Translations under genes and position numbers: made by a program | The notes under the pieces: generated by a model | What the model was told of the DNA's origin: nothing | What the model saw: only the letters and a program-made list of their open reading frames with translations | Database searches by the model: none | In this document: positions 1 to 64,000 of the stretch, in pieces | Position numbering within the stretch: the first letter of the stretch is position 1 | Layout: every line of letters starts with the position of its first letter | From: a virus | Taxonomy: Duplodnaviria > Caudoviricetes | Reading direction: 5' to 3' (one strand) | DNA length: 64,000 bases | IMG/VR virus record: IMGVR_UViG_3300029286_000011

Positions 1-1235
1 GCTTTGACTTTATGTTCTTCATCGCCAATGCCAGAGAAAGAATAGCCACCGGTATCTGTGTATCTATCTCCTTGCGGATCTTCAGGTAGCCTGAGTTGCT
101 TAGCTATGGGTATCAGCGCACGCTTTGTAATCGAGATACTGTGCGCGCTGGTAAGCGAATACGACCCATCAAGGCCCACGCTCTCTCGAAATAGACCTAT
201 AGGCGTGCTTTCCGTGTCGGAAAACGTCCACGGACCCTTGGCATTAGCCGGCGGGGCCATCAATTCACGCAAATAGCCCTGCCCTAGGTAGCCACGCCAC
301 TCACGCCAGCGGAAGAATGGGCTCTGATCGTCCTCTTTTGGCTCGTACGCAGCCCATATAGCCTGCTTATGTACGTCATCAGCAGACTTTTCGTCGATAG
401 ACCGTTCGTCTTGTTCGAAATACCCTGCGGCTTCCCACGGATACACCGCCGAAGCATAGCAGTTGTAGGCTTCACCACTGTCGTTTCGTACCTGCCACTG
501 ACTGTTTGCAGTGTTCCAGTCCAGGTTGTAGGTCGACAGGCGGGCAAAACGGTCTGCGTAGAACAAAAACAGGCCACAGATCTCGTCGATGCTTAGCTGG
601 ATGTGTGCATCGTCAATGAAAACGCTGCCACCAAGGTCACTAATGCGTCCCCACTCGCCAGCAACAGTGGCATCTAGCGGTCGTGAGTCAGAATAGTCAC
701 GCACACCACAGTTTTTGGACAGCATCGAGAACAGCTGCTTGTACAAGCCACCCTCAGCCACGAGGCATGATCCACCACCCTGGACAATCCAGTCAGGTTG
801 AGACAGATCGCCACACTGCACAAGCCCAGGCACAGCACAAAGTATGATGCCAGTGGTGGACTCAGCGGGTCGATGGACAAGTACGAACTGCCCAGGCCCT
901 AGTGGAGATGTTTCGCGTACTGAGAACGGGTAGAGACCCGTTTCAGAGCCCTTGCTACAGCCTATATCGCCTCCACCGTCAGATAACTGCACTTTGTACC
1001 AGTTGCAGTACGGTATGGCTATGACGATACGGCCCAGACACAGTAAGCCTTGCTTGCCCAGGCTCATCTGGTGCAAGCCAGCAGACTCACGTGTGTTACT
1101 GGCCAAAGTAGCCTGCGAAGCCATCTCAGGGGCCGTAGACGAGTCTATTCGAAGCTCGTTGGCTCTGAGTCTGGCTTGCAGGTTTTGAATTTGGTCAGTT
1201 GTAAGGGCACGCTCAGAAAAAGGAGGCTCGGGCAT
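1..1235 (-). CDS. Long ORF truncated by the window edge (>411 aa); probable baseplate hub/spike-region protein
   Basis: Hand translation from ATG at 1235 (MPEPPFSERALTTDQIQ...) is open to base 1. Absent from the ORF track because it has no stop. Lies directly after the tail tube gene; function is inferred from position. Confidence 0.7.
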   Translation of the reverse strand, partial: MPEPPFSERALTTDQIQNLQARLRANELRIDSSTAPEMASQATLASNTRESAGLHQMSLGKQGLLCLGRIVIAIPYCNWYKVQLSDGGGDIGCSKGSETGLYPFSVRETSPLGPGQFVLVHRPAESTTGIILCAVPGLVQCGDLSQPDWIVQGGGSCLVAEGGLYKQLFSMLSKNCGVRDYSDSRPLDATVAGEWGRISDLGGSVFIDDAHIQLSIDEICGLFLFYADRFARLSTYNLDWNTANSQWQVRNDSGEAYNCYASAVYPWEAAGYFEQDERSIDEKSADDVHKQAIWAAYEPKEDDQSPFFRWREWRGYLGQGYLRELMAPPANAKGPWTFSDTESTPIGLFRESVGLDGSYSLTSAHSISITKRALIPIAKQLRLPEDPQGDRYTDTGGYSFSGIGDEEHKVK

Positions 1236-1335
1236 TAGTAATGGCCTATTGGTATGGGCTCTAGGTCCCTCGGGTGGCAGTCCGCTGTCACCCAAGCCTT
1301 AACCGCGCTGTGGGCCAGTCAGCGCGGCAATGTCA

Positions 1336-1827
1336 TCAGGTGCTGTAAATCAGCGAACTGAACATGAGTCGCAACGACTCATTGATCAACATGTCCGCTG
1401 AAGTAACACCGACGCCGACAGTCGTAATGACGCAGAAGTAGCATTCATACGACACCGTGGACATCGACGTGGTATCACAGCCGCTGGTAAGTTCCATGTG
1501 CACAGTGTTTCCATCCGCAGCGCAGATGTCGCCGTACGTCTGGTAGAAGGCTGCCGTGATGGTCTTCGGGCCGATAACGCGCTCGATAGACACCTCGCCA
1601 GCCGTTCGGCCGCCCACGTAGTATATGCGCGGCTGTCCGACCTCGTAAAGCCTGGTGATCTGCTGTTGATAGCTCAGCTGCAGGCGCTGAACAAGCAGTC
1701 CAACATCGGCACCAAGCTGAATGTCGGCAGACCCGTCGGTAATACGAGGAAACGTCAGTGTGGCCTGCTCTGCAGAGAAAGCACCACCGAACGTATCAGA
1801 GTTGCGATTGAAGACGTCTCTACTCAT
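1336..1827 (-). CDS. Tail tube protein
   Basis: 163 aa, immediately after the sheath, GGAGG SD, beta-rich tube-like pattern (QRLQLSYQQQITRLYEVG...GEVSIERVIG). Confidence 0.75.
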   Translation of the reverse strand: MSRDVFNRNSDTFGGAFSAEQATLTFPRITDGSADIQLGADVGLLVQRLQLSYQQQITRLYEVGQPRIYYVGGRTAGEVSIERVIGPKTITAAFYQTYGDICAADGNTVHMELTSGCDTTSMSTVSYECYFCVITTVGVGVTSADMLINESLRLMFSSLIYST

Positions 1828-1848
1828 TTTTTGCCTCCGTGCTGGGTT

Positions 1849-1876
1849 GAGATGTAATTAGCGCTAATTACATCTC
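1849..1876. repeat. Perfect 28-bp palindrome GAGATGTAATTAGCGCTAATTACATCTC (copy 1 of 5)
   Basis: Read directly; lies between the sheath stop and the tube SD. Confidence 0.95.
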
Positions 1877-1883
1877 GTCCCGG

Positions 1884-4685
1884 TTAGCCGACAACCAAGT
1901 GCGATTCGATATTGTTCAAGGCATGCGGCAGTGACAGCGTAGTGTCGATCACGATACGGTTGGCCAGCGTGCTGTGCCGACGGATATCGTCAATCGTGCC
2001 TTCGATAAGCTGCGCACCAAGATGTCGGACGTAATTACGTCCAGTCAACACCTTGAACGCGGCCTTGAGCTCGCTGCGTATCTTGGTGATCAGCGAGTCG
2101 GAAACATTCGAGATACCGACGTACGGATTGTACACTTCGTCCAAGAAGTACGAGATGGAGTCCAAGTTACGGGTGATGGACTCTTCTCGCTCGTTGTCGT
2201 CGTCCGTACTGCCGGTAGTGACAGCATGTCGCGTGTAGACCGCGCCACTACGCGGATTGGCAGTCACAAGCCACACACCGTTTCCAGCCATCGAGTTCAA
2301 CTGCGTGTAACTGAACGCAGTCGTACGCGACATGTCGTCGAATCCAGCCAACGAGACACGCGTCATCGGTTGGTGCGGCAAGATACCGCCGGACTGTGCG
2401 GACAAGGCCGCGCACAAATGGTATCCGGCAAACGTGTAACCGCTGCCACCAACAGAATCAGGCCACACAGCGCGGACACGGCGAGTGCTGAATCCGTGCT
2501 GCAGAGGAATCTCGATAGCCCGCTGCGTGTTGTTAAGTGAGCGCCAAATCTCAATCTTCTGCGGCGTGTTCACTGCAACGGTATTGCCGGAATACAGACG
2601 AATGGTGTCCTCGTTGATGACGGCATCAACAATGAACTCCGTGTAGCTGACGTTGTCCCAGCCGTCCGTCGTATACAGGTAACGGACCACATCGCCGGCA
2701 GTGACGTTATTGGCAACAAAGTTACCGTTGCCCGCAGGCACTTCCAGCCACGTGTATTGCGTGCTGGTTGTGTACGGGTCATCACTGAGCTTGGCCAAGA
2801 CCTCTTCGCCATCCTCAGAGGTGGCAGTGCTGACCACAGCCTTCTCAGCCACATCGTCCAGATTGATCCACAACACGCGCCAGCGGGCGTATTCAGGAGT
2901 GGACATTGTGGCCACGTGAGCGGCAAACAAGCCCCACACGGTGGCGTTACGGGTCAGAGGGACGAGGCCATACAGCCTGTCTTCTCCACCGATCACGTCC
3001 AGCGCCTGAGCCCAGCTGTCGACATCGGACGGGTCACTGACAGCCGTGAAATAGACCGGCACGCCGTTGTTGTTCTGCAGGCCCATGTACAAGGCCCACT
3101 TCAACTCGTTGTCAGGGTGAGTAGCGCCGGAAACAGCGGTGTCCAGATCTTCAGGATCTGCCACGTTGTACACAGCGTCCACCAGATCGGCCAGCCATGC
3201 ACGATACTCCACAAACAGCTGACCGTAGCCCTTGCTGGACTCAGAGATGACGTCCAAGGCCATAGCCGTTCCGCCATCCGTCCAGGTCTCGTCGTAAGCC
3301 ACGAGAGAGTCGTTGACGGTAAGCTGCGTCGCAGACTGCTCCCAATTGACCAGAGGGGCAAATCCAGTTCGTTGTTCACCGATCTGGATGTCCTTCATGA
3401 TGTACAACGACAGATCAAGTTCGACTGCCGTGCCAGAGCTGGCAATTGCGCTGGGCAGGTTATGCCCGAGCACCAGGGTCCTGTAGGCCCCATTGCTTTC
3501 AGCTGTGGCTTCGATGGAATAGCGGTCACCCTTGCGCAGACCAGCTTGGCTGAACGCAACGGTGATGCCCTTCGTTCCAACAACAACAGCAGAACCAGCC
3601 GCCGTGACATTGGTCGGACCACTGATATCAACACCACGGTCGGTGGTGACAGTAATCTGCGGAACATCGACCCACAGGCCACCCTTCGTGACTTCGATGA
3701 TGTAAGTCACGTCTTGCGTACCTGTGTAGTTTCCACCCGACGTAGCCACAGGTGCCGTCCAGGCTTGTCCAACGACAACTTCCCACTCCTGGCCGACAAC
3801 AAAGTCTGAAGGCGACACGCCATCGACGTCAGCCGACAACGAGCACTCTTCACTGCCGGTGTTGTCCCAGGTGACGGTGACACCACGGTCACCAATCGTT
3901 GTCGGAACACCAAAGGCCGACGGAGTAACGTCGGAGTCATTGTCACGGCCAGACAGCGAGGTCACGCGAAGCTTGGCAGTCGTGGCGTCACCATCAATCG
4001 AGCCTTCAATGACACGAATCGTGTAAGTCTCGTTGATGTCGCCATCGGCAAGACCATCGTAAGCTGCCGAAGACGTAGCCGTAACGGTGACACAGTTCTC
4101 TGCGCCATCTTCCTGGGTGGTAGCGGCAACAGGGGCAGACTGCGTGCTAACATTACTGGCGTCTGCAACTGCAGAGCCGATAACATCGGCAACAGTCTCG
4201 GCCACAAAGTCCTTGACGTACGTCCACAGCTCGTAATCGACATCGGCAACCACGGCACGAACCTTGACGATATCGCCAGGCGTGACATCGCGGTCGTAGA
4301 AGTCGGCAGAACGAGGATAGGACACGCCATTCGACTTGAAGCTCAGCGTCGGGCTGGTGATACGGCTGGCTCGCGACGGCACGGATTCAATGGTATCGCC
4401 GCCACCGATGGTGTCGGTGAAGTAGCGCAGCAAGGCATTGTCCATGTACAGCTTGGTATAGGCCGCATCAATCACACCGCCGGCAGGGCGGTTAGGCCAA
4501 GCGTAATCCGTATCGGTCAACGGATCGTAGTAGCCAAGATAACCCTCTTGCTTCTCATCACTCTCAGCATAGCGAACGAGCTTGGCATGCCCGCCCGTGT
4601 AGTGTGCGGGTAGTTCCGGCGTGGTCGCCGAGACAGACTTGTTGAAGTCCTGGTAAATCAGATTGCCGGGGACGATGTACGCCAT
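1884..4685 (-). CDS. Contractile tail sheath protein (933 aa)
   Basis: Size, position before the tube gene, and a sheath-type C-terminal domain (NGVWLV...VYTRHAVTT...REESITRNLDSISY...IDDIRRHSTLANRIVID). Confidence 0.9.
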   Translation of the reverse strand: MAYIVPGNLIYQDFNKSVSATTPELPAHYTGGHAKLVRYAESDEKQEGYLGYYDPLTDTDYAWPNRPAGGVIDAAYTKLYMDNALLRYFTDTIGGGDTIESVPSRASRITSPTLSFKSNGVSYPRSADFYDRDVTPGDIVKVRAVVADVDYELWTYVKDFVAETVADVIGSAVADASNVSTQSAPVAATTQEDGAENCVTVTATSSAAYDGLADGDINETYTIRVIEGSIDGDATTAKLRVTSLSGRDNDSDVTPSAFGVPTTIGDRGVTVTWDNTGSEECSLSADVDGVSPSDFVVGQEWEVVVGQAWTAPVATSGGNYTGTQDVTYIIEVTKGGLWVDVPQITVTTDRGVDISGPTNVTAAGSAVVVGTKGITVAFSQAGLRKGDRYSIEATAESNGAYRTLVLGHNLPSAIASSGTAVELDLSLYIMKDIQIGEQRTGFAPLVNWEQSATQLTVNDSLVAYDETWTDGGTAMALDVISESSKGYGQLFVEYRAWLADLVDAVYNVADPEDLDTAVSGATHPDNELKWALYMGLQNNNGVPVYFTAVSDPSDVDSWAQALDVIGGEDRLYGLVPLTRNATVWGLFAAHVATMSTPEYARWRVLWINLDDVAEKAVVSTATSEDGEEVLAKLSDDPYTTSTQYTWLEVPAGNGNFVANNVTAGDVVRYLYTTDGWDNVSYTEFIVDAVINEDTIRLYSGNTVAVNTPQKIEIWRSLNNTQRAIEIPLQHGFSTRRVRAVWPDSVGGSGYTFAGYHLCAALSAQSGGILPHQPMTRVSLAGFDDMSRTTAFSYTQLNSMAGNGVWLVTANPRSGAVYTRHAVTTGSTDDDNEREESITRNLDSISYFLDEVYNPYVGISNVSDSLITKIRSELKAAFKVLTGRNYVRHLGAQLIEGTIDDIRRHSTLANRIVIDTTLSLPHALNNIESHLVVG

Positions 4686-4718
4686 GGATTGTGCCTCCGT
4701 GCGACAGGCAGAAAGGTT

Positions 4719-5345
4719 TTAAGGATTCAGCAGTACGTTGAGCGAGACGCGCTTCAGGCGAGGTGCCTGCTGTCTAAGTGACCAGCGCTCTGAGAACGCA
4801 TAGCCTACATTGACAGGAACAACAAAGTTTTCAGTAGACTCCTCGAGTTTAGCTACGGCTCCAACCTCAAGTACTGCGAACCGGTATAGACCAAGTTCTT
4901 TGCTGATCTGCTGGCCAAATTCGTGAATTTGTCGACTGACTTCCGTTGCCAGTAGGTCAGCCTGCGATCCTGTGCCGCCTATGCAAAACAACGAATGGCT
5001 ACCAATCCAAAACGTCTCGAAATGGGTGAAGCCAAACTTGTCCGAGGCAGGTCCTTGGCGCTTATCCCCAATACCAACACGGTGATTGGTGTAAGCGTTA
5101 CGTTTGATTAAAACCGCTGGACGCTTGCCAGTCGTGGCAGGATTCCAGCGCCAAACACTCTCTATCAGTATATTTGTTCGCTCACCGTCACGCCATACAA
5201 GGTGACGTAGGTCTGGGTTCTCTATAAGGTCTTCGGCGGCAAAATGCCTGGTAAGTTCGTCTCTGAAGCAGCCAGTTAGCGTCTGTGCCGCTGAGTACAG
5301 CGAACAGATGGAACTAAGGGTAATTGGATCAAAGTCAGTGCTCAT
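4719..5345 (-). CDS. Putative tail completion/terminator protein
   Basis: 208 aa between neck genes and sheath; positional inference. Confidence 0.55.
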   Translation of the reverse strand: MSTDFDPITLSSICSLYSAAQTLTGCFRDELTRHFAAEDLIENPDLRHLVWRDGERTNILIESVWRWNPATTGKRPAVLIKRNAYTNHRVGIGDKRQGPASDKFGFTHFETFWIGSHSLFCIGGTGSQADLLATEVSRQIHEFGQQISKELGLYRFAVLEVGAVAKLEESTENFVVPVNVGYAFSERWSLRQQAPRLKRVSLNVLLNP

Positions 5346-5353
5346 GGCTAATC

Positions 5354-5506
5354 CTACAGGCCCAGTAGACGCCGGATACGCTTATGATTTGGCTCATAGT
5401 CCGTGACACTAAGCGTTCGGATCATCTGCCGTTCCTTCGGCTTATCTTTACGCTCAGGCTTTTGCACAGGGGCGCCTGAACCCTTTTTGGGTGGAATATA
5501 GGGCAT
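5354..5506 (-). CDS. Small basic hypothetical protein (50 aa, MPYIPPKKG...RIRRLLGL)
   Basis: Hand translated; fills the gap between adjacent genes; below the ORF-track cutoff. Confidence 0.5.
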   Translation of the reverse strand: MPYIPPKKGSGAPVQKPERKDKPKERQMIRTLSVTDYEPNHKRIRRLLGL

Positions 5507-5507
5507 A

Positions 5508-6347
5508 CTAGGTCCTATCTATTGCCAGACCGTAGATGGTGTGACTGAACGGGGCGTGTCGAAGCTCAGCCTCAACAATAACCGGTACACCGCGATACTC
5601 GGCAACATGCTTGATGCTCTGTATGAACCAGCGCATGTCCGATTCGTCCTGCACCCACACGTCCTCTGTATCTAATTGCGGTACGGACAGAAACTTACCG
5701 GAGATGACGATGTTGTTTGTTGTAGCTGTGGGCTCCTGCACCTGCTCTCTACGCACTTTCTGGGACAGCTCGGCCCATATGCAAGGTGTGGCTGCAAAGT
5801 AGCCGCCCTCGAAGCCTGTTCCAAAACACAGCGGACAGTCTGGGTTAAGGTTCTCGCCAGTTTGGTAGTCTATATGGCCGGCAGAACATGCAGCACCGTA
5901 TAGCTTACGTTTGAGCAGATAGCCACGACAACCGGCATGAGTAGCCTGATAGCGAACACGCCACTGGCGCTGAATCTCACGCACTAGCCTGTTGTCACGA
6001 ACATCTAGACCACCGTAGCAAGAGGCAGGCTGTGAGTAGTACGTGCCAAGGCTGGTTACAAGCTTAACACGATAGTGTGTCCACTGTGTTTGGCCAAAAA
6101 CTCGTTGCGTGTCATCGACAAGATAGAAAGTGTCTTGGGCCGTTGCGCCCACATTTGTCCAATCATCGGCAGTAGACGTGCCTGTACGGCCAATCTGTAA
6201 TTGGAACGTATGAGGGGCCGGGTCATGAAACGTAGGGACCAATGCCCATTCAACGACAGTGCCGCCCTGTATGACCACAGATACGCGTACATACTGGAAC
6301 ACTGCCTCGCAGACATTTCCGCAAGACGCTGTGCAGGATTCAGGCAT
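5508..6347 (-). CDS. Head-closure/neck protein with Zn-binding motif (start revised from 6413 to 6347)
   Basis: CPLCFGTGFEGGYF motif; position; the 6413 extension runs through a terminator. Confidence 0.6.
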   Translation of the reverse strand: MPESCTASCGNVCEAVFQYVRVSVVIQGGTVVEWALVPTFHDPAPHTFQLQIGRTGTSTADDWTNVGATAQDTFYLVDDTQRVFGQTQWTHYRVKLVTSLGTYYSQPASCYGGLDVRDNRLVREIQRQWRVRYQATHAGCRGYLLKRKLYGAACSAGHIDYQTGENLNPDCPLCFGTGFEGGYFAATPCIWAELSQKVRREQVQEPTATTNNIVISGKFLSVPQLDTEDVWVQDESDMRWFIQSIKHVAEYRGVPVIVEAELRHAPFSHTIYGLAIDRT

Positions 6348-6366
6348 ATTGCGACCTGTGATAGCT

Positions 6367-6403
6367 AAAAGAAACGACAGGGGCCGAAGGCACCCCTGTC
6401 GTT
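6367..6403 (-). terminator. Intrinsic terminator
   Basis: Stem AACGACAGGGG/CCCCTGTCGTT followed on the minus strand by TCTTTT then AGCTATCA. Confidence 0.8.
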
Positions 6404-6426
6404 CATTGTACATCTACCTACGGCCC

Positions 6427-6711
6427 TCAGCGAGGGCTAGCGACGCCAACGAGCGTCCGCGTTGCATAACTGGGCTCCGCCGGGAGCCTGTCAACTTTCG
6501 GCAACACACGTGGCAACACACGAAACCTGCACCTGTCTTGGGCGATCACCCTACAGACAGCCAGGCTGTTCATGTGTCGACACCGTTCACAAAAGTTCAG
6601 TCGCCCGACGCGACTGCGCAAGATCCGGATCGGTTCCCCACAAACACCACATGTGTCTGCGAAGAACTGAGAGTCATGACCAACCCTACGCGGAACTTGA
6701 CTGACGATCAT
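6427..6711 (-). CDS. Small Zn-finger protein (CGVC...CERC); start revised to 6711
   Basis: AAAGGA SD before GTG-ATG; two CxxC pairs. Confidence 0.55.
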   Translation of the reverse strand: MIVSQVPRRVGHDSQFFADTCGVCGEPIRILRSRVGRLNFCERCRHMNSLAVCRVIAQDRCRFRVLPRVLPKVDRLPAEPSYATRTLVGVASPR

Positions 6712-6792
6712 CACGGTTTCCTTTACATCCCTGAGAAACAAAAAACGCCAAGACAAACAGCTTGGCGTATCCTACCGACGCTAATCACGCAA

Positions 6793-7281
6793 CTATCTAC
6801 CGTTTGGGGTTGTGGAGTACCTCAGTCCACCTCCATTTCCAAAGACATTGGTGCTTCCAAACGGATTTGGCACTGTATAAGTGCCGCCGCTGGTCGTCTG
6901 ACCGCCAAACGAATTTGGCGTTGTCCGGCCTTGGTACATACCGGAGCTACTATGGAAATTCTGACCCCCAGAGAAGTTGGGAGTGCTGCTGCCCTGGTAC
7001 ATTCCAGAGCTGCCATAGAAGTTTTGCCCGCCGGAGGAGTTGGGCGTGCTGCGACCTTGGTACATTCCTGAACTTCCGTAGAAGTTCTGGCCCCCGGCCG
7101 AGTTGGTTGTTGTCTGGCCCTGGTACATCCCAGAACTTCCGTAGAAGTTCTGCCCGAAGGACCCACTGTTTCCGAACGCGCTTTGCTGCCCGTTCGCCGT
7201 CGGCAGCAGGACCGTGACCGCAGCCACAACTAATGCAAAGATCGCCAACACACACACCATTCTCAAAACAGAGCCAACCAT
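6793..7281 (-). CDS. Secreted/membrane-anchored protein with 21-aa G/S/N/Y repeats; start revised to 7281
   Basis: GGAGG SD; hydrophobic signal-like N-terminus (VLAIFALVVAAVTVLL); repeats GGQNFYGSSGMYQGxxTxNxx. Confidence 0.75.
   Translation of the reverse strand: MVGSVLRMVCVLAIFALVVAAVTVLLPTANGQQSAFGNSGSFGQNFYGSSGMYQGQTTTNSAGGQNFYGSSGMYQGRSTPNSSGGQNFYGSSGMYQGSSTPNFSGGQNFHSSSGMYQGRTTPNSFGGQTTSGGTYTVPNPFGSTNVFGNGGGLRYSTTPNGR
6899..7157 (-). repeat. About 4 coding tandem repeats of 63 bp
   Basis: Four near-identical GQNF(Y/H)(G/S)SSGMYQG units 21 aa apart. Confidence 0.85.
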
Positions 7282-7340
7282 GACAAACCCTCCTGAGTTA
7301 AAGAAATAGTGGCCCACCAAAACTAAGCACTACCTATAGG

Positions 7341-7362
7341 ATTATGCCACGGTAAGCCACAA
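7341..7362 (-). promoter_or_regulatory. Putative promoter TTGTGGCT-N6-GGCATAAT
   Basis: Extended -10-like TGGCATAAT; same 22-nt layout recurs at 57985-58006. Confidence 0.5.
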
Positions 7363-7370
7363 TCTTTTAC

Positions 7371-8282
7371 TCAGGCATAGCCAGATCCAAGAGATCCTCG
7401 GAATAGCTTGGCATTAAGCTCGACCTTTTTGTAGCGAACAAAGTCGTGCCATTCTGACTTGAGGGCAGAGGCCAGCTGAATATACTCTCCGTTCTTGTCC
7501 TTGTCATTGATGACAACACCGGAGGCACTGGCACCAAGCTTATTGCGCATATAGTGGTGTACGGCAATCATCAGAAGCTCAGCAACAATGGCCTTAAGCC
7601 AATGTTCTCTGAACGGAAAGTTCTTGCAGTTGTAACGGGCAATCGGCGGGGGCTCTTCATTCCAATATCGAATAGGTCCTAGAATAGCCGACACGATCTC
7701 GTTGTCATCGAACTCAACGTCTTGCAGAAGATCGTTCTCAACACCTGTGTCCCGCATCCGTATACGAATCTCTGACAATGACGGCGGTCCTACTCGTTGT
7801 TGAATATCACCGAAGAGTGACTCTTCAATCGACAGCAAACCACTGTTCAAGACAACAATATCACCGGCAGCATTCTTGACGGCCACATTGACCCTATAAA
7901 TACCAGCGATGTCGTAGATGGCCCTAGGTATGGCAAAACTGATCTGTCCGGAAGAAGCAGCTGAGAACTCACCAGTTGCAGCGATTATGCGACCACCTGC
8001 GCAATCGGCAATTCGCACATCAACACTTGCCGTATCGGCATCTTCCGATTCGCTAATAGAATCGGACACTGTAATCAAGCTAGACAGATCGACAGGTGCA
8101 CCGCTCTTGTCACGTACTAGCCAGGTAACAGTGCTAGCTACGCCTTTATCACCAAGGACAACGGGCCGTTTTGTGTTGATAGGGCAGCCTTCGTGCGTTG
8201 GCACATTAGGCTGTATCGTAGACGACAGCGGAAGACCTGCATCATCAGACGGCTGCGTTACCTGTGTACCTGTGACGGGCAT
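7371..8282 (-). CDS. Head-tail adaptor/neck protein
   Basis: C-terminal half (FDDNEIVSAILGPIRYWNEEPPPIARY...FPFREHWL) resembles myovirus neck proteins; position. Confidence 0.55.
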   Translation of the reverse strand: MPVTGTQVTQPSDDAGLPLSSTIQPNVPTHEGCPINTKRPVVLGDKGVASTVTWLVRDKSGAPVDLSSLITVSDSISESEDADTASVDVRIADCAGGRIIAATGEFSAASSGQISFAIPRAIYDIAGIYRVNVAVKNAAGDIVVLNSGLLSIEESLFGDIQQRVGPPSLSEIRIRMRDTGVENDLLQDVEFDDNEIVSAILGPIRYWNEEPPPIARYNCKNFPFREHWLKAIVAELLMIAVHHYMRNKLGASASGVVINDKDKNGEYIQLASALKSEWHDFVRYKKVELNAKLFRGSLGSGYA

Positions 8283-8291
8283 GCTGTGTTC

Positions 8292-10412
8292 CTAGCTGAC
8301 AGTGAGTGACTTGTAATCAGGCCCGTAATAACCCTGTTTGAAATACAGCAGGACATAGTTGCCTGGATCAAGCATCATGGGCGTTACCCATCGACCAAGC
8401 AGGGTTGTAACGCTGCGCGCGACGGCGTATGCCGCTGTTCGATTTCCAGCTTCCCAGTCGGACTGTGTAAATGCCCATATTGTCGCGTTATCAATTCCAG
8501 CGCCATTAGCAGCGGCATAAGCCAATGCGTCATCGCTGCCATAGTTGTGATCAACAGATACAGCATCATCGCTGGAAGTATCTACAACAATCGTATCAGT
8601 CTTGGCCTGAATGTCTTCCAGGTACTTGTCGATACTGCCGTCTGCCGAGGTGGTGCCTGTGGCTGCAAGCTGTAGGGCGTTACGGAAGTCCTGAGGATCA
8701 AATGACACAGAGACAGAGCTAATTGCCTCTGGCAAAGTTGTGCCTGTGTCTTCGCTGATCTGCGCTAGCAACGAGCCCTCAGCCTCCATAGCTGTTTTCA
8801 CATCTGAGGCTGAATGAGTAGAAAATCCAGCGGCAGTTACCCAGTGTATGTCGCCATAAGCTGCCAGCGCAGTTATTGCTGCATCCATCTCAGCCTTGGT
8901 TGGTCCGGCATAAGTGCTAAATGCCGCAGTCAGGTCGTTAGTTGTCAGTGTGCTGGTGCCTATGGTGGGCGGATTAGATACGTCTGCAGCCCAATTTAGC
9001 GTTGCTGGCGATTTGGCAACTGCCGCGCCGGCAGCGTGTCGACTTGTTATCGTCGTATCCAAGTATCCGGCCTTGGTGTTTGTCCATACAGCTGTACTGA
9101 GCGCTGTAGACGCCAGGGCCAGCGGGCTAACCGCTGAATCCAACTCGGCCTTCGTAGGCGGGCGGTAGGCCGTAATCGCGGCGGCGCAGGCGGCTTGCGT
9201 TTCGGCCTGGTTCAACCCGCTTTCGACGGCCGTTTCCAATTGCACAAGTACCGGCTGCGCGGAGTAGGTTGCCGTCTTAACTAATGCGACGATGAGACTC
9301 TTAGCGCCGGCTATAGCTGCGATAGTAGGATGCAGGCTGATTGAGTACGCGCCAGGGTGATTGGTATGCTCGATTTCAGTAATGCGACACCGCGAGTTGT
9401 CCACTGATGCGTTGTATTGGACGGCTGCGCCGACAACGAGCGTGTCATTGGTTGTGGCATACGTCCATGAATCGCCGGTTTCTGGGCACAGAATGTGTAT
9501 TTCAGCGTTAGCGTCAAGAGCGCTGGCACCTGTCTGCTCCTCGCTGAATGCAAATGATCCTTCACCCTGAATCATGGTCACGGTCATTAGTGGTTGTGGC
9601 ATACCAGCTAGCGCCCCCGTGAATTCCACCAACACATCGGATTGATCCATTGAGCAAGACACATCTCCAACGCCGATGTTTGGCAGCGCCTCTAAGGCTA
9701 TTTGCATCGACGCACTGTCACGGCCATAAAGCGAAACGGTAGTCTCGCCGTCAAAAGTGACCGTAAATTCCTGCGGTTCGCCAGGGTCGGATACCTCGTA
9801 AAGTCGCTGGATGGCATTGGCTTGCACGCCGGTCATCAGCGTCGTGGCGTCCCCGGCCGGATCGACCACAAACAACGGCACCATCGGCTCCGTCTCACCG
9901 TGCGGCATCACAATCGTGATCATGTCGCCTGTCGGTCTAGCTACGGAACTCGCCGCCAAGACCGCGTCTAGTTGGGTGTCCAGATCATCGTCGGCCATGC
10001 CCAACGCCGTGCGGATGTCGGCGGAACTGAGCGTCGATGCAGCGGCATCGAACCAATCGACCTGCCATGAGGCGTTGGTGTCGCTGGCGTTGCTGCTCAG
10101 GACTTGGATCGTGTAATCGGTGGCCGTAGCCGAACCGCCGGCCAGGTAGTACGGGCCGAGGTGCAACGTCACGCCCGTATCGGTCGCAACATCCTTCGCC
10201 ACCGCGAACTGATCGAGCGTTCGGCTGTCGGTCGTGTTGCGGATCTTGACCGTGATCGTCGCCGCCGTGTTGGTCAGTCCGGTCAGCATGACCTTCGCCG
10301 CCACCCGCAGCGTCGTGGCTGCACTGACCGTTAGTTTGGCTGTTGCCAGGGACTGCAACGTGGTCACGTTCAACGCGCTGCCGGTCGTGCTCTGTAGTGC
10401 TGTTACTGCCAT
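8292..10412 (-). CDS. Ala/Thr-rich accessory virion protein (706 aa), apparently mosaic
   Basis: Long ORF in the LamG module; structural-protein composition. Confidence 0.55.
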   Translation of the reverse strand: MAVTALQSTTGSALNVTTLQSLATAKLTVSAATTLRVAAKVMLTGLTNTAATITVKIRNTTDSRTLDQFAVAKDVATDTGVTLHLGPYYLAGGSATATDYTIQVLSSNASDTNASWQVDWFDAAASTLSSADIRTALGMADDDLDTQLDAVLAASSVARPTGDMITIVMPHGETEPMVPLFVVDPAGDATTLMTGVQANAIQRLYEVSDPGEPQEFTVTFDGETTVSLYGRDSASMQIALEALPNIGVGDVSCSMDQSDVLVEFTGALAGMPQPLMTVTMIQGEGSFAFSEEQTGASALDANAEIHILCPETGDSWTYATTNDTLVVGAAVQYNASVDNSRCRITEIEHTNHPGAYSISLHPTIAAIAGAKSLIVALVKTATYSAQPVLVQLETAVESGLNQAETQAACAAAITAYRPPTKAELDSAVSPLALASTALSTAVWTNTKAGYLDTTITSRHAAGAAVAKSPATLNWAADVSNPPTIGTSTLTTNDLTAAFSTYAGPTKAEMDAAITALAAYGDIHWVTAAGFSTHSASDVKTAMEAEGSLLAQISEDTGTTLPEAISSVSVSFDPQDFRNALQLAATGTTSADGSIDKYLEDIQAKTDTIVVDTSSDDAVSVDHNYGSDDALAYAAANGAGIDNATIWAFTQSDWEAGNRTAAYAVARSVTTLLGRWVTPMMLDPGNYVLLYFKQGYYGPDYKSLTVS

Positions 10413-10418
10413 GCTGGC

Positions 10419-10754
10419 TTACTCCTGGCTCGGCTGCGGTTCGGGCTCGACGGCCTCGGGCTGTTCTGGCATCGGCGGGAACTGATACGGGCTGTTCGCC
10501 TCCCAGAACGCTTGCGTACTGTCGAACGTCGCGGACAGTGCGGCGGCCACTTCGACCGGCAGCGCAGCCAGGATGTTGGCCTTGCCGTGCGCCTTGCAGC
10601 GATCGGAAATCATGGAACACTGATAGGCCATCTCGCTCCAGGTCCGTTCGATACCCTGGAGGATGTCGGCCACCGCCGTTGCGATCTCGCTGGTCGTCTG
10701 CGCCTGCCGCGCGAACTCGACGAGCACCGCCGCGGGTTTGGCTTCTTCGGGCAT
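10419..10754 (-). CDS. Hypothetical protein (111 aa)
   Basis: GAGG SD; abuts both neighbours. Confidence 0.6.
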   Translation of the reverse strand: MPEEAKPAAVLVEFARQAQTTSEIATAVADILQGIERTWSEMAYQCSMISDRCKAHGKANILAALPVEVAAALSATFDSTQAFWEANSPYQFPPMPEQPEAVEPEPQPSQE

Positions 10755-10755
10755 G

Positions 10756-11517
10756 TTAGCACCTCGTATGGGCTAGGCCGTTTTTTCCGGCCAGGTAGTG
10801 GTATTGGATGCGGGCCGCGGCCAGGGCGTAGGTGTAGAGGGCCACGCCGAAGATCCGGCCATCGTAATAGGACGTGGCCCCGGCGCCATTGGCCGCAGCG
10901 CCGATTTTCAGCGGACACGTCGCGTTGTAGATCGCGGCGATCGCACCAGCAGCAACCTTCGCGGGCGTTTGCAATACACCATTCACATAGAGCGCGAGGG
11001 TCGTACCGTTCCACGTAAACGCAACGTGGCTCCACTCGCCAACCGTCAGGCTGGCGGTGCTGTTGTACCGCTTGACGTTACTCCCGTAGAGCCCATCAGC
11101 GGAAATGGTCACTTGAAGTTTCGGCGGATTCGACGTCTCGACCTGCATCAGCCAGGACCGCTGATTGATGCTTGAATCGTATTGTCCGCAGATCGACCGA
11201 TTGAAGGTGCTGCCCTGCCTCACCCAGGCTTCCACGGTCATCGCCGAGGATACAGCGATCGCGGCGGAATCGGCGATCGAGACGCATTGGCTCGACCCGT
11301 TGAACGTCGGTGCGCCGGAAGCACTACGGTTGATCGGTCCCGGCATGACGCCCAGAGTTGGCGAACCCACATATGTGCCAGCATTGTTGGTCCCGCGCGC
11401 GGCCAGCATCAGATCCGCAGCCGCTATTCCACTGACCTCGTCGAGCATCCATGCAGCGACCGGCAGACCGCCGTAGGCGGCCTCGCTCAAGATCACGTTG
11501 CGGTAGTCTAGATACAT
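10756..11517 (-). CDS. LamG/concanavalin-A-like lectin domain protein
   Basis: MTVEAWV...GEWSHVAFTWNGTTLALYVNG...LKIG...YYDGRIFGVALY motifs. Confidence 0.85.
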   Translation of the reverse strand: MYLDYRNVILSEAAYGGLPVAAWMLDEVSGIAAADLMLAARGTNNAGTYVGSPTLGVMPGPINRSASGAPTFNGSSQCVSIADSAAIAVSSAMTVEAWVRQGSTFNRSICGQYDSSINQRSWLMQVETSNPPKLQVTISADGLYGSNVKRYNSTASLTVGEWSHVAFTWNGTTLALYVNGVLQTPAKVAAGAIAAIYNATCPLKIGAAANGAGATSYYDGRIFGVALYTYALAAARIQYHYLAGKNGLAHTRC

Positions 11518-11574
11518 CTGCTGCCTCGTTGTGACGCTATCTCAACACATTATAAGCAATAACCCCTGATAGCT

Positions 11575-11602
11575 AAAGAAAAGGCCATGCGACTGCATGG
11601 CC
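11575..11602 (-). terminator. Intrinsic terminator
   Basis: GGCCATGC-AGTC-GCATGGCC followed by TTTTCTTT then AGCTATCA. Confidence 0.85.
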
Positions 11603-11703
11603 CCTTCTACACTTGTGACTCATCCATGAGACTAGCCTCCATGCTAAAACAAATGACGTACAGGTAGGACAGGAGCGTATTAGGTTCCGTACGCCTAGTC
11701 TCC
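11575..11703 (-). ncRNA. Candidate ~130-nt structured small RNA with a 6-codon micro-ORF
   Basis: TGGCATAAT at 11709-11717, internal inverted repeats, terminator at the end; see findings. Confidence 0.4.
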
Positions 11704-11718
11704 TACCTATTATGCCAC

Positions 11719-11979
11719 CTAAACGGTCTGCCGTTCAGGGGCCGTCGTGTGACCGTACTGCTCCAGCAGCGCGGTCAGCGCCTGTCGCGACGCAAGCTGC
11801 AGGCTCCGAGTCTCCTCGAAGACCTCCGGCTCGCTCATCGCCAGATCGGCCAGCTCGTCGATGTTGATGACAAGCTGAGTGACCTTCACGACGACGTCGT
11901 TCGGGACGTCGTCACAAAGTGCCACCTGCCAGTGCCTATGATCGGCGTCTGGCATTTCGCAGTAAACGTCGAGTAGCAT
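11719..11979 (-). CDS. Hypothetical protein (start revised to 11979)
   Basis: AGGAG SD and ACTAGCC leader motif. Confidence 0.65.
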   Translation of the reverse strand: MLLDVYCEMPDADHRHWQVALCDDVPNDVVVKVTQLVINIDELADLAMSEPEVFEETRSLQLASRQALTALLEQYGHTTAPERQTV

Positions 11980-12101
11980 CGTGTTTTCTCCTATTACGAG
12001 GCTAGTTATGCGACACGAAAACGCTGCGTCCCCCATATTCTTTCGGAGGACGCAGCGTATTGGAAGAGAATTTCGCCAGAAAAGTACACAATCTGACGAA
12101 A

Positions 12102-12572
12102 TTATTCTTTGCCAGCTGCCGATTTGGCCCGCTTTGTGATCACGGACCACGCAAAATTGGACAATGCTTTTCCTATGTGCCAGCAAACGAATACCGACAC
12201 CAGTAAGGCACCTAGAGTGCATAGCGAATCGTCACGATTCGAGCCCTCGTTACGCACTACGGCTCGCGTACGAAGGCCGTCCTCCTCTGTTAGAGCCTTG
12301 ACGCTAGAGAAGCGTCCGTTCAGCTCTTGGTTGTTGCTGCTGACGTCAGTAGACAAGTTGTCTAACTTGGCCGATAGGGTGACCAGTCGAGCATCTAGCC
12401 CGCTCATGCGGGCTGCCAAAACGTTGGCCTCATCGCTGATCTTGCCCATCAGCACGTTCTGACCGGACACGACTTGCCCGGTTGTGCGGCCAATGTAGCT
12501 TGCCAGCAGCACAGAGAACAACGCAACAACAACGAGAATTACGGTGGTGTGAATAGCGGACTTGTCATTCAT
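12102..12572 (-). CDS. TM-coiled-coil-TM membrane protein (paralog 3)
   Basis: Hydrophobic N- and C-terminal helices with a heptad-like middle. Confidence 0.75.
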   Translation of the reverse strand: MNDKSAIHTTVILVVVALFSVLLASYIGRTTGQVVSGQNVLMGKISDEANVLAARMSGLDARLVTLSAKLDNLSTDVSSNNQELNGRFSSVKALTEEDGLRTRAVVRNEGSNRDDSLCTLGALLVSVFVCWHIGKALSNFAWSVITKRAKSAAGKE

Positions 12573-12608
12573 CTTGAATCCCCTTGGCTAGTTAGGGCTA
12601 GAGCAAAC

Positions 12609-13184
12609 TCACGAACGTACGGTCAGCTTCTTAATAAGCTGCCATATCTTACGCGACAAGAACTTTAGTGCGTGCCAGCTAACTAGCACGCCGATAAGCA
12701 CGGCAACAGTGAACCATGGAATCTCTTCCGTGCAGGTAACGACATGGTATCTCAGATTGCTTATCGAATCCTTCTGAGACACCAGTCGGTCCAGAATCCG
12801 GTAGTCATGCTCATGAGCCTCCTTCGAAAGAGTCTCGACCGATTTCTGCAGCTGCATGATCATGTCGACCGGAGGTCGTTGATCACGGAGAAGCTTTTTC
12901 ATCTCCTCGTGATCCTCGGCGTATACGCGCGCCGAGTTCTTCAGAAGGTTCTCTAATGCCGTCAACCGGCCTAGGACACTGTACACCTCGTCCAGCACTT
13001 TTTGATTATCGCTGGTAGGTGCTTTGACCGTGTCCGACGGCGCAAACACAGCCGGTGTGATGCAGTCCACGGCGCGATGTTCGCTCTGCTTGAGCCTTTC
13101 AGGCTCACTAGGTGCCAGGGCGTAAAAGCCCACGGCCACCAGTGCCATGACCAACACGACGAACAAGATCTTTTGAGTCTTCAT
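12609..13184 (-). CDS. TM-coiled-coil-TM membrane protein (paralog 2; start revised to 13184)
   Basis: AAGGA SD; same architecture. Confidence 0.75.
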   Translation of the reverse strand: MKTQKILFVVLVMALVAVGFYALAPSEPERLKQSEHRAVDCITPAVFAPSDTVKAPTSDNQKVLDEVYSVLGRLTALENLLKNSARVYAEDHEEMKKLLRDQRPPVDMIMQLQKSVETLSKEAHEHDYRILDRLVSQKDSISNLRYHVVTCTEEIPWFTVAVLIGVLVSWHALKFLSRKIWQLIKKLTVRS

Positions 13185-13226
13185 GAAACATTCCTTTTGG
13201 CTAGTGACGTGATGACAAAACATACG

Positions 13227-13616
13227 TTACGCTGATTGCTTTGCTGCCAACTCTGCTCGTGCCGCCTTCCAGGCACGAATTATGTTGCGTATGCACAGGT
13301 ATACGCCCATAGCAGATAGTATCAACACGGCCGTATTCCATGTCGATTCCTGTACGATCGTGCGTGTATACACATGATCCGATGTCGCCTCCTTAGAGGC
13401 ATTGGATTGTATCTCGCGCCACTTGGCGGCTGTGCTGTGTGTATCTGCCTGCAGCGTTGTAAGCTGCATTCGCACCTCGTTGATGACCTTGTCTCGCTGA
13501 CGTTCAGCGGACATGATCGAATTCAGTGTACTGGTGTTCGACGACACCAACAGCAGTGTACACAAACTCATGGAGACAGTTGCCGTCATGCAGACGGACA
13601 TGTATTTGCTAATCAT
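13227..13616 (-). CDS. TM-coiled-coil-TM membrane protein (paralog 1)
   Basis: AGGAG SD; same architecture. Confidence 0.75.
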   Translation of the reverse strand: MISKYMSVCMTATVSMSLCTLLLVSSNTSTLNSIMSAERQRDKVINEVRMQLTTLQADTHSTAAKWREIQSNASKEATSDHVYTRTIVQESTWNTAVLILSAMGVYLCIRNIIRAWKAARAELAAKQSA

Positions 13617-13649
13617 GACATCTCCTAAGGCTAGTTAGGTGGTGAAAAA

Positions 13650-13772
13650 CTACTGGCTGAGGGACAGCAGGGCCTGCGCCCCGCAGTAAACCGTCCCGGC
13701 CAGAATCAGAAGCTTGACCACCGACATGGCGATCACAGACACCACGCTATCTACGTGAGCTGACTTACGCAT
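13650..13772 (-). CDS. 40-aa hydrophobic peptide (MRKSAHVDSVVSVIAMSVVKLLILAGTVYCGAQALLSLSQ)
   Basis: Hand translated; TAAGGAG SD. Confidence 0.6.
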   Translation of the reverse strand: MRKSAHVDSVVSVIAMSVVKLLILAGTVYCGAQALLSLSQ

Positions 13773-13774
13773 GT

Positions 13775-14764
13775 TTACTCCTTAAAGAGGGCGGGTAGTA
13801 ACTGAACGGCTAGCTCCCGGCTGAGATGCAGCCGGAAGGGTTCGTTGCTGATGATCCCATGTTGAGGGCCGCGCCCAGGGATCTCAGCGACAGTTTCACG
13901 CAGGTCGATACCGTCGTGTAGGGCGGTGAATATGACCTGCTTGGTAGACAGTCGGGATGCAATTGCACCCTTTGTGCTGATGACGACCAGCACATCTGCA
14001 TTCAGGTCGACAGCCGTGGCCTGTAGAATGTGGCTGTCGAACTTGTCGCTGACGTTGGATACGTCCAGCACGGCCCATCGGCGGTCGTACACCGTCGAGA
14101 TGCGCATGCTGTCCAACACGTCTAACGTGTCCCGCACCACAACGTCGTGGTTCAGCGCCATGACATTCAGACGCTTCTCAGCTTCGCGGCCAACCAACAT
14201 GTCCACAAACAGCTGGTAGGCTTCCTGATGGCCGCGCGCATCTTCGCGCTGCAATACGGCCGTCGACCTAACGAATAGCTGGCCGATATCTGAGAAGAGA
14301 TGCAGCTTGGCCGCATAAGACGGCCCGTCCAGCCGCATCGCATCCTCAACCAAATCGACGTAGGTGAGGCCTACGGCGCGCAGTGCTGCAAACAGTCCAT
14401 CGCCGTCGGCGTGAGCGATGATCACATCTTTGTCGCCGATGCAGCCGATATCGATCAGCTGGGCACAGGCTAGAGCGTTCTTACGGGTGACACACAACGC
14501 GTCTACTAACGGCCGTGCCCGTATTAGCTCGTATACGTCATCGTACAACTCGCTGCCGGTATCTGGTTTGTGATGGTCACGTACCATCACCTTGTGCTTC
14601 ATCGCTAGGTCTGAAATCAGATCATGGCACACCACTGGCGACAGATCGGCTATCAGAACCTTGGAGGCACCCTGGCAGCATCGGATCAGTACCGACGATA
14701 TCTGTTCGATTTCAGACGGCTGGACGAACATCGCCAGCGTCTTACGAAGCATTAACGAAAACAT
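13775..14764 (-). CDS. DHH-like phosphoesterase with permuted motif order
   Basis: VLIAD, VRDHH, then HADGDG. Confidence 0.55.
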   Translation of the reverse strand: MFSLMLRKTLAMFVQPSEIEQISSVLIRCCQGASKVLIADLSPVVCHDLISDLAMKHKVMVRDHHKPDTGSELYDDVYELIRARPLVDALCVTRKNALACAQLIDIGCIGDKDVIIAHADGDGLFAALRAVGLTYVDLVEDAMRLDGPSYAAKLHLFSDIGQLFVRSTAVLQREDARGHQEAYQLFVDMLVGREAEKRLNVMALNHDVVVRDTLDVLDSMRISTVYDRRWAVLDVSNVSDKFDSHILQATAVDLNADVLVVISTKGAIASRLSTKQVIFTALHDGIDLRETVAEIPGRGPQHGIISNEPFRLHLSRELAVQLLPALFKE

Positions 14765-14795
14765 GAAAAACTCCTAGGCTAGTGTTGCGATACAT

Positions 14796-14836
14796 AAAAA
14801 AGAAAGACCGACCGGCGTTTGCCAAGTCGGTCTTTC
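14796..14836 (-). terminator. Intrinsic terminator
   Basis: GAAAGACCGAC/GTCGGTCTTTC stem followed by TTTTTT. Confidence 0.8.
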
Positions 14837-14857
14837 CGTGGCGACCTCTGAGTCGGC

Positions 14858-15691
14858 CTACAAGTCGGAATACTTATAGTCGGCTAAGAACGCCAACGCC
14901 GCCTCGCGGCGTTGCGTAGTCGGTTCGTACAGGAACCGGTGCGCCGGACTATCCGACGAAGTATTATGGTTCGACCAGAACGTCCTCAGGTCGAATCCAG
15001 ACTCGGCCATAATGGCTATGTAGTCGTCTAGCCACAAGCCTGCACGCCAGCAGGCTAGCGCATGTGACGATACGCCGTCGCCGGTGTAAATGGCCGGCAT
15101 CATGATGCCTCCATCTTGCTGACGAATAGCCAGCAAAGGGAAGGCCGAAAACGACGTCATGGCCGTCAGAAGAATCTGACAGAGCCCGGCTGCTGGCAAT
15201 GTTGTAGACGCCGGCAGCTGCGCTCCAATGGCCCACAGATCGTTCTGAAGACGGGCCATTGGGTTGTCCTCGAACTTGACCTCGTCGGTTTCCGGGTCAA
15301 GTAGCATGGCATGGCCGTCCGTGACCACCGCATGTACCTGATTGCCAATCAGGCACACCTGTCGCTCTTCCGCCGTCATGGCAGCCAGCTTGGCCATCAG
15401 CTGCTCATGATCATCGAGCCTGTCATGCGACGGCACGGACCCCGTAAGGTCCGTCAGCGGAATGTCCAGACAGGACCAGTTGTTCTGATCCATTGTACGG
15501 ACAACGTCCAGTGAACGACTGCGCATGACAGCCCTGGACAAAGCTGTCAGCGCTTTTGGCAGCATGGTCCTTGGCGCTTGCTGCTGGCTTCTTTCCAAGC
15601 CAACGAGCTTCTCCACCAGCACCGGCATATTGACGATGCTGATGTTCCAGGGCCACCCAAACGGGCGTTCCTTCGCAAGCTTCATACTCAT
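14858..15691 (-). CDS. Hypothetical protein (277 aa)
   Basis: ORF with AAAGGA SD and ACTAGCC leader. Confidence 0.7.
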   Translation of the reverse strand: MSMKLAKERPFGWPWNISIVNMPVLVEKLVGLERSQQQAPRTMLPKALTALSRAVMRSRSLDVVRTMDQNNWSCLDIPLTDLTGSVPSHDRLDDHEQLMAKLAAMTAEERQVCLIGNQVHAVVTDGHAMLLDPETDEVKFEDNPMARLQNDLWAIGAQLPASTTLPAAGLCQILLTAMTSFSAFPLLAIRQQDGGIMMPAIYTGDGVSSHALACWRAGLWLDDYIAIMAESGFDLRTFWSNHNTSSDSPAHRFLYEPTTQRREAALAFLADYKYSDL

Positions 15692-15715
15692 TCCTTTACA
15701 CTAGTGAGGGCTAGT

Positions 15716-16010
15716 AAAAATGGCCTCCGGACGGATCACTAGCCTAATCCGCCGGAGGCCCCACACCACAAAACTCAATAATAGCGCCCTGTTCTGGCTC
15801 CTATGGCCAGCACTCAGGGTCTGTTACCACGGAGTAAAACTGCAAGTTAAGAACGAAGCTAACACACTGGATACCTGTAGGGCAGGCCGGTCAACCGCAA
15901 GCGGTCCACATTTATCGGCGTTCGTTGCCCTAACAGGCTCCAGTGCCAGCGGCAGGAGCCACCGCCGTTGCGACCCCTGTGTAACTTTTTTGCCGAATTA
16001 CACAGAGGTA
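15716..16010 (-). ncRNA. Candidate ~290-nt multi-hairpin non-coding RNA ending in a terminator-like hairpin
   Basis: Five consecutive stems: 15722-15760, 15787-15819, 15874-15937, 15936-15960, 15977-16005. Confidence 0.5.
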
Positions 16011-16022
16011 AGCGCTCCTGAA

Positions 16023-16319
16023 CTACACTCCGTCGTTCCACCAGGCCTGCTGGCTCGGTAGCCACGTGGCCTCCTCGCGCCACGTCCGTCCACCGTTGAC
16101 GTTATCACCGCCCCTGGCCACAAAGTGCGCCGACTTTGACGGGTCGATCACGCGAACAAGGTCCGGACCCGAAACGAATCCGTTGTCGCGGACTCCTTCG
16201 GTGACGCAGTTGATGCAGCAGAACACTTGACCCCAGCAGGCACCGCTGCCGAAGTAGGAGCGGCCGTAGATGTGCCCTAACTCCCGCGTCAGGACTACCT
16301 CTTGTACGTTCGTTGACAT
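16023..16319 (-). CDS. Hypothetical protein (start revised to 16319)
   Basis: AAAGGA SD and ACTAGCC leader. Confidence 0.65.
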   Translation of the reverse strand: MSTNVQEVVLTRELGHIYGRSYFGSGACWGQVFCCINCVTEGVRDNGFVSGPDLVRVIDPSKSAHFVARGGDNVNGGRTWREEATWLPSQQAWWNDGV

Positions 16320-16588
16320 CGCAAAATTCCTTTGGCTAGTGACTATAAACACAAAACAGACCGAAAGGTCTGATAATTGGCGCCTGCCGCAAGTAGGGAG
16401 ACCTACGGCAGGTTCGTTGCACAGGTACCGTAGCAGGCCTGGAGTTATCCAAGCCTCCACAGCGTAAAAGCAACGAAGGACTGCAATGCCGGACTGCAGT
16501 CATAAGATGGCAGCGACCTCAGAACTATGTCCGGTCGCCGCGTATTAAGGCGGTACTAAGCTAAAGTCGATATGCCAAGGAGATTGGA

Positions 16589-16614
16589 AGATGTAATTAG
16601 CGCTAATTACATCT
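16589..16614. repeat. Perfect 26-bp palindrome AGATGTAATTAGCGCTAATTACATCT (copy 2)
   Basis: Read directly; intergenic. Confidence 0.95.
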
Positions 16615-16691
16615 CTGATCCGTGGCAGCGACGATAGCTAGTTAGCGCCTCCAATATAGTATGACGCGTTTTGGGCCTTTATTTACCAATG

Positions 16692-16739
16692 AAAAAAGCC
16701 GGCAGGTGCCTCATGCACCCACCGGCTTTGCCAACCTTC
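16692..16739 (-). terminator. Intrinsic terminator closing the capsid operon
   Basis: AAAGCCGG...CCGGCTTT stem followed by T-tract. Confidence 0.75.
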
Positions 16740-16747
16740 CGTGGTTG

Positions 16748-17101
16748 TCAGACGCGGTATTCCATCTCCGAATCGGTCAGGCTCGTAAGCCAGCACGGTG
16801 CGGCGACAGCCAGCGTGTTGTTATTCAGCACGAGCATCTGGGACTGATCCAGAGTAGCATCGTACAGAATAGGAGCAGGAGTCGACACAAGCTCAAGCCA
16901 CCCAGCTTCGAGGGCCTCGAAGAACTTCTGCACGCCACGGGCGCCGAAGATCCGACCAATGGTATCGACGACATGGCCGCTAATCGAGACTTCCTCGTTG
17001 TTGTCCAGCTCAGCCCCGTGGGGCGGCACAATGCTAATCTTGCGCTTCGAGCCGGCAACATTGCGAATGGTGGACACCAAACAGCTGATATCAACAGCCA
17101 T
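16748..17101 (-). CDS. Hypothetical virion-associated protein (117 aa)
   Basis: GGAGG SD; in the capsid operon. Confidence 0.65.
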   Translation of the reverse strand: MAVDISCLVSTIRNVAGSKRKISIVPPHGAELDNNEEVSISGHVVDTIGRIFGARGVQKFFEALEAGWLELVSTPAPILYDATLDQSQMLVLNNNTLAVAAPCWLTSLTDSEMEYRV

Positions 17102-17166
17102 GGTTTTCCTCCGTGATCATCCACACTTGCTAACAGCCTCGCGGCCGTTCGAAAAAGCTGGCAATG

Positions 17167-17646
17167 TTACTGGCCAGCCGCCAAAAGTTCTTCCTGCGCA
17201 GTCTTGAGCAACAGTGCCGAATTGTAGATGGTCGGGTTCTGGGCGAGTTCCCAGGCAGCGGCCATCGCAGCATCCGTACGATTGGTCTCGTTAGCGCTCT
17301 TGATAGCGCCCGACACAGGGCTGTCTTGCAGCACATTGTGCAGAGCTTGCTCGGCCACGGCGAACGGGTCAGCCTGGGCCGGCGCTGTCTCAGCAGTCTT
17401 GGTCGCCAGCATCAACGTGGCGGCAGTATTCATCATGCGCTGAACCTGCTCCTCGTTCTCCGGCTGGTACCCTCGACTGGCGAGTTTGGAAAAGAAGACG
17501 CGCTTGTGCACACCTTCCATGACGTTATGGAAAGCCACTTTGATAAGCTCTTCGCTATTCGGAGCTTCCTTCGGAGTGACTTCCGTATTGCTGTTCGCAG
17601 TCGACATGAGTTTCTCCGCAGTCGATAGCACAACGAGATCCGCCAA
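17167..17646 (-). CDS. Hypothetical head-associated protein
   Basis: Follows the MCP; contains KTA and KSA motifs. Confidence 0.65.
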   Translation of the reverse strand: MADLVVLSTAEKLMSTANSNTEVTPKEAPNSEELIKVAFHNVMEGVHKRVFFSKLASRGYQPENEEQVQRMMNTAATLMLATKTAETAPAQADPFAVAEQALHNVLQDSPVSGAIKSANETNRTDAAMAAAWELAQNPTIYNSALLLKTAQEELLAAGQ

Positions 17647-17688
17647 GGCTGATTTACATCAGCCAAGGCGGACTCGCGAGGGGTGTCA

Positions 17689-18636
17689 TCAGATGAACTC
17701 GGCTCGGGCCACGGCGTTGGTATTGCCGATGGTGCAGCCGTTCTCTTCGTACGCAAAGAACTCAATCATGAAGGCTTTGCGCTCGATGAACATCGTGACC
17801 GGTTCCAACTCAAAATGCTTGCCAAGGAACTTCGGGTCGGCAAACAGGTAGATGTTGTTCGTCTCGACGATGTCCTTCTTGATCGTGACGATCCAGTCGA
17901 TGCCCATGAAACGCTGCAGCGACCAACCATCACGCATCACATCCATCGACAAGTCGCCGCCCATTTCGTCTCGGCGGAACTTACCAACTTCCTTGATGGT
18001 CAGCATATTGCAGACCGCCAACTTGGTCTCAAGGCAGCTGGGCGTCGAAGGCAGAATCTTCAGCATGTCCCAGAGGCTGTCGCGGTTGATCCCGCCGCCG
18101 ATCTGTTCGTACTGAGCCACACCGGACGTGGGCAAAATGACACCAGGGCCAACAATAGCGTTGTTGACGGCCCGGAACCATTTGGCGTCCTCTTCCGCCA
18201 ACATGTCCTTGATAGCATTATCAGAGAACACCTGGCGAATATCCATGACCCAAGTACGCAACTCGGACACGTCCTTGGTGAAGCGGGTCGTCATGATCCG
18301 CTCGAAACCAACGGGGTAGCGAGGTCCCTTGATGTACATGTTGCTGGGCAACATGGCGAAAGGAACGCTGACAGCCGCCGGAGAATCCGGTTCCTTGTCG
18401 ATGATCTTGATCGGCTTGTCGTCTTCGATCATGCGGTCAAGGTCGTCGGTGATAGTCACCGGCGGGAGAATCTTTCGGAGGACGCCATCTTCACGCATCT
18501 TGTAACGCGTGTAGTCGTTGGCGGCATCCACAGCTTCTTTGCGCTGTTGCCAATCGGTAGAACCGAGCTTTTCGCAAAGCACCCGGTTGACCACCTTCGG
18601 GTCCAGGCCTTCTTCCAAAAGGGCGCTCATATGCAC
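17689..18636 (-). CDS. Major capsid protein (probable start 18630)
   Basis: 315 aa, strong codon bias, protease-scaffold-decoration-MCP gene order, and REDG..RKILPP / FTKDVSELRT motifs typical of large-phage MCPs. Confidence 0.85.
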   Translation of the reverse strand: MHMSALLEEGLDPKVVNRVLCEKLGSTDWQQRKEAVDAANDYTRYKMREDGVLRKILPPVTITDDLDRMIEDDKPIKIIDKEPDSPAAVSVPFAMLPSNMYIKGPRYPVGFERIMTTRFTKDVSELRTWVMDIRQVFSDNAIKDMLAEEDAKWFRAVNNAIVGPGVILPTSGVAQYEQIGGGINRDSLWDMLKILPSTPSCLETKLAVCNMLTIKEVGKFRRDEMGGDLSMDVMRDGWSLQRFMGIDWIVTIKKDIVETNNIYLFADPKFLGKHFELEPVTMFIERKAFMIEFFAYEENGCTIGNTNAVARAEFI

Positions 18637-18675
18637 CTCCGTGTTAGCTAAGTTTCAGTGGTGTCCGTACCAATA

Positions 18676-19266
18676 TCAGCTTTCGAGACCGCTGACGCTA
18701 GTCGTCAGCTTCGGCAGCCAGACAGGCCAGAAGGCCAGGACATTGCGACGGAAAGTGTTCGCACGAACGGCGCGGCTGACCACACCGCAAATCGGCTTCT
18801 CGTAAGCAGCGGCCCTGGTAATACGGCCACCAGTAGCGGCATCCGTGTTGCTAGCAACGGCCGTGAGGCAGTCACCAGGAGCATAGGTGTCGCCAAGAGA
18901 CGACTCGGGTTCGAACTCCGTGGTCTCCAGCTCCATGGCCGCAGCGGCGGCAAAGCCACCGATGTTGCCAGAGGGCGTGGCCGCCACGTAGACGTCGGCC
19001 TCGGTGGCCGGATCGCCGCCACCGACGGTGACGTCGTTGTCGGTCGAGGTCTGGAAGAGGAAGATCGCCATGTGACCAGCCTGCACAACGTCAGGCAGCC
19101 CCATCTCGTAGTCCCCGTCCGCATTCAAGTGAGCCACGCGACCGCCCCACACTTGGTCGATGGTCACAACAGACGCAAGCTTCGCCACGAAGTCCACCGC
19201 TTGCTGGCTCGGCCAGCCCTTCAGCGGGTTCAGACCGTGGACAGTCATTTGGGTAGGAGTCTTCAT
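18676..19266 (-). CDS. Putative capsid decoration/cement protein
   Basis: 196 aa immediately before the MCP; positional inference. Confidence 0.6.
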   Translation of the reverse strand: MKTPTQMTVHGLNPLKGWPSQQAVDFVAKLASVVTIDQVWGGRVAHLNADGDYEMGLPDVVQAGHMAIFLFQTSTDNDVTVGGGDPATEADVYVAATPSGNIGGFAAAAAMELETTEFEPESSLGDTYAPGDCLTAVASNTDAATGGRITRAAAYEKPICGVVSRAVRANTFRRNVLAFWPVWLPKLTTSVSGLES

Positions 19267-19309
19267 ACTGCTGTTCCTCCGTGAAAAGAAATCGTCGGTG
19301 GACGAAAGG

Positions 19310-19756
19310 TCAGCTCGTCAGACCAAGCTTAGACAGGAAAGCTTGATCAGCCGCGCTGGGAGCTCCACGCTCACCGATGTAGTTAGGGTTGGTTCGACCA
19401 ACAGCTGAGGCGCTCTTTTCGGGAACGCCACGGCCCTGCTGAAGCATGGCCACTTTTTGCTGCAGCTCAGTAATCTGAGCGGCGTGTGCCGTACGTTCGG
19501 CTGCCAACTTTTGGCAAATACGGCGAATGACACGTAGCGTCCCAGGATGCTGGTTCAGGGTCTCTTCGGCCAGCTTCGATTCCTTCTCAGGGTCGAACAA
19601 CTGCACGGAGACCATCGCCTTGAGCGCCTCAGGGATGGCCGAGGTAACTTCCGCAGCTTGCTTCTCTTGTTGAGCAACAAGGTCCGAAGCCGCAGCAGCA
19701 ATCTTTCCCGTAGTCTCGACATAGCCGAGCACTTGGGTAGTCAATGCTTTATCCAT
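19310..19756 (-). CDS. Head assembly-region coiled-coil protein
   Basis: 148 aa; EKQAA and EKSAS motifs. Confidence 0.65.
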   Translation of the reverse strand: MDKALTTQVLGYVETTGKIAAAASDLVAQQEKQAAEVTSAIPEALKAMVSVQLFDPEKESKLAEETLNQHPGTLRVIRRICQKLAAERTAHAAQITELQQKVAMLQQGRGVPEKSASAVGRTNPNYIGERGAPSAADQAFLSKLGLTS

Positions 19757-19779
19757 GGAATCCTCCGCAATATCGATGC

Positions 19780-21027
19780 TTACTTACCGCACAGGTCAGT
19801 AATAGACTTGAGAATGGCCTGAAACTGTTGAGCCTGTGCCGCATTCTTCGGTTGCCACTTGGGCTTAGCCGAAGCCTGCTTGTTGGCCATTTGAACGAGT
19901 TTGGCAGCTGCCTTGGCCTGAACCGCAGCAGGATCAACGTTGGCCTGCGACAAGGCTTCCTGCAGCATTGCAAGCAGATCGGCTTGCTGACCTTCACCGC
20001 CGGCCATGCCGGCAAGAGCAGCGTCGCCACCTACGTCGCCCATCGGGGGCATTCCCTCAGGGCCTGCGCCCATCGGAGGCTCTCCCATCGGAGGAGCGCC
20101 ACCACCGCCGGCCCCGCCAGCGCCCTGCAGAAGCTGCAGCAGGAGCTCAGGAGGGATCTCGTCGCCGCCACCGGCCATTCCCGCAGGAGCAGCGCCTGGC
20201 ATGTCGCCCATCGGGGCTTCCGCCGCAGGATCTTCCGTCATCGAAGGCTCAGACGACTCGGTCTCTTCCTTCGGAGGCTTCGGATCCTCTTCTTCGGAGT
20301 CTTCACACTCCTCGGCCTGCTTCTGCGCTTGTGCGAAAAAAGCATCGTAGTAGTCTGCCAGCTTGGTAGCAGCTTCGTCGGCTATCAAGATGGTGTCGCG
20401 CAGAGACGTGACAACACCAGCCACTTCGGCTTGCTTGTCATTGGCCGCAGCACCAACAACGGCTTGAGCCAAGGCGGCACCGGCCTGAGAAGCAGCCTTG
20501 GAAGGCTGAGCCGGCTTCTGAGCTTCCTTGTTCGAGGAGTCAAACGCCACAGCCAGCTTCGCAAGGATGCTTGTCCCCTGCGCATTGGCCTGATTGATAA
20601 GCGTTCGAAGCTCAGCAAACTTCTTCCCGTCTAACGAACTGTTGTCGGTACGGGCGGGGTGGCTGGATCCGGGATCGTCCTTCTCGGATTTGGCCGAGGA
20701 GGTTTCGTTGCTCGGATCTTCGCCAGTGGCCGCAACGGTAGCTCCGATATTCATCTGGAACTGATCCTGCGTACCAGGCGTGTTTTCCTTGGCGTTGTTG
20801 ACGCCAATGGGTTGATCATCCTTGTTGTCCTTTTCGTTCTCCGAAGAACGAGCACCTTCTTGCGCAGGTGCAGTTCCATCATCGACGTTCTTGGACGGAT
20901 GGGTCGTAGCGCCGCCAATGTTAGCGGGCTCACTGTTTGCCGAAGCCGACTTCTCCGGATTAACTTGCTGCAGCAAAGCAGCAATGCTGTTCCGAAGACT
21001 GGCTTGCTTATTGAACAAAGTAGTCAT
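19780..21027 (-). CDS. Putative scaffold protein
   Basis: Acidic, low-complexity, between protease and MCP; four KQA motifs. Confidence 0.6.
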   Translation of the reverse strand: MTTLFNKQASLRNSIAALLQQVNPEKSASANSEPANIGGATTHPSKNVDDGTAPAQEGARSSENEKDNKDDQPIGVNNAKENTPGTQDQFQMNIGATVAATGEDPSNETSSAKSEKDDPGSSHPARTDNSSLDGKKFAELRTLINQANAQGTSILAKLAVAFDSSNKEAQKPAQPSKAASQAGAALAQAVVGAAANDKQAEVAGVVTSLRDTILIADEAATKLADYYDAFFAQAQKQAEECEDSEEEDPKPPKEETESSEPSMTEDPAAEAPMGDMPGAAPAGMAGGGDEIPPELLLQLLQGAGGAGGGGAPPMGEPPMGAGPEGMPPMGDVGGDAALAGMAGGEGQQADLLAMLQEALSQANVDPAAVQAKAAAKLVQMANKQASAKPKWQPKNAAQAQQFQAILKSITDLCGK

Positions 21028-21072
21028 CCTTGAAATCTCCGTAGGATGATGAATGTGCTGTCTCGCAAAGTG

Positions 21073-22596
21073 TTACGCGACAACCTTATTTTGCAGGACT
21101 ACACATTCAAGTGTCAACGGTAATAGTTCTTCGGGCGTAGCCATACTGGCCAGGGCAGACAACTGATACAGGGCATACTGCTCTGCAATCTTCTGCGCCA
21201 ACTCTCCACATGCCCCTGATTTGATCAACGTACTTTTGGAGCGCAAACGTGTTTCTGCGTCCTTATACAAGGCAGCTCGTTGCGCACGATCTACGATTGA
21301 AGACAGCTCAAGCGAATGATCTCGGGTGAACTTATCAGCCCAGCTGCGCCGTTGTGCTGAGACCGGACCAACAGTAACGGCAAACGCACTTGAGGCAATC
21401 TTCGTGTAAACCACTGGATCCGAAGCCAGTCGGCCAAAAACACCAGGCAGTTCGTCTTCCGACAGCGATAAAAGCTGTGCTGTCTTTTCACGGTTATCTC
21501 CGGTTAACAACCGGACAAAATCGCGGAACGGCAAAAGTACTCTCCGGCTAGCCATGGCTGCTAGCTTCAAGTTTACCTCACCGGTATCCAGCGGTCCCAA
21601 TTCTCGAATCTCTATCGGGCGCTGCTTACTCTCAGCTAGACCCAGGGCAAGAGCCTTGTGTCGTTCCGTCGTGTTTCCTTCCATAGCCGTCTCAAGCTGC
21701 GCCAGTTTGTGCAGCAAGACAGCCTGCTTCTGCGATGCCTTCTGATCGTTAAGGCGCAGTATTGTTCCGTAGCCGTTCTGATTGGCGTATATCTCGGCCA
21801 GTTCGGCACCACCGATAACATGACCAGCGCTGGCTGCCTTTGTCATGTAGTCGGCTTTAGCACCCCAGGCACTAGGATCGGCAGGACGCCCGACCTTGGA
21901 TATATCGAACCATCCGGGATTGGGATTGTCCACAAATTGCTGCAGACCGTCCCATGCCAATTTGGTGAGTCCGTCACGGCAGCCAAACATACGTCGGCCA
22001 GTTTCCGGACTGATGCACGTATCTTCAGTGCAGTACTCACTTCGATTGGCTGCCTTGTTATGGCAGTTTTGGCAGACATCGTAGTCGATTGTAGTGGCCA
22101 TGCTCCACGGCAGGGCGTCACCACGGTTCAAGGCATGCAGGTCGTCGTCAGGCATCACAAGACCGCCGTTACGTTCGGCAGCTTCCTTGGTGCCATTGCC
22201 GACAACTAGCAGCTCAATCCTGCGCATTGGCTCGTTGTATGCGGATGCAGCAACCTTGCCATAGCTCTTGTCAGGATCTTTGTTTTTGTGATTTCGGTAG
22301 TAACGGGCCTTAGTAACAAAGCGACCATGATGCTCACGGCAATCAGCTTCCTTGAAGCCATCGCCATTGCGATTAGATCCAAAGCCCTCGGTGGCACAGA
22401 CAGCGATCAAATGTATAGGAATGTCGCCACGGGCAATCTTGACGTTCTCAAGTGCCTTCGTCAGGGCATGATCAGCGCGCTTTAAGAATACGGCGCGGTC
22501 ATGATTGGCAAGGCCACCGCTGGCCATCTTTACCAGTTGAGCGGGTTCTTCCGTCAACCTATCCCATGAGCCTACGCCTACAATTTTGTGCATCAT
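21073..22596 (-). CDS. Prohead (capsid maturation) protease
   Basis: SNRNGDGF, YRNHKNKDP..YGKV, RRIELLV and WSMATTIDYDVCQNCHNKA, matching large-phage maturation protease motifs. Confidence 0.75.
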   Translation of the reverse strand: MMHKIVGVGSWDRLTEEPAQLVKMASGGLANHDRAVFLKRADHALTKALENVKIARGDIPIHLIAVCATEGFGSNRNGDGFKEADCREHHGRFVTKARYYRNHKNKDPDKSYGKVAASAYNEPMRRIELLVVGNGTKEAAERNGGLVMPDDDLHALNRGDALPWSMATTIDYDVCQNCHNKAANRSEYCTEDTCISPETGRRMFGCRDGLTKLAWDGLQQFVDNPNPGWFDISKVGRPADPSAWGAKADYMTKAASAGHVIGGAELAEIYANQNGYGTILRLNDQKASQKQAVLLHKLAQLETAMEGNTTERHKALALGLAESKQRPIEIRELGPLDTGEVNLKLAAMASRRVLLPFRDFVRLLTGDNREKTAQLLSLSEDELPGVFGRLASDPVVYTKIASSAFAVTVGPVSAQRRSWADKFTRDHSLELSSIVDRAQRAALYKDAETRLRSKSTLIKSGACGELAQKIAEQYALYQLSALASMATPEELLPLTLECVVLQNKVVA

Positions 22597-23846
22597 TTCG
22601 GTTGTACCTTATCCTTAAATCGCTGCGCAAAATTAGACGAACCGCCCCATATCGCCGGCAAAACGAGACCAAGCAAGCTGGGCAATTTCTTTACCATGCC
22701 GGCACGCCCGACCCTAGACAGGCCACGTACCTGGGAATTCGAAAGGGTCGGCATATATTTGTTGGGCAGTGAGGGATCGTGCTGATCGGCCACGGCAGAC
22801 AGCTGCGCCCTTAGTCGCGTAAACCACGAGGCATTCGTTAGTTCTTGCTTGAGCAATGCCTGAGCTTCGGTTGCCAGTCGTTGTTCTTCTACTAGCGACT
22901 TGATCCTATCATTAACGTGCTTCACGTTATCAGAGACAGTCTTACCCATACTGTGATAATCTGCCAAGATCTTAGGATCATTCACTTTGGCATCTTGCAG
23001 CTTCTTTATCAGGCCGTTGGTGTCCTTGTGCAGGGTCGAAAAAAGGCCTTCGTTTGTACTTGCTGCCGCTAGATCACTGGCAATTTCGGCAGACGACCGC
23101 AGGGGTATGCCTTCTGTAGGGTTAAACACGTCGAAACGATGTGTAGGCTGTGTTAACCAAGACTTGCCAAATTCAAAAGGCTTTTCGGCAGTACCTGTTA
23201 TAACATTTGAAATATTACTTGGGTTGAATCTGCGAATCATCTCGGCCAAACCAAACAAGCCTGCACCGATTGGCATTTTTCTAGCCACATCGCCCACCAA
23301 CGTAGGCTGTGCTTGTGCTGCCTCCTGGCTACGTCTAGTCAGCTCGTCAACCGCTGGATTGCCTGTGGTGGCATTTGGAGCCGCAGCAGGTGCAGCCGGT
23401 GTTACAGGTGCTGCTGGAGCTGCCGGGCCGCTAGAGGCAGCAGGAGCCGATGCTGACTCCTCAAGCTTCCTCTTGATAACCTCGTTCCAGTCCTTGCCTG
23501 TAGGCGTGCCAGGAAGCCCTTGGTAGGCCTTATACGCCAAACCAGCGCCACCACCAAGCAATCCACCGGACAGCGCCCCAGTCAGCATGGACTTGGGCAT
23601 ATTACGTTCTTCCTCGTCGCCCGCCAGGCCGGTGAGTCCACCAAGCAACGCCCCGCCACCAGCGCCCAGCAAAGCGCCGGCAATAGGCGTATGGTTTGTG
23701 GCAAACTCTTTGAGCTGTTCTATAGCATCAGCCTGCTTCTCTGCCCGTAAGGCTTGGGCCGTAGATGCAATAGCCGCCAACTTGCGTGCCGCGTCTTGAA
23801 CGCTGCCTTCAAACAAAGATTGAATCATCGTGCAGTACCTCGGCAC
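22593..23846 (-). CDS. Glycine-zipper protein, putative internal head/ejection protein
   Basis: GALLGAGGGALLGGLTG and GALSGGLLGGGAG following EKQAD. Confidence 0.65.
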   Translation of the reverse strand: MPRYCTMIQSLFEGSVQDAARKLAAIASTAQALRAEKQADAIEQLKEFATNHTPIAGALLGAGGGALLGGLTGLAGDEEERNMPKSMLTGALSGGLLGGGAGLAYKAYQGLPGTPTGKDWNEVIKRKLEESASAPAASSGPAAPAAPVTPAAPAAAPNATTGNPAVDELTRRSQEAAQAQPTLVGDVARKMPIGAGLFGLAEMIRRFNPSNISNVITGTAEKPFEFGKSWLTQPTHRFDVFNPTEGIPLRSSAEIASDLAAASTNEGLFSTLHKDTNGLIKKLQDAKVNDPKILADYHSMGKTVSDNVKHVNDRIKSLVEEQRLATEAQALLKQELTNASWFTRLRAQLSAVADQHDPSLPNKYMPTLSNSQVRGLSRVGRAGMVKKLPSLLGLVLPAIWGGSSNFAQRFKDKVQPK

Positions 23847-25206
23847 CCTTGGTTCTATCTAGCCCGATGGCTTCCGTCTGCCGCATCGTTTTCTCGATGT
23901 TGGCAATCTGCTCAGCCTCAAACGGCGCGACAGCGCCTTGTGTCAGCCGCTGACGTAACAAAGGTCGCATAATAGCTGGCTGGCTCGATACGTGCTGGCC
24001 CAGCTGAGCGATCTCGTTGTAGGCCGACAACACTTCATCAGGCTCGTGGCTGCTGATAACTTCATCGTTGTCCAGAAAGTCCTGCAACATGGCTCGCGCA
24101 TAGATCTGGCGTATCTCATTCTGATCGCCAGGAGTCGCAAGCTCGTCTGCAATAGACGAAGACATTTCACCAGGAGTCTTATCAGCGCCAGTCTGTCGGC
24201 CCCAGTTAGCTACGCCCGCCGTCATACCGCCCATCAGAGCCGGAAAAAAGTTCGCTTCTTTCATCGTCGAAGAGTCCTGAAAGACAGACGAGCATATCTC
24301 GGCGTGTGATGGGCTCAACACAAAAGGGCGCAATTCGTCCTCCGCTACGTTGAACATAGCCATCTTGCAGTGTCGCTTTTCGGCTTCGGCCTTGTTGACG
24401 GCCTGGGCGCACTTGATCACATTGTGAATCAAGTTGTACGGCTCTTGTGTTTCAGCCACAGCAGTCAGCCTTGGCTTGAATGCAGCCTTACGCAACTCAA
24501 GATATTCGTTGCTCGCGTAGGCAATATCCATAGCTAGCTTGGCTGGAGGGCCAAACAACTGACAGGCATAGTATTCAACTTCCGGTGTCTGAAGCCGGGC
24601 TATAGACGACTTTCGGAAGTAGTCATTCATCTCTTTTACCGACTCTCGGAAGTTATCGGTAAACCTGGCGGCAACAGAGCTCGCGTATTCGTAAGCCTGC
24701 TTGGCCTTCGTAATGGCCTTCATCGGCTGCTTCTTTGCCGCCGGCTTCTTATTGGCGCAGGCTGCTTCCTTCTCAGTAAGCAACGACGGCAGCTTGGTTG
24801 ACCATACGCCTGTTGAAGACTCAGGCCACGGATCAGGCGGTCGATCATACTCATCGGACACAGACAGAGCCGGCTCAGCTGAGGCGATCTTTTCCGGGTA
24901 CAGTCTGGCCATGATGTTCTCGATACGAGCAATCGGGAACTCGGCCAATTTCTCAAGAACACCGGTGTTCTGTTCACGCTGATACGCAGACCGGCCGACG
25001 TTGAAGGATCGAACAAGCAGTGGAATGTACGTGGAAGGTAGCCTGTGATCGGTGGCCACCTTAACAATGGCGTCATCAGGCGACACACCGTCGTCTGTGA
25101 TAGACGCCATGCATTCTCGCACAGCTCCAACTAGCCGATCTTCAGCGGCCTTATCAAAGGGGGCAACCGCCATGTCACGCTCCTTGCTTAACGAATATCT
25201 CGGCAC
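23809..25206 (-). CDS. Hypothetical head-cluster protein
   Basis: 465 aa; several KxA motifs. Confidence 0.7.
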   Translation of the reverse strand: MPRYSLSKERDMAVAPFDKAAEDRLVGAVRECMASITDDGVSPDDAIVKVATDHRLPSTYIPLLVRSFNVGRSAYQREQNTGVLEKLAEFPIARIENIMARLYPEKIASAEPALSVSDEYDRPPDPWPESSTGVWSTKLPSLLTEKEAACANKKPAAKKQPMKAITKAKQAYEYASSVAARFTDNFRESVKEMNDYFRKSSIARLQTPEVEYYACQLFGPPAKLAMDIAYASNEYLELRKAAFKPRLTAVAETQEPYNLIHNVIKCAQAVNKAEAEKRHCKMAMFNVAEDELRPFVLSPSHAEICSSVFQDSSTMKEANFFPALMGGMTAGVANWGRQTGADKTPGEMSSSIADELATPGDQNEIRQIYARAMLQDFLDNDEVISSHEPDEVLSAYNEIAQLGQHVSSQPAIMRPLLRQRLTQGAVAPFEAEQIANIEKTMRQTEAIGLDRTKGAEVLHDDSIFV

Positions 25207-26125
25207 CGGGCATCGGCTCTAGCGTAATAGTCTGATCATTACTGATCAGCAGCGTTTCTTCGGCCCGCAACTCAGCAGCCGTTTCGGCAAATGGCTGCAG
25301 CGACTTGATCTGATTCTTCAGCGCTTCCTGACCGATCAACCACGGCAATGTGGTTAGGGACGCATGAACATTGGCACCCAGGTTCTGCCGTTGTGTATCG
25401 ACGTGACCAATACGATCATCATAGGCCTGTTTGAGCCGCGCTGTAATGTCAAACAACTGCATCACATTCAGACGGTTCACCTGAAACACACGGGCGGCTA
25501 TAGTCGATTTCCTAAGGAGGTAACGTTCCCAACAACGAAACATCCAGTCGTGGACCTGATGCTGCGTTGTTGGGAGTCCTTCGTGTGTGCCGGCAAAAAT
25601 GATTGCGTCGAGTACAACAGGCCCGCCAAAATAGCCAAACAGCTTATACAGCATTCCAGCGTAAGCGACGTCACTTTCAGTCGGCGCTTGGTGAATGGCA
25701 AAGTCACGAAGCACCGTGGTGAAGATGTAGTCTTTGAACGGCAGCCTGTCTCTAACATTGAAATATAGCTTCTCATACCAGTCCACGGAGGCTAGCGGCA
25801 GGCCGCTGTAGCTGTAAATTGAGTAATCATCCTGACCAGCCAAGATACGGGCCTGTAACACCTCACGCTTCAGCACATCCGGCCCAAAATGCATGTTGTA
25901 TGCTAGGGCTATCGGAATGAAGCGACCCAGTACAGCGTCCTGTGCCTCAGCCGTAGCTGCGTCCCTGTACTGCTTGAGGAATCGGTTGTATTGCCGTATA
26001 GAATCGTCGTCGCCACGGCGAGAAGGATTACCACGAGGCGAACGCTCTACCAGCTGGGCAACACGCTGATGCCGCCAGGAAGGGTTGCGAAACGGGTTCA
26101 GTTGTTGGAATTCTGAAGTGAGCAT
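25175..26125 (-). CDS. Hypothetical protein (316 aa)
   Basis: Long ORF in the operon; function unknown. Confidence 0.7.
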   Translation of the reverse strand: MLTSEFQQLNPFRNPSWRHQRVAQLVERSPRGNPSRRGDDDSIRQYNRFLKQYRDAATAEAQDAVLGRFIPIALAYNMHFGPDVLKREVLQARILAGQDDYSIYSYSGLPLASVDWYEKLYFNVRDRLPFKDYIFTTVLRDFAIHQAPTESDVAYAGMLYKLFGYFGGPVVLDAIIFAGTHEGLPTTQHQVHDWMFRCWERYLLRKSTIAARVFQVNRLNVMQLFDITARLKQAYDDRIGHVDTQRQNLGANVHASLTTLPWLIGQEALKNQIKSLQPFAETAAELRAEETLLISNDQTITLEPMPGAEIFVKQGA

Positions 26126-26152
26126 AGATGTAATTAGCGCTAATTAAATCTA
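26125..26152. repeat. 28-bp palindrome with one mismatch (copy 3)
   Basis: TAGATGTAATTAGCGCTAATTAAATCTA; spans one gene's stop codon and abuts the next ATG. Confidence 0.9.
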
Positions 26153-26581
26153 CATGCCAGATTCGGTAAGAATCGTGTATCCGATGTGGAATGTAGCGGC
26201 GCTAACAGACTCCAATTCGATGTAAAGGGCTCCGGTCTGCCGAATGGTTACCGGACTTCGTTCGTCCATGTTCTCGTAGGCCCTGTCCAGCCCAAGGTCG
26301 GTGACGACCGTAGCTCCAGCGGCGGCAACGCCGTTATGCACAACGTGCACGTCAGGGTGGTGCAGGCTGATGAGGTCATCCGGATTGTCACTATCTTCAG
26401 AAATAGACGAACAGGCGTCTTCTCTGTCGAAAATAGAGAACGTGAAACCCTCGGCCGTACCGTCAATCTGCTTAATAATGAAGCGGTTGATGACACCGCG
26501 AATCGGTGCGCGAACAGCGAAGCACGATTTGATACCGGCCTCTACCTCCACGCTTGTTACGTAGCTGATGGGCAGACCCAT
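26150..26581 (-). CDS. Hypothetical protein (143 aa)
   Basis: ORF with SD in the operon. Confidence 0.65.
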   Translation of the reverse strand: MGLPISYVTSVEVEAGIKSCFAVRAPIRGVINRFIIKQIDGTAEGFTFSIFDREDACSSISEDSDNPDDLISLHHPDVHVVHNGVAAAGATVVTDLGLDRAYENMDERSPVTIRQTGALYIELESVSAATFHIGYTILTESGM

Positions 26582-26592
26582 GTGTCACCTTT

Positions 26593-29106
26593 CTATATCG
26601 AAGCAACGTCTTCAAGACTGGGTGCGGTCATCGAGCTGCCTAGCAGCGGCGATGCGTCCTTCTCTTGCAGATAAAGCGTGGTATCGCCAAGCGATTCGAA
26701 CGAGTTGCGCAAGGTATCTTCCAGCTCAGGCAGGTCTGCCTTGCCGTACTGATCCATGAACTCTTCGTTGTGCCAGTAGAACATGAAAAGGATACGGCCA
26801 AGCCTGTCCAACGCCTTGAGCAAGTCAGGGATGAACTTTTTGACCAACGAATCCTTATGCACAGCCTTTACAAGGCCGGAGATCATGGACGTATCCATAA
26901 CCTCTTTCTGGCCGGTCTGCGCTGCCTGCATAGCAGACTGCATAGCATACGGATCAGGTAGAGCTTCGGGGCTCTGGTCGTATACCGACGGATCTGTATT
27001 TCCGGCTGAGAAGGCATCTACCGGCAGCAATTCCTGCTGTGGCATGATCGACGGCGCATAGTTGCTGGCCTGACTTACGTCGTACACCGGCGCAGGAAAG
27101 GACGGGGCAACCATGCCAGGGTCTTGGGCGTACTTGATGAAGACCGTTGCAGACAGGCCATGAATGGCGGCCTTTTCTGCCTTGGCCATCAGCGCCCGTG
27201 CAGCCTTCTCACGCAAGCCGTGACGCCAGATCAGGTCAAACAACGTGGCTTTCTTCGTCTTGCGCACGCTGTCGTTAATGACGGCCTCAGAGCCCAGAAC
27301 GCTTACCCTGAGCATCGGGAAAAGAGACTTGGCAGCATCTTTGATAAGTGTGCTGCTTCCAAGCTCAAATCCAGATTTGTACTGCAGCTTCAGTTCAATG
27401 TCGGGCAAACCAGACAAGATGAACGGCGCATTCTTACTCTCCCACGAGCTGCCGTATGGACCTGACATCGAAGTGCCCGGTTCATGGTCTGCGCCAGACT
27501 TGGAGATGCGCAGAACCTTGGAGTCCTCTGGGACATACAACGTGTCTCCTAGAACCCTGAAGGACGACCCGCGATGCTCGTTGAATATAACGTGCTTACG
27601 GCCATAGGAGCATTCACCCACCGGGTAAGAACTGTCCATGGATTTGGGCGTCCATGACGGTTGAGGCTCGCCATAGTCCTGCCAATCAACAACGCATGTA
27701 TTGCCGTTCGGCTTGTCGTCGATACGGAACGGACAAGTAGCGTCACCATTCTTGGTTACGACTATATATCTGTGGTCGTAGCCTGCCGTGAGCTCGGCAG
27801 ACGACAGACCTTCGTACCATTTGCCAAAGTCCTTGTCGTCGTCCTTGGCAGCTTCTCCGGTGCGCACGAAAATGTTGTTACGGTGCGTGTTCTTCCAATC
27901 GCGTGGATCCAGCTGGACAACAACAGACAAAGGCTTGTGTCCGCCGGCAGCCATTGGCTGGGAGGCAACAAAGCAGCGCTTGAAGACGCCAGGCTGCATC
28001 AACACGTCGTACAATCCGGTCTTATCCGGGTTTGTAAGCTGTATCGGACTGGTGGTTTCGTAGGCGGTGGAAACTTCGTCAGCCGCACGCTTGTCCTGAA
28101 CGATATAGCCGTTGCGTACGATACGCTCACGGTCTGCATCGTTCAACCATTGCGGGCAGTAGTCTAGCGTTGACGAATCGTACGTCAGAATGCGCAGCTT
28201 AGTCTCGGCACTCTTCTGTCCGAAAATGCCTTCCAGCTCGTCGCTGTCAGGCAGATCGCCAAATACGCTATCATCGGCGGCAGACTTGTTATCGACGGCG
28301 TTAAGCAGCGTCTCCAGCGCTGTTTTAATGAGGTCAGGGCCGTAATGCGTGTCAAGCATATGCTTGACAGCTGGGTACTTTTTGTAGGCCGCATATGCCA
28401 GCTTGCAGAACTCAATGTCCTGAGCCAACACACACGGCAACGACAGCCGGTCATCCAAACCGGCATACTTAGCAAGTTTCCACGGGTCATCGACGGTCAG
28501 GCTGCCGTACACAGGCAGGAAGTCCAAAGACCAATCGCGGAAATGCTTCGGAAGTTCTTCTGAGAACTTACCAAACGGCGGCGTCGAAAGACGAGTGAGG
28601 TCCGGTTGGCGAACGCCAAGCTGCTGCGCAGACCTTGAATCGCCTTCACCAAGAATGTGCGGACGCTGCGCCAGAATGTAATTGATCCAGTTTTCCTTCA
28701 GCGGCACGAACTGGTCTTTGCCCTTGAGATACAACAGCTCGTGGCCCTTCATGTCGCCATTCATGAACATGACAGGCGCATAGGCCCACTGCTCACCGAT
28801 CTTGAATCCGAAGATACCAACAGCCTTGGTGGAATCTTCGTTACGATCAACAAGCTGGAAGCCTATAAGGAAGTCAAGCAGACGAGGGGCCTTATCACGA
28901 ATGTGCGTATAGGCCAGGCTTGCAAAGGCCTGCTCGAATGACTGTTCCTGATCTCCACCAAGCGATGCCGCCTTGGCCAGACCTGCGGCCACTGCGACTA
29001 ATGTCTCACGTTGACGCTTAGCTTCCGCAGCGAGCTTCACGTTACGAAAACGATAAGATAGCTGTCGGTTGAAAGCAGGGGCAACCATGGCGTCGTCCGT
29101 GAACAA
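26593..29106 (-). CDS. Large hypothetical head-cluster protein (837 aa)
   Basis: Long ORF with many KxA motifs (KLAA, KAAS, KSAA, KSAE, KYAQ); start uncertain. Confidence 0.75.
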   Translation of the reverse strand: MFTDDAMVAPAFNRQLSYRFRNVKLAAEAKRQRETLVAVAAGLAKAASLGGDQEQSFEQAFASLAYTHIRDKAPRLLDFLIGFQLVDRNEDSTKAVGIFGFKIGEQWAYAPVMFMNGDMKGHELLYLKGKDQFVPLKENWINYILAQRPHILGEGDSRSAQQLGVRQPDLTRLSTPPFGKFSEELPKHFRDWSLDFLPVYGSLTVDDPWKLAKYAGLDDRLSLPCVLAQDIEFCKLAYAAYKKYPAVKHMLDTHYGPDLIKTALETLLNAVDNKSAADDSVFGDLPDSDELEGIFGQKSAETKLRILTYDSSTLDYCPQWLNDADRERIVRNGYIVQDKRAADEVSTAYETTSPIQLTNPDKTGLYDVLMQPGVFKRCFVASQPMAAGGHKPLSVVVQLDPRDWKNTHRNNIFVRTGEAAKDDDKDFGKWYEGLSSAELTAGYDHRYIVVTKNGDATCPFRIDDKPNGNTCVVDWQDYGEPQPSWTPKSMDSSYPVGECSYGRKHVIFNEHRGSSFRVLGDTLYVPEDSKVLRISKSGADHEPGTSMSGPYGSSWESKNAPFILSGLPDIELKLQYKSGFELGSSTLIKDAAKSLFPMLRVSVLGSEAVINDSVRKTKKATLFDLIWRHGLREKAARALMAKAEKAAIHGLSATVFIKYAQDPGMVAPSFPAPVYDVSQASNYAPSIMPQQELLPVDAFSAGNTDPSVYDQSPEALPDPYAMQSAMQAAQTGQKEVMDTSMISGLVKAVHKDSLVKKFIPDLLKALDRLGRILFMFYWHNEEFMDQYGKADLPELEDTLRNSFESLGDTTLYLQEKDASPLLGSSMTAPSLEDVASI

Positions 29107-29236
29107 AGGTGATGAAACGTCCGTGCTGTATTGCGCAGTGTACAGTTTACGGCTTCAGTTGTTCTGCAAGTGCTGTCCCGATCATGACTACGGAACAGCC
29201 CCTTACTAAAATTCTATTCGCTTTTCGACGAAGCTG

Positions 29237-32200
29237 CTACCCAATTCGGCCGATGGGCTTCGGCGCCTCGGGCAACTTTGGCTTAGCAGCAACCTGTGTA
29301 GCAGGCGCCGTAGTAGGTGCAGACATAGGCTTCGGTGCAGCAGGAGCCACCCAACCTTGTGGGGCTGTCTGGGCAAATCTGGCCTGAAAATCTGTATCCG
29401 GATTGGCCTTCAGAAACTCCTGCGTAGGCATATGTTGCTGCAACTTGTTGTCGTAATACCAGCTATCGTCTGGAGCTGTGTTGTAGAAACCTTGCAGCGC
29501 TTCTCGTGAATATGGTGTTCCACGCTGCTGTTGCACATGCTGTAACTGTGCTTGCCCTTGCTGCACGCCCCTAGCTGCCCCAACGGCATTTCCAACCTCT
29601 TTGCTAGCTGCGTACGCCTCTCCAGGCAAATTGATCAAGGAGCGTATGGGCTTCATATTGGCGTTTATCGCTGCGCCTGCGTAGCTGAGCAAACCATTAG
29701 TTGGATCCTTGAAACCTAGAATAGTATTGTCTGGTGTCACATCATTCATAAACTTCTTGTGATCGCTCCAGCCAAATCCTGTTTCTCTCTTGCCGCCGAG
29801 CATCTCCGGTAACAAACCAACACCGTCGACAAGTTCCAACGCACCATTTATAGGCGTAGCCCATAAACTAGCCGTGCCACCAATTCTTTTAGCAGCGGCT
29901 TGTCCAAGTAAGCCCATGCCAGTTGAGGCTGCCGCCGATGGAGCAACAGCCGCAGTCACAGGCAGAATGTAATCAGTGAAGCCCGGCTTAGGCGGTGGCA
30001 CAGTAGGAGGCGGCACAGGAGCAACGGATTGCTCAGCTGGCGACTGTGGTGCATCGGACTGCTCGTTTATAGGTTGCCTTGGTTGCACAGGTTGTGGCTG
30101 CGCAGGTGCGGGCTGAGGCTGTACGGGGGCTGGCTGTGCCACTGGCTGAGCAGCAGGTTGTGCGGGTGCCGGCGGCTGTACAGGTGCTGCAGGTTGCGTA
30201 GTGTCAGGTGTTAACGGCTCTGTCGGCGTAGCCGGATTACCGCTAAACAGCATATCTTGAGCTGCAGACGGGTTCATCATGGCCATGAATAGCATCTGGC
30301 CTAGTGGTCCCATCTTCTCTAGCAAAGGCAACAGCATCGGCATAATGCCGGCCATTGAGAAGCCCTGGCCGTCATTTTGTTCCGGCATCAACTCTGCAGC
30401 AGTCTTTGGTGCAGCCAGTTCCGCAGGTGTGTAATCTCTTGGCGTTCGTACCTTGCCCTTGCCGATTTGACCTGTGGCCAGCGCAGGTACAAAGCTAGTG
30501 CCCATAGGATCGCTGATAGCACCTCGTTGCGCACCCTCAAGTACGCTGCCCTTCAGACCGCTGCCAAACATGCGTGTAAGCCAGTCTGGATCATGCTGCA
30601 AATTAGCCATGCCGCGAATCATCTCTGGTTCAAACGGCGGCGGATCGGCATGAACGTCGATGTTCTCCACGCCAAACTTCTTCAGCTGTTTGACAACACT
30701 TGGTCGTATCTTGGTGCCAATCGAATAATGCAGATATGGGCGTTCTAGATACTTACCAACTGCTCGTGCGGTTGGCAAACTATCGTAGCCATCTCGTGGC
30801 CGATACTTCTTCTCAACAACGTCATAAGGCACAACGTCATCAGGAGCCAAGTCGTCGAGTTCGTCAGTCAGTCTGACGTGATTTATGAGACCCTTGGCCA
30901 ACAGCTCTATGTTTCGACGATGCCCGCCGATACGGGCATTGGCATAGGCCTTCCTGAAGGCATCAAGAAAGTAACGTCTGCCTTCACCAACACCTTTATG
31001 CTCTGTAATGACAGCTGGGTTGGGCTCACCCTCGCTAAGCATGTCACCGGCTTCTATGTTATCGCCAGGCTTAACGACAGGTTCGAAGCCTTCGCCTACA
31101 TAGTGCTTGGTGCCATCGACGGATATGTACTTACCACCGGCTGGTGCAGGGTCGATGGACTCAACATGACCATCAACAGTGGCATGTACAGCGCCGCCTT
31201 TGAAGGTCTTAGGAACCTGCACAAGCTGATTGATCCAATCAAAACCGGAGATAGCTGCAGAGCCACCAGCACCAGCTACACCGCCCGTATGCTTGCTCGA
31301 ATTAGACACAATCAGACCATTGGCAAGTACGAAAAGGTGATCTTCGTGTGCCACTTCTAGGTCATGTGTATACTGATGACCGATAGCAATCTGCTCTTTC
31401 CTGTACAGTCTGTTACGCGACGCAGTAGGTCTAGGTCTCCATGTGGCCAAACAAGCTACCAGCGTGTGTCTCTTAACACCGTACAACGGGATATTAGCGG
31501 CAAACTTTAGCAGGCTGTCACGAAATGTGATTACGAAGCTGTAAAGAACGTGCTTTCGCTTATCCGCCCCGCTAGGTTTTGGTATAGAGGCATATATGCC
31601 AAAACGCCATTCCAGCAGCTCTTTGACCTGCTCTACAAGTCTTAGTGATGTTGATCCGAATGAGATATGTACGGCCCCTCCTTTTGCTTTATTTTGCTCG
31701 GATACGTACACAGACCCATCTGTCACCATCAGTCCGGCTATCAGCTCTGCCACAGACGCATTGTTCCAGCTGTAAGCCTCGTGAGGTATGATCTTTTCGT
31801 AGGCATATTTACCTGCCATTCCGTACCGCACCAGCATTTGCATTGCTGGATTTCTATACGATCCGTTAAATCGACCAGTTGTGGCATCCTGAGCTGTACG
31901 TGCTTGGTCAATCTGACTTACTCGATAATAGCCTCGCTGACCGGCCAATAGGGTAGTCTTCAAGTTCAGCGCGGATAGGCGTGGCGCTATATCGGTAATT
32001 AACATCGGATCAAAACACGACAAGTGAAAACCGTTCACACTGTTCGTGTAGCATCCATCACCTAATCCTAGCCCCATCAAAAGCGCAAATGGTTCTTCTC
32101 TTAGTCCGGCCGCTGTGAATCCGGCAGGCCGCAAACCAGCAAAACGACCCTTGCCGGCCTTCTGGCCTACTGGATAAATACCTTCAATTGTGTCTGTAGC

Positions 32201-34651
32201 ACTGAACGGATATGTACTCAATGACGCCAGTATCTTGTGGTCTAACGTGGATTCAAGGGTGATTCGCTGCCTGGCTAGACCAACTTGAAACGCCGTCTGA
32301 TGACAATTTCGCAGGCCGTTGTCAAAGCAACGCAACACCTGGACAGGGAAGGTATTTCCGTGACGGTCAGCGCCTAGTACCCAGTCGCCTGGACGTATCT
32401 GCTCGATTGGTCTGACACTCCAGTCGGCCATACGTACCAACGTACCACGCACAAGACAAATTTGTGCCTGGGTAAGCGGTTCAGACAACGCCTGTGATGC
32501 CGTTAATGCTGGATTCTCACCGATATTAGGCAGTCTTCCGAATTCACGGATGCCTACGTCACGCGCATAAACGCTGCCATCACCAGGCCCATTAACCATT
32601 GGGCTGCGCACAAGGATGTCGTCTATGCCTTTGTGACGAAGATCAGCCAGTATCTTGGGCGTCAGGATGGTGTTGCGAGGATAACCGCCGGCAGGTGCAG
32701 ACAACAATGCACCTTCGTTATCACCATCGTCTGTGCGTGACGGCAATCCAACCAACGTTTCTGGATCTTTATCTGCGTCTAGTGACGTGACGATAGCTCG
32801 GTGAACAATCTGACTGAGCTGCTTAGACAAGAACCCAGCGTCCCTAGTGGAATTGGAGACTATGAGCCCATTGGCCAGAACAAACAAATGATCAGGGCAG
32901 GCAACTTCAAGATCAAACGTTTCACAAAGGCCCATTGATTGCTTGTCAATGATCTTAAATCCGTATTGATCCCCATCAGCACGGCGCGACTGGTATAGCC
33001 TGGCTTTCTGAAGTCTCCGGGCCTTCACACCAAACAATGGAACACGCGCAGCAAAACGACTAACTGACAAAGGGTGATTGATCGTCAGTCGCCACTGGTC
33101 GTGTGTTGCGTTAGGTCCGCATTTCTCCACAGGAACGAAGTTTAAGGACGACGTCCATATTCCAAGCCGCAGCTCCAACAGACGCTGCACGCCTAGAAGT
33201 AACTGCTTGGACGTCGATCGAATGTAGATCGAACAGCCATTTTTTCTAGTTTCGACACCGCCGTCAGTCAAAAAGATACCAGCCAGTAAATTGCCAATGG
33301 CTGCATCGTCCCAGCCCCACACCGCACCTGGCAACGTCTTTTCATGGGCATAATACTCGCCAAGACATTCTCGCAGCCAACGCTTTGACGGGTTCAAATG
33401 TCCTTTGGCAAAACAATTACGGTTGTTCTTCCGAATGACAACTCGTTTCGTCTTATCTATCTCAACTAACGCGGCGCTGTAACTACCGACCATGGGCTGG
33501 AAGCGCAAGTTGAATACGCCGATACGCTGATTTATTAGCTGTAACAACTCATCATCTGCACAAGACAACGTGTAGCAACCGTGACATTTTGGCGTCATAC
33601 ATCCGTCACCTAGCATCAGCCCGGCCAGCAACGCATGCGGCTCGGGTCGGCCTATTCCGGCAGCTCCTTGAGCTGGATAGGCCGAGAATGTATTTTTGCG
33701 AGGGTTCTTTTGTACGCGTGCCCGCCACATAGGCAACGCTGTTGGTTCGTATACGGATCTGTGGGCATAGGTTGAACCTGGCCTGCCATCCTTGATCTGA
33801 GCCAGTACCTTGTGGTCTTCGGTTGCACCTAGCTCTCGAATGGAATCATCCTGTCGACAGCCGCCCTTCCTAAATCGATAGCGAAAACACTCTCGATGCC
33901 CATTAGCGTATACAGCGGTTACCTGCACCGGGAACATATTGCCACATGTATCGGCGCCCATCACCCAATCACCAACACGAATCTTCTTTATAGGCTTCTC
34001 ACTGTAGTCAGCCATCAGCACAAGCGTGCCGCCAACTAGACACATTTTGAGATCGATTAGGCCCTTCCTAGTACCATACGATCCAGCCCAGTATTCGGCG
34101 GGTGAATAACCCTGCGAATAACTGTGTCTGATGGGCACTGGAATGACACGGTCACGATGATCGGTAAACAGCAACTCGCTACCACGCAACGCAGCCAATC
34201 CAAAAGCATTACCACGAGAACCAGATCGGATTTGTCGGGCCAACGGGTTGTCTTCTTGCAGGCTTTCTTCGAGCACATCTTTAGACATGCGCTCGCCAAT
34301 CTTGCCTGTCATCTTGACCAGCTGCTTGTCGCGCTCGTCGTCACTCAGGCTGTCATCGCTAAGAATTCGAGTAAGTCCGTCAAGCAACGTTTTCTTATGC
34401 TGCGTGGCTACCTTAGCCTCTGTCAGATGCCGTAGACCAAATGAATCGCCGCCAGAGCTAAACGATATGTGCTTGCCGATCTGCAACAGACGATGGGATA
34501 TATCCCTGTACTTCTCTGGATATTTCTGTGCAATCGTGCGCAGCAGTTTGCTCATTGCAGCCTTATCAATGACAGCGTTATAGTCCCGTAGCTCTTCAGG
34601 GAGCACGGAGTTCACCATCAACGAGCCTATCGTCGTCTGCAACCTGGCCAT
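29237..34651 (-). CDS. rpoC: Phage RNA polymerase beta' C-terminal subunit with 2 inteins and a ~390-aa C-terminal extension
   Basis: GSRG..ALRG; bridge helix YWAGSYGTRKGLID..STRDAGFLSKQL; trigger loop ASQALSEPLTQ..SKHTGG; RRNIELL. Confidence 0.9.
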   Translation of the reverse strand: MARLQTTIGSLMVNSVLPEELRDYNAVIDKAAMSKLLRTIAQKYPEKYRDISHRLLQIGKHISFSSGGDSFGLRHLTEAKVATQHKKTLLDGLTRILSDDSLSDDERDKQLVKMTGKIGERMSKDVLEESLQEDNPLARQIRSGSRGNAFGLAALRGSELLFTDHRDRVIPVPIRHSYSQGYSPAEYWAGSYGTRKGLIDLKMCLVGGTLVLMADYSEKPIKKIRVGDWVMGADTCGNMFPVQVTAVYANGHRECFRYRFRKGGCRQDDSIRELGATEDHKVLAQIKDGRPGSTYAHRSVYEPTALPMWRARVQKNPRKNTFSAYPAQGAAGIGRPEPHALLAGLMLGDGCMTPKCHGCYTLSCADDELLQLINQRIGVFNLRFQPMVGSYSAALVEIDKTKRVVIRKNNRNCFAKGHLNPSKRWLRECLGEYYAHEKTLPGAVWGWDDAAIGNLLAGIFLTDGGVETRKNGCSIYIRSTSKQLLLGVQRLLELRLGIWTSSLNFVPVEKCGPNATHDQWRLTINHPLSVSRFAARVPLFGVKARRLQKARLYQSRRADGDQYGFKIIDKQSMGLCETFDLEVACPDHLFVLANGLIVSNSTRDAGFLSKQLSQIVHRAIVTSLDADKDPETLVGLPSRTDDGDNEGALLSAPAGGYPRNTILTPKILADLRHKGIDDILVRSPMVNGPGDGSVYARDVGIREFGRLPNIGENPALTASQALSEPLTQAQICLVRGTLVRMADWSVRPIEQIRPGDWVLGADRHGNTFPVQVLRCFDNGLRNCHQTAFQVGLARQRITLESTLDHKILASLSTYPFSATDTIEGIYPVGQKAGKGRFAGLRPAGFTAAGLREEPFALLMGLGLGDGCYTNSVNGFHLSCFDPMLITDIAPRLSALNLKTTLLAGQRGYYRVSQIDQARTAQDATTGRFNGSYRNPAMQMLVRYGMAGKYAYEKIIPHEAYSWNNASVAELIAGLMVTDGSVYVSEQNKAKGGAVHISFGSTSLRLVEQVKELLEWRFGIYASIPKPSGADKRKHVLYSFVITFRDSLLKFAANIPLYGVKRHTLVACLATWRPRPTASRNRLYRKEQIAIGHQYTHDLEVAHEDHLFVLANGLIVSNSSKHTGGVAGAGGSAAISGFDWINQLVQVPKTFKGGAVHATVDGHVESIDPAPAGGKYISVDGTKHYVGEGFEPVVKPGDNIEAGDMLSEGEPNPAVITEHKGVGEGRRYFLDAFRKAYANARIGGHRRNIELLAKGLINHVRLTDELDDLAPDDVVPYDVVEKKYRPRDGYDSLPTARAVGKYLERPYLHYSIGTKIRPSVVKQLKKFGVENIDVHADPPPFEPEMIRGMANLQHDPDWLTRMFGSGLKGSVLEGAQRGAISDPMGTSFVPALATGQIGKGKVRTPRDYTPAELAAPKTAAELMPEQNDGQGFSMAGIMPMLLPLLEKMGPLGQMLFMAMMNPSAAQDMLFSGNPATPTEPLTPDTTQPAAPVQPPAPAQPAAQPVAQPAPVQPQPAPAQPQPVQPRQPINEQSDAPQSPAEQSVAPVPPPTVPPPKPGFTDYILPVTAAVAPSAAASTGMGLLGQAAAKRIGGTASLWATPINGALELVDGVGLLPEMLGGKRETGFGWSDHKKFMNDVTPDNTILGFKDPTNGLLSYAGAAINANMKPIRSLINLPGEAYAASKEVGNAVGAARGVQQGQAQLQHVQQQRGTPYSREALQGFYNTAPDDSWYYDNKLQQHMPTQEFLKANPDTDFQARFAQTAPQGWVAPAAPKPMSAPTTAPATQVAAKPKLPEAPKPIGRIG
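31301..32458 (-). mobile_element. Intein B (386 aa) with LAGLIDADG endonuclease, in the trigger loop
   Basis: QI|CLVRGT ... GLIVSN|S; motifs LMGLGLGDG and IAGLMVTDG. Confidence 0.9.
32852..34042 (-). mobile_element. Intein A (397 aa) with LAGLIDADG endonuclease, in the bridge helix
   Basis: KM|CLVGGT ... GLIVSN|S; motifs LAGLMLGDG and LAGIFLTDG. Confidence 0.9.
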
Positions 34652-34652
34652 C

Positions 34653-34946
34653 TTACTTCCTGTGTGTGCGTAGGCAGAATTCCACTCGTGCCAACTCGTA
34701 GTCTGTAAGACTGGCTTCTATGAATGCTTGCTCTTCTTTTGTCACAGGGCCTACGACAACCTTTTCGTTCTGTCGTAAGCTTTCACGGATCGTGGCTACA
34801 TCGTTTACCAATTCGGCAACATTCAAGCTTGTAGCAACCTCGGTGACTTGCCCAGGCGCAGGCACAATACTAGCGTTGAGCCAACGCGCATAACGGCTAG
34901 CCCGCTGCGTTGTTTCTACGTCTTGCGAAGGTAGATGATTCATCAC
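34653..34946 (-). CDS. Hypothetical protein (97 aa)
   Basis: ORF between the RNAP genes. Confidence 0.55.
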   Translation of the reverse strand: MMNHLPSQDVETTQRASRYARWLNASIVPAPGQVTEVATSLNVAELVNDVATIRESLRQNEKVVVGPVTKEEQAFIEASLTDYELARVEFCLRTHRK

Positions 34947-35203
34947 AACACCTTGGGCAGATCTTCAGCGGGTCTTAGCTTGTTTGTAACGTCATCGACT
35001 ATGACAAACTTGTTGAACCCTAGCCGGTCCAGAACACGATTGAAGTCTTCATCAGTAGCTCTGGATATGAAGACTTCACCGTCTACAAGTTCACAGGCCA
35101 CGGCCAGAGGCACGCCTGCGTTATCTTCCAACACGACCATTCTCATGCCGTCACGTAGTAACGGCGACTTATCGCCCAGGCCTCTAAGCGCCTTTAGCCG
35201 CAC
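34943..35203 (-). CDS. Hypothetical protein (86 aa)
   Basis: ORF between the RNAP genes. Confidence 0.6.
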   Translation of the reverse strand: MRLKALRGLGDKSPLLRDGMRMVVLEDNAGVPLAVACELVDGEVFISRATDEDFNRVLDRLGFNKFVIVDDVTNKLRPAEDLPKVL

Positions 35204-35966
35204 GATTGGCCTCCTCGATGATTCGAGCCAATGCAGCTGCCTTGTCGGAGATACCTAGTGCGGTATTGCCGATGGACTGTCCAGGACTCCTGACACGAGC
35301 TATGGCCAATTTACTTGCACCCTGTTTTCCTGCCATGGCCAACTCCGGTGAAGCCGGTTGTATAGCCTCGATAGGTTTGATCGCCGATTCGGCCTGTGCA
35401 CTCTCCCCGCCACCACCGGAGTCTCCTCCGGACGCATCTTCAGCACCAGCCTCGCGATCTTCAGGTCGCAGCAACATATCAGGAGGAACCTGCAAGCCCA
35501 TTGTGTTGAAGATCGTCACCATCATCTTCTTGAGCTGATAGATTTCCTCGCCAGGATCAATCTTGGTAGGCTTCTTAGCCCCAGACGCTCCGTCCGAGCC
35601 CTTAGCGCCACCAGCCCCACCCATGGCTTCCTGTATGATCTGGCGAACACGTTCCTCAGTAAGGCCCGCAGCAGCCCCTGCAGGGGCACCAGACGGCGCT
35701 GGAGGCATTCCACCCATGGAAGGGTCCATCGGGGCGCCAGCAGCCATTGCCGGGTCCATAGGAGGCATTCCGCCCATCATAGACGGGTCCATCGGCGGCA
35801 TCCCGCCCATCATGGCTGGGTCCATAGGCATTCCTGGAGGTGCTCCACCGGCCATAGCCGGATCGGCAGGCATTCCACCAGCGGCCATGGCAGGATCAAC
35901 AAATGCCGCTTTGTTATGCAGCTCTTTGACCAGTGTCAGCAGCGCCGGGTTGAAGATTGTGTTCAT
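35184..35966 (-). CDS. Met/Pro/Gly low-complexity protein
   Basis: Repeated (P)MDP(A/S)M(M)GGMP units after NKAAF. Confidence 0.75.
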   Translation of the reverse strand: MNTIFNPALLTLVKELHNKAAFVDPAMAAGGMPADPAMAGGAPPGMPMDPAMMGGMPPMDPSMMGGMPPMDPAMAAGAPMDPSMGGMPPAPSGAPAGAAAGLTEERVRQIIQEAMGGAGGAKGSDGASGAKKPTKIDPGEEIYQLKKMMVTIFNTMGLQVPPDMLLRPEDREAGAEDASGGDSGGGGESAQAESAIKPIEAIQPASPELAMAGKQGASKLAIARVRSPGQSIGNTALGISDKAAALARIIEEANRAAKGA

Positions 35967-36048
35967 GCGTTGAATCCCTGTAACTAATTAAGGTAGGACA
36001 GCCTGTAGTATAGCTCGTATAACCATCGCTAACTACGTCGGCACAGCA

Positions 36049-39000
36049 TCACTGGTCTATCTCAACTACAGCATTAGCAGGCAGATCGCCACGTAGGTAG
36101 GCTGCGATTGCGTCCTGTTGCGACCGCATGTAATGCACTCTGGACTTACCCTTGGCTCGGCTAGTGCCTGCATACAGGCCACCTAGAAATTCAGTTGTGG
36201 GTGCGTGTACGGGCGTCTTGAAATCTGCAGGGCTTAGCAAATTACGGCTGGGCAACATGCGTTCAACAGCGTCTCGCTTCGCCTCTTCTGACACCGGCAC
36301 ATGAAACTGCATGGCGTCACCGTCGAAGTCAGCATTGAAGCCTTTGACGATGAGCGGACTAATCTGCATCGTTTTACCTTTAGTCAGCTGTGGCCAGAAT
36401 GCCATGATGCCAAAGCGATGCAGCACCGGTGCGCGATTTATGATGACAGGCCGATTAGCCATTTCGGCCAGCATTTCTTTCTTGGCCGTGGGCGTTCGTT
36501 CCTTGGCCTGTCGTGCAGCTTCTACAATGTTAAGCCCCTTGCGGTGCAACCTACGCACAATGAAGTTCTTATAGATGTCCCAAGCTCGATCCTCAGGGAT
36601 GGCTACTTGATCCATATCCAAGTCAGGATTTGGACTAATGACAGCGCGACCTACAAGATCCACGGTGGTGCTTATGAGTCGGCGCTGTACAGTGTTGCCC
36701 GAGAAGAACGGTTTGCCGTTCCTCCGTACATAGACAATGCCATTAGGCACACTGACACAGTGAACCTGCCCAACATAATTCACAACCTTGTGACTTTTCT
36801 TACCTTCAGCAACGACAAACTTGCTGTCGGAAAGATTTATTCGGCAAAGTGGCTGACAGACCTCGTCTCGCGCCGGCATCCAACGAAGACGAGCAGTCAC
36901 ACCCAGCTTGCACGCGATTTCCTGTATATCGCCGGCAAGAGCCTCGCTGATCGTATGCGCATTCTGATGACGGGACAACAACTGGCCACAATTCTTGTGC
37001 GTTACGCCTCCACCGTTTTGCCTTGGACTGTATCGTCGCGTTCCATCTCCGTCGAGATAAGCAAGAAAGAACGCTTTCAAAAAAGGTGCATCCCAGTCAC
37101 GAATCTTAGCTGACAACTTTTTGGTTTTTGAGCCAGTTCGAACATTCGTTGTCAGCCACTTCGCCAGGTCTTTCGACCGGATTGACCATTGCCACACCCA
37201 AGTCTTGCCCTTACTACTTGCACGAAAGTATTTACCAACAGAAAACTTGATGCCAAGCGATTGTACAAGTCGAGCTATTTCCTTGCACTTCACCTCATGC
37301 TTGACTGCTTGACACAGTTGTATGCAGTCACGTTTACGATCGCCTAGCCAACCCTCTGCTGCCCACCAGCCGACAAATGCCGCAAAGTCTTGTAGCCTGC
37401 ATGATTTGCTCAAGAAACTAGGACGACGACGATGACCACGCCACGTCGAGGCAGCTGTACGAAACCATTTGCGGTTGCCGTTGGCGGCAGTCATATACGC
37501 ACGCTCAATTTGCCAGCCAGCCTCCATGTCATCGGCGCTATCCACATCTCCGCGACGATAACGTATCCAATTACGGTGATTAGGCGTTACGACAGAATCC
37601 AAGCCGCGAGAGGTACCAAACCAGAACAACTCACCATCATAGTCCCAGTGGAATACTCCTTTCGTCATCTGCCATTCAAACGCGCCTGTGTCCGGGTTCA
37701 ATGTTCCTACCTGGGTATCGTCAGTAAGCTCCGGGAATTTCACCCAGCCGTCTTTTGTCAAAATTTCTGTATCGTCGTCATAGCAGCCAAACTTTGGACT
37801 TGAGCCAAACACACGGGACAATATGCCCTTCACTCGTTTCTGTTGCAGCTTGGGGTGAACAGGGTCGCCAAGACCTGTGATAGCCTTGAACGTGTTGTAC
37901 ACAGCTAACCGCTCATCACCGACGTCTGACACTTTGCCTTGAAGCTCTTTCAGATTATCAACAGCGTCGAAGGCATCTTTGTACAAATAGTTGACGTCTG
38001 ACACAAGCGGTAGATTGGAGTCCTGCATCACACTGATCGGACGAAACATAGGCGGCAAAACAGGTATCTTGGATATCATCCAATCACCTGGATGTATGCC
38101 GAGCTCCTTGGCCGACTTCAAATATCCGAGTTTACGGATCGCTGTGTCTCTAGCAGTCTTCTTGCTGCCGTGTATCTGCGCTCGTGCTAACTCAATCTCG
38201 TGATCCAGATTGAGCTTCTGCAATGCCGTCTGAATAGCCTTAGGTCCCTTGCCAGTCGGCAACGAGTCCTTACCAGCCAAAACATCAAGGAACTTTTGTT
38301 CCGTGAGTCCGAGAATACGGCGTATTGGCTCCTCCATCACTGGCGAAGGCATTACCTCAGGCAACCGTATAAAAGACCAACGATTGCCGTCAGTACCACC
38401 TGTCAACGACGGGTCAAACAAACCGCCAGGAACCGGCTTTAGCGCACCTTCACGATCAAGCTGCATAGTCTTGGCCGTCTTCAACTCACGGGTGCCGGCC
38501 ATTACGTCTACATCTTTATCGGTCAGAGCCATTAGCTGCAGCTTAGACCCTGTGGGCACAACATTGATTCCAGCGCCCTTCAGCTCACTGACAAACTTTT
38601 GCCACACCATCGGCACCTTAGTAGCCGTGGGTGTGTGACCTTGCATGAGCTTGAGCCAGAAGTCTTCGTTACGTTGTCCACGAATCTGCATAGCGTCTTG
38701 CAGCACACCAACAGACCCGTGGCTCAACAGAGCACTGGTGTCCATGAGACTGATCCGCTTACTTCCAGTCTCCCCTCCTTTAGAGGGACTGCCTTCAGAT
38801 GTGTAGCCGCCAGTGCCTCGACCTTGGCTCTTAGACTCTGCAGTATGTGCAAGCTTCATGATGAAGCGATTGCCAACAAGCACGTCCTTGATCTTACGCC
38901 CCGTCTCAGGGTCGATGATGTCTTCGGTATCCTTCATACCGTGCTTGGCCAACTCGTCCATCGCGTACTTGACCATGTCCTGGTCTGTTTCAAAATCGAT

Positions 39001-42000
39001 GGGCTTATATGGCTTGCCGGTTATGGCAGCTATCTTGCCTAGCGCAGCCTCTACAACCTGCGCTGGATTTCCACGTGTAATCACGCCCAGAGGATTAGCC
39101 AACACTTCCAGCGGTCGTCCCTGGCTGTCATGCGGCATTTTCTCATCAGGGATGATTCCGGAGATTATGCCCTTATCGCCATATCTGCCACTGTTACCAC
39201 ACCATACTGGTTTGCCATTACGTCTAACATACAGTACATGATTTTTAGGCAGGCTCACACAGTACACCTGCCCATTAAAATGAACCCATTGCTCCTTCTG
39301 TCCTAACTGCTTACTACAATGGCCGTGATTGATCTCAGGCTGGTTTTTGCTGCGATAAATTGACACCCAATAGCGTTTGCGGAACCTGTATCGACGACCC
39401 TTTATGACACCAATTCTACTAGGTTGAAAATCAATATTGGCACTCATACCTAGATGCAAGGCTAATCGTTGAACATCATCTGCCAGTCGTCGAGACGTGG
39501 TGTGATACGCATGTGATGTACCTGTGCAAGAACCATCACCCCACATAAGCCAATCGTACAGTACTTGAAGCGTAGCCCTATCCCAGTTGAAAACGCTTAA
39601 TGGGATAAACTTTTGCCAACACTTACCAAACTGACGTAGATGCTGATACCACTGCAGACTGTAAACGCGAATCTTAGTCTTTCGGCTGTGTTCGCTAAAT
39701 TTGACACCCATCTGGCGTAACGCACATAGCAGATGTTTGCGACCTGGTTGTTTAATTTGCGTGATATCGAAGCCACAACCATGCCGGCCAGAATTGAATG
39801 TATTGCCTTCAGACAGGAACGCGCCGAGAACAGCTGCGTAAGTCTTCACTGGTACCTTCAATGCCGGGATGACCCTTTTACCGCGACCGCTCTGACCTGC
39901 TTTAACAGTTACAGCCGCTAGCGTCACGAATTTAGGACTACGCCCGATCCATTCGCCGTCACGCTTCAACCGATATCGCTTACCGTACAGATGTCTAGCT
40001 TCAATTAACGAATAATGCTTACTGTTTCTCGGTTGTGCGTAAAGACTGTGATTGTCAGTGACACACAAACTGACCTGCGTTGTTTCCAAGGAGTACATAG
40101 GCCCGGTGTACGAAAACTGCTGTATTGCCGCCGGTAACAAATACTCTATCTGATTATCGGCTGTAAGTGACGCACAGCGATCACGCGGGGTTATCGACGA
40201 AATCAATTTCCACCCTGTGGCTGTTAGGCACTCCGTATCAGGGCTGTAGCACAGCTTGTCCCCGACTTCGGTGCTAGCTATCGATTTGACAACTACAGTG
40301 ACACCCTTGTCGTTTCGTACGACGTCAGTCACCTCGCCAGGAGAATGGTGGTTCCACAACACACTGGCGTCAGTGAAAGACTTGGCACCCTTCTTATGCA
40401 CACGACCATAACTCGGCGTGCGCTCTTGTGCCGCAACTATCAGCGGGTCATCTTCGCTGACGATAGAGCCGGGTCGAACAATGCCGTCGTCATCCAGTTG
40501 GCCAAGTTGCTTGCGGTCGAACTTCGTTGCAAACAACGAGACAAATGCCTTCTTCCCGACCTTATGAGAATCGCTGGGCTCAAACTTGTGTTGATACATA
40601 TGTTCGCTGTCGAGACGCTTGGCAAAGCTCTCTGACACAACATAAGCATCTTCGAAGTTCAATCCACCGAATGGTACGTAGGCAATACGGGCGTTCTTAC
40701 CTAACGCCAAAGCACCTGTCTTGTCCGTGGAATTTGTACGTACTAGCAAATCACCCGGCTTGAATACATCACCAGGCTTAACCGTGGCAAACTGGTGATG
40801 ATAGCTCTTACGATTGTTCGGATAATTGTTGTACAGCGGGAAGGTCTGCTTATTGCCATCTTCGTACTGCACTGTCAGTGCGTCAGCTGTGGCGTCTAGC
40901 ACACGACCAGCTTTGTCAGAGAATACCGTACCGAGCTTACGAGCATACTCTTCCTCGTAGCTAGCGCCCGGCTTATCCGGCATACCTGACTGAACCCACG
41001 GAGCCTCAGGATCAACAAGATTGAGGGCCTGCGTAATGAACCTGGAGCCCATGACAGTGCGCTGGCCCTTAACCATGCTCTTGAGCGGCACTAGATTGCC
41101 TAATGGCGACATGGCTTGTTCGAAATGCGGTACGACATAGTCGACATCGCTCTTCTTCACCCACTGCATACGCCCGTTACGCATGGCAACGACGCGAGGC
41201 AGCTGCGTGTTCATCTCACCTGGAAATGCTATCGTGGAGTTGGCAATGTCTTGTGGCGATCTGTAGACCTGTTTGCCAGTCTTGATGTCGACGAATGGTG
41301 AGTACAGCTTGCCGCCAGGGCCTTTGCGCGAAGCTCGTGCAAAGTACACATCCACACCGCTACGATAAGACTCAGGAGTACGCAGCGGATCGACAAAGTT
41401 CAGATGCGACGGCTGCACCGTTCGGGCATCTTCTGGCACAGCGTCCATGCTGGACAGACCACCCTCACCCATACGAGTAAGCTTCCATAGCTTATCGTAT
41501 ATCTCGGCGGAATTAACTTCTTCCAGGTTCTGACCAAGACCAGAGTTCAGCAGCGCTGATTCAAGCTGCTTTCCCAAGGCATTAGCAGGAATAGCCGACA
41601 AGCCATTCTTGAATGTGGCCCTGTACAGCAGCTTTCTACGCATACCGCCGTAGTCTTTGGCAAGACGCTCAGCAAAGATGTCTTCAGGAGAATGCACAGT
41701 CTGGAAGGCTAGATGATCACGGTCATCCACTTCCTGCTTACCTTGTGAGATAGCAAGCAGTTTCTTCGTAGTATCCAAAATGGCCGGCAATGTCAGTCGA
41801 TCATACGGCTTTCCGAGCGTAGCTTTTGTGACCTCAGGATCAAGCCGCATGTCTGATAGCGACTTGGCTAGCATCTCACGACGCATGTTGTCGTCGGCAT
41901 CAGCTGGAACCCTAGACACAAAACGCTGTACCAGTTTGTGAAGCGCTACCGTCTTATCCGCACCGCTGTTGGCAGCGAGAATATCAGGGCCCCACGCTTC

Positions 42001-42642
42001 ATTAAGCATCTTGTCGTCGGCACCCATGGCCCGTAGCAACGGAATCATGGGAATCTTGGCCTGTCCTACGCGGGCGTAAAAGACACCCTTGGCAGGATCA
42101 AGAAAGTAACGATGTGCACGACCTTCACCCGGCAACACGTTAACGTGTGCTTCTATCTCGTTGTTCTCTTTGACACGAGTGAATATACCGGGTCGCAACC
42201 GAAGCTGGCTGGTAAGCGTGTACTCGTTACCACGGAAGATGAATGTGCCTCGTTGTGTCATGTGAGGCACACGAGCTATAGTCATCTTTCGTTGTTCGAC
42301 AACTTGATTGTCGGCGGCATTGATGAGTCGCCACGTTCCTCGCAAACGCCTATCCAACGTACCGTTGGTAAGTACGGCCTTCTTCTCTTCAGCCGGCGTA
42401 CGTTCCTCGGGGTCAGCGTAATGTACGTCAGCCAGCTGCAAGCTGTAGCGATTGTTAGACAGCGGCTTGAGCTTCTGTGCCGCATCCAAGACATTGGCAT
42501 AAATGCCACGCCGTGTCTGCGCAGGATTACCAAACTCAGCCAGCGTAGTCTCATCAGGCTCTACAAATGCCGGTGGAGCAATCGGCGGCAATTCGTCGGC
42601 CTGCTTGTCGCACAGAAAAGCATCGTCACTGAAGACACTCAT
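36049..42642 (-). CDS. rpoBC: Phage RNA polymerase beta fused to beta' N-half (catalytic NADFDGD), with 2 inteins
   Basis: GTFIFRGNEY..SQL; GDKL/SGRYGDKG; NPLGVITR; GLFDP; PVLPPMFRP; GRAVI; NRAPVLHR; NADFDGD. Confidence 0.92.
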   Translation of the reverse strand: MSVFSDDAFLCDKQADELPPIAPPAFVEPDETTLAEFGNPAQTRRGIYANVLDAAQKLKPLSNNRYSLQLADVHYADPEERTPAEEKKAVLTNGTLDRRLRGTWRLINAADNQVVEQRKMTIARVPHMTQRGTFIFRGNEYTLTSQLRLRPGIFTRVKENNEIEAHVNVLPGEGRAHRYFLDPAKGVFYARVGQAKIPMIPLLRAMGADDKMLNEAWGPDILAANSGADKTVALHKLVQRFVSRVPADADDNMRREMLAKSLSDMRLDPEVTKATLGKPYDRLTLPAILDTTKKLLAISQGKQEVDDRDHLAFQTVHSPEDIFAERLAKDYGGMRRKLLYRATFKNGLSAIPANALGKQLESALLNSGLGQNLEEVNSAEIYDKLWKLTRMGEGGLSSMDAVPEDARTVQPSHLNFVDPLRTPESYRSGVDVYFARASRKGPGGKLYSPFVDIKTGKQVYRSPQDIANSTIAFPGEMNTQLPRVVAMRNGRMQWVKKSDVDYVVPHFEQAMSPLGNLVPLKSMVKGQRTVMGSRFITQALNLVDPEAPWVQSGMPDKPGASYEEEYARKLGTVFSDKAGRVLDATADALTVQYEDGNKQTFPLYNNYPNNRKSYHHQFATVKPGDVFKPGDLLVRTNSTDKTGALALGKNARIAYVPFGGLNFEDAYVVSESFAKRLDSEHMYQHKFEPSDSHKVGKKAFVSLFATKFDRKQLGQLDDDGIVRPGSIVSEDDPLIVAAQERTPSYGRVHKKGAKSFTDASVLWNHHSPGEVTDVVRNDKGVTVVVKSIASTEVGDKLCYSPDTECLTATGWKLISSITPRDRCASLTADNQIEYLLPAAIQQFSYTGPMYSLETTQVSLCVTDNHSLYAQPRNSKHYSLIEARHLYGKRYRLKRDGEWIGRSPKFVTLAAVTVKAGQSGRGKRVIPALKVPVKTYAAVLGAFLSEGNTFNSGRHGCGFDITQIKQPGRKHLLCALRQMGVKFSEHSRKTKIRVYSLQWYQHLRQFGKCWQKFIPLSVFNWDRATLQVLYDWLMWGDGSCTGTSHAYHTTSRRLADDVQRLALHLGMSANIDFQPSRIGVIKGRRYRFRKRYWVSIYRSKNQPEINHGHCSKQLGQKEQWVHFNGQVYCVSLPKNHVLYVRRNGKPVWCGNSGRYGDKGIISGIIPDEKMPHDSQGRPLEVLANPLGVITRGNPAQVVEAALGKIAAITGKPYKPIDFETDQDMVKYAMDELAKHGMKDTEDIIDPETGRKIKDVLVGNRFIMKLAHTAESKSQGRGTGGYTSEGSPSKGGETGSKRISLMDTSALLSHGSVGVLQDAMQIRGQRNEDFWLKLMQGHTPTATKVPMVWQKFVSELKGAGINVVPTGSKLQLMALTDKDVDVMAGTRELKTAKTMQLDREGALKPVPGGLFDPSLTGGTDGNRWSFIRLPEVMPSPVMEEPIRRILGLTEQKFLDVLAGKDSLPTGKGPKAIQTALQKLNLDHEIELARAQIHGSKKTARDTAIRKLGYLKSAKELGIHPGDWMISKIPVLPPMFRPISVMQDSNLPLVSDVNYLYKDAFDAVDNLKELQGKVSDVGDERLAVYNTFKAITGLGDPVHPKLQQKRVKGILSRVFGSSPKFGCYDDDTEILTKDGWVKFPELTDDTQVGTLNPDTGAFEWQMTKGVFHWDYDGELFWFGTSRGLDSVVTPNHRNWIRYRRGDVDSADDMEAGWQIERAYMTAANGNRKWFRTAASTWRGHRRRPSFLSKSCRLQDFAAFVGWWAAEGWLGDRKRDCIQLCQAVKHEVKCKEIARLVQSLGIKFSVGKYFRASSKGKTWVWQWSIRSKDLAKWLTTNVRTGSKTKKLSAKIRDWDAPFLKAFFLAYLDGDGTRRYSPRQNGGGVTHKNCGQLLSRHQNAHTISEALAGDIQEIACKLGVTARLRWMPARDEVCQPLCRINLSDSKFVVAEGKKSHKVVNYVGQVHCVSVPNGIVYVRRNGKPFFSGNTVQRRLISTTVDLVGRAVISPNPDLDMDQVAIPEDRAWDIYKNFIVRRLHRKGLNIVEAARQAKERTPTAKKEMLAEMANRPVIINRAPVLHRFGIMAFWPQLTKGKTMQISPLIVKGFNADFDGDAMQFHVPVSEEAKRDAVERMLPSRNLLSPADFKTPVHAPTTEFLGGLYAGTSRAKGKSRVHYMRSQQDAIAAYLRGDLPANAVVEIDQ
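36694..37785 (-). mobile_element. Intein D (364 aa) with LAGLIDADG endonuclease, in the beta' N-half
   Basis: FG|CYDDDT ... KPFFSGN|T; motifs VGWWAAEG and AYLDGDG. Confidence 0.9.
39193..40251 (-). mobile_element. Intein C (353 aa) with LAGLIDADG endonuclease, in the beta GDK(L)|SGR motif
   Basis: KL|CYSPDT ... KPVWCGN|S; motifs LGAFLSEG and LMWGDG. Confidence 0.9.
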
Positions 42643-42644
42643 TG

Positions 42645-43466
42645 TCAGACATCCTGGGCTGTAACGTCTTCATCACTGTTATCGACGTCAACCGGACGGG
42701 CGAACACAGGCACCGGACGGATTTGCGCCTGTGCATTCTCATACTTCTTGACAGCCTTGCGCAGTAGCTCGCTGGGGCTACGCTTTTTGGTGACGTCGTA
42801 CATCATTTTGGCTACGACGAGTGCAGGAAGCATGGCCACAGAGCCGTACATACCTGCAGCCTGTCCAAGTGTGTGCCCCCAGGAGGACGCCTGCTTCTCA
42901 TTGCTACTGATCAGATCGAACAAGTCTTCCAGAGCCGTGGACAACTCAGCAGTTTTGCCAGGCACTCCACGCAAGGTGCGTTCGTAGTCCTGCTCAGCAT
43001 CGGTTAGATCTGTTTGCAGATCGGCTTTATGCCGCTTGCCTAACAACCAATCGATCAGTTTCCAACCGCCATATGTGGCTGCCGTGGTACCGCCGATCAT
43101 TGCCGGTGCGGCCCAAGGAATACCGCTTGTATCCTCGGCGTAATGTCCGGCAAACCATTTCTTGAGAGGGTCGGTAAACGTATCAGGCGTCGGCACGGGG
43201 TTGGCCCGTTTCTGTAGCGGCTTTCGCTTAACAGGAATGTCCATGACTATAGGCTTTGGAACCTTGAGGCTTGGCGGCGAGATGTTACTGTGAGCCATGT
43301 TGTACAGCCCCAGCAAACCTCGTGAGCCGGCACCAACGCCAAGACCCATCGTCATAAGTGCCGCCAGCTGCTTGAAGGCTGTATTACGCAGCATCTCAGC
43401 GTTTGCTGACTGCAATACTTCGCTAGGCACTTTGCTAAGGTCCAATCCGTCTGCTTCGTTAGCCAT
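42645..43466 (-). CDS. Putative internal head/ejection protein with hydrophobic Gly-rich helices
   Basis: MGLGVGAGSRGLLG; KRAN, KTAE and KQAS motifs. Confidence 0.65.
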   Translation of the reverse strand: MANEADGLDLSKVPSEVLQSANAEMLRNTAFKQLAALMTMGLGVGAGSRGLLGLYNMAHSNISPPSLKVPKPIVMDIPVKRKPLQKRANPVPTPDTFTDPLKKWFAGHYAEDTSGIPWAAPAMIGGTTAATYGGWKLIDWLLGKRHKADLQTDLTDAEQDYERTLRGVPGKTAELSTALEDLFDLISSNEKQASSWGHTLGQAAGMYGSVAMLPALVVAKMMYDVTKKRSPSELLRKAVKKYENAQAQIRPVPVFARPVDVDNSDEDVTAQDV

Positions 43467-43860
43467 GTTTCGCTCCTGTTGTCGCCGGATTCAATTCTGG
43501 TGGTAAACGATGTTTGGCCAATTCTCGTTGAGGTACAGACCACACAACGTAAACCAGTATCGTCACACTACCATCCGGCCGTTTGACCCACTTTTCCTGC
43601 ATCCTGTAGATCACGTACCACTGATTCACAGAACGGTCTACGATTTCACGCAACTTATCACGCTGCGCAGGGTCGCCCATGTCGAAGATATCGATATCTG
43701 CATCATGGACTACCTCCGTGTACTTTTGGTATTCGTCGTCACGCAGTAGAACTGGTGCGCCCCTAAACGGCAGACCATCAACAGCCGTTCTACCAAAATG
43801 CAAAGGTCCTCTTTCATTGTCCGACGAAGTGTTCTTGTCACGATACTTGAGAAATGACAT
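43459..43860 (-). CDS. Hypothetical protein (133 aa)
   Basis: Overlapping-gene operon. Confidence 0.65.
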   Translation of the reverse strand: MSFLKYRDKNTSSDNERGPLHFGRTAVDGLPFRGAPVLLRDDEYQKYTEVVHDADIDIFDMGDPAQRDKLREIVDRSVNQWYVIYRMQEKWVKRPDGSVTILVYVVWSVPQRELAKHRLPPELNPATTGAKHG

Positions 43861-44795
43861 CAGGTAACTGTCCGGCCACGCTGTGGCGTTGTTTGTTTAC
43901 GCTGCTGTGCCTGTCTCCGTTGGCTCGCTTGTGCAGCTGCAATTCGAAGTTCTTCGATCCGTCGTCGAACACGGACGTCTTCCAAATCTTCGTCGCCAAG
44001 ATTCGTAAACTTGGCCAAGCCATAACCGCCAAGAGCACCAGCGCTTAACGGGGCGGCAAAAGCACTCACCAAACCCAAGGAGCCAAGCGTCTTGATTGCC
44101 GATGAAGACAAGTCTAGGCCAGTGCCAATAACCTTGTCTGCAGTGCCCTTTAGAAAGTCGTAGCCGGGTATCCATTCGGATATGTCAGCCTGCTTATTCA
44201 CGCGCTGCTGTTCGGCCGATTCCTTTTCCTTGAGGTACTTGGAGTTGACCACCCAAGGTAGCGCAGCGTTAACAGTGGCCATATCAACTAGCGCCGGCAT
44301 ATTGCGACGGATATTGGGGTGATGTAGAAAGTCGGCACCCCGCGCACCCTCGGGCAAGTACGTCATGGCATCTTCCAATCGATTGTTCCAGTGATTGGAA
44401 AGATAGCGACCCAGCAAACCTCCGCCAACACCGCCTACTCCAGCGCCGATGCCAGTGCCCAGGCCAGGATTATCCACCGCATAGCCTGACCCGGAGCCGA
44501 TGAGCCCGCCCCCCAAGGCCCCTATCAGGCTCCCCAGCACGGTGTCGATGTTGGGATTACGCATGTACTGCGCAATTGGCGCCGCAGAGCTGGTTCGTGG
44601 GAACCACTGTGACTTGCCAGCATCAATGTCACGACGATCACGCTCGGTGAGTTCGCGAGGAGCAGCCTGCTTTTCCAAGCTTACTTGCCCCAGGAGCAGT
44701 GCGTGCTTGACGTATGCGGTTGTCTCGTCGATAGTCATGCCGAGACTAGCGCAATGCGCAAGCATGGCTACTTTGAATGCTTCCTTGTCGGTCAT
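43860..44795 (-). CDS. Glycine-zipper protein
   Basis: LGSLIGALGGGLIG and GLGTGIGAGVGGVGGGLLG; EKQAA and NKQAD. Confidence 0.7.
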   Translation of the reverse strand: MTDKEAFKVAMLAHCASLGMTIDETTAYVKHALLLGQVSLEKQAAPRELTERDRRDIDAGKSQWFPRTSSAAPIAQYMRNPNIDTVLGSLIGALGGGLIGSGSGYAVDNPGLGTGIGAGVGGVGGGLLGRYLSNHWNNRLEDAMTYLPEGARGADFLHHPNIRRNMPALVDMATVNAALPWVVNSKYLKEKESAEQQRVNKQADISEWIPGYDFLKGTADKVIGTGLDLSSSAIKTLGSLGLVSAFAAPLSAGALGGYGLAKFTNLGDEDLEDVRVRRRIEELRIAAAQASQRRQAQQRKQTTPQRGRTVT

Positions 44796-44805
44796 CGCTG
44801 GCTCC

Positions 44806-45237
44806 TTACCAACTACGCACTAGTTCATCAAAATGTGTTGTGTCTACGATATGGACACCGGACGAACCTTGGGCCTGTCGAACACGATGTCGTGCAGCAC
44901 GATTGGCATGAGAGACAATAGCGTCGAACTCCTGCGACTGTTCTCGTGCATTACGGATAACAAGCTCCATGTCACAGACGAACTGCTGGAGCTTCATGCG
45001 CTCATTGGCGTAACCGCCGTCAGAGCTGTTAGTCACCATTTCGCTCAAAGCGATAGCACGCTTGGCGGCATCCTGCCAGAACATAGAGCCATACTTGCCC
45101 TTGCCCTCGTCAAAATAACAAACGACACCACCCTCAGCCCAGAACGTCATCGGCTTGCCCGCACCCCACAACGGGTACAGCTTAGCCATTGTTCCACTAG
45201 CCAATACGCGTGTAGGACGATACATCGATTGAGCCAT
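44806..45237 (-). CDS. Hypothetical protein (143 aa)
   Basis: ORF in the operon. Confidence 0.6.
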   Translation of the reverse strand: MAQSMYRPTRVLASGTMAKLYPLWGAGKPMTFWAEGGVVCYFDEGKGKYGSMFWQDAAKRAIALSEMVTNSSDGGYANERMKLQQFVCDMELVIRNAREQSQEFDAIVSHANRAARHRVRQAQGSSGVHIVDTTHFDELVRSW

Positions 45238-45249
45238 AACATGTTCCCC

Positions 45250-45774
45250 TCAAAAATATTCCCTAAGAAGTCCGTGCCGTCCTGTGGCGGCTGCAGTGGG
45301 TGGCATGTCAACCGGCGTAGGCTGAAATTGAATATTCCAGCACCAATCCGGTAGTGTCACACCCTGATCATCCGCCATCTGACGTAGTTGCAAAAGTCTA
45401 TGTGGCGTTAACGGGTTCTGATGCTGCCTAATGTACGTTGTAAGCAGCTCATCTGCAGTAGTCTTTGACAACACATTCTGATGCGACAGCGTAAGTAGCA
45501 GGCTGACTAGAGCGTTAGTCGGTTGCGTTACATACACTTGCTGTGCCGCATCCCAGCGAACAGTGTACGGCCCAAGACGAATAACCTGATCCGGCGACGG
45601 GCCTAACGTTTGTTCAGTGGGTTGTTGTCGAATTAGCGCCGTAGTGATACGCACAGAACGTCTACGCGCCACAGACTCTCCGTTGGTTCTCCCCCACCAA
45701 TCTGAAACCAATTGCCGATAACGCCTATCGGATGATTCCAGTTGCGGTGATATTCCGAAGAGACTGTTATTCAT
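45250..45774 (-). CDS. Hypothetical protein (174 aa)
   Basis: ATGA overlap with the upstream gene. Confidence 0.6.
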   Translation of the reverse strand: MNNSLFGISPQLESSDRRYRQLVSDWWGRTNGESVARRRSVRITTALIRQQPTEQTLGPSPDQVIRLGPYTVRWDAAQQVYVTQPTNALVSLLLTLSHQNVLSKTTADELLTTYIRQHQNPLTPHRLLQLRQMADDQGVTLPDWCWNIQFQPTPVDMPPTAAATGRHGLLREYF

Positions 45775-46907
45775 CGCGTAAACGCCATCGGAGTCAGGGC
45801 ATTTATAACGCCAGCCACAACGCCCGTGGTCTTCAGTATGTCCTGTGCTTTCTGCGGTAGTCCGAATATTGATCCTAGCGCTTTACCAAATAGAGCACCG
45901 GCTACATAGCCAGTACCCATGCCAGCCGTCAAACGACCTAGGTCGCCCATTGTCACCATTGACGACCGCTGAGGGTCTTGCTCCCTGGATTCGGCTAAGA
46001 ATGCCGCTGTATCCACTAAGGACATAGCTGCATTTCTCGTTGCCGGATTAACAGCGAACGCTACGTTAGGATCATAATACAATGTATCACGAAGCGCGGG
46101 AACCGGGATAGGCGGTGGAAACATGCCACCGGCCCCTGTATCGTCATTGTCCCAGGCAGCGGCCTTAGTATCTGGAAGATCTTCTTCAAACTCCCAGGTA
46201 GGATCAATTCTTGCCGGTTTGTCAGGAACGATGGGCCAGCCGGATGTAAGCGGCTTATTGTGCTTGCTGTTCACCCAGCCCCACACAGCGCCAGGAGCGG
46301 CACCAGTCAGTCCACCCAGAACAGCGCCTGTGGCGGCTAGTCGCTTCTTATTCCAGCCAGGGAGAACGGAGCCCATCAAATAGCCGCCGCCATAGCCTAG
46401 ACCGGCACCAAGCAAACCTGACGTTAGCATGGCTGTCAGAGGACTTGGATCGCCTGGTACGAAGTCAGCGATACGACCCGGCAGATGATTGGTAAGCTGC
46501 CCTAGCGTGTTGACAAACGTGCTGTACGCCGTTTTTTCGCTGAGGGCTATGTTGATGGCCGGTCGCAGATGGATCTGAAAACTATCCTGCGGAAGCGAAG
46601 AACTATCGCCGTGGATAGTAAGGACATCGGTCAGTCCATGATCTTCAGCCAGCTTGTACAGCACATTGTGCCACTTTGCCTGCACATCAACAGGCATGTC
46701 GACGTGGTGCAGCAGAAGTGCTTCCTTTTCGGGACTTACCGATACCGACCTGTAACCAGCAACGTCTAAGTCGGCTACATCCTGCTGCAGCTGCTCGGCC
46801 AGCTTATTGTATTGACGCCAGTTCTCCTCGGCGGCTTTTACAATACCCTGTGCGGCCTCGTATTCAGACAGACCCTGACACAGGTAGAACAAGTTTGCGT
46901 AGTTCAT
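45771..46907 (-). CDS. Glycine-zipper protein
   Basis: SGLLGAGLGYGGGY and GAVLGGLTGAAPG; KAAE, KTAY and KAAA. Confidence 0.7.
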   Translation of the reverse strand: MNYANLFYLCQGLSEYEAAQGIVKAAEENWRQYNKLAEQLQQDVADLDVAGYRSVSVSPEKEALLLHHVDMPVDVQAKWHNVLYKLAEDHGLTDVLTIHGDSSSLPQDSFQIHLRPAINIALSEKTAYSTFVNTLGQLTNHLPGRIADFVPGDPSPLTAMLTSGLLGAGLGYGGGYLMGSVLPGWNKKRLAATGAVLGGLTGAAPGAVWGWVNSKHNKPLTSGWPIVPDKPARIDPTWEFEEDLPDTKAAAWDNDDTGAGGMFPPPIPVPALRDTLYYDPNVAFAVNPATRNAAMSLVDTAAFLAESREQDPQRSSMVTMGDLGRLTAGMGTGYVAGALFGKALGSIFGLPQKAQDILKTTGVVAGVINALTPMAFTR

Positions 46908-47616
46908 CGCTGTCTAGTCCTTTGTGATAGCTACGGGTATTACGGCCCACCAACGGATCCCACAAAGAACCAAAGTCGATCAGCCAAGCTTTGTTTTTCC
47001 AGGCTGGGTACAGTCTGTGCAAAATGATTTCAGCTGGCATCGATGCCGACAACGACACAACCACAGGGCCGTCGAGGCTGTTGAGCTTGTCAGCTATATC
47101 CATTGTCAGTGACGACAGCGCTAGGTAGCAATCCCTGACCGGCACCTCGATAAAAGCTGCATAGCCAAAATACCTGTCGATATCTCGTAAGTAAGCCGGT
47201 CCAACCATGATCACAGGCAGCTGACGTAAGGCAGATATCAGAGGCAGCAATCGATTGTGGCCGCTTGCATGATGAAATATGTCGGCCTTGCACCAAGCCG
47301 TCGGTAAGTTATGCGTGGTCGTAATCTGACTGATCCATTCACCACACAATCGAAGAGCAAGGTTCTGCATACCGAGCAAATAGTCATACTCGTCGCGCGA
47401 CTGTCCGCAGTCCTTCAGAACATCTAGCAAGTCACGACCCATGTCGGGGAAATGCTGATGCTTATCGCAATTGCGAGACGGAGCACTACCCGGCGTTAGG
47501 TACTTCCTTACAGCCGCCCACTCACCGTCACCCCATCGAGAAAACGAGAAAGGCTGTTTTTCATTGAGCTTATCGACCAACGATTGATAGGTTACGTCTT
47601 CAGTAATGGCAAGCAT
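46864..47616 (-). CDS. GT-D-fold-like glycosyltransferase
   Basis: PFSFSRWGDGEW signature; VIMVGP and IDFGSLWD. Confidence 0.6.
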   Translation of the reverse strand: MLAITEDVTYQSLVDKLNEKQPFSFSRWGDGEWAAVRKYLTPGSAPSRNCDKHQHFPDMGRDLLDVLKDCGQSRDEYDYLLGMQNLALRLCGEWISQITTTHNLPTAWCKADIFHHASGHNRLLPLISALRQLPVIMVGPAYLRDIDRYFGYAAFIEVPVRDCYLALSSLTMDIADKLNSLDGPVVVSLSASMPAEIILHRLYPAWKNKAWLIDFGSLWDPLVGRNTRSYHKGLDSDELRKLVLPVSGSV

Positions 47617-47692
47617 GTTTTTTCCTTTTGAACAGTAAGCTGCCCGCTCTGTCGAGAAAAACAGACAAAGGTCGCTCTGTGTGTTTCACAGA

Positions 47693-50497
47693 TTAGCCTT
47701 CGTGAAAAGCAATTAGGGCGGGGGCACGTAAGGCCCCTGACGGTAGTTGCTGCTGGGCTCTTACCTTGGCAACTCGACCAAGATACAGATCAGAGGCATT
47801 GAACAGATCCTTACGAAGATCGTCAGAAATGCCTGTGCCAACCTCGCCAACTTCCGGCCCGTCAGGTGTGAGTGAGTATCCGAACCCACCCGCACCGACG
47901 TTAGTGTACTTGCCCTTGCCTGGGAATATTCGTTTTACGTAGACATCATGGTCTTCCGTAAACTTGCTTTTCATCGGCTTGCCTGTGGGCGGATGTATGA
48001 CAACACCCTCACTGGTCAGCGGATGCTTACCAGCTCTGATGGTTTCCCACAGGGCCTTAGCTGACTCAGCATCTGTAGCCTCATCGGCCACATGAAATTG
48101 CTCAGGCAGATGCTTGGCGACATCACGTAGCATCTGCATTCGCTCGCTGTAAGGCACATCATCAGGGTGAATAGGACGGCTTCCCAGCTGCTGCACATCG
48201 TACAGCATGCTACGAAGCTTGATGTTCCTTTCCTTCTGTGCTTTCAATGAATTAGCAAGTGTGGCATTCAGAATACCACCTAACTCTTGGGGCGGGATGA
48301 CACTATCTCTCTCAACGCCGTCTCCACTGTGTACGGCAGCTTGATCAGCAGCCCCATCGCCAGCTGGCGAAGCTCCGATTCGCTGAGCGAGGCTATCACC
48401 GCCTGTTCCTTCAGCCTCAGCGTTGGACGACACTGCCCGTTCTTGCAATTTCCGCAAGCCATATAACTCCCCCTTCAAAATAGACCCAACCAATTCTTTA
48501 GGTATGTTCAGGCCCTGATGCTTTTTACCAAACATCCGTTCGGTATGAACAATTGGACGGCCAGTGGTCTTGCTGGTTCTGTACGACAGAACTTCCACAC
48601 CATCCCGCACCAGTCTGATAAGAGAAGACGCACCATCTAGCTTAGGCTGGACACTACTGCCCGGCTGCAGCTTATCAAGCACGTCGTTCATCTGCTCTGC
48701 CGGTATACGCTTGTAGTGCACCTTCTCGTACGGCAGCGGCTGCTTTGGCGTTGTATTCAGTAGCAGCCAGTCTTTCTCACGGCCACGCCCTGTGCGTATC
48801 ATTGTGAAACGCTCAGGATAGCGTTCGTCAGCTGTACTGAAGTCGAGACGACCCGGCTGCACACCTGTGAGCAGTATCTGTCCCTTGCGCTGCGTCTTTA
48901 CAGTGCCAGCGCCGTAGCCTTTTAAGGTGCCTTGGAAGTCTTTGTAGCCGTGGGCGTGTAAGGGCTGCTGTACGGCAAGATGCTTAGCGCCAGGAGCCGG
49001 TAGACCCTTTCTAGCGGCCCAGCTGTACAGACCCAGCGAAGGGCCGCCTATGCGTATATCCGAGTGCAGGCCAGCTCTCTGTGCGGCATGCTCTTGAACT
49101 ACGAAGTCAAACAGCTCACCAGGGGTAAGCTTTGACAGGTCACCAAAATTAGCCCTGTCAGGAATACCCATACCAGGAGCGGCAGTCTTCAGCCAGCTTG
49201 CGGCCTTTTCATCTAAGCCAATCTCGTCACCGTATAGAGTGACACCGTACAGCTCGCAACCAATTTTGGCTGAAAATTCGCTGTCGTCAGACTCAAAGAT
49301 GTAATTAGCGCTAATTACATCTTCTGCCTCTTTTGAGTCAGGCCATGGTTCGCCACATCGATTGCAACAGTCATCATCACCACGTTCCAAGAATGCATCG
49401 CAGTTCGGGCAGCATTCATCAGCAGCCTGTTTACCTAGCAGATGTCGAGCCATCTGCAGGACCTGCTCCTGGTCCGCAAGCGTATAGCCTCTGTTTTTGT
49501 AGGACGCTAGCGCACGTCTGTTAATCTGCCACAACTTTGGTAACGATAGTAACTCAGGTAGGGGCGCACGCAATCCCATAGCGATATTACGTCGCACAGC
49601 GCGCAAAGCCGACAACGATGGCCACGTATTAAGCAACATCGAGTTATCAGCTGGCACATCGTGCAACCCGCTATTCGAAAAGCCACTAACGACGACAGGC
49701 TGTGTTTGCTGAGCAAGCCATTGCTGATACTTGCTTGCAACACTTTTTTCAAACTCCTCTTCCTGGCCTGGTGCCCAGTTATAGTCGGTCAAATTGGCAC
49801 CTGCCGGAATACCCATGTCGCGCATCACTTCGCCTGAGAAGTCGTCCAGGTCTTTAGCTACAACACCCTGATGCTCGTCTGCGATCCGATTTAACGTTGT
49901 GGTCTTGCCGGCACCGGAGGCACCTGCGATACGAAGTATGGGTTTTTCAGCTGCGGCCTTACTGACTTCGTTCTCGTTCAATACGTTGGCTTTTCGTATG
50001 CCAATCGTGCAATGGAATTCAAACTCGCCGTCGTGTGGTTTGCTGGACAGTCCGTAAGACCGGCGCAACTGCTGCAGCTCAGGACTCTTTACCTCGATAA
50101 ACCATACCCTAGACACGCCTGACCATCCGTGCGGAACAACAGTCTTAACACGGCCTAGCGTGTATCGAAAGCTTCCACCACGTTCTGTGAGCTTATCGGG
50201 TCCACCGATCTTCTCGATGTCAGCCTTGGAGAATACGGATATGTGTGCTGTGAGCTTGCCGTTGTCATCAACAGGCAATTCGACGCCCGGTTCATCCAAG
50301 GCATCGAAGCATCCGCGCACAATGGCGTTTGGCACGGCTAGAAGGCCCCAACCAGACTGACTGACATACAGTCTTCCGGCCAAGGCATGCGCTGCCACAG
50401 GCTTAGCGGCCTCCTTCACGACACTGGCCACTATATCCTGATAAACCTGCTGCGAAATCTGCGGATAGACTAGACTCACAGCGCGCCTCTCAGTCAT
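47693..50497 (-). CDS. Multi-domain end-repair protein: 2H phosphoesterase + P-loop kinase + Zn ribbon + LigD 3'-phosphoesterase + ATP-dependent DNA ligase with OB domain
   Basis: HISV/HCTI; GASGAGKTT; CPNC/CNRC; FVVQEH..HSDIRI..SWA..YGAGTV; QPKLDG, GELY, LYDV, EGVVI, KSK; VGTG...LRAP. Confidence 0.85.
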   Translation of the reverse strand: MTERRAVSLVYPQISQQVYQDIVASVVKEAAKPVAAHALAGRLYVSQSGWGLLAVPNAIVRGCFDALDEPGVELPVDDNGKLTAHISVFSKADIEKIGGPDKLTERGGSFRYTLGRVKTVVPHGWSGVSRVWFIEVKSPELQQLRRSYGLSSKPHDGEFEFHCTIGIRKANVLNENEVSKAAAEKPILRIAGASGAGKTTTLNRIADEHQGVVAKDLDDFSGEVMRDMGIPAGANLTDYNWAPGQEEEFEKSVASKYQQWLAQQTQPVVVSGFSNSGLHDVPADNSMLLNTWPSLSALRAVRRNIAMGLRAPLPELLSLPKLWQINRRALASYKNRGYTLADQEQVLQMARHLLGKQAADECCPNCDAFLERGDDDCCNRCGEPWPDSKEAEDVISANYIFESDDSEFSAKIGCELYGVTLYGDEIGLDEKAASWLKTAAPGMGIPDRANFGDLSKLTPGELFDFVVQEHAAQRAGLHSDIRIGGPSLGLYSWAARKGLPAPGAKHLAVQQPLHAHGYKDFQGTLKGYGAGTVKTQRKGQILLTGVQPGRLDFSTADERYPERFTMIRTGRGREKDWLLLNTTPKQPLPYEKVHYKRIPAEQMNDVLDKLQPGSSVQPKLDGASSLIRLVRDGVEVLSYRTSKTTGRPIVHTERMFGKKHQGLNIPKELVGSILKGELYGLRKLQERAVSSNAEAEGTGGDSLAQRIGASPAGDGAADQAAVHSGDGVERDSVIPPQELGGILNATLANSLKAQKERNIKLRSMLYDVQQLGSRPIHPDDVPYSERMQMLRDVAKHLPEQFHVADEATDAESAKALWETIRAGKHPLTSEGVVIHPPTGKPMKSKFTEDHDVYVKRIFPGKGKYTNVGAGGFGYSLTPDGPEVGEVGTGISDDLRKDLFNASDLYLGRVAKVRAQQQLPSGALRAPALIAFHEG
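49296..49323. repeat. Perfect 28-bp palindrome inside the CDS (copy 4), encoding DVISANYI
   Basis: AAGATGTAATTAGCGCTAATTACATCTT. Confidence 0.95.
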
Positions 50498-51098
50498 TCA
50501 GGCTTAATCGCGATAATGCGCGCTGCTGAGAACTACTCGGAGGCGCAGGATTTATAGGATGGCTGTGGCTATCGCCAGGCTGCACAGGCATGGAATCAAT
50601 AACCGGTGCAGGTAACGGCGCAGGCTTGGCGGCATCTGATCTGTAAAAGAAGGCAACAGAGTACCAACCAGTGCCATCGCGTATGGCCCGTACTGTTGCA
50701 TCGATACCAACTAACTCACCACTCTTAGTCCTAGCCGTACATGTAATGTGTTTGACCTTCTTGTATGAATCCATATCTTGCACACGTTCGATGGCTTGTC
50801 GATGCTTACAAGCCACATTCGGATCCATCATGAAGTCAGGTGCAGATCCAATAACTTCCTTAGCTGACCAGCCAAATAGATCTTCTGCGCCTTTATTCCA
50901 TTCGACGATCAACCCATCAGGATCAAGCATCGCGAATGGATATGTGCTGTCGTACAGCATCTGAAAGTATGCTGACGATCTAGTCTGCGCAGATGTGACT
51001 ATGAACTGTTGCGTAACGCCGTAGGCGATCAATATGCAACATAGCAGCCACGAGATCACGGAAGACACTATTACCCCGTAACTACGTGCCCTAGTCAT
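50490..51098 (-). CDS. Membrane-anchored PAS-domain protein without an output domain (start revised to 51098)
   Basis: TM helix, then FAMLDPDGLIVEWNKGAEDLFGWSAKEVIG...TKSGELVGIDATV. Confidence 0.8.
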   Translation of the reverse strand: MTRARSYGVIVSSVISWLLCCILIAYGVTQQFIVTSAQTRSSAYFQMLYDSTYPFAMLDPDGLIVEWNKGAEDLFGWSAKEVIGSAPDFMMDPNVACKHRQAIERVQDMDSYKKVKHITCTARTKSGELVGIDATVRAIRDGTGWYSVAFFYRSDAAKPAPLPAPVIDSMPVQPGDSHSHPINPAPPSSSQQRALSRLSLND

Positions 51099-51441
51099 CG
51101 GCATCCTCCTTGACTTTTTTACGTTTCCATCCGCCTCGCGGCGCAATGCTTATGTCTATTCCACCGTTCTGAATGACACTGAGCACAAAGTCTAGTATCG
51201 GTGTACCGCCCAGGCTAAGCAATAGTAACAGCCCGAGCAGTAATTGAACATTGGACGTAAGGTATTCCCGCCCAACAAGCCCGCAAGCCAACCCTGATAA
51301 GCCTGAGTTCAGTAACACGCTAACCAGTGTGCGGATAGAGAGCGACCTTTTAGATCGCAAAACAGAAGCTAACCCGGCAAAAGCAGTGACACCGAATATT
51401 AAGGCTAGTAGTTGGAACTGTGTCAGCGATTCCAGCTGCAT
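51091..51441 (-). CDS. Holin-like 3-TM membrane protein
   Basis: 116 aa, three hydrophobic helices and a basic C-terminal tail; GGAGG SD. Confidence 0.45.
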   Translation of the reverse strand: MQLESLTQFQLLALIFGVTAFAGLASVLRSKRSLSIRTLVSVLLNSGLSGLACGLVGREYLTSNVQLLLGLLLLLSLGGTPILDFVLSVIQNGGIDISIAPRGGWKRKKVKEDADD

Positions 51442-51621
51442 AGTGGCCTCCCTGCGGCTGACACATGGCGGCGCCGGTGCAGCTTACATGGTGTTTCGAT
51501 TGGCGTCGCTACGTGTGGTGTGGTCAGGCACAGCGCAGTTTTGTAGCACTAGCAGGGGATGCTGCGTCCTGTCACTTTTAATATAGCACCAACATGTGTA
51601 GTGGTCTATTCGGGTGTCCCC

Positions 51622-52554
51622 TCAGTCCATCTCGACAGTTGCCGTGTTGTCATCAGGCTGCATGGTGCCAGCTAGCCACTTTCGCAAGCCGGCTGTCCAA
51701 GAGCCGATAGCCGGGCCGTGTAGCGACGTATATCGTTCCGTGTTCAGCGCCGTGTAGCGTGGTATGGGATGCTTGCTATGGAAGGCATTTGCCGACTGTC
51801 GTTGTAGCTTGTTAGAGCAGCCGAGATGCCTTGCCATCATGTCGGCCACAGCATACCAACAGCACAGCTCCTCACCAGCAATATGATATATGCCGGGGTC
51901 AATAGCGCTGCCCTGATCAACAAACCACAGCAGCGCATTGACGAAGTGCGGGATAAACGTGAGACTTGTAACCACGTCGTCAAATACCGTGACAGTCGGT
52001 TGTGCCGTCGACTTCAAGGCCGTGTACAACAGGCGAACTGAATTCAGCCTGTATTGTTCGGAGAGTCCGAAGAGAGTTGACGTACGTATGATGTAGTATG
52101 GTGCGTCGTGTGCGTCACGCATTCGGCGTAACAGTGTGTGCTCTGCCATCGCCTTGCTTATGCCGAAGGCATCGACAGGCCCCACAGGATCAGCTTCCCA
52201 GTAAGGAACCTTGCGGCGTAGATCCAATCCAAAAACATGGCTCGTCGACATCTGGTAAAAGGGGATGTCCCGACGAGCCGCAACGTACGCTAGATTGTCC
52301 ACAGCAACTACATTTGTCTCCCACGCATCATTGGTCATCACTTGGTCTGTCGGCGGTGTCAGCAATCCAGCGCAGTTGATGATTGCATCTGGTCTTACTG
52401 CAGCCACCCAACGCCTTACTCGCGTCAAATCTCTGATGTCCAACGCTTCCCGTGTCTTTGGTATGGCCTGTTCACCTAGAGAAAGAACAAGTGCCTGACC
52501 TAACTGTCCCGCTGCTCCGAGAACCAAATATCGTCCACGAGTACCGGCTGTCAT
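51622..52554 (-). CDS. rmlD: RmlD-like (dTDP-4-dehydrorhamnose reductase family) SDR; catalytic Tyr replaced by Phe
   Basis: GAAGQLG, INCAG, STSHVF, FGISKAMAE, GIYH, LNTER. Confidence 0.8.
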   Translation of the reverse strand: MTAGTRGRYLVLGAAGQLGQALVLSLGEQAIPKTREALDIRDLTRVRRWVAAVRPDAIINCAGLLTPPTDQVMTNDAWETNVVAVDNLAYVAARRDIPFYQMSTSHVFGLDLRRKVPYWEADPVGPVDAFGISKAMAEHTLLRRMRDAHDAPYYIIRTSTLFGLSEQYRLNSVRLLYTALKSTAQPTVTVFDDVVTSLTFIPHFVNALLWFVDQGSAIDPGIYHIAGEELCCWYAVADMMARHLGCSNKLQRQSANAFHSKHPIPRYTALNTERYTSLHGPAIGSWTAGLRKWLAGTMQPDDNTATVEMD

Positions 52555-52732
52555 AAACTATCTCCAAATAGGTACTTACAGCCGCATCCATGCCTTTTGT
52601 GCTGCCCTGCAGAGCTAAATGCTCTGAATACTATACCAGCTTGGGGCCTGCTATCAAGTGGAACAAGCAGAGCCAATAGGCGTATATATGAAAAGTTGAT
52701 AATTTGCGTAGGCTGCTGAATCTCTGATAGCT

Positions 52733-52767
52733 AAAAAAGAGGGGCACTGGCTTTCGCCAGCCCCCTC
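52733..52767 (-). terminator. Intrinsic terminator after csrA
   Basis: GC stem with GAAA tetraloop, then TTTTTT and AGCTATCAG. Confidence 0.85.
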
Positions 52768-52791
52768 AACACGTAACAACTCAGCCGTACG

Positions 52792-52971
52792 TCATTGGAC
52801 GTCGGCCTCAGGCGCTACGTTGATCGCCTGCAATTCTTCCCGAAGGATACGCACGTCGTTGGGCGCTGAAATCCCTAGACGCACCTTCCCTCCTTGCACG
52901 CTCACCACCTTGATGACGATGTTGTCACCAATCAGAATCCCTTCATTAGCTCCGCGTGTCAGCACCAGCAT
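52792..52971 (-). CDS. csrA: Carbon storage regulator CsrA/RsmA (59 aa)
   Basis: Hand translation MLVLTRGANEGILIGDNIVIKVVSVQGGKVRLGISAPNDVRILREEL; TAAGGAGG SD; missed by the ORF track. Confidence 0.92.
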   Translation of the reverse strand: MLVLTRGANEGILIGDNIVIKVVSVQGGKVRLGISAPNDVRILREELQAINVAPEADVQ

Positions 52972-52981
52972 TTTCGCCTCC

Positions 52982-53287
52982 TTACGTTATGGCTGTTTCG
53001 GGATACAGCCAGTTTCCAGTTAACCAGGCTCGTTCGAACTCAATCGCTTGTGCATAGCGCACGAACGGTCGCCCGGCTTCGTCCCGCTGAGTCACGGGAC
53101 CTCCAACGGTTCTCAAGTCCACTTCCCACAACGCACCAGTGTCAGAGTTCAACACTGGCATGATCAGAGTTCGTAGCGCGACCACGTCAACCCGCTGTTC
53201 AGGTTGTATGGCGCGCGACAACAAATCAGAAAGGCCATCGTCATAGATGGCCCGAATACCCTGCGGCGTGATGACTAGCTTGGCCAC
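52982..53287 (-). CDS. Hypothetical protein of the AAA/DUF3150-like module
   Basis: MAKLVITPQGIRAIYDD; position. Confidence 0.65.
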   Translation of the reverse strand: MAKLVITPQGIRAIYDDGLSDLLSRAIQPEQRVDVVALRTLIMPVLNSDTGALWEVDLRTVGGPVTQRDEAGRPFVRYAQAIEFERAWLTGNWLYPETAIT

Positions 53288-53682
53288 TAGCCGCCGTAGC
53301 TCATCTTCGTCTGGTTATAGTCGCTCTTCCACTGCCAGTTGTCCTTAACGTAGCAGCGGAATTGGTCATCATCGAGCTCGATGATTTCATTGCAGGCCAT
53401 CTTCAACATGTCGATTGCCTCTTCGTACTCTCGGGCGTAGCACTGTGGCGTACGAATGCTGAAGTACGTCGTCGGCGGCCAGTGAGAACCGGCGCGCAAT
53501 GATTGATCGTCATGATCCAAGATCTTCTGCATTTCGTCGTGACGTTGCATAAACGCCGCCTGGGCTGCCTTGGCGTATTTCTGCAACGTTTCTTCGAAGT
53601 CGGCAATATGCTTTGCCAGGTTGGCCTGCACAATCGCCAACAGATCGTCCTTCTTAACCTGAATCACTAAGTCGCTGCGCAT
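53287..53682 (-). CDS. Hypothetical helical protein (131 aa)
   Basis: GGAGG SD; coupled to neighbours. Confidence 0.7.
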   Translation of the reverse strand: MRSDLVIQVKKDDLLAIVQANLAKHIADFEETLQKYAKAAQAAFMQRHDEMQKILDHDDQSLRAGSHWPPTTYFSIRTPQCYAREYEEAIDMLKMACNEIIELDDDQFRCYVKDNWQWKSDYNQTKMSYGG

Positions 53683-54944
53683 GTCACCTCCTGCATGTAC
53701 TCACGAAGGATTTGCCGTTTTACCGCCGGACGCGGCACGGCCAGAACTGCCAAGTTGTCGATCAACTGCTGTGCACCTGAGAGTGTCCGGTGTCTCAGTG
53801 AATCCTCGTCACGTAGTCGCTGCGCCAGATCCATATCCGGCCCAACAACTTGTTCAATGGCGTCATAAGCCTCTGCCAATTCACCCTGACCAAGACCGAC
53901 GGCGTCTAACAGCTCGCGGCCCTCGCGAATAACATCATGGATGTTACTCACCACGGTGTCACGAAACACCTTGGGCTTATCATCCTGCAGAACCCGAGTT
54001 GCGTACTCTTCAGATGACAGACGAACAGTCGAACGTGTGCCATCGCTATTAACCACTGTCAGGTAGCGATAGCGACTTGTTCTTCGCTCATGTACCACCT
54101 CGAACTGGCCGTCCAGCAATTTCCTAGCCGATAGACGTTCAGCCAAATGGCCTAGATGCTCGGCTAATGTGCGAGCAATCCGTTGCTCCTCGTGCTGCAC
54201 TACCATCTCTAATCGACGCTTCTGCTCTTCCAGCTGCCGTTTGGCTGTGGCTGGATCCAGACGCATTAGATAGCTGGGTACATCGGCGGTGCTGCCGTAC
54301 GTCCATGTAATGGCAGCTCGTTCGACCGGATCGAACATGTAGTCAGCCTCTTTGTAGAGACGTGACCCTAATGTTTTGCGCCGTTCTGTTCGTATCGCTG
54401 GCATGACGTCACGCAGCTCGACCAGCGTCCTCTCAAACGGTATGACCAGCGCTGTCATGCCTTCGTCGTACTGCTTGTGTTTGCCCATAGGCAGCAGTCG
54501 TCGACCTGCCTCTGGATACCATAGTGTCATACCCAGATGAAATGCCTGAATAGCCGACCGTGCGGCCATGACAGATGCGATCTTCGGGTGCTTTGAGTCG
54601 AGCAGCTGCTTCGCAAAGATTATCGACTCAGCAGATGCGTCGAAAAGCTTTGCGACCTGCGCACGCTGTGCTGCCGTGACTTGGCGCTGGCCGGGCAAGA
54701 AGCTGCGAGACAGCTTGACTGTCTCATACTGCTGTGACAACCGCTCAGCAGTGATCTGAATTCGCGCCTGATCGAACTTAAGCTCTAGCTGTTCCTTAGC
54801 TGGTTTCTTTTTGCTGCGGCTCTTAACCGGCACGGGCCCGCCTCCTATGTGACCCAAGTACTTCATTGAGATGAGCTTCATGTCTATCTGCGTAGTACTT
54901 GCCGGAATATTCAGCGGCAAGGCACTGTCCAGAAGCCCACTCAC
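53667..54944 (-). CDS. DUF3150-like protein (start uncertain)
   Basis: KQLLDSKHP...LWYPEAGRRLLP, recalled from DUF3150-like proteins downstream of Ycf46-type AAA ATPases. Confidence 0.55.
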   Translation of the reverse strand: MSGLLDSALPLNIPASTTQIDMKLISMKYLGHIGGGPVPVKSRSKKKPAKEQLELKFDQARIQITAERLSQQYETVKLSRSFLPGQRQVTAAQRAQVAKLFDASAESIIFAKQLLDSKHPKIASVMAARSAIQAFHLGMTLWYPEAGRRLLPMGKHKQYDEGMTALVIPFERTLVELRDVMPAIRTERRKTLGSRLYKEADYMFDPVERAAITWTYGSTADVPSYLMRLDPATAKRQLEEQKRRLEMVVQHEEQRIARTLAEHLGHLAERLSARKLLDGQFEVVHERRTSRYRYLTVVNSDGTRSTVRLSSEEYATRVLQDDKPKVFRDTVVSNIHDVIREGRELLDAVGLGQGELAEAYDAIEQVVGPDMDLAQRLRDEDSLRHRTLSGAQQLIDNLAVLAVPRPAVKRQILREYMQEVTCAAT

Positions 54945-56412
54945 GTAATCGTGTCAGCTGGTCATGGTAACGATCAACGATCCTCGGCTGCATATCACCA
55001 AACTCTGCCACAGATACACCGGTTAACTTGGCTACGTGGCAGCAGTTTTCAATTTCAGCTCCAGTCCACTCTGCGTCATTTGGCAGCTGTATCTTAACTG
55101 CCTCTTCGACAGTCTTGGCATGCTTGTAGTTCATTAGATGCAGATTCCATATCTCCCGCTTCGCGGCAGTGCCAGGAAGATCGAGAAAGAATACTGCGTC
55201 TACACGGCCTGGACGACTAAACTCCACAGGCATAGAAGACATATCGTTGCATGTAGCGATGAAGTAGATATCGCTCTCATGGTCGTTAAGCCACTTCAGT
55301 ATCTCGCCAAACAATCGTGCGGCGACGCCTGAGTCTGTTGACGCAGATGCCTGACCGCCGGCAAGACTTTTCTCGACTTCGTCGCAGAACAATATGGCTG
55401 GTGCCATCTTGTCCGCTATCTGTAACGCTTGTCGTACCTGACGCTCTGTCTGGCCAACAAGCGAGCCCATCATCGCACCAACGTCCAACACCAGTGTAGG
55501 ACGCCCGGTCTCGTTACCAAGCGCCTTAGCGAATAGCGACTTACCGACGCCGGAAAGACCTAACAACAGTAAGCCTTTGGCTTTTCTATCGTCTGTATCC
55601 CTGGGTGTCAGGCACGTCTTGCTAAACTGCTTGAGAAAATTCAAGCCACCAATCTTCGAGAACGATTCCTTGCCCTTATAGACTGACAGACCAGGAACGC
55701 CCTTCTTCAACTCAGCTGCCTTTTCGTCCCACAAAATACCTGGCTGCACCGTGCGTGCTCGTTTTAGCGACAGCGCAATTGCGCCTTCGGCCTGGAAACG
55801 GCTCAGACCGGCCATTGAAGCTAGTGCGGCTTTGGTGACATTGTTGTCCGAAGGCAACTCAGAAGGCTCACAAACAGCCGTCATGATTTCATGCAGCTGT
55901 GCACTGTCTGGCAGCTCATGCTCGATAACGCTGACTATGTCCTTGATCTCAGGCGGTATGGCCAGCACAGCCGACAAAATGATGACGTACTGCCTACGGA
56001 CGGCCTTACCCTCCATTATCTGATGGTAGAGCATCTGATAATGAAGTGGCTGCGGCAGAACGCCATGGGCGTTATGTAGCACCATGATTGCCGGGCGCTC
56101 GTACTTTACGTCCTTCGGATCTGTGCCGCGCACAACGTTCATATCCTGCAACACAGCAATGGCCTGCTGCAGCCTGGTATCAGGCGGTGTTCCTGGTCGA
56201 TTGCCAGCAGGCATAAGCACAGCCTTGCCGTATTTGTCGTCCAGAACACGTGTGCCACGTTCGGCATCCCAGATGCCAAAGAACCATTTGCGGCGAATAC
56301 ACAGCTGCTGGATATCGTCTATGGCTGCAGCTTGTTCGCCTGCATTCGATACAACATAAAGGCCAGTGAAGCCTGTGATGACTCGTTCTTCGATAGAGTC
56401 TTGAAAGGTCAC
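54823..56412 (-). CDS. Ycf46-like AAA+ ATPase
   Basis: Walker A GLSGVGKS, Walker B LFCDEVEK, RPGRVD. Confidence 0.85.
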   Translation of the reverse strand: MTFQDSIEERVITGFTGLYVVSNAGEQAAAIDDIQQLCIRRKWFFGIWDAERGTRVLDDKYGKAVLMPAGNRPGTPPDTRLQQAIAVLQDMNVVRGTDPKDVKYERPAIMVLHNAHGVLPQPLHYQMLYHQIMEGKAVRRQYVIILSAVLAIPPEIKDIVSVIEHELPDSAQLHEIMTAVCEPSELPSDNNVTKAALASMAGLSRFQAEGAIALSLKRARTVQPGILWDEKAAELKKGVPGLSVYKGKESFSKIGGLNFLKQFSKTCLTPRDTDDRKAKGLLLLGLSGVGKSLFAKALGNETGRPTLVLDVGAMMGSLVGQTERQVRQALQIADKMAPAILFCDEVEKSLAGGQASASTDSGVAARLFGEILKWLNDHESDIYFIATCNDMSSMPVEFSRPGRVDAVFFLDLPGTAAKREIWNLHLMNYKHAKTVEEAVKIQLPNDAEWTGAEIENCCHVAKLTGVSVAEFGDMQPRIVDRYHDQLTRLREWASGQCLAAEYSGKYYADRHEAHLNEVLGSHRRRARAG

Positions 56413-56594
56413 TGAACCACCTCTGACGCTATGCCCACGTCAAACTGTTCGGGTTTTGGATCCGACCTGATAATGGTCAATCCAAGTTTGCTGCATATCT
56501 CGCGCAGCTTGTCTTCACAGGCTGGGCCTCGAAAGCCGTCGGTCTCCAGCAACGCACCGTTGGGCGTGATCTTGATCTTGATGCGTTCTGTCAT
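56409..56594 (-). CDS. DUF2997-like small protein
   Basis: IKIKITPNG..ETDGFRGPAC. Confidence 0.7.
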   Translation of the reverse strand: MTERIKIKITPNGALLETDGFRGPACEDKLREICSKLGLTIIRSDPKPEQFDVGIASEVVQ

Positions 56595-56938
56595 GGTGTT
56601 GTCGTTTCCGAAAGTGTCAGCTCCAGTTCAATGGAGCCATCGAGACGAACAACCTGCAGCTGATCAATGGGCCGCAAGCTAAGCTGAGACAAAAGCTCTA
56701 GCTGATACTCCATGGCGAATTGATCAAGATCACGCTGCTGCGTAACGCTGCGACGGCGCTGGAAGTCTGAGTCCAGCTGATTACCAGTGCGCAGATCAAT
56801 AGACATCTGTGTGCCGGAAGGCAACACAACATACGCATACGGGTCGGTACCTGTTACGGTACAACCCAGACGATCACACGTTTTTTGCAAGATATCGCGA
56901 CTGCGTATATCTCGCTTAATCTGTACCACTGTGCTCAT
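56591..56938 (-). CDS. DUF1257-like protein (start revised to 56938)
   Basis: GGAGG SD; DILQKTCDRLG; position in the DUF1257-DUF2997-AAA trio. Confidence 0.6.
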   Translation of the reverse strand: MSTVVQIKRDIRSRDILQKTCDRLGCTVTGTDPYAYVVLPSGTQMSIDLRTGNQLDSDFQRRRSVTQQRDLDQFAMEYQLELLSQLSLRPIDQLQVVRLDGSIELELTLSETTTP

Positions 56939-56954
56939 ACTTCCTCCCATAAAT

Positions 56955-56992
56955 AGACAAACCACCGGCCGTAGTGTTAGTACGGCCGGTGG
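56955..56992 (-). terminator. Probable intrinsic terminator
   Basis: 12-bp stem CCACCGGCCGTA/TACGGCCGGTGG followed by TTTGTCT. Confidence 0.6.
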
Positions 56993-57007
56993 CTATGAAC
57001 GATCAGA

Positions 57008-57391
57008 CTAGCTGCGCAACTGGGCCTCCAGCAACGACACTAGTCCACGCGCCATCGAAAGGATAGTCTGCATCCTTTCGACCTTCTCAATTTGTTGCAC
57101 TCCATCGCGAAGCTTCTTGGCCAGAAGCTCGGCGTTCGATTCTTTTGCCGGCTTCGACCTCTTGACGGCTACCTTGCCGTTCACAGCCTTCTTCAGCTGC
57201 CGAAGCGTTCGCTTGTTGCGACGCAGCTTGTGCCGGGCGCTGTGCACGTCCTTACGCACAATCGCCTTGTGTCCTGCGGTGTGAAGAGAATCCAAGATCT
57301 CATCGATCGAGGCGTCCGGCGCCTGCAACAGAGCGGCCGTGACAATCGCTGCGCGAGACGGTTTCGAACGTACCATTAAACACTCCTTCAC
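57008..57391 (-). CDS. Basic hypothetical protein (127 aa)
   Basis: AAGGAG SD. Confidence 0.65.
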   Translation of the reverse strand: MKECLMVRSKPSRAAIVTAALLQAPDASIDEILDSLHTAGHKAIVRKDVHSARHKLRRNKRTLRQLKKAVNGKVAVKRSKPAKESNAELLAKKLRDGVQQIEKVERMQTILSMARGLVSLLEAQLRS

Positions 57392-57455
57392 GTGAGAAAC
57401 AAAAAGCTAGCATCCTAGCAAAATAATCACAGCACATCATGCGCTGCGAACATAA

Positions 57456-57965
57456 CTACTCACGACCGGTGCGTGGATCAAAATCAATGTCGACCCAGGC
57501 ACCAAACCCACGAGCATCCCACTTCATAAACCGACGCTGTATCTCTTTTGTTTGCGTCTTGTATTGTGAGCGCGGGAACTGCTCTTTGAGCTGGTCGATA
57601 GCGTCGCCTTCCCACAGTACCACCTCTTCGCCACCATTAACCCGCTCTATAAACCTGTAAGCGGGTCGGGCTCCGTGAATGGATAAGTAGGAATGCAACA
57701 GTTTCCGGTCAAAAGACCACTTGAGTGCAAATGGACCTTTGTGACCGTGACCTTGTACGTAGTAGATTAGATCCCCAGGCTTAGGGCGTCTACTAGTGTC
57801 AGAAAGACCAACGTACAAGGCTTGCTCGTGTTCGATAACACAATGGCACCCATGGAAGAACACATCGTCATTATCGTCACGAGCAATAAAGCCAAATGGG
57901 TTCTCGTCCACACGGGAGAAGAACTTTACTACGCCTGGCTTAATGCGCCCCACGAGTTCCTCCAT
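57456..57965 (-). CDS. Cold-shock-domain protein with C-terminal extension
   Basis: GVVKFF...FGFI...DVFFH (RNP1/RNP2). Confidence 0.75.
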   Translation of the reverse strand: MEELVGRIKPGVVKFFSRVDENPFGFIARDDNDDVFFHGCHCVIEHEQALYVGLSDTSRRPKPGDLIYYVQGHGHKGPFALKWSFDRKLLHSYLSIHGARPAYRFIERVNGGEEVVLWEGDAIDQLKEQFPRSQYKTQTKEIQRRFMKWDARGFGAWVDIDFDPRTGRE

Positions 57966-57984
57966 ACCTAAAGGCTACCAAGTA

Positions 57985-58006
57985 ATTATGCCCCTAATAG
58001 CCACAA
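57985..58006 (-). promoter_or_regulatory. Putative promoter TTGTGGCT-N6-GGCATAAT
   Basis: 16 of 22 positions identical to 7341-7362. Confidence 0.5.
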
Positions 58007-58331
58007 GTATTCAATGAGCTAAGGCAACAAGACAACTGCACCAGGACCGTGTCGAGAATAAATCTCAGTCGCGTCAACGACAAACACAGTGATCAATTGT
58101 GAATGTCTGCTGGTTCAGGTCGATCGTTCGCTAAAGGTCCTCCGGAAAGGTGAAAAGCACCCACAGTTGTCCGAAACCGATAAGGAGGCAAAATCCGGCG
58201 GTTTAACACCAGGTCATCCTGGCGTTGGCGCTAACAGTTCGTGTATCAAGGCCTCACTGTTAGCCACGTGTTGCCTATGCTTCGTCAAACATGATCGTCG
58301 TAATCAGAAGCATAGCTCATTGACATAAAGG

Positions 58332-58595
58332 CTATTGAAGAATCACGTTATGGATGTTGTCTGTGTACTGAATGCTGACTTTCATTCCGTGTATTTCATC
58401 TAACCCTAAAACACCGAGTCGCCACAACGTCTGGGCAGTCTCACTGTCGAAGTGCTGGCTACCCAGCAGCAATAGGTTATAAGCCGTGTCGACATACAAC
58501 GTGACATACTCCGGTCGACGACGATGAAGGCTAACAAAACTCTTCTCAGCCTCGACCAAGTCTGTCAAAGCCATACGACCCGCGTCAATAGACAT
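58332..58595 (-). CDS. Hypothetical protein
   Basis: ORF with SD. Confidence 0.55.
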   Translation of the reverse strand: MSIDAGRMALTDLVEAEKSFVSLHRRRPEYVTLYVDTAYNLLLLGSQHFDSETAQTLWRLGVLGLDEIHGMKVSIQYTDNIHNVILQ

Positions 58596-58653
58596 GACTG
58601 ATCTCCGTGATAGTTATACACTTTACCTGGATGGCGACACTGCTACAAGTACA

Positions 58654-59001
58654 TTACCAGTACGGTACGCCAGTCCCATCCAGGGCCCTACGAAGCGCTA
58701 TTCCATGAACCATACGCCACAAAGCAACAACGGCAAGACGAATGTTCAGCGGTCGTTGCTTAAACTCCTCGGGTGTGGTGCCTAGCCACCGAGTGAGTCG
58801 GCAAAAGTCGTCAAGCGACAATAGCCCAATCATGGTGCTTCGTATGAACGCTTTATGCATGCTGCCAAACATGTCAGGAGTCGCATCGGTTCGTTTGGCA
58901 ATAAGTTCAAGTTCAATGTCTAGGCCGTTCATCACGCTGTGTGCGGCCTGCTTTATCGTCTCTTCTACGTCTATTCGTGGTAGCCAGGTAGACATAGTCA
59001 T
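58654..59001 (-). CDS. Hypothetical protein (start revised to 59001)
   Basis: ATGA coupling with the upstream stop. Confidence 0.6.
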   Translation of the reverse strand: MTMSTWLPRIDVEETIKQAAHSVMNGLDIELELIAKRTDATPDMFGSMHKAFIRSTMIGLLSLDDFCRLTRWLGTTPEEFKQRPLNIRLAVVALWRMVHGIALRRALDGTGVPYW

Positions 59002-59519
59002 ACCAACTGTCGAGTTAGTGTGCTGCGTGGGGCAGACGACCTGTGTGCCTGATTTACGAGTGCGGTGATATTTGTCATCATGTTGCCATGATTGCATGCT
59101 GCTGGCAGCTCCTGCGGACCAATAACACTGCAGCCCGCTCGACTATATAGTTGCGCAGCAGTTGTGGCTGCCGCAGATGTGCTCATTATCTCGGGCCAGT
59201 AGTCTAAGTCATTCGCACTTTTGACAAACAATACAAATAGTTGTTGTTCTAGCGTGACCTCGGCTACAGCCTTCAACAAGCTTCTTGGATCAGCATACCA
59301 TGTGGCATTGCTCAGTTGTATACGTACGCCGCCGCCGAGGCAACCAGCAACAGTGCCAAGCGGCTTTCTGAACATGCTGGTTGCCTCGGTGAGAGCAGCT
59401 ACTGTTATCTGCGGAACGTCAGTAGCATTAAGCTGGTAGAACAGCACCTGTGTGTTTAACCTAGGGCAGTCCTCCAGCCTCGCAAGGAAACTACGACGTC
59501 GGCTGAGTGGTGGTTTCAT
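58998..59519 (-). CDS. Hypothetical protein
   Basis: ORF track; start uncertain. Confidence 0.5.
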   Translation of the reverse strand: MKPPLSRRRSFLARLEDCPRLNTQVLFYQLNATDVPQITVAALTEATSMFRKPLGTVAGCLGGGVRIQLSNATWYADPRSLLKAVAEVTLEQQLFVLFVKSANDLDYWPEIMSTSAAATTAAQLYSRAGCSVIGPQELPAACNHGNMMTNITALVNQAHRSSAPRSTLTRQLV

Positions 59520-60207
59520 CAGTTTCTTGCTTCTGCGCTTGCTGCGTAAGCTCAGTCATCCATGAATTCAACGTAGCGTTACTTGCGTCAAGTTCACGCT
59601 TCTTGTGCAGCCGAAACTCGAGATCCGTCATCCACAGATACAACGTGTCTCGAATAACACGTGGAAATTGAGCCAGCCAATCATCCGGCGACTGCGTGCC
59701 AAACAACACAGGTTCAACCTGCAGCGGCTTGGCCCCCAATATGGCCCGCCAGTAGCCTACGTTGTTGTTGTTACGGCCCTTGAGTCGATCTTTCGAATGA
59801 ATCATGGAAACGCCGTAGTAGCGCTGGTCGTTCAACGTGAAGGCCAGCAACAGCCCTGCACGAACATCGCCGCCGAGGTTGTTTACCCCGGCACGTTCGT
59901 TGATCTTGTCATAAAGGAACAGGCGCTTGCTGTGCAACTGAGCAACTCTACGAACGTGCGCCACGGCGTACTTGCAGAATTGCTCGTAGTCAAGCCTTGA
60001 CGAGATTCGACGCAGCACCGAATCGTCTAGTGGACAGGGCTCACAGCCATGCAGCTTGAGATAGTTGTCCCATAGCTCGATCTTCTCTTTGGCAAGGGTT
60101 GTCAGTCCTGCCTCAACGGCCTGCGTGACAAGCAGACGCATGTCGTAAGTCATCGTACGATGACCATACTCCAGCCCGTTTCGCTTCTTACACTTGCGTG
60201 AGGACAC
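59491..60207 (-). CDS. Hypothetical protein
   Basis: ORF track; start uncertain. Confidence 0.6.
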   Translation of the reverse strand: MSSRKCKKRNGLEYGHRTMTYDMRLLVTQAVEAGLTTLAKEKIELWDNYLKLHGCEPCPLDDSVLRRISSRLDYEQFCKYAVAHVRRVAQLHSKRLFLYDKINERAGVNNLGGDVRAGLLLAFTLNDQRYYGVSMIHSKDRLKGRNNNNVGYWRAILGAKPLQVEPVLFGTQSPDDWLAQFPRVIRDTLYLWMTDLEFRLHKKRELDASNATLNSWMTELTQQAQKQETDETTTQPTS

Positions 60208-60685
60208 CGCTATTCTCCTTTTTCCATTGGTCTATCCAGTTGTTCAGAATCTCTTCGAGACGCAACCACGAGCAGCCCTGCCCGGTAATCAGTACGCCAC
60301 CGCCCGAACAACCCTGGGCGATGTTGGCGTTGCATACAGCCCACGTGAATGCCTGGCACTTAAGTGGCCGCCACGTGAACAGAAACAGCTGTATCAGAAG
60401 TGCCACCTGTTCCGGGTTGCCGTCCTTGTCAAAAAGGCGCAGGAAACGCGAGTTACCTTTGCTGTACAGCTGCCACTGGAAGTCCACTATGGGCGACATA
60501 TCGCTATGCATAAGAAAGCGCGGACCAGTCTTAGCCGGCATGATGTCCGTGTCGGCTATGTCTGAGCTGGCGACCTCAACACCGTTGGGCAGTATGGATA
60601 CATCTTCAAGCTGAGACATCAACCAGCGCTCTTCGTCCGTATTGATGTCGTCAATTACTGTGCTGAACTCAACGTACGTTGTCAT
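60188..60685 (-). CDS. Hypothetical protein
   Basis: ORF track; tight packing. Confidence 0.65.
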   Translation of the reverse strand: MTTYVEFSTVIDDINTDEERWLMSQLEDVSILPNGVEVASSDIADTDIMPAKTGPRFLMHSDMSPIVDFQWQLYSKGNSRFLRLFDKDGNPEQVALLIQLFLFTWRPLKCQAFTWAVCNANIAQGCSGGGVLITGQGCSWLRLEEILNNWIDQWKKENSGVLTQV

Positions 60686-60688
60686 GAT

Positions 60689-61300
60689 TTACGACACCCA
60701 GTCTAGATGTTGTTGGATCGTACCCAGTGTAGTGGGGCTGATTGTAGGCCACGGTGCAGCTGTATACTCTACGCAATAAGCCGGTTTGCCGTTGATGCGT
60801 AAGAATGCATCGCTGCCGCTGTCGGCATCTTCTCTGCTGTCCAGCCACACAAGTTGCAGACCTGGAACATTGGACGCTACGAACACGATATTGCCCTCAT
60901 CGCACACTACGATGGCTCGCGGTGGCTGAACAACAACAGGATCTGCGCGCTTATCAATACGGTCGAGATACCGCTTTAGACTAGCTGCTTTTTCATACAG
61001 CTGCGCGGACTCGACTACATCTCTAGTGCCACCACCGCTACATACTTCGATAGTTGTGAGCCAATCAGTAAGTACTGTTCGTAGCTCATTACCGCGCTCG
61101 TCATACACAAGTCTGTCAGACAGCTGTGCAAGCTGCTTGTTACTTGTTGGTCTACACACGGCAAAGTAGCTTGGAAAGTTCTCCACTAGCTCTGCTGGAA
61201 TCGTGTCCTTATCAACAGACTTGTAGTACGTCTGTCGAAGAAGCTGCAAGGCCGACAGGATTGTGGCCAACTCATCGTAGGTAACGGTTACTATCGGCAT
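60689..61300 (-). CDS. Hypothetical protein
   Basis: ORF track; tight packing. Confidence 0.65.
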   Translation of the reverse strand: MPIVTVTYDELATILSALQLLRQTYYKSVDKDTIPAELVENFPSYFAVCRPTSNKQLAQLSDRLVYDERGNELRTVLTDWLTTIEVCSGGGTRDVVESAQLYEKAASLKRYLDRIDKRADPVVVQPPRAIVVCDEGNIVFVASNVPGLQLVWLDSREDADSGSDAFLRINGKPAYCVEYTAAPWPTISPTTLGTIQQHLDWVS

Positions 61301-61307
61301 TTGTTGT

Positions 61308-62366
61308 TTAGTCTATGTCACACACCACGGCAGGTAGTTTCTCTGTGACAACACAGCGGAACAGAGGGATAGCTGCATGATATTCGCCAACTGTCTCTAG
61401 CATGCTGGCCAAGATGCCAACGTGCATTGTCAGTTCGCGTTTCGTATTGTCAGTCACGTATGTGTAGTCGACTTGTGCGATGTGTGGCTCGAACCGACTA
61501 GCCAGTCGAGGCGAGTTTGGCGGCTGCAAGTACAGCTTCGACATCCAGCCTCCGACAACTTGGTCGGAGCCTGAGCCGCATCGCTCCGTGTAGAACATGT
61601 CTCGCCAAAAGCCACTGGCTACAGCCTGGACCTCGGCAGCTTCAGCTATCTCCTGAGCTAACTGTGTCAGAACCATATTGATAGTTTCGACAGACTTCAG
61701 CACAGCCTGATCCAGCTTCTGCACAAGTAACGCTGTTACAGCTTGCCAGGCCAGTGCCAAGCGACCGTAGTCATCGGCCGTACCCAGCACTAGCACTGCA
61801 GGAAAGCCACAGGCACAAAGCATGTAGTCGTAGTATGGCGATACCATGTCCATAAACGACGCGTAGCAAGCCATTCTGGAGGCGTCGTTGGTTGTAGAGA
61901 ATTCCGGTAGAAACAGATCCACACGTGTTGGCACACAATCCGACAGCATCGGGATAAATTCAGCTGGCTGCAGTATCGGGTTCAGTGTGTTGACTACGAG
62001 TGTCTTTTTGTCAGGAGACGTTGTGAACAGGCTGCGAAAGCTCTCAGGATCATTCTTGATCTGAACAGCCAGCTCACACAGCAAGCCCTGCCATATGACA
62101 TCCGGTGTGATGACAGGCACCAGATGCTGCGCCCAGCAGTACTCAAGATAGGCTAGATAGCCTCGATGATGGCCTGTTGCAGTTCCAATGTTGTCGTGAA
62201 TGACAAAGATGCTTTGTGTGGCCTGCCGCGACATGTCGCGGCCGTACGCAGCATCGGACGTCGACTTATACGACACCACCCTGTCCGTGAAGTGTGACAG
62301 AAACCTACTATGATCAGCCTGTGCTACTTCGTTGTATTTGAGGGAAGAATCAAGCGAGATGAGCAT
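61308..62366 (-). CDS. DUF4419-like protein
   Basis: HLVPVITPDVIW..L, FSTT, PYYDY..CGFPAVLVLGTADDY. Confidence 0.7.
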   Translation of the reverse strand: MLISLDSSLKYNEVAQADHSRFLSHFTDRVVSYKSTSDAAYGRDMSRQATQSIFVIHDNIGTATGHHRGYLAYLEYCWAQHLVPVITPDVIWQGLLCELAVQIKNDPESFRSLFTTSPDKKTLVVNTLNPILQPAEFIPMLSDCVPTRVDLFLPEFSTTNDASRMACYASFMDMVSPYYDYMLCACGFPAVLVLGTADDYGRLALAWQAVTALLVQKLDQAVLKSVETINMVLTQLAQEIAEAAEVQAVASGFWRDMFYTERCGSGSDQVVGGWMSKLYLQPPNSPRLASRFEPHIAQVDYTYVTDNTKRELTMHVGILASMLETVGEYHAAIPLFRCVVTEKLPAVVCDID

Positions 62367-62444
62367 ATTGCTGCCTATACGCGATGCGTAATCAGGGAAT
62401 AGCGGTGAACGAACAAAGCTACAAGATGTGCTAGGACGTAACAG

Positions 62445-62468
62445 AAAAAGCCGACCATAGATCGGCTT
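62445..62468 (-). terminator. Intrinsic terminator
   Basis: AAGCCGA/TCGGCTT stem followed by T-tract. Confidence 0.65.
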
Positions 62469-62492
62469 CTACGTCCTTGTCAGAATTGGCTA

Positions 62493-62822
62493 CTAATTGC
62501 CCAGTGCACCCAGGCCACCGCCCAGAAGTGCGCCTGCAGCTGCGCCATAAGCAGAGCCATAGCTGGGGTTCTCAATGAACGGTTCAGCGTAATCGCCTAG
62601 GCCGTGCTTAGCTGCCAACATGGCCAACCACGGGGCAGCCAAATAGCCTGCTGTGCCGCCTATGAGACCGCCTTTAGCAGTACGACGAATCTTTCGATTC
62701 TTTCGTCTCTTCTCGTCAGTATCAGACAACGAAGCAATGGCTTCTTGGATGTCGAAGGCCCGCTTGACGGTGCCCGAGGCTGCACGCTGACCGAGTTCGG
62801 CGGCTGTCATAAGAATACTCAC
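62493..62822 (-). CDS. Small glycine-zipper protein
   Basis: GGLIGGTAG and GAAAGALLGGGLG; VKRAF. Confidence 0.65.
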   Translation of the reverse strand: MSILMTAAELGQRAASGTVKRAFDIQEAIASLSDTDEKRRKNRKIRRTAKGGLIGGTAGYLAAPWLAMLAAKHGLGDYAEPFIENPSYGSAYGAAAGALLGGGLGALGN

Positions 62823-62872
62823 TGAGGTTCTACATCCATCTTAGACGGCTATAGGCCGCCGGTCCATACAGG

Positions 62873-63133
62873 TCAATCAAGACCAGATTCTTCAGCAAGC
62901 CACGGGGGTAGCTTTAGCCCCAGCACAAGCTCGCCCTCTCGAATATCGGTGGCCTCCGTGTCGCCACCATTCTTGTAGCAAATGCCCCTAAGTTGACTTT
63001 TCGGCAACCACGTAAGGTGGTCGGACTCATTGAGCGGATAATTGTCGCTTAGCCCTATAGCCTTGTCTGTCTGACGTGCCAGATAGACTCTGACTTGCAC
63101 CCAGGTAAAATTGGCCTTAGCCACAGTGAACAC
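62873..63133 (-). CDS. Hypothetical protein
   Basis: GAGG SD with GTG start. Confidence 0.55.
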   Translation of the reverse strand: MFTVAKANFTWVQVRVYLARQTDKAIGLSDNYPLNESDHLTWLPKSQLRGICYKNGGDTEATDIREGELVLGLKLPPWLAEESGLD

Positions 63134-63144
63134 CTCGTTGAATT

Positions 63145-63160
63145 TAATTAGCGCTAATTA
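63145..63160. repeat. 16-bp core palindrome TAATTAGCGCTAATTA (copy 5)
   Basis: Read directly; flanks diverged. Confidence 0.9.
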
Positions 63161-63171
63161 CGTTCGCCAAC

Positions 63172-63216
63172 AAAAATGACCATGACAGGTGCTCCGTCCT
63201 TGGCCCGTCATGGTCA
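63172..63216 (-). terminator. Probable terminator after tRNA-Met
   Basis: TGACCATGAC/GTCATGGTCA stem followed by TTTTT. Confidence 0.6.
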
Positions 63217-63250
63217 ACGTATCCGTACTATTTGGCAGGTCGGCTGCAGG

Positions 63251-63323
63251 TGGCCGTGACCGGACTTGAACCGATAACCTTGAGATTATGAATCTCACGA
63301 GCTGCCAATTGCTCCACACGGCG
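63251..63323 (-). tRNA. tRNA-Met(CAT) with initiator-like body
   Basis: Cloverleaf CGCCGTG TG GAGC..GCTC G TGAGA TTCATAA TCTCA AGGTT ATCGG TTCAAGT CCGGT CACGGCC A; no encoded CCA. Confidence 0.9.
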
Positions 63324-63326
63324 ACA

Positions 63327-63608
63327 TCAGGTCCTGTCTATCTTACGATATACAGGGCCCGTATCCTGTTTATACACGTTGCAACGATGATTCTGCAAGC
63401 GCTGCAGCGCCTCATCACGCGACTTCTCGTCGACATACCACTTGTGCAGTCGCCACTTACGAAGCTGCACAAAACAGCTAGCCGGATTGCAGACCTCTAT
63501 GCCGAATGGCTTTAGGCCACTCTTGGCTGCCTTCTTACGCCAGGTCCTGTCATCGTACGTATCAATTGCCTTGCCATCGGCTCGGTGATAGGGACGACTA
63601 CGTGCCAT
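63327..63608 (-). CDS. Basic hypothetical protein between the tRNAs
   Basis: GGAGAG SD. Confidence 0.55.
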   Translation of the reverse strand: MARSRPYHRADGKAIDTYDDRTWRKKAAKSGLKPFGIEVCNPASCFVQLRKWRLHKWYVDEKSRDEALQRLQNHRCNVYKQDTGPVYRKIDRT

Positions 63609-63639
63609 AGCAGCTCTCCAATGGACTATGAAAAGCCAG

Positions 63640-63711
63640 TACTCTGCACGGGGTTCGAACCCGTATGTTCGGCGTTACAGGCCGATGTCCTGCCTATTGA
63701 ACGAGCAGAGT
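63640..63711 (-). tRNA. tRNA with GTA (Tyr) anticodon and short variable loop
   Basis: ACTCTGC TC GTTC AATAGGCA GGAC A TCGGC CTGTAAC GCCGA ACAT ACGGG TTCGAAC CCCGT GCAGAGT A. Confidence 0.85.
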
Positions 63712-63747
63712 TACCATGCGTTACGTTCAGAACACGAACACAGGAGA

Positions 63748-63981
63748 TTACACGACGCGATTGATTCGGTGCTGGAAGGTGATCGTGGCACCCTGCACCG
63801 TGGGACCGCCTTCGCAGGCGGCGATGTCGAACGTGACCTGTGCCCCGTTGCCGTTGAGCACTTCCTTGCCTGCGTGATCAGCGGCCAGCTTCACGAGCGC
63901 CGTCTTGATGTCCGCAGCGTCCAACGTCACCACCACCGTTGCCTTAGCCCTAGTAAACACTCCTTGAAAAAGATGAAACAA
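63748..63981 (-). CDS. Hypothetical protein (start uncertain)
   Basis: ORF track; strong codon bias in the 3' part. Confidence 0.55.
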   Translation of the reverse strand: MFHLFQGVFTRAKATVVVTLDAADIKTALVKLAADHAGKEVLNGNGAQVTFDIAACEGGPTVQGATITFQHRINRVV

Positions 63982-64000
63982 CGGAAACGGGAAAACACAT

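Follow-up and report, generated by a model that had tools for sequence, protein, structure and literature searches.

The mapping of regulation by bacterial 3'UTRs, and of small RNAs (sRNAs) encoded by phages, is only beginning. Within a single bacterial mRNA, pairing between the 5'UTR and the 3'UTR has been described for icaR of S. aureus (PMC3868564) and hbs of B. subtilis (PMC5737220), and 3'UTR-derived sRNAs that have their own promoter and a terminator in common with the mRNA form the DapZ/MicL type (reviewed in PMC9438474). In T4-type phages, PeSL cassettes consist of a stop codon and a sigma70-like promoter overlapped by a stem-loop, occur in ORFan-rich regions, and have been proposed to keep early ORFan transcription from entering virion genes (Arbiol et al. 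2010, PMC2839356). Here we consider an intergenic element with partial likeness to each of these, located in a 64,000-nt window (bases 102258-166257) of the 185-kb IMG/VR record of a lake phage (53% G+C, 89% complete). About 170 of the 176 called genes of this phage lie on the - strand (the gene strand), and coordinates below are those of the window unless marked as genome coordinates. The element fills the 201-nt gap between the gene for an acidic 86-aa ORFan protein (11979-11719, -), the last of seven genes with an ACTAGCC leader, and the gene for a 253-aa virion-type protein (Laminin_G_3; 11517-10756, -), the first of a run of large structural genes.

The reading that we favour, tentatively and at less than even confidence, is that the element is a regulatory 3'UTR that pairs with the ACUAGCC leader of its own mRNA, that it is probably also made as a ~125-nt RNA, and that its leader complement (the anti-box) lies over consensus CsrA sites. 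As in icaR and hbs, a short stretch within a 3'UTR of more than 100 nt is perfectly complementary to the leader of the same mRNA beside the Shine-Dalgarno (SD) sequence, and the intramolecular duplex that is predicted would influence the access of ribosomes or attack by RNases. The element differs from both in that the target of the complement is not the SD itself but a box 5 nt upstream of it, that this box is common to seven genes, that the setting is a phage, that there is no homology, and that the pairing is here predicted from sequence. Its likeness to the DapZ/MicL type consists of a promoter box at the end of the upstream coding sequence, a common terminator, and a predicted product of ~125 nt, whereas its seed is not exposed in the predicted fold and no Hfq is known here. 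The resembled mechanisms (icaR/hbs-type UTR pairing, 3'UTR-derived sRNAs, and Csr decoys) are known; their combination and the phage setting would be new. If the closure of the mRNA is real, its small size (9 nt), its occurrence in two independent cassettes, and its defined protein competitor would make it a compact example that lends itself to testing, and if the reading is true, a large uncultured phage would time or limit its accessory membrane-protein genes without transcription factors.

Predicted pairing of the 3'UTR with its own leader

The initial annotation had noted ACUAGCC(UC) leaders in seven upstream genes, and in the present analysis ACTAGCC lies directly 5' of the SD in seven genes between 12000 and 16340 (19 copies in the window against 6.0 expected, the remaining genome copies being genic). 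In the 86-aa gene, the leader box ACUAGCCUC (12006-11998, -) lies 8-14 nt past the T-run of the preceding terminator (12058-12021) and is separated by 5 nt from the SD AGGAG (11992-11988) that follows. The annotated anti-motif GAGGCTAGT was likewise found by direct reading at 11639-11631 (-), giving the anti-box GAGGCUAGU, which is complementary over 9 nt to the leader of the 11979 gene, as had been claimed, and over 7-8 nt to the other six leaders. Only two copies of GGCTAGT occur in the 7.4 kb of intergenic gene-strand sequence, and both are inside the ACTAGCC cluster; the second (15744-15738) is in a terminator loop, where the anti-box spans 15744-15736. Two DNA-level explanations of the inverted copies were dropped: transposon-like terminal inverted repeats, because the right copy of the second unit sits within a terminator loop, and an antisense promoter, because the inverted copy has no upstream T-run.

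Besides any RNA of its own, the element constitutes the 3'UTR of the 86-aa gene, 141 nt from stop codon to terminator (11718-11578). The complete mRNA (12006-11578, 429 nt) has a minimum free energy (MFE) of -204.2 kcal/mol (z -8.68 against 100 dinucleotide shuffles), below all 204 sampled 429-nt windows of the genome and 4.1 sd below expectation after correction for GC content. In both the MFE and the centroid structure, ACUAGCCUC (12006-11998) is paired with GAGGCUAGU (11639-11631). The probability of this pair is 0.73-0.999 across three choices of 5' end, values that are optimistic because nearest-neighbour energy models under-penalise the closure of very long loops, here one of 370 nt. Forbidding the box/anti-box pairing costs 7.5 kcal/mol of ensemble energy. 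From this duplex, weaker U-rich pairing (UAGGA:UUUUA and AAA:UUU) continues across the SD of the 86-aa gene, and the accessibility of the SD with and without the tail changes only moderately.

We then considered how often such a complement arises by chance. A 9-nt match between the 41-nt leader and its own 141-nt 3'UTR was reached in 52 of 3,000 dinucleotide shuffles (P = 0.017). Likewise, in the unit whose gene starts at 16319, 9 nt are complementary to that gene's leader (UCACUAGCC, in this case against the terminator loop; 91 of 3,000 shuffles, P = 0.030). The proteins of these two units are unrelated, as are their UTRs, and the two complements are therefore independent, with a joint probability of about 5e-4, although the single P values are post hoc. 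No other single-gene unit in the cluster has a 3'UTR of more than 100 nt. That this layout recurs in two units speaks for each tail pairing with the leader of its own mRNA, and the leader complementarity of the 3'UTR is a better fit to such cis pairing than to an sRNA acting in trans. Cis pairing is impossible if ACTAGCC is an untranscribed DNA promoter or initiator and the mRNA starts downstream of the box.

As we picture it, the mRNA of the 86-aa gene would start with the ACTAGCC leader (12006) and stop at the terminator (~11578), so that its tail ends the accessory region before the virion genes begin, and thermodynamic folding predicts that the box/anti-box duplex would close this 429-nt RNA into a panhandle. 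Closure of 5' and 3' ends may tune the start of translation, protect the ends of the mRNA, or both, as in icaR and hbs. With a promoter box at the stop codon, the tail is probably also made as a separate RNA of ~125 nt that has the terminator in common with the mRNA and could reach other ACUAGCC leaders in trans. CsrA of the phage or its host, bound to hairpins at the anti-box, would compete with box/anti-box pairing and so create a CsrA-responsive switch.

The extreme structure of this mRNA might suggest that the 86-aa ORF is not coding at all, but this was ruled out and the ORF was kept as coding because its codon usage is normal: it scores 0.171 per codon in frame, compared with a genome mean of 0.16, and the other frames are at or below zero (0.002 to -0.47 per codon). 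Its sole homologue among 5.8 billion proteins is a 47-aa fragment on an 879-nt contig, which is 95% identical over the first 40 residues and then diverges and ends; this pattern suggests that a near relative carries an indel or that the assembly contains an error. No lead on the function of the 86-aa protein came from the ESM Atlas, and none of the seven cluster proteins had a Pfam or PHROGs match. Structure-rich mRNAs are found throughout the ACTAGCC accessory region (11450-16830), where the GC-corrected MFE residuals of 429-nt windows range from -0.4 to -4 sd, while most of those for the structural genes on either side are close to zero or positive (overall range about -1.7 to +2.5 sd). One example is a 15-bp hairpin, GACGACGUC...GACGUCGUC, within the coding sequence of the 86-aa gene.

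Usable relatives were sought with several seeds. None was found by blastn against 50,697 phage records or by exact-pattern scans of IMG/VR with the seed region and the 18-nt palindrome of the genome. Searches of viral and metagenome contigs with the 253-aa neighbour returned only Laminin-G matches of 24-35% identity, and the 415-aa head-region protein, RNAP beta, and the 329-aa cluster protein likewise led to no relative. The phage is a singleton in every collection searched. The element had no Rfam match at E<=10, and two tRNAs were the only gathering-level Rfam matches in the whole genome.

Predicted promoter and terminator modules at the border of the virion genes

Two bases past the TAG stop codon of the 86-aa gene (11721-11719, -, by direct reading), the extended -10 box TGGCATAAT is present where it had been annotated (11717-11709, -), within GTGGCATAAT and with a predicted start near 11703-11701. 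The 10-mer GTGGCATAAT has three gene-strand copies compared with ~0.18 expected, and all three are intergenic: the one described here, one at 7349, and one at genome position 64013. The copy at 7349, 22 nt past a stop codon, lies ahead of a gene for a 162-aa secreted repeat protein, which it is predicted to drive. That protein (6793-7281, -) contains four GGQNFYGSSGMYQG repeats and was overlooked by the codon-usage gene caller. The copy at genome position 64013 is followed by a structured non-coding stretch of 265 nt (-123 kcal/mol), a terminator, and a gene. Kindred boxes (GGGCATAAT, TGGTATAGT, and TGTCATAAT) occur in other gaps, several of them followed by a GGTAG...YTAG motif. A palindromic core, CATAATATTATG (genome 20100-20170), places -10-like boxes back to back on both strands, each with a terminator-like hairpin within 10-20 nt downstream.

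At the other end of the element, the strong terminator that had been proposed also stands (11606-11575, -). Its stem, GGGGCCAUGC / GCAUGGCC(UU), encloses an AGUC loop and is followed by the U-tract UUUUCUUU; the hairpin at 11606-11579 with its U-tract has a free energy of -18.3 kcal/mol (z -4.95). The terminator runs into the tail motif TTTAGCTATCAG (11577-11566, -), which recurs directly past at least five other terminators, including that of the CsrA gene. In the more general form TTTAG(C/G)TATCA(G/C), the motif directly follows the U-tract of at least six terminators (11566-11577, 52724-52735, and 6358-6369 in the window; 63724-63735, about 18440, and 20151, the last on the + strand, in the genome). 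We rejected TTTAGCTATCAG as a -35 box because its other copies are not followed by a -10 at the right distance. A simple promoter/terminator scan flagged neither end of the element, the promoter because its -35 is poor and the terminator because its stem absorbs part of the T-run.

Because the modules at both ends, -10 box and terminator tail, recur in intergenic DNA, the discrete promoter-to-terminator unit of ~125 nt put forward by the initial annotation is plausible, with the qualification that it is predicted from sequence and that its -35 is poor. The intervening body has no second copy in the genome; recurrence is confined to the -10 box and the terminator tail and does not extend to the cassette as a whole. 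Apart from the terminator, the sole well-defined local structure is hairpin H1 (AUAGGUAGGAG...CUCCUGUCCUACCU; 11710-11660, -; -21.3 kcal/mol, z -3.15). Because the 5' arm of H1 starts within the -10 box, ahead of where the sRNA is predicted to begin, H1 is complete only in RNA coming from the 86-aa gene, which fits a read-through mRNA.

The next best account is that of a plain boundary cassette without an RNA-regulatory role, which we regard as a serious rival, if on the unlikely side. One or two promoter boxes would stand beside a terminator that keeps accessory transcription out of the virion genes, much as in PeSLs, and chance, or the remains of a lost gene start (an empty moron), would account for the anti-box, the mini-ORF, and the GGA hairpins. 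A second -10-like box, TATAAT (11554-11549, -), lies 32 nt before the start (11517) of the 253-aa gene, for which we infer that it serves as a promoter. The recurrence of promoter box and terminator tail agrees with this account, as does the border between ORFan and virion genes, the place that PeSLs are said to guard, and so does the position of H1 over the -10 box and start site, as in one PeSL subclass (PMC2839356). Moreover, the body of the RNA is structured no more than its shuffles, the start site GGAGG-N8-ATG resembles the usual CA(C/U)GGAGG-N5-9-ATG starts of the phage, as a relic would, and every statistical signal in the element is only about 0.02. However, this account leaves to chance two independent 9-nt complements to own leaders in unrelated 3'UTRs of one cluster (the joint probability given above), the exceptional stability of the whole mRNA, and tandem consensus CsrA hairpins that occur nowhere else in 185 kb.

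For the promoter and H1 half of the element, the PeSL cassette is the closest known object. Both have a stop codon followed by a sigma70-like -10 box (here 11717-11709) overlapped by a stem-loop (here H1, 11710-11660), both lie in an ORFan-rich plastic region, in this case at the border of the virion genes, and in both motifs are repeated in the genome. The phage is not of the T4 type (no T4-like matches were found in its genome), its -35 is poor, H1 itself is not repeated, and, unlike in PeSLs, H1 is followed by another 80 nt, which include the anti-box and a strong, separate terminator. If the element is a boundary cassette only, modular regulatory cassettes similar to PeSLs would exist in a phage lineage unrelated to T4.

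CsrA-type hairpins and the mini-ORF

The three A-N-GGA motifs noted initially are present (ACGGA at 11690-11686, AUGGA at 11642-11638, and AUGGA at 11627-11623), a modest enrichment over the 0.46 expected per 124 nt. So is the mini-ORF: a GGAGG SD (11640-11636) is followed after 8 nt by an ATG at 11627 that opens MDESQV, with the stop codon TAG at 11609-11607 (ORF with stop, 11627-11607, -) ending 2-3 nt short of the terminator stem. Initiation at an upstream ATG in the same frame (11642) would extend the product to MEASLMDESQV. The stretch AGCAUGGAGGCU-AGU-CUCAUGGAUGAG (11645-11619) can form two short-stem hexaloop hairpins. The first, AGC-AUGGAG-GCU (11645-11634, -), includes the mini-ORF's GGAGG SD as well as part of the anti-box, and the second, CUC-AUGGAU-GAG (11630-11619, -), covers the start codon. 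Compared with the RsmE/CsrA consensus (A/U)CANGGANG(U/A) (as quoted in PMC6849547), hairpin 2 (UCAUGGAUGA) is a full match and hairpin 1 (CAUGGAGG) matches the core. Because hairpin 1 overlaps the anti-box, binding of CsrA and pairing with the leader would be mutually exclusive.

A scan of the whole genome for a 3-bp stem with an A-N-GGA-N loop gave 49 gene-strand sites; when both strands were considered, the pair in the element was the only tandem pair with a spacing of 12-30 nt. Block shuffles yield 0.19 such pairs per genome strand, and the uniqueness of the pair is suggestive only, because the pattern was defined after it had been seen. The phage encodes a CsrA of its own (52971-52792, -; PF02599, 78 bits), whose sequence looks intact (MLVLTR...VRLGISAP...ILREE). 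CANGGANG occurs 106 times on the gene strand and 42 times on the other, a 2.5-fold difference. The longer motif CACGGAGG has 10 gene-strand copies and one on the other strand; 9 of the 10 are SDs (N5-8 to the ATG), mostly of head and tail genes (1841, 4701, 17115, 18643, 19283, and 43720 in the window; 17104, 50012, and 80836 in the genome; all -). In sequence, CACGGAGG fits the CsrA consensus CANGGANG rather than an extended complement to the anti-SD, and the start of the mini-ORF, CAUGGAGG-N8-AUG, is of the same type.

A role as a CsrA-binding RNA is therefore worth weighing, either as a ~125-nt decoy that titrates phage or host CsrA from CsrA-like start sites, or with the start of the mini-ORF as one more CsrA-repressed site; taken alone, we think it unlikely. 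The two hairpins place GGA motifs 15 nt apart, each in a hexaloop on a 3-4-bp stem, a third ANGGA sits in a hairpin loop, and the CACGGAGG start sites, most of them in head and tail genes, would offer something to titrate CsrA from. Like CsrB and RsmX/Y/Z, the element has short hairpin loops with GGA motifs matching CANGGANG, ends in a Rho-independent terminator, and is accompanied by a CsrA gene in the same genome. It differs from them in being phage-encoded, in holding only 3-4 motifs where known sponges have 5-22, and in having no Rfam similarity (none to CsrB, RsmX, RsmY, or RsmZ even at E<=10). The low motif count and the lack of family similarity argue against such a role, as do the weakness of the hairpins, which are thermodynamically unremarkable (z 0.1), and the chance frequency and post hoc definition of the tandem pair. 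The CsrA role first suggested for the element gains support from the two consensus hairpins, their uniqueness as a pair, and the intact CsrA, whereas the small number of ANGGA motifs and the weak hairpins count against it. To our knowledge, no CsrA of a phage has been described that has an RNA partner encoded by a phage.

Two further sites are similar in sequence. The 5'UTR of the gene directly downstream of the CsrA gene (52585-52600, -) contains GCAUGGAUGC, another CANGGANG hairpin behind a TGGTATAGT box, and a 323-nt gap (genome about 179337, -) contains UACAUGGAUGUA, near the CsrA SELEX consensus, followed by another AUGGA.

Pairing in trans and attenuation as less likely readings

In the initial annotation, the element was read as an independent sRNA that co-regulates the cluster in trans by pairing its seed GAGGCUAGU with all seven ACUAGCC leaders, which now appears improbable. 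It is true that the ~125-nt unit is bounded by a recurring promoter box and a strong terminator, that a perfect 7-9-nt complement adjoins the SD in every leader, and that both intergenic copies of GGCTAGT are in the cluster. Whole-sequence duplex energies were meaningless (-30 kcal/mol for every leader) and were replaced by a windowed scan, in which 14-nt windows of the RNA were compared with 177 leaders by hybrid and opening energies. With opening energies included, only the 11979 leader ranks high (net energy -7.9 kcal/mol), many unrelated leaders pair equally well or better, and the cluster leaders as a set are indistinguishable from the 177. The seed is moreover largely sequestered, as its CUAG core is paired with a probability of about 0.8-0.9 in the free RNA (unpaired probability 0.06-0.29), and the phage does not encode Hfq.

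The fold that had been proposed for this sRNA did not hold up either. The RNA from 11703 to 11607 folds no better than its shuffles (MFE z = +0.99), with a diffuse ensemble. The two arms of the 8-bp long-range stem exist (GAGACTAG at 11702-11695 and CTAGTCTC at 11635-11628), but the stem forms for only one of the tested choices of 5' and 3' ends. The inner hairpin (GCGTA at 11694-11690, TACGC at 11679-11675, loop CGGAACCTAA) can likewise be read from the sequence; its stability alone is marginal, and it is held, together with the ACGGA loop, within H1.

A wider arrangement would join the two layers into a post-transcriptional circuit run by the phage, in which CsrA would act on the CACGGAGG start sites of head and tail genes, and two anti-box RNAs (the present 3'UTR or sRNA, and the terminator loop at 15744-15736) would close or silence the ACUAGCC leaders, whose box would mark a set of accessory genes. 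The layers would be linked in this scheme because CsrA binding and leader pairing would be mutually exclusive in the element. We regard a circuit of this extent as more improbable still.

Transcriptional attenuation has precedents in lambda PR'-tR' (6S RNA) and in pyrBI-type coupling. Least probable of all, and very much so, is an attenuator for the virion genes, with a leader from the promoter at 11717 that stops at the terminator unless translation of the mini-ORF or an antiterminator permits read-through: the order of promoter, ~125-nt leader, and strong terminator just upstream of virion genes is present, as in lambda, the second genomic unit that starts with GTGGCATAAT (genome 64013-63735) repeats the layout, and the mini-ORF has a start site of the strong type of the phage, but in contrast to lambda a search for Q-type antiterminators found none (neither PF06530 nor PF03589 occurs in the 185-kb record, itself 89% complete), the alternative pairing GCAUGG:CCAUGC has only 6 bp and is absent from all predicted folds, a second -10-like box follows the terminator, and the second unit has no leader ORF.

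That second unit (genome 63735-64013, -) has no Rfam match. Its 265-nt RNA carries the tandem repeat GGGCGCCTCTATAACTA, and its 3' part consists, in order, of the terminator, TTTAGGTATCAC, an SD, and the gene.

Follow-up and report, generated by a model that had tools for sequence, protein, structure and literature searches.

The intergenic gap between the genes P0004 and P0002 of a lake phage holds a non-coding element that lies on the transcribed strand, folds beyond chance and ends in a strong Rho-independent terminator. We favor, with a probability of roughly 0.37, a composite reading in which the element is a lineage-specific folded 3′UTR that closes a terminator/leader cassette and in addition makes a contact between the terminator loop and a leader box shared by neighboring genes. 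The functional contact itself, considered as a separate part, is plausible from the sequence, and we hold it somewhat unlikely. The initial annotation of this DNA had proposed a structured non-coding RNA or a 3′UTR-derived sRNA, and this is partly supported by an element that is devoid of coding potential, highly structured, and closed by an intrinsic terminator behind P0004.

The window, meaning the whole 64,000-nt stretch that was analyzed and to which all positions refer unless stated otherwise, corresponds to bases 102258-166257 of a 185,248-bp IMG/VR phage genome whose source samples are lake-water metagenomes. A codon-usage gene call places 172 of the 175 codon-scored ORFs genome-wide on the minus strand, and the element is read from 16022 to 15692 because all local genes lie on that strand. 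Few of the phage proteins match PHROGs or Pfam. In relatives recognized by a capsid-region protein of about 40% identity, a gene for a multisubunit RNA polymerase sits upstream of the same head module. The local order on the minus strand is a terminator hairpin with a U-run (16372-16357), a leader box (16340-16334), a Shine-Dalgarno sequence (SD), P0004, the 331-nt gap, and P0002. Judged by its ORF and translation, P0004 (16023..16319, minus strand, 98 aa), of which the element forms the 3′UTR, is a real gene of unassigned function. It has homologues on three metagenome contigs at 41-52% identity, and its AF2 model (pLDDT 78, called confident) has no fold match in the PDB; Atlas feature matches to FGE-sulfatase fragments, with a score of 0.90, are a weak lead only. 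The downstream cassette encodes P0002, also listed as P0005 (14858..15685, minus strand, 275 aa, codon score +23), for which the database start is 15685 and an ATG at 15691 lies directly against the SD. Only distant P0002 homologues, of about 30% identity and in unrelated, non-syntenic contexts, came out of word-index and exhaustive protein searches. Homologues carry labels that hint at Planctomycetota-like hosts.

The gap itself (15692-16022, 331 nt) is non-coding and contains no credible ORF. A 113-aa plus-strand ORF that spans it has a codon score of -11.6 and a 74-aa minus-strand ORF within it scores -5.5, while the gap frames, compared as a decayed gene might be, show no resemblance to the gene that follows the P0004 homologue on contig L003. 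A protein-coding gene or pseudogene was rejected on these grounds. The gap had been described as tiled by stems, and direct reading of the sequence recovers every stem listed. Hairpin A (15974..16008, minus strand) begins 14 nt past the P0004 stop codon and has 13 bp, an A-rich 9-nt loop and a folding energy of -15.6 kcal; the CTGTGTAA/TTACACAG stem at 15977-84/15998-16005 becomes 13 bp with two G.U pairs on the minus-strand RNA. Two alternatives compete with hairpin B (15946..15967, minus strand, 9 bp including three G.U pairs): a GGCUCC/GGAGCC stem and a 20-bp long-range pairing to 15795-15814. For the former, the complementary arms reported earlier are present as GGCTCC/GGAGCC at 15936-41/15955-60, but the stem is one of several competing pairings; two GGAGCC segments are available to GGCUCC, and for this reason the minimum free energy (MFE) fold leaves the stem unused. 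Hairpin C (15862..15947, minus strand, 86 nt, -44.2 kcal) is a long irregular rod with a CCUGU-AGGGCA domain, the arms of which lie at 15865-84/15926-45 around an ACCG-CUUG-CGGU apex at 15894-15905. It is followed by hairpin D (15775..15835, minus strand, -18.4 kcal), where CCCUG/CAGGG arms (15787-91/15815-19) enclose CUGGC/GCCAG.

Two short repeats touch this part of the locus. The heptamer TCGCAAC after hairpin A is identical to the spacer of the 14783 leader. The motif CAACGAAC occurs three times within 500 nt of the minus strand, in the element (15920-15927), at P0004 codons 2-4 (16308-16315) and in the upstream leader (16412-16419), with a window-wide count of 6 against 2.5 expected. Segments reading TTCGTTG(C), complementary to CAACGAAC, lie nearby, and the two may form alternative pairings around the P0004 start.

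The final structure of the gap is the intrinsic terminator hairpin (15722..15760, minus strand, 39 nt, -30.3 kcal), with a 14-bp stem made up of 9 bp and 5 bp separated by a one-nt bulge. Its U-tail, AUUUUU (15716..15721, minus strand), doubles as the T-run of the next gene's leader, 9-13 nt upstream of that gene's proximal box. The hairpin has the features of a Rho-independent terminator, being a GC-rich stem-loop with a U-tract directly after it, on the transcribed strand and downstream of a gene. A simple terminator scanner that allows loops of up to 8 nt missed it because of that loop limit. The terminator loop (15746-15737) reads UAGGCUAGUG, the complement of an ACUAGCC box, and we refer to this complement as the anti-box. 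The MFE fold narrows the loop to a GGCUAG hexaloop, and opening all 10 loop nucleotides costs 4.3 kcal.

When folded as a whole, the 331-nt gap reaches an MFE of -144.5 kcal/mol against -117.4 +/- 6.0 in dinucleotide shuffles (z -4.56), and a second set of shuffles gave z -5.5. Not one of 100 shuffles folded as well. Folding no better than dinucleotide shuffles, which the initial annotation had listed among the findings that together would refute its proposal, is thus not what was found at z -4.6 to -5.5 and 0/100. Relative to a GC regression over 559 genome windows, the gap lies at -2.9 SD and would rank second, and it is among four or five long intergenic regions of the genome with z <= -5; the others range from -5 to -11. 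Neither these structured gaps nor L003 share sequence similarity with the gap, and no repeats of the gap sequence were found within the genome. In a sliding scan, the element's two 200-nt windows gave z -3.9 and -2.2, against a genome baseline of -0.89 +/- 1.25. The P0002 coding region next door gave z -3.4 to -6.1 over 1 kb. The gap and the adjacent coding sequence are thus about equally over-structured. Excess structure is shared by the entire 5-kb accessory region, and an RNA gene cannot be recognized by structure alone. Five consecutive 200-nt windows (14800-15799) reach z <= -3.4, the last of them entering the gap, and perfect inverted repeats occur in the P0002 coding region at 15225/15253 and 15420/15522.

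Other structured regions of this genome were also noted. The 428-nt gap upstream of P0004 (16320-16747) is more structured than the element, at z -9.2; it contains a strong terminator (16729-16695), a 24-bp palindrome copy (16589-16612) along with several perfect hairpins, and its last structure, ahead of the box, is a terminator-like hairpin. The most structured intergenic region of the genome, at genome positions 63708-64030 (window -38550..-38228; z -10.8), contains three long perfect hairpins and a 19-nt sequence duplicated perfectly in tandem, with GTGGCATAAT at its 5′ end. The core TAATTAGCGCTAATTA of the palindrome is present 13 times in the 185-kb genome, mostly in intergenic DNA, with copies in the window near 1856, 16595, 26132, 49303, and 63146; a scan of IMG/VR with the 16-bp core returned 12 contigs, all unrelated. 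An array with a 35-nt period was found by TRF at genome 850-2010, and its complementarity to the element is limited to chance matches of 10-11 nt. Finally, a 934-aa protein (47693-50497) combines 2H phosphoesterase, P-loop kinase-like, and LigD 3′-phosphoesterase domains and, by these domains, looks like a nucleic-acid end-repair kit.

The box that the terminator loop complements is a recurring feature of the leaders in this region. The window contains 19 copies of ACTAGCC where 6.0 +/- 2.4 would be expected, and seven minus-strand copies directly precede the SDs of seven consecutive genes, which start at 16319, 15685, 14764, 13616, 13184, 12572, and 11979. A T-run lies 9-13 nt upstream of each of the seven boxes and is the U-tail of a terminator in four of them, so that terminator, T-run, ACTAGCC, and SD follow one another at 16372-16334, 15760-15709, 14836-14777, and 12058-12000. 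Since the U-tail abuts a leader built of T-run, about 10 nt, ACTAGCC and SD, terminator and leader form a composite junction. The P0004 leader box (16334..16340, minus strand) has the flanked form GUCACUAGCC, which it shares with the 13184 leader; the box flanks are otherwise not conserved among the seven. The P0002 leader (15692..15715, minus strand) carries ACTAGCC at 15709-15715, which is the copy earlier placed 6 nt past the hairpin and indeed present there, as well as a variant box CACTAGTG at 15699-15706 and the SD AAGGA. Tandem boxes 10 nt apart are seen in two leaders, with one pair at 12592. A further variant box, GCTAGCCCTC, was noted at 6414-6450 in the leader of a gene starting at 6413; over 9 nt its sequence is that of the ACTAGCCCTC box in the P0002 leader. 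Among 175 leaders, the one at 6413 ranks third as a partner for the terminator loop. The leader of the core genes differs and reads CACGGAGG, a form shared by relatives. In the core and head genes of the phage and of the relatives L021 and L023 (about 40% identity), an extended (C)ACGGAGG leader was observed, unlike the ACTAGCC-AAGGA of the accessory cluster, and in the window such leaders occur at 21027, 19756, 19266, 18630, 17607, 17101, and 4685.

The arrangement invites comparison with PeSLs, the composite terminator/early-promoter cassettes of T4-type phages (Arbiol et al. 2010, PMC2839356; Comeau et al. 2014, PMC4122927). As in that system, small accessory ORFs of a variable region are separated by a repeated junction in which a stem-loop terminator is followed by the signal of the next gene, and the array of this phage is absent from related phages. 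The junctions differ from PeSLs in that the only sequence they share is the T-run and the 7-nt box, which is too short for homologous recombination; homology extending over tens of nucleotides was not found at them, nor were direct-repeat families. They also contain no sigma-70 early promoter consensus, and the region as a whole yielded one sigma-70-like promoter against 3.7 expected, with none at the junctions. A last difference is that one junction here has 290 nt of extra structured RNA with an inverted box in its loop.

Complementarity between the loop and the leaders had been the central claim of the initial annotation, and it holds up well. The loop is, exactly as described, a perfect 10-nt complement of the 14764 leader, and it is complementary over 7-9 nt to six other leaders (7-8 nt had been claimed). 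It pairs through 9 bp and one G.U with the P0004 leader and likewise with the 13184 leader, and it is complementary at 10 of 12 positions to 15696-15707, the proximal box of P0002, 28 nt downstream. Since the flanks of the box are unconserved, the 10-nt match to the 14764 leader is hardly more informative than the 7-nt core. With the opening costs deducted, kissing with any of the seven leaders is predicted to yield a net -3 to -6.5 kcal/mol. A scan of 175 gene leaders, from which the 13184 leader was left out, ranked cluster leaders as six of the nine best loop partners, which is partly by construction.

On the RNA strand, the anti-box GGCTAGT has 16 genomic copies, two of them intergenic against 1.7 expected, so that no genome-wide enrichment in intergenic DNA was found. 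Both intergenic copies lie in 3′UTRs of the ACTAGCC cluster and both fall in predicted hairpin loops. The cluster's intergenic sequence, about 1.3 kb, would be expected to hold 0.11 anti-boxes; two were seen (p about 0.005), and the placement of the anti-boxes is non-random. The second anti-box (11631-11637) occupies a small hairpin some 35 nt ahead of the last cassette's terminator. Each anti-box can pair over 9-10 bp with the leader of the transcription unit to which it belongs. For the last cassette (11556-12010, minus strand), a long-range helix is predicted between the box at 12006-12000, extended as ACUAGCCUC, and the anti-box at 11631-11639. This helix is within the MFE fold of that transcription unit (TU4) for all four assumed 5′ ends and would amount to a hok-like 5′-3′ closure. 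The spacer of the same cassette carries TGGCATAAT (11709-11717), an extended -10-like motif that recurs in three intergenic regions, at window positions 11717, 7349, and -38244. By plain duplex energy, complementarity between 5′ and 3′ ends was not significant (p 0.12-0.17). The TU1 duplex reached -21.5 against -17.7 +/- 3.0 in shuffles, with 12% as good; 17% of shuffles matched TU4, and TU2 and TU3 showed no complementarity in this test.

These observations suggest a mechanism that would run as follows. The P0004 transcription unit may end in the element as its long folded 3′UTR. The unit belongs to an array of accessory cassettes that is specific to the lineage of this uncultured giant lake phage, which probably has a multisubunit RNA polymerase of its own. 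At the tip of the terminator, the loop would display GGCUAGUG, complementary to the leader box that is specific to the cluster. Once transcription has terminated, the stable 3′ hairpin could touch the ACUAGCC leaders by a loop-to-single-strand (kissing) interaction, for which the best partners would be the 5′ leader of its own mRNA (9 bp and a G.U), the 13184 leader (through GUCACUAGCC), and the 14764 leader (10 bp). Since the box touches the SD, such pairing would damp translation or shield the mRNA ends, and the outcome would be feedback control over a seven-gene early or accessory set. The four upstream hairpins may then serve as a nuclease-resistant body or as a spacer for the 3′ fragment. 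Several points weigh against this composite reading. The element is without a homologue in any collection searched, the 7-bp contact is weak, and the loop is a hexaloop in the MFE fold; furthermore, should ACTAGCC act in the DNA as a promoter or operator element, its inverted copy might be a DNA-level site or have arisen by local inverted duplication.

A broader form of the idea is an RNA-level regulon, in which a common 7-nt box at the SD is matched by two 3′ hairpin loops bearing the anti-box (15737-15746 and 11631-11639) that bring about kissing closure or cross-repression. We regard this extension as unlikely, if worth stating. If true, the phage would have a timing or shut-off circuit that is complete in itself and needs no protein, its regulatory loop carried on a 290-nt folded body that is proof against nucleases.

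The comparative searches returned nothing resembling the element. Rfam 15 over the whole window gave two tRNAs only at gathering score, and in 15600-16100 there were zero matches on both strands even at E <= 10. The Rfam search that the initial annotation had put forward as a check therefore points to no known family, including C4, 6S, riboswitches, ribozymes, and tmRNA, and ARAGORN called no tRNA or tmRNA at the element. No similar DNA was found in 50,697 phage records, and no relatives of the element were found in the phage records, IMG/VR contigs, or metagenome contigs searched. In IMG/VR there were likewise no close relatives of P0002, P0004, a 329-aa neighbor, or the RNA polymerase. The element is absent downstream of the three P0004 homologues, where the regions are unrelated: a 259-nt spacer built of repeats with a tRNA-like minihelix (L003), a 35-nt spacer (L007), and a 70-nt spacer (L008). 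The whole ACTAGCC cluster is absent from L021 and L023, the contigs related via the capsid-region protein, which carry unrelated genes at this position, and the array is therefore a lineage-specific accessory region. Contigs from eight lake/freshwater metagenome runs are letter-identical, with no SNP, indel or joint among the four runs compared. The runs in which the sequence was located are all DNA runs, with no RNA run among them. A 19-mer of hairpin C has 13 matches in 185,579 prokaryote genomes, which are put down to chance because their flanks are all unrelated. Of the contigs with P0004 homologues, L003 is a GC-rich phage contig with modular repeated intergenic elements (44-201, 839-999). 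An 87-nt unit is present in it twice at 100% identity and has a tRNA-minihelix-like fold, in which an acceptor-like stem of 7 bp is joined by a T-arm whose loop reads GGGTTCGAGCCCC; neither ARAGORN nor Rfam called this unit. L008 repeats one hairpin before each gene.

Being an orphan in the collections searched is also what would be expected of a structured spacer with a terminator and nothing more. On that account, the 3′UTR is non-functional or merely stabilizing, possibly the relic of a lost cassette, and the anti-box is a by-product that arose by chance or through local inverted duplication of the adjacent box and has no RNA-RNA role. We consider this a real possibility that falls short of probable. 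The whole accessory region, including its coding parts, is over-structured, and the 10/12 complementarity of the loop to the box 28 nt downstream is what a local inverted duplication predicts. The duplex-energy tests are not significant, and the TCGCAAC after hairpin A hints at a decayed terminator-leader junction. Such a spacer does not readily explain why there are two intergenic anti-boxes, both at cluster 3′ ends, both in hairpin loops, and both pairing over 9-10 bp with their own leader, a joint placement estimated post hoc at p below 0.005. In addition, no frame of the gap resembles the gene after the P0004 homologue in L003, and a z of -5 would not be expected of a decayed ORF.

Alternatively, ACTAGCC may be a DNA element, either the core of a phage-polymerase promoter or a regulator half-site, in which case the RNA fold would be incidental and the inverted copy would be a third DNA site beside 15699-15706 and 15709-15715, used for protein binding, as a roadblock, or in looping. 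The geometry is suggestive, with three CTAG-centered sites in a 50-bp stretch at spacings near 1 and 3 helical turns, and tandem boxes 10 bp apart also at 12592. Terminators precede four of the seven boxes, so that on this account each unit needs its own promoter, and a polymerase to read it would be at hand in a phage with its own RNA polymerase (a Pfam match in the relative L021). The inverted copies, however, lack the T-run present at all seven forward boxes, no regulator was identified, and the placement of both anti-boxes in hairpin loops is left unexplained. We therefore judge a DNA-level role improbable.

Less probable again is an independent structured ncRNA that shares the terminator and acts as a protein scaffold, a 6S-like polymerase decoy, or an RNase III platform. 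Hairpin C and the stacked 20-bp helix do resemble RNase III substrates or 6S-like rods, and the phage has other long structured intergenic regions with z from -5 to -11. Yet none of the genome's recurring intergenic motifs is found at the 5′ end of the element, which has no Rfam match, 6S included, and no sequence similarity to those other gaps. The remaining proposal, a cis-acting attenuator or riboswitch-like leader of P0002 in which formation of the terminator would depend on alternative folds of the gap, is very improbable: a nascent-RNA pairing of the terminator 5′ arm with 15949-15967 is predicted and GGCUCC has its two alternative GGAGCC partners, but the antiterminator pairing gain is 10.7 against 9.3 +/- 2.7 kcal in shuffled upstream sequence (26% as good), the terminator state is 20 kcal/mol more stable, no Rfam riboswitch or leader matches at E <= 10, P0002 has its own box and SD past the terminator, and P0002 homologues are without such a leader. 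The terminator/antiterminator switch raised in the initial annotation is not supported by these shuffles, and membership in the attenuator/riboswitch class is not supported either, given a gain near that of shuffles and no match to an Rfam sensor domain.

For the favored composite reading, the closest working analogies appear to be the fbi-tac closure of hok mRNA and the P1 c4 antisense RNA. The hok mRNA of the hok/sok system of plasmid R1, which is mentioned in PMC9841398 and PMC3562002, has an fbi-tac 5′-3′ fold-back. Here too a 3′-terminal element would pair with a 5′ element by the translation start of the same compact folded mRNA, and closure would keep the mRNA closed and silent or stable. 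The 3′ partner in the phage is placed in a terminator loop, which would give a kissing or pseudoknot contact rather than a nested helix, and the box is common to seven genes with no toxin gene or antisense RNA evident.

The c4 antisense RNA of P1/P7 (Rfam C4) and the CI RNA immunity of P4 rely on phage-encoded structured RNAs that are made from the same transcription region as their targets, and whose loops pair with short complementary boxes near ribosome binding sites or in leaders. The element would similarly be a phage-encoded structured RNA with a loop complementary to short boxes beside ribosome binding sites, but it has no C4 match, differs in size, fold, and sequence, and is located in a 3′UTR rather than being processed from a leader. 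Bacterial 3′UTR-derived small RNAs share the terminator of their mRNA. The phage element resembles them in lying at the end of a coding transcript, in sharing an intrinsic terminator, and in having a candidate pairing region near its 3′ end; the seed would here be inside the terminator loop and not in a single-stranded stretch upstream.

Little is understood of how giant phages that carry an RNA polymerase of their own regulate their genes, and next to nothing is known of their non-coding RNAs. If the contact is absent, the locus is an unusually folded 3′UTR with a terminator in a hyper-variable region and otherwise ordinary. If it is real, one hairpin and seven leaders would make a simple in vitro system, and the phage would coordinate its accessory, probably early, genes purely by pairing between mRNA 3′ ends and 5′ leaders.

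Follow-up and report, generated by a model that had tools for sequence, protein, structure and literature searches.

An uncultured lake phage of about 200 kb, represented by a record that is 89% complete, carries RNA polymerase genes in an arrangement that raises two questions: how the enzyme is divided into chains, and whether it is delivered with the virion. The genes lie within a 64,000-nucleotide stretch of the record (the window). We read the region as encoding the catalytic core of the phage's own multisubunit RNA polymerase, an enzyme of bacterial type that consists of two polypeptides, one carrying the whole of beta and the front half of beta', with the back half of beta' standing apart; the best explanation as a whole, its inferred steps included, is given a probability of roughly 0.8. 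The enzyme is most likely a virion-delivered, sigma-dependent, alpha-less two-chain polymerase. Its novelty is the beta-beta'N fusion, the site at which beta' is cut being already known, and no description of the two-chain layout was found in the searchable literature.

Division of the catalytic core

Both polymerase frames are present as first described, in open reading frames and translations. The initial annotation had one frame running from the beta N-terminus through the catalytic NADFDGD, and this is borne out by the fusion gene P0001, in which the Pfam families RNA_pol_Rpb2_6 (2e-43) and RNA_pol_Rpb1_2 (2.5e-25) match in the same frame. The P0001 precursor of 2197 aa yields a predicted spliced product of 1480 aa; without its two inteins it aligns by BLAST with E. 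coli beta to residue 1337 of 1342, and then with beta' 160-526. The beta' portion extends from the N-terminus through the Mg-binding barrel, includes the clamp, the clamp helices and NADFDGD, and ends about 70 aa beyond that motif, near E. coli beta' 545. NADFDGD and the beta barrel share one polypeptide, and because beta is joined head-to-tail to beta'N with its Mg-binding barrel, both active-site double-psi beta-barrels lie on the first chain. In the rifampicin pocket, E. coli D516, H526 and S531 correspond in the alignment to E374, K384 and T389 of the phage protein, and the phage enzyme is probably insensitive to rifampicin.

The second frame, P0002 (precursor 1804 aa, spliced 1021 aa), begins MARLQTTIG, its TTIG, an instance of the conserved TT(I/L)G at which the chain starts, falling near E. 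coli beta' 565; its beta' homology starts at the fifth residue, and the relatives' beta'C has a uniform MLKTTLGQ start. Minus two inteins, it aligns with E. coli beta' 707-939 and 1198-1268, the former segment upholding the earlier assignment of bridge helix and trigger loop to this frame. P0002 thus supplies in trans the bridge helix, the trigger loop and the C-terminal part of beta', to which a tail that is not polymerase is attached. This tail, foreign to every known beta', combines a helix rich in Met, a Pro/Gln/Ala linker, a hydrophobic, Gly-rich stretch and a C-terminal region; it matches no Pfam family and has no homologue across 80 related loci. In most relatives, beta'C stops 14-40 aa past the core, and tails are restricted to the closest subclade, where they measure 645-855 aa and are unrelated in sequence to that of the phage.

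Only one Cys occurs among the 2501 residues of the two spliced core chains (1480 + 1021 aa), and none in the stretches that align with E. coli C814, C888, C895 and C898 or with the N-terminal Zn ribbon; on this alignment, both beta' zinc sites are lost.

Table 1. Features of the polymerase locus and of the genes downstream, in window coordinates.
Feature	Coordinates	Strand	Basis and remarks
Beta-beta'N fusion gene (P0001)	36049..42642	(-)	ORF, translation, Pfam, BLAST
Intein 1, 353 aa, LAGLIDADG	39193..40251	(-)	In beta motif, between GDKL and SGRYGDKG
Intein 2, 364 aa, LAGLIDADG	36694..37785	(-)	In beta'N, between SPKFG and TVQRRL, ~E. coli beta' 336
Catalytic NADFDGD loop of beta'	36316..36336	(-)	Translation; aligned to E. 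coli beta' 458-464
P0003, 260 aa	35184..35966	(-)	Directly after fusion gene; translation
P0004, 86 aa	34943..35203	(-)	Relatives' alignment; AlphaFold2
P0005, 97 aa	34653..34946	(-)	Between P0004 and beta'C; translation
Beta'C gene (P0002)	29237..34651	(-)	ORF, translation, Pfam, BLAST
Intein 3, 397 aa, LAGLIDADG	32852..34042	(-)	Inside bridge helix, between DLKM and STRDAGFL
Intein 4, 386 aa, LAGLIDADG	31301..32458	(-)	Inside trigger loop, between TQAQI and SSKHTGG
Beta'C C-terminal tail, ~389 aa	29237..30406	(-)	Translation; without Pfam family
837-aa protein directly downstream of beta'C, Arash gp218 homologue	26593..29106	(-)	tblastn with Arash gp218
Major capsid protein homologue	17689..18636	(-)	tblastn with Arash gp226: 33% identity, 308 aa, E 1e-35

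Inteins

The precursors are interrupted by four LAGLIDADG inteins, two in each. Intein 1, which sits in the catalytic motif of beta, has Cys1, a terminal Asn followed by Ser, and a LAGLIDADG_3 match over the cut-off (23.6 bits); its removal restores the alignment with E. coli beta from 1063 onward. Intein 2 scores 24.3 bits for the same family and shares 25% identity with intein 1 along its full length. The corresponding scores are 48 bits for intein 3 and 62.6 bits for intein 4, and the full-length identity of these two (36-37%) marks intein 4 as a paralogue of intein 3. All four lack the usual penultimate His. Splicing is predicted, and activity of the enzyme would require that all four inteins be spliced out beforehand.

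Comparison with known polymerases

Among solved structures, the best relatives are bacterial beta (1e-21) and beta' (1.6e-15), followed by archaeal subunit B (3e-14) and AR9 (7.8e-10); by these scores the polymerase is of bacterial type, its similarity to AR9 being far weaker than to the bacterial enzymes.

The cultured Salmonella phage Arash (gp206, 1525 aa, and gp216, 606 aa; OQ632216) and the Vibrio phages D69, D148 and D181 have the same beta+beta'N / beta'C partition. The group also shares the downstream order (gp218-like, gp222-like, major capsid), a sigma gene, gp10, homologous to that of the lake phage, and the possession of a sole polymerase set. Arash proteins are only about 30% identical to those of the phage, whereas the close clade is about 60% identical. 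The Arash group differs further in its catalytic loop (AADYDGD), in a portal gene directly upstream in Arash and D69, in having no inteins, and in having no P0003 or P0004 homologues between the polymerase genes. The Arash paper calls the two genes simply 'beta' and 'beta-prime', with no description of a fusion (PMC10585845).

In the rpoB-rpoC1-rpoC2 arrangement of cyanobacteria and plastids, beta' is cut in the same place as in the phage: in the alignment, residue 9 of the cyanobacterial RpoC2 chain 8gzg_Z falls opposite P0002 residue 23, and plastid beta'' gives the same offset. There, however, rpoB is separate and alpha and omega are required, whereas the phage fuses beta to an rpoC1-like part and encodes neither subunit; the phage enzyme also lacks the large RpoC2 insertion and has lost the zinc sites.

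The rpoBC fusions of Helicobacter, Wolbachia and engineered E. coli join the beta C-terminus directly to the beta' N-terminus, a junction that is tolerated. In these enzymes beta' is whole and alpha and omega are still used; in the phage, by contrast, beta' is cut after the catalytic barrel.

The enzymes of phiKZ and AR9 resemble that of the phage in being phage-encoded, in lacking alpha and omega and in splitting beta' in the same way, and one form is packaged in virions. They differ in having beta in two to three pieces and two paralogous sets, where the phage has a single set with a fused beta, together with a sigma-70-like gene; the phiKZ/AR9 enzymes use no sigma-70-family factor (PMC7824862, PMC13282480). 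The initial annotation held that phiKZ/AR9 split both subunits differently, which is right for beta but not for beta': the cut lies at the same post-DPBB site, as the 8gzg_Z alignment indicates, and this split is common to the phiKZ-type vRNAP, the nvRNAP and cyanobacteria (review PMC7598289).

The mReC phages, which are uncultured and tailed, have beta and beta' genes of a bacterial-like kind, branching separately from those of cells (PMC7481178). The supplementary table of Weinheimer and Aylward (2020) gives separate beta (~1000-1386 aa) and beta' (~900-1014 aa), often with two sets per contig, and their paper mentions no fusion for mReC (PMC7481178). The mReC partition is therefore different, and the clade is probably different from that of the phage. 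The claim of a distinct architecture stands, the partition being clade-wide and unlike the cellular, phiKZ/AR9 and mReC layouts.

Sigma, alpha and omega

As first noted, the window contains no alpha or sigma gene. A sigma-70-family gene does lie at G000 92817-93599, 8.7 kb before the window; its product matches Pfam regions 3 and 4 over the cut-offs and shows weak similarity to SigA structures. The gene is present in all five near-complete relatives (41-45% identity), and the protein is homologous to virion-associated Arash gp10, not to gp196. The enzyme is probably not factor-less, and the sigma-70-family factor is a conserved companion gene.

A lone alpha-CTD is encoded at G000 50192-50377. 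Neither alpha-NTD (PF01000, PF01193) nor omega (PF01192) was detected in the record or in four relatives that are 98-100% complete, the same searches being positive in 14 of 14 control genomes. Since the record is 89% complete, a gene could be missing from this phage's record alone, but the four relatives are equally negative. No second polymerase set was found in the phage. The proposed independence from alpha agrees with the absence of alpha-NTD from the record and the four near-complete relatives by sequence search, and the fusion would take over the role of the alpha dimer in holding beta and beta' together.

Genes between the polymerase genes

The three small genes reported between the polymerase frames were located as three co-oriented ORFs, which overlap or stand 1 nt apart. 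P0003 is mostly disordered, with PMDPAM/Gly repeats and conserved helices at the N-terminus, in the centre and at the C-terminus; it has no Pfam or PHROG family, and a weak Sigma70_r4 match (E 0.046) falls within low-complexity sequence of this 260-aa ORF. The relatives' profile matches it at 8e-31. P0004 is a small protein of beta-sheet and helix (AlphaFold2 mean pLDDT 85) whose fold comparison matched no known polymerase subunit; its family has 836 cluster representatives, and of the 150 listed, all but two tandem duplicates of 163-165 aa are stand-alone proteins some 70-95 aa long. P0005 gave zero tblastn matches in 80 loci, and the closest relatives have different ORFs (207-309 aa) at its position, which marks it as lineage-specific.

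P0003 may be a packaging adaptor or an accessory of the polymerase, and the P0003 and P0004 families would help the enzyme to assemble, to be packaged or to function, a tentative proposal rated somewhat below even odds. Only just short of an even chance is the alternative that neither family is a polymerase subunit, both being head-assembly or internal-virion proteins (scaffold-like or ejection proteins) that share the operon. The disorder and repeats of P0003 are unlike any known polymerase subunit, and fold comparison yielded nothing that matches omega, alpha or a transcription factor. The flanking genes on both sides are unannotated, three of them with glycine-zipper segments, and the Arash virion protein gp213 is similarly Gly/Ala-rich. 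Among the small ORFs tested at the Arash and D69 polymerase loci, no homologue of either family was found, which agrees with that alternative and counts against indispensable core subunits, since these would be expected there. A tie to the polymerase is nevertheless suggested by position: the families lie strictly between the polymerase genes in 71 of 73 (P0003) and 67 of 73 (P0004) loci, P0004 adjoins or overlaps the beta'C start in most relatives, and its 836 representatives suggest a range comparable to that of the polymerase clade.

Virion packaging

The locus had been placed in a head operon, and this holds downstream, where the capsid gene and homologues of two Arash virion proteins lie on the same strand; the portal homologue, however, is about 115 kb from the polymerase genes. 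The major capsid homologue is co-oriented and 10.6 kb downstream of beta'C, and the gene order, from beta'C through gp218-like and gp222-like to the major capsid protein, is that of Arash. The 837-aa protein is conserved after beta'C in relatives: the ORFs immediately following that gene in related loci gave 63 blastp alignments with it, at 35-39% identity over about 800 aa.

The published virion proteome of Arash is headed by gp206 (128 unique peptides, 3516 spectra), with gp216 at 40 peptides and 1210 spectra, gp218 at 36 unique peptides and 1149 spectra, the portal at 32 and 877, and sigma gp10 at 24 and 467 (PMC10585845). The packaging first suggested for the lake phage is thereby backed indirectly, through this proteome and the synteny with capsid and virion genes. 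By analogy with Arash, core and sigma would be packed in the capsid, ejected with the DNA and start early transcription without the host polymerase, which is judged a fairly probable course for this phage; newly made enzyme would continue transcription later in infection.

An intracellular role alone is an unlikely alternative: the two-chain enzyme would be expressed alongside the late and structural genes and serve middle or late transcription, the host polymerase would read the early genes, perhaps redirected by the phage sigma and alpha-CTD, and the Arash signal would be carry-over. The Arash authors themselves note possible co-purification of abundant infection proteins, and the 116 proteins listed for their preparation include ribonucleotide reductases and RNA ligases (PMC10585845). 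The sigma-70-family protein and the isolated alpha-CTD could act on the host polymerase, and the portal gene is not beside the polymerase genes in this phage. Against carry-over, gp206 tops the Arash list, ahead of the major capsid protein, the spectral counts of gp216 and gp218 are portal-like, and the sigma in Arash virions is the one conserved in this clade. In both lineages, the polymerase genes also belong to a conserved block that contains virion-protein and capsid genes, and their co-orientation with late structural genes fits a protein needed at prohead assembly.

Inheritance of the layout

The two-chain layout is inherited across a very large clade of uncultured phages and is likewise a trait of cultured Arash and the Vibrio D69-type phages. 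At every one of the 80 IMG/VR loci, the match to beta is followed by that to beta'N, on the same strand and in one frame unless an element interrupts them, and beta'C lies 0.9-5.3 kb downstream wherever the related locus extends far enough.

That a frameshift or assembly error created the fusion or the split, or that trans-splicing rejoins the halves into a full-length beta', has a negligible probability and was rejected, even though the gene family is intein-rich and some relatives have a split intein elsewhere in the gene: the identical 2197-aa protein occurs on 9 contigs, all 80 related loci share the layout, Rpb2_6 and Rpb1_2 stand together in 119 of the best 120 homologous clusters (~1470 aa intein-free), no Hint halves occur at the fusion protein C-terminus or the beta'C N-terminus, and beta' homology runs from residue five of beta'C, with the same start residue in all relatives. 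Chance, like the frameshift or assembly error named at the outset as what would undo the fusion, is excluded by the contigs and loci.

In one relative (L010), and probably in three others (L015, L020 and L023), the fusion gene is broken by an apparent split intein; trans-splicing there would rebuild the fused chain.

Architecture of the two polymerase chains

The window corresponds to bases 102258-166257 of a 185-kb IMG/VR record with a CheckV completeness of 89%, and the flagged stretch within it is dominated by two long minus-strand frames: P0001, the beta-beta'N fusion gene, and P0002, the beta'C gene.

Features of the polymerase region and its surroundings (window coordinates, except for the sigma gene, which is placed on the whole record, G000)
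Feature	Coordinates	Strand	Description
Glycine-zipper protein	45771-46907	(-)	Unannotated
Glycine-zipper protein	43860-44795	(-)	Unannotated
Upstream ORF	43459-43860	(-)	133 aa
Upstream ORF	42645-43466	(-)	273 aa, directly upstream of the fusion gene
P0001 (beta-beta'N)	36049-42642	(-)	2197 aa; RNA_pol_Rpb2_6 (PF00562) 2e-43 and RNA_pol_Rpb1_2 (PF00623) 2.5e-25, single frame
Rifampicin-pocket equivalent	~41467-41547	(-)	P0001 residues 366-392
NADFDGD	36316-36336	(-)	beta' Mg-binding barrel of P0001
P0003	35184-35966	(-)	Small ORF between the two chains
P0004	34943-35203	(-)	Small ORF between the two chains
P0005	34653-34946	(-)	Small ORF between the two chains
P0002 (beta'C)	29237-34651	(-)	1804 aa; LAGLIDADG and Hint domains, weak Rpb1_5 signal
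Arash gp218 homologue	26593-29106	(-)	837 aa; directly after beta'C, conserved there in relatives; Arash gp218 is an abundant virion protein
Glycine-zipper protein	22593-23846	(-)	Unannotated
Major capsid homologue	17689-18636	(-)
Sigma-70-family protein	G000:C1:92817-93599		261 aa; 8.7 kb before window start

Both catalytic barrels are found on the fused chain. With the inteins removed, the beta-type barrel (Rpb2 domain 6, with its GxKxxxRHGxKG-type motif) is represented by P0001 GDKLSGRYGDKG, which aligns with E. coli GDKMAGRHGNKG, and the Mg-binding barrel of beta' carries NADFDGD. Spliced P0001 matches E. coli beta as far as residue 1337 of 1342 and then beta' 160-526, including the clamp helices and the NADFDGD motif; the fused chain ends at about E. 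coli beta' 545, and the rest of beta' forms a separate gene. P0002 begins with MARLQTTIG, and residues 122-341 of its spliced form align with E. coli beta' 707-939, a region that takes in both the bridge helix and the HxGG of the trigger loop. The initial annotation, made from the sequence alone, had proposed a beta+beta'N fusion with a separate beta'C, and this is borne out by the presence of Rpb2_6 and Rpb1_2 in one frame, with which the E. coli alignments agree.

Residues 23-201 of P0002 align with residues 9-192 of cyanobacterial RpoC2 (8gzg_Z), and plastid beta'' aligns at the same offset; hence, the cut in beta' is the cyanobacterial/plastid one. Intein halves are absent from both ends of this cut—the fusion C-terminus and the beta'C N-terminus—and the split is therefore genuine rather than one repaired by trans-splicing.

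The spliced core of both chains contains a single cysteine in 2501 residues, with all other cysteines of the precursors lying inside inteins. The ~85 residues between the beta and beta' matches of spliced P0001 contain none, indicating that the N-terminal zinc ribbon of beta' is gone, and the P0002 equivalent of the second beta' zinc site (Cys4) is likewise Cys-free. In the rifampicin pocket, E. coli D516, H526, and S531 correspond to E374, K384, and T389, residues that make it likely that the phage enzyme would be insensitive to rifampicin.

Only 14-40 residues follow the final conserved beta' block in the beta'C of most relatives. Tails of 389-855 aa, with sequences unrelated to one another, are found in this phage and the subclade closest to it. 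The tail in the related locus L012 (16767-18983 of that locus) contains a P-loop kinase-like region (AAA_18 and AAA_33 above cut-off), an acylphosphatase-like segment, and DUF5661, and reads as putative enzymatic cargo fused to the polymerase C-terminus. The tail of this phage matches no Pfam family and has no homologue in the 80 related IMG/VR loci; fusion of a duplicate of the following gene was considered as its origin and rejected, as relatives' genes downstream of beta'C include no homologue. From the variability of these unrelated tails, including the L012 domains, the C-terminus of beta'C appears to tolerate or carry variable cargo.

Reality and spread of the partition

A frameshift or assembly error as the origin of the fusion is dismissed by the occurrence of the identical 2197-aa protein on nine contigs, including a 209,573-bp ENA contig on which gene callers gave the same five genes. 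The layout is also widespread in metagenomes: 1152 protein clusters were matched at E<=1e-10 among 5.8 billion proteins, and 119 of the best 120 contain Rpb2_6 and Rpb1_2 together, with members being ~1470 aa in length or longer in steps consistent with extra inteins. The matches to beta, junction, and beta'N are consecutive and on the same strand in 80/80 related loci, and their common reading frame is broken only by an intein or another element. In every locus extending that far, beta'C is encoded on the same strand 0.9-5.3 kb further downstream, with a near-uniform N-terminus in these relatives (MLKTTLGQ).

A megablast search of the region against 50,697 phage records yielded zero nucleotide matches, and the only cultured relatives among those records are the Salmonella phage Arash (OQ632216) and the Vibrio phages D69, D148, and D181, which share ~30% identity and the same partition. 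A literature search for a beta-beta'N fusion with a separate beta'C found no description and turned up the Arash paper alone, in which the fusion passes without remark (PMC10585845). The layout is present in public records already, yet, as far as could be found, has apparently never been described as such.

Inteins and a putatively fractured fusion gene

Each frame contains two inteins, the removal of which leaves 1480 aa for P0001 and 1021 aa for P0002. All four have Cys as first residue and Asn as last, followed by Ser or Thr, and LAGLIDADG_3 scores above the Pfam cut-off in each. One intein interrupts the beta motif (between GDKL and SGRYGDKG) and another lies in beta' around E. coli residue 336; the other two are in the bridge helix and the trigger loop, respectively. 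Identity is 36-37% between inteins 3 and 4, which are paralogues, and 25% between inteins 1 and 2.

Among the closest relatives, the fusion gene of L010, L015, L020, and L023 is interrupted around P0001 residue 1300. The upstream ORF of L010 (5380-8496) terminates in an N-terminal Hint half (CFTERVF…TRNHEIIL…), and its downstream ORF (8897-10645) starts with a C-terminal Hint half (…NNVLVSN, followed by SKRISM); the Pfam scores of both halves are sub-threshold, but their profile positions are correct. The ORF ends were read in L010 only, with the remaining three loci known by the common break site. Group I introns were considered for the four breaks and rejected, as Rfam gave none at gathering threshold, nor any at E<=1 in L010. 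The L010 break reads as a naturally split intein, and hence as a putative 'fractured gene' in an RNA polymerase subunit. Through trans-splicing, such an intein would restore the fused chain, an argument that the fused state is maintained by selection.

The fusion gene family is a frequent target of selfish elements. Further in-frame insertions or breaks occur in L013, L015, L021, L040, L048, and L068, at positions (at least five further ones) near P0001 residues 425-442, 613-617, 797, 1190, and 1300, and both D148 and D181 possess a homing-endonuclease ORF within the beta part.

Partner subunits

No match to alpha-NTD or omega (PF01193, PF01000, and PF01192) was obtained in the record at E<=1, and PF01000 and PF01192 are absent from four relatives that are 98-100% complete; the alpha and omega searches were positive in 14/14 control genomes. 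Neither an alpha2 platform nor omega appears to be phage-encoded, albeit host alpha could still serve. An isolated alpha-CTD is encoded in the record. There is a single polymerase set: the record contains one frame with Rpb2_6 and one with Rpb1_2, and the four complete relatives each have one frame with Rpb1_2.

The sigma-70-family protein contains Pfam regions 3 and 4 above cut-off and is weakly similar to SigA structures. It is kept in 5/5 near-complete relatives, with 41-45% identity, and is homologous to Arash gp10, the sigma of Arash virions, and not to gp196. As the initial annotation stated, no alpha or sigma gene lies within the window; the sigma-70-family gene is encoded outside it.

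Probable virion packaging

In the virion proteome of Arash, the beta-beta'N protein gp206 is reported as the most abundant, with 128 unique peptides and 3516 spectra (PMC10585845). It is accompanied by the beta'C protein gp216 (40 peptides/1210 spectra), gp218 (36/1149), the sigma gp10 (24/467), and the portal (32/877); gp196 is not in the virion list, and the authors caution that abundant enzymes might co-purify (PMC10585845). In the window, beta'C is followed by homologues of Arash gp218 and gp222 and then by the major capsid homologue, all co-oriented, and a gp218 homologue follows beta'C in relatives as well. The 837-aa gp218 homologue matches no Pfam family, PHROG family, or PDB fold, and its structural model is mediocre (pLDDT 63, pTM 0.35). 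By analogy with Arash, the polymerase is probably packaged in the virion of this phage.

Genes between the two chains

In nearly all relatives, the fusion and beta'C genes are separated by two ORFs, of ~230-260 aa and ~70-95 aa. Profiles built from these match P0003 (8e-31) and P0004 (1.7e-16), and the two families are found in 71/73 and 67/73 scorable loci, respectively, while P0005 is specific to this phage. This conserved position suggests that P0003 and P0004 may be functionally tied to the polymerase. Counterparts of all three are absent among the small ORFs tested at the Arash and D69 polymerase loci, and Pfam and PHROGs contain no family for them or for most of their neighbours.

P0003 consists largely of disordered sequence rich in repeats, in which short helices are conserved; a Sigma70_r4 match (E 0.046) is spurious and reflects low-complexity sequence. 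The P0004 model is confident (pLDDT 85) and shows a five-stranded sheet with a helix. For this fold, Foldseek found no PDB match at E<=0.001 and VIA-align reached a Z of at most 3.3 among 48,161 chains, leaving no recognisable solved relative; ESM Atlas matches to P0004 and P0003 were all at chance level or of low TM. A library of 1.8 billion proteins contains 836 representatives of the P0004 family, of which the 150 listed are stand-alone proteins, save for two tandem duplicates.

Comparison with known polymerases

The best solved relatives are bacterial enzymes, with archaeal and AR9 chains scoring far lower. The cited reviews from 2020 to 2026 cover only the phiKZ/AR9 type, jumbo-phage polymerases without sigma homologues in which both large subunits are fragmented and two sets are present per genome (PMC7598289, PMC7824862, PMC13282480). 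Their beta is divided into two or three polypeptides (PMC7598289), whereas here it is continuous and fused to beta'N; their two sets are paralogous (virion and non-virion), as opposed to a single set here; and they have no sigma-70-family factor, whereas a sigma-70-like protein is encoded here. The initial annotation held that phiKZ/AR9 split both subunits differently, and this is correct for beta but not for beta', since the same cut after the barrel is common to phiKZ-type virion and non-virion enzymes (PMC7598289). The distinct architecture it claimed does stand: unlike in phiKZ/AR9, beta and the catalytic half of beta' are fused, the rest is provided in trans, and there is one set with a sigma partner.

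The mReC phages encode separate beta (~1000-1386 aa) and beta' (~900-1014 aa) proteins, often in two sets (Weinheimer and Aylward, PMC7481178). Judged by these listed sizes, they have distinct beta and beta' proteins, in contrast to the fused and split genes here; membership of this group was rejected, as the sample identifiers of the supplementary table are unmatched and the listed gene sizes describe another layout (PMC7481178).

The cut in beta' lies past the catalytic barrel, at the residue equivalent to that of cyanobacterial/plastid rpoC1/rpoC2; however, cyanobacteria and plastids have a separate rpoB, whereas beta and beta'N share one frame here. Full-length rpoBC fusions (Helicobacter/Wolbachia) differ in that a complete beta' is fused, whereas the fused chain here stops at about beta' 545. 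Minimal single-chain two-barrel polymerases have both barrels on one chain, a feature that the phage enzyme shares. As in Arash, one gene runs from beta into beta' past the catalytic loop, and a second takes over from the TT(I/L)G equivalent: in tblastn, gp206 covers the P0001 exteins (3-1524) and gp216 covers the P0002 exteins and, with inteins removed, the fusion is 1525 aa in Arash versus 1480 aa here and beta'C is 606 aa versus a core of ~630 aa.

Proposed mechanism and wider reading

In the proposed mechanism, the four inteins would excise first, and chain 1 would then form an active-site platform carrying both barrels. By docking onto this platform, chain 2 would contribute the bridge helix and trigger loop. 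The alpha dimer's part as an assembly aid is plausibly taken over by the covalent bond between beta and beta'. From its homology and conservation, the phage sigma would direct initiation and, as extrapolated from Arash, the enzyme would be loaded into proheads and ejected with the DNA.

Overall, the observation in the initial annotation is confirmed, and its interpretation—a virion-packaged, alpha-independent enzyme—is partly supported. Read jointly, the evidence would allow a third class of multisubunit RNA polymerase among phages, so far undescribed, in a clade comprising thousands of uncultured freshwater and marine phages together with Arash and D69-type Vibrio phages; this reading is tentative, with a probability of roughly 0.3. 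The core of its enzyme would consist of two chains, one bearing both barrels, and would lack zinc, alpha, and omega; as a holoenzyme with a phage sigma-70-family factor, it would be packaged in the capsid and ejected, giving independence from the host polymerase from the first minute. P0003 and P0004 would be new dedicated assembly or packaging subunits, and the beta'C C-terminus a carrier of variable ejected cargo domains.

For enzymology, the two-chain layout offers a natural test of the dispensability of alpha, omega, the zinc sites, and an intact beta'. For evolution, the fact that cyanobacteria and phiKZ-type phages cut beta' at this same point poses the choice between common descent and a structurally favoured break point, and for phage biology a packaged sigma-dependent holoenzyme, if true, would be a new early-transcription strategy.

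Other genes of the region

A promoter and terminator scan gave counts not above those of shuffled sequence. The two ORFs upstream of the fusion gene occupy the same place in ~21/80 loci. Three unannotated proteins flanking the polymerase genes contain glycine-zipper segments (Pfam Gly-zipper_Omp/YMGG), with the match reaching cut-off only in that at 43860-44795, and are candidates for ejection proteins that act on membranes. The beta'C tail of this phage contains a Gly-rich hydrophobic stretch akin to these segments, and the Arash virion protein gp213 is, by eye, Gly/Ala-rich.
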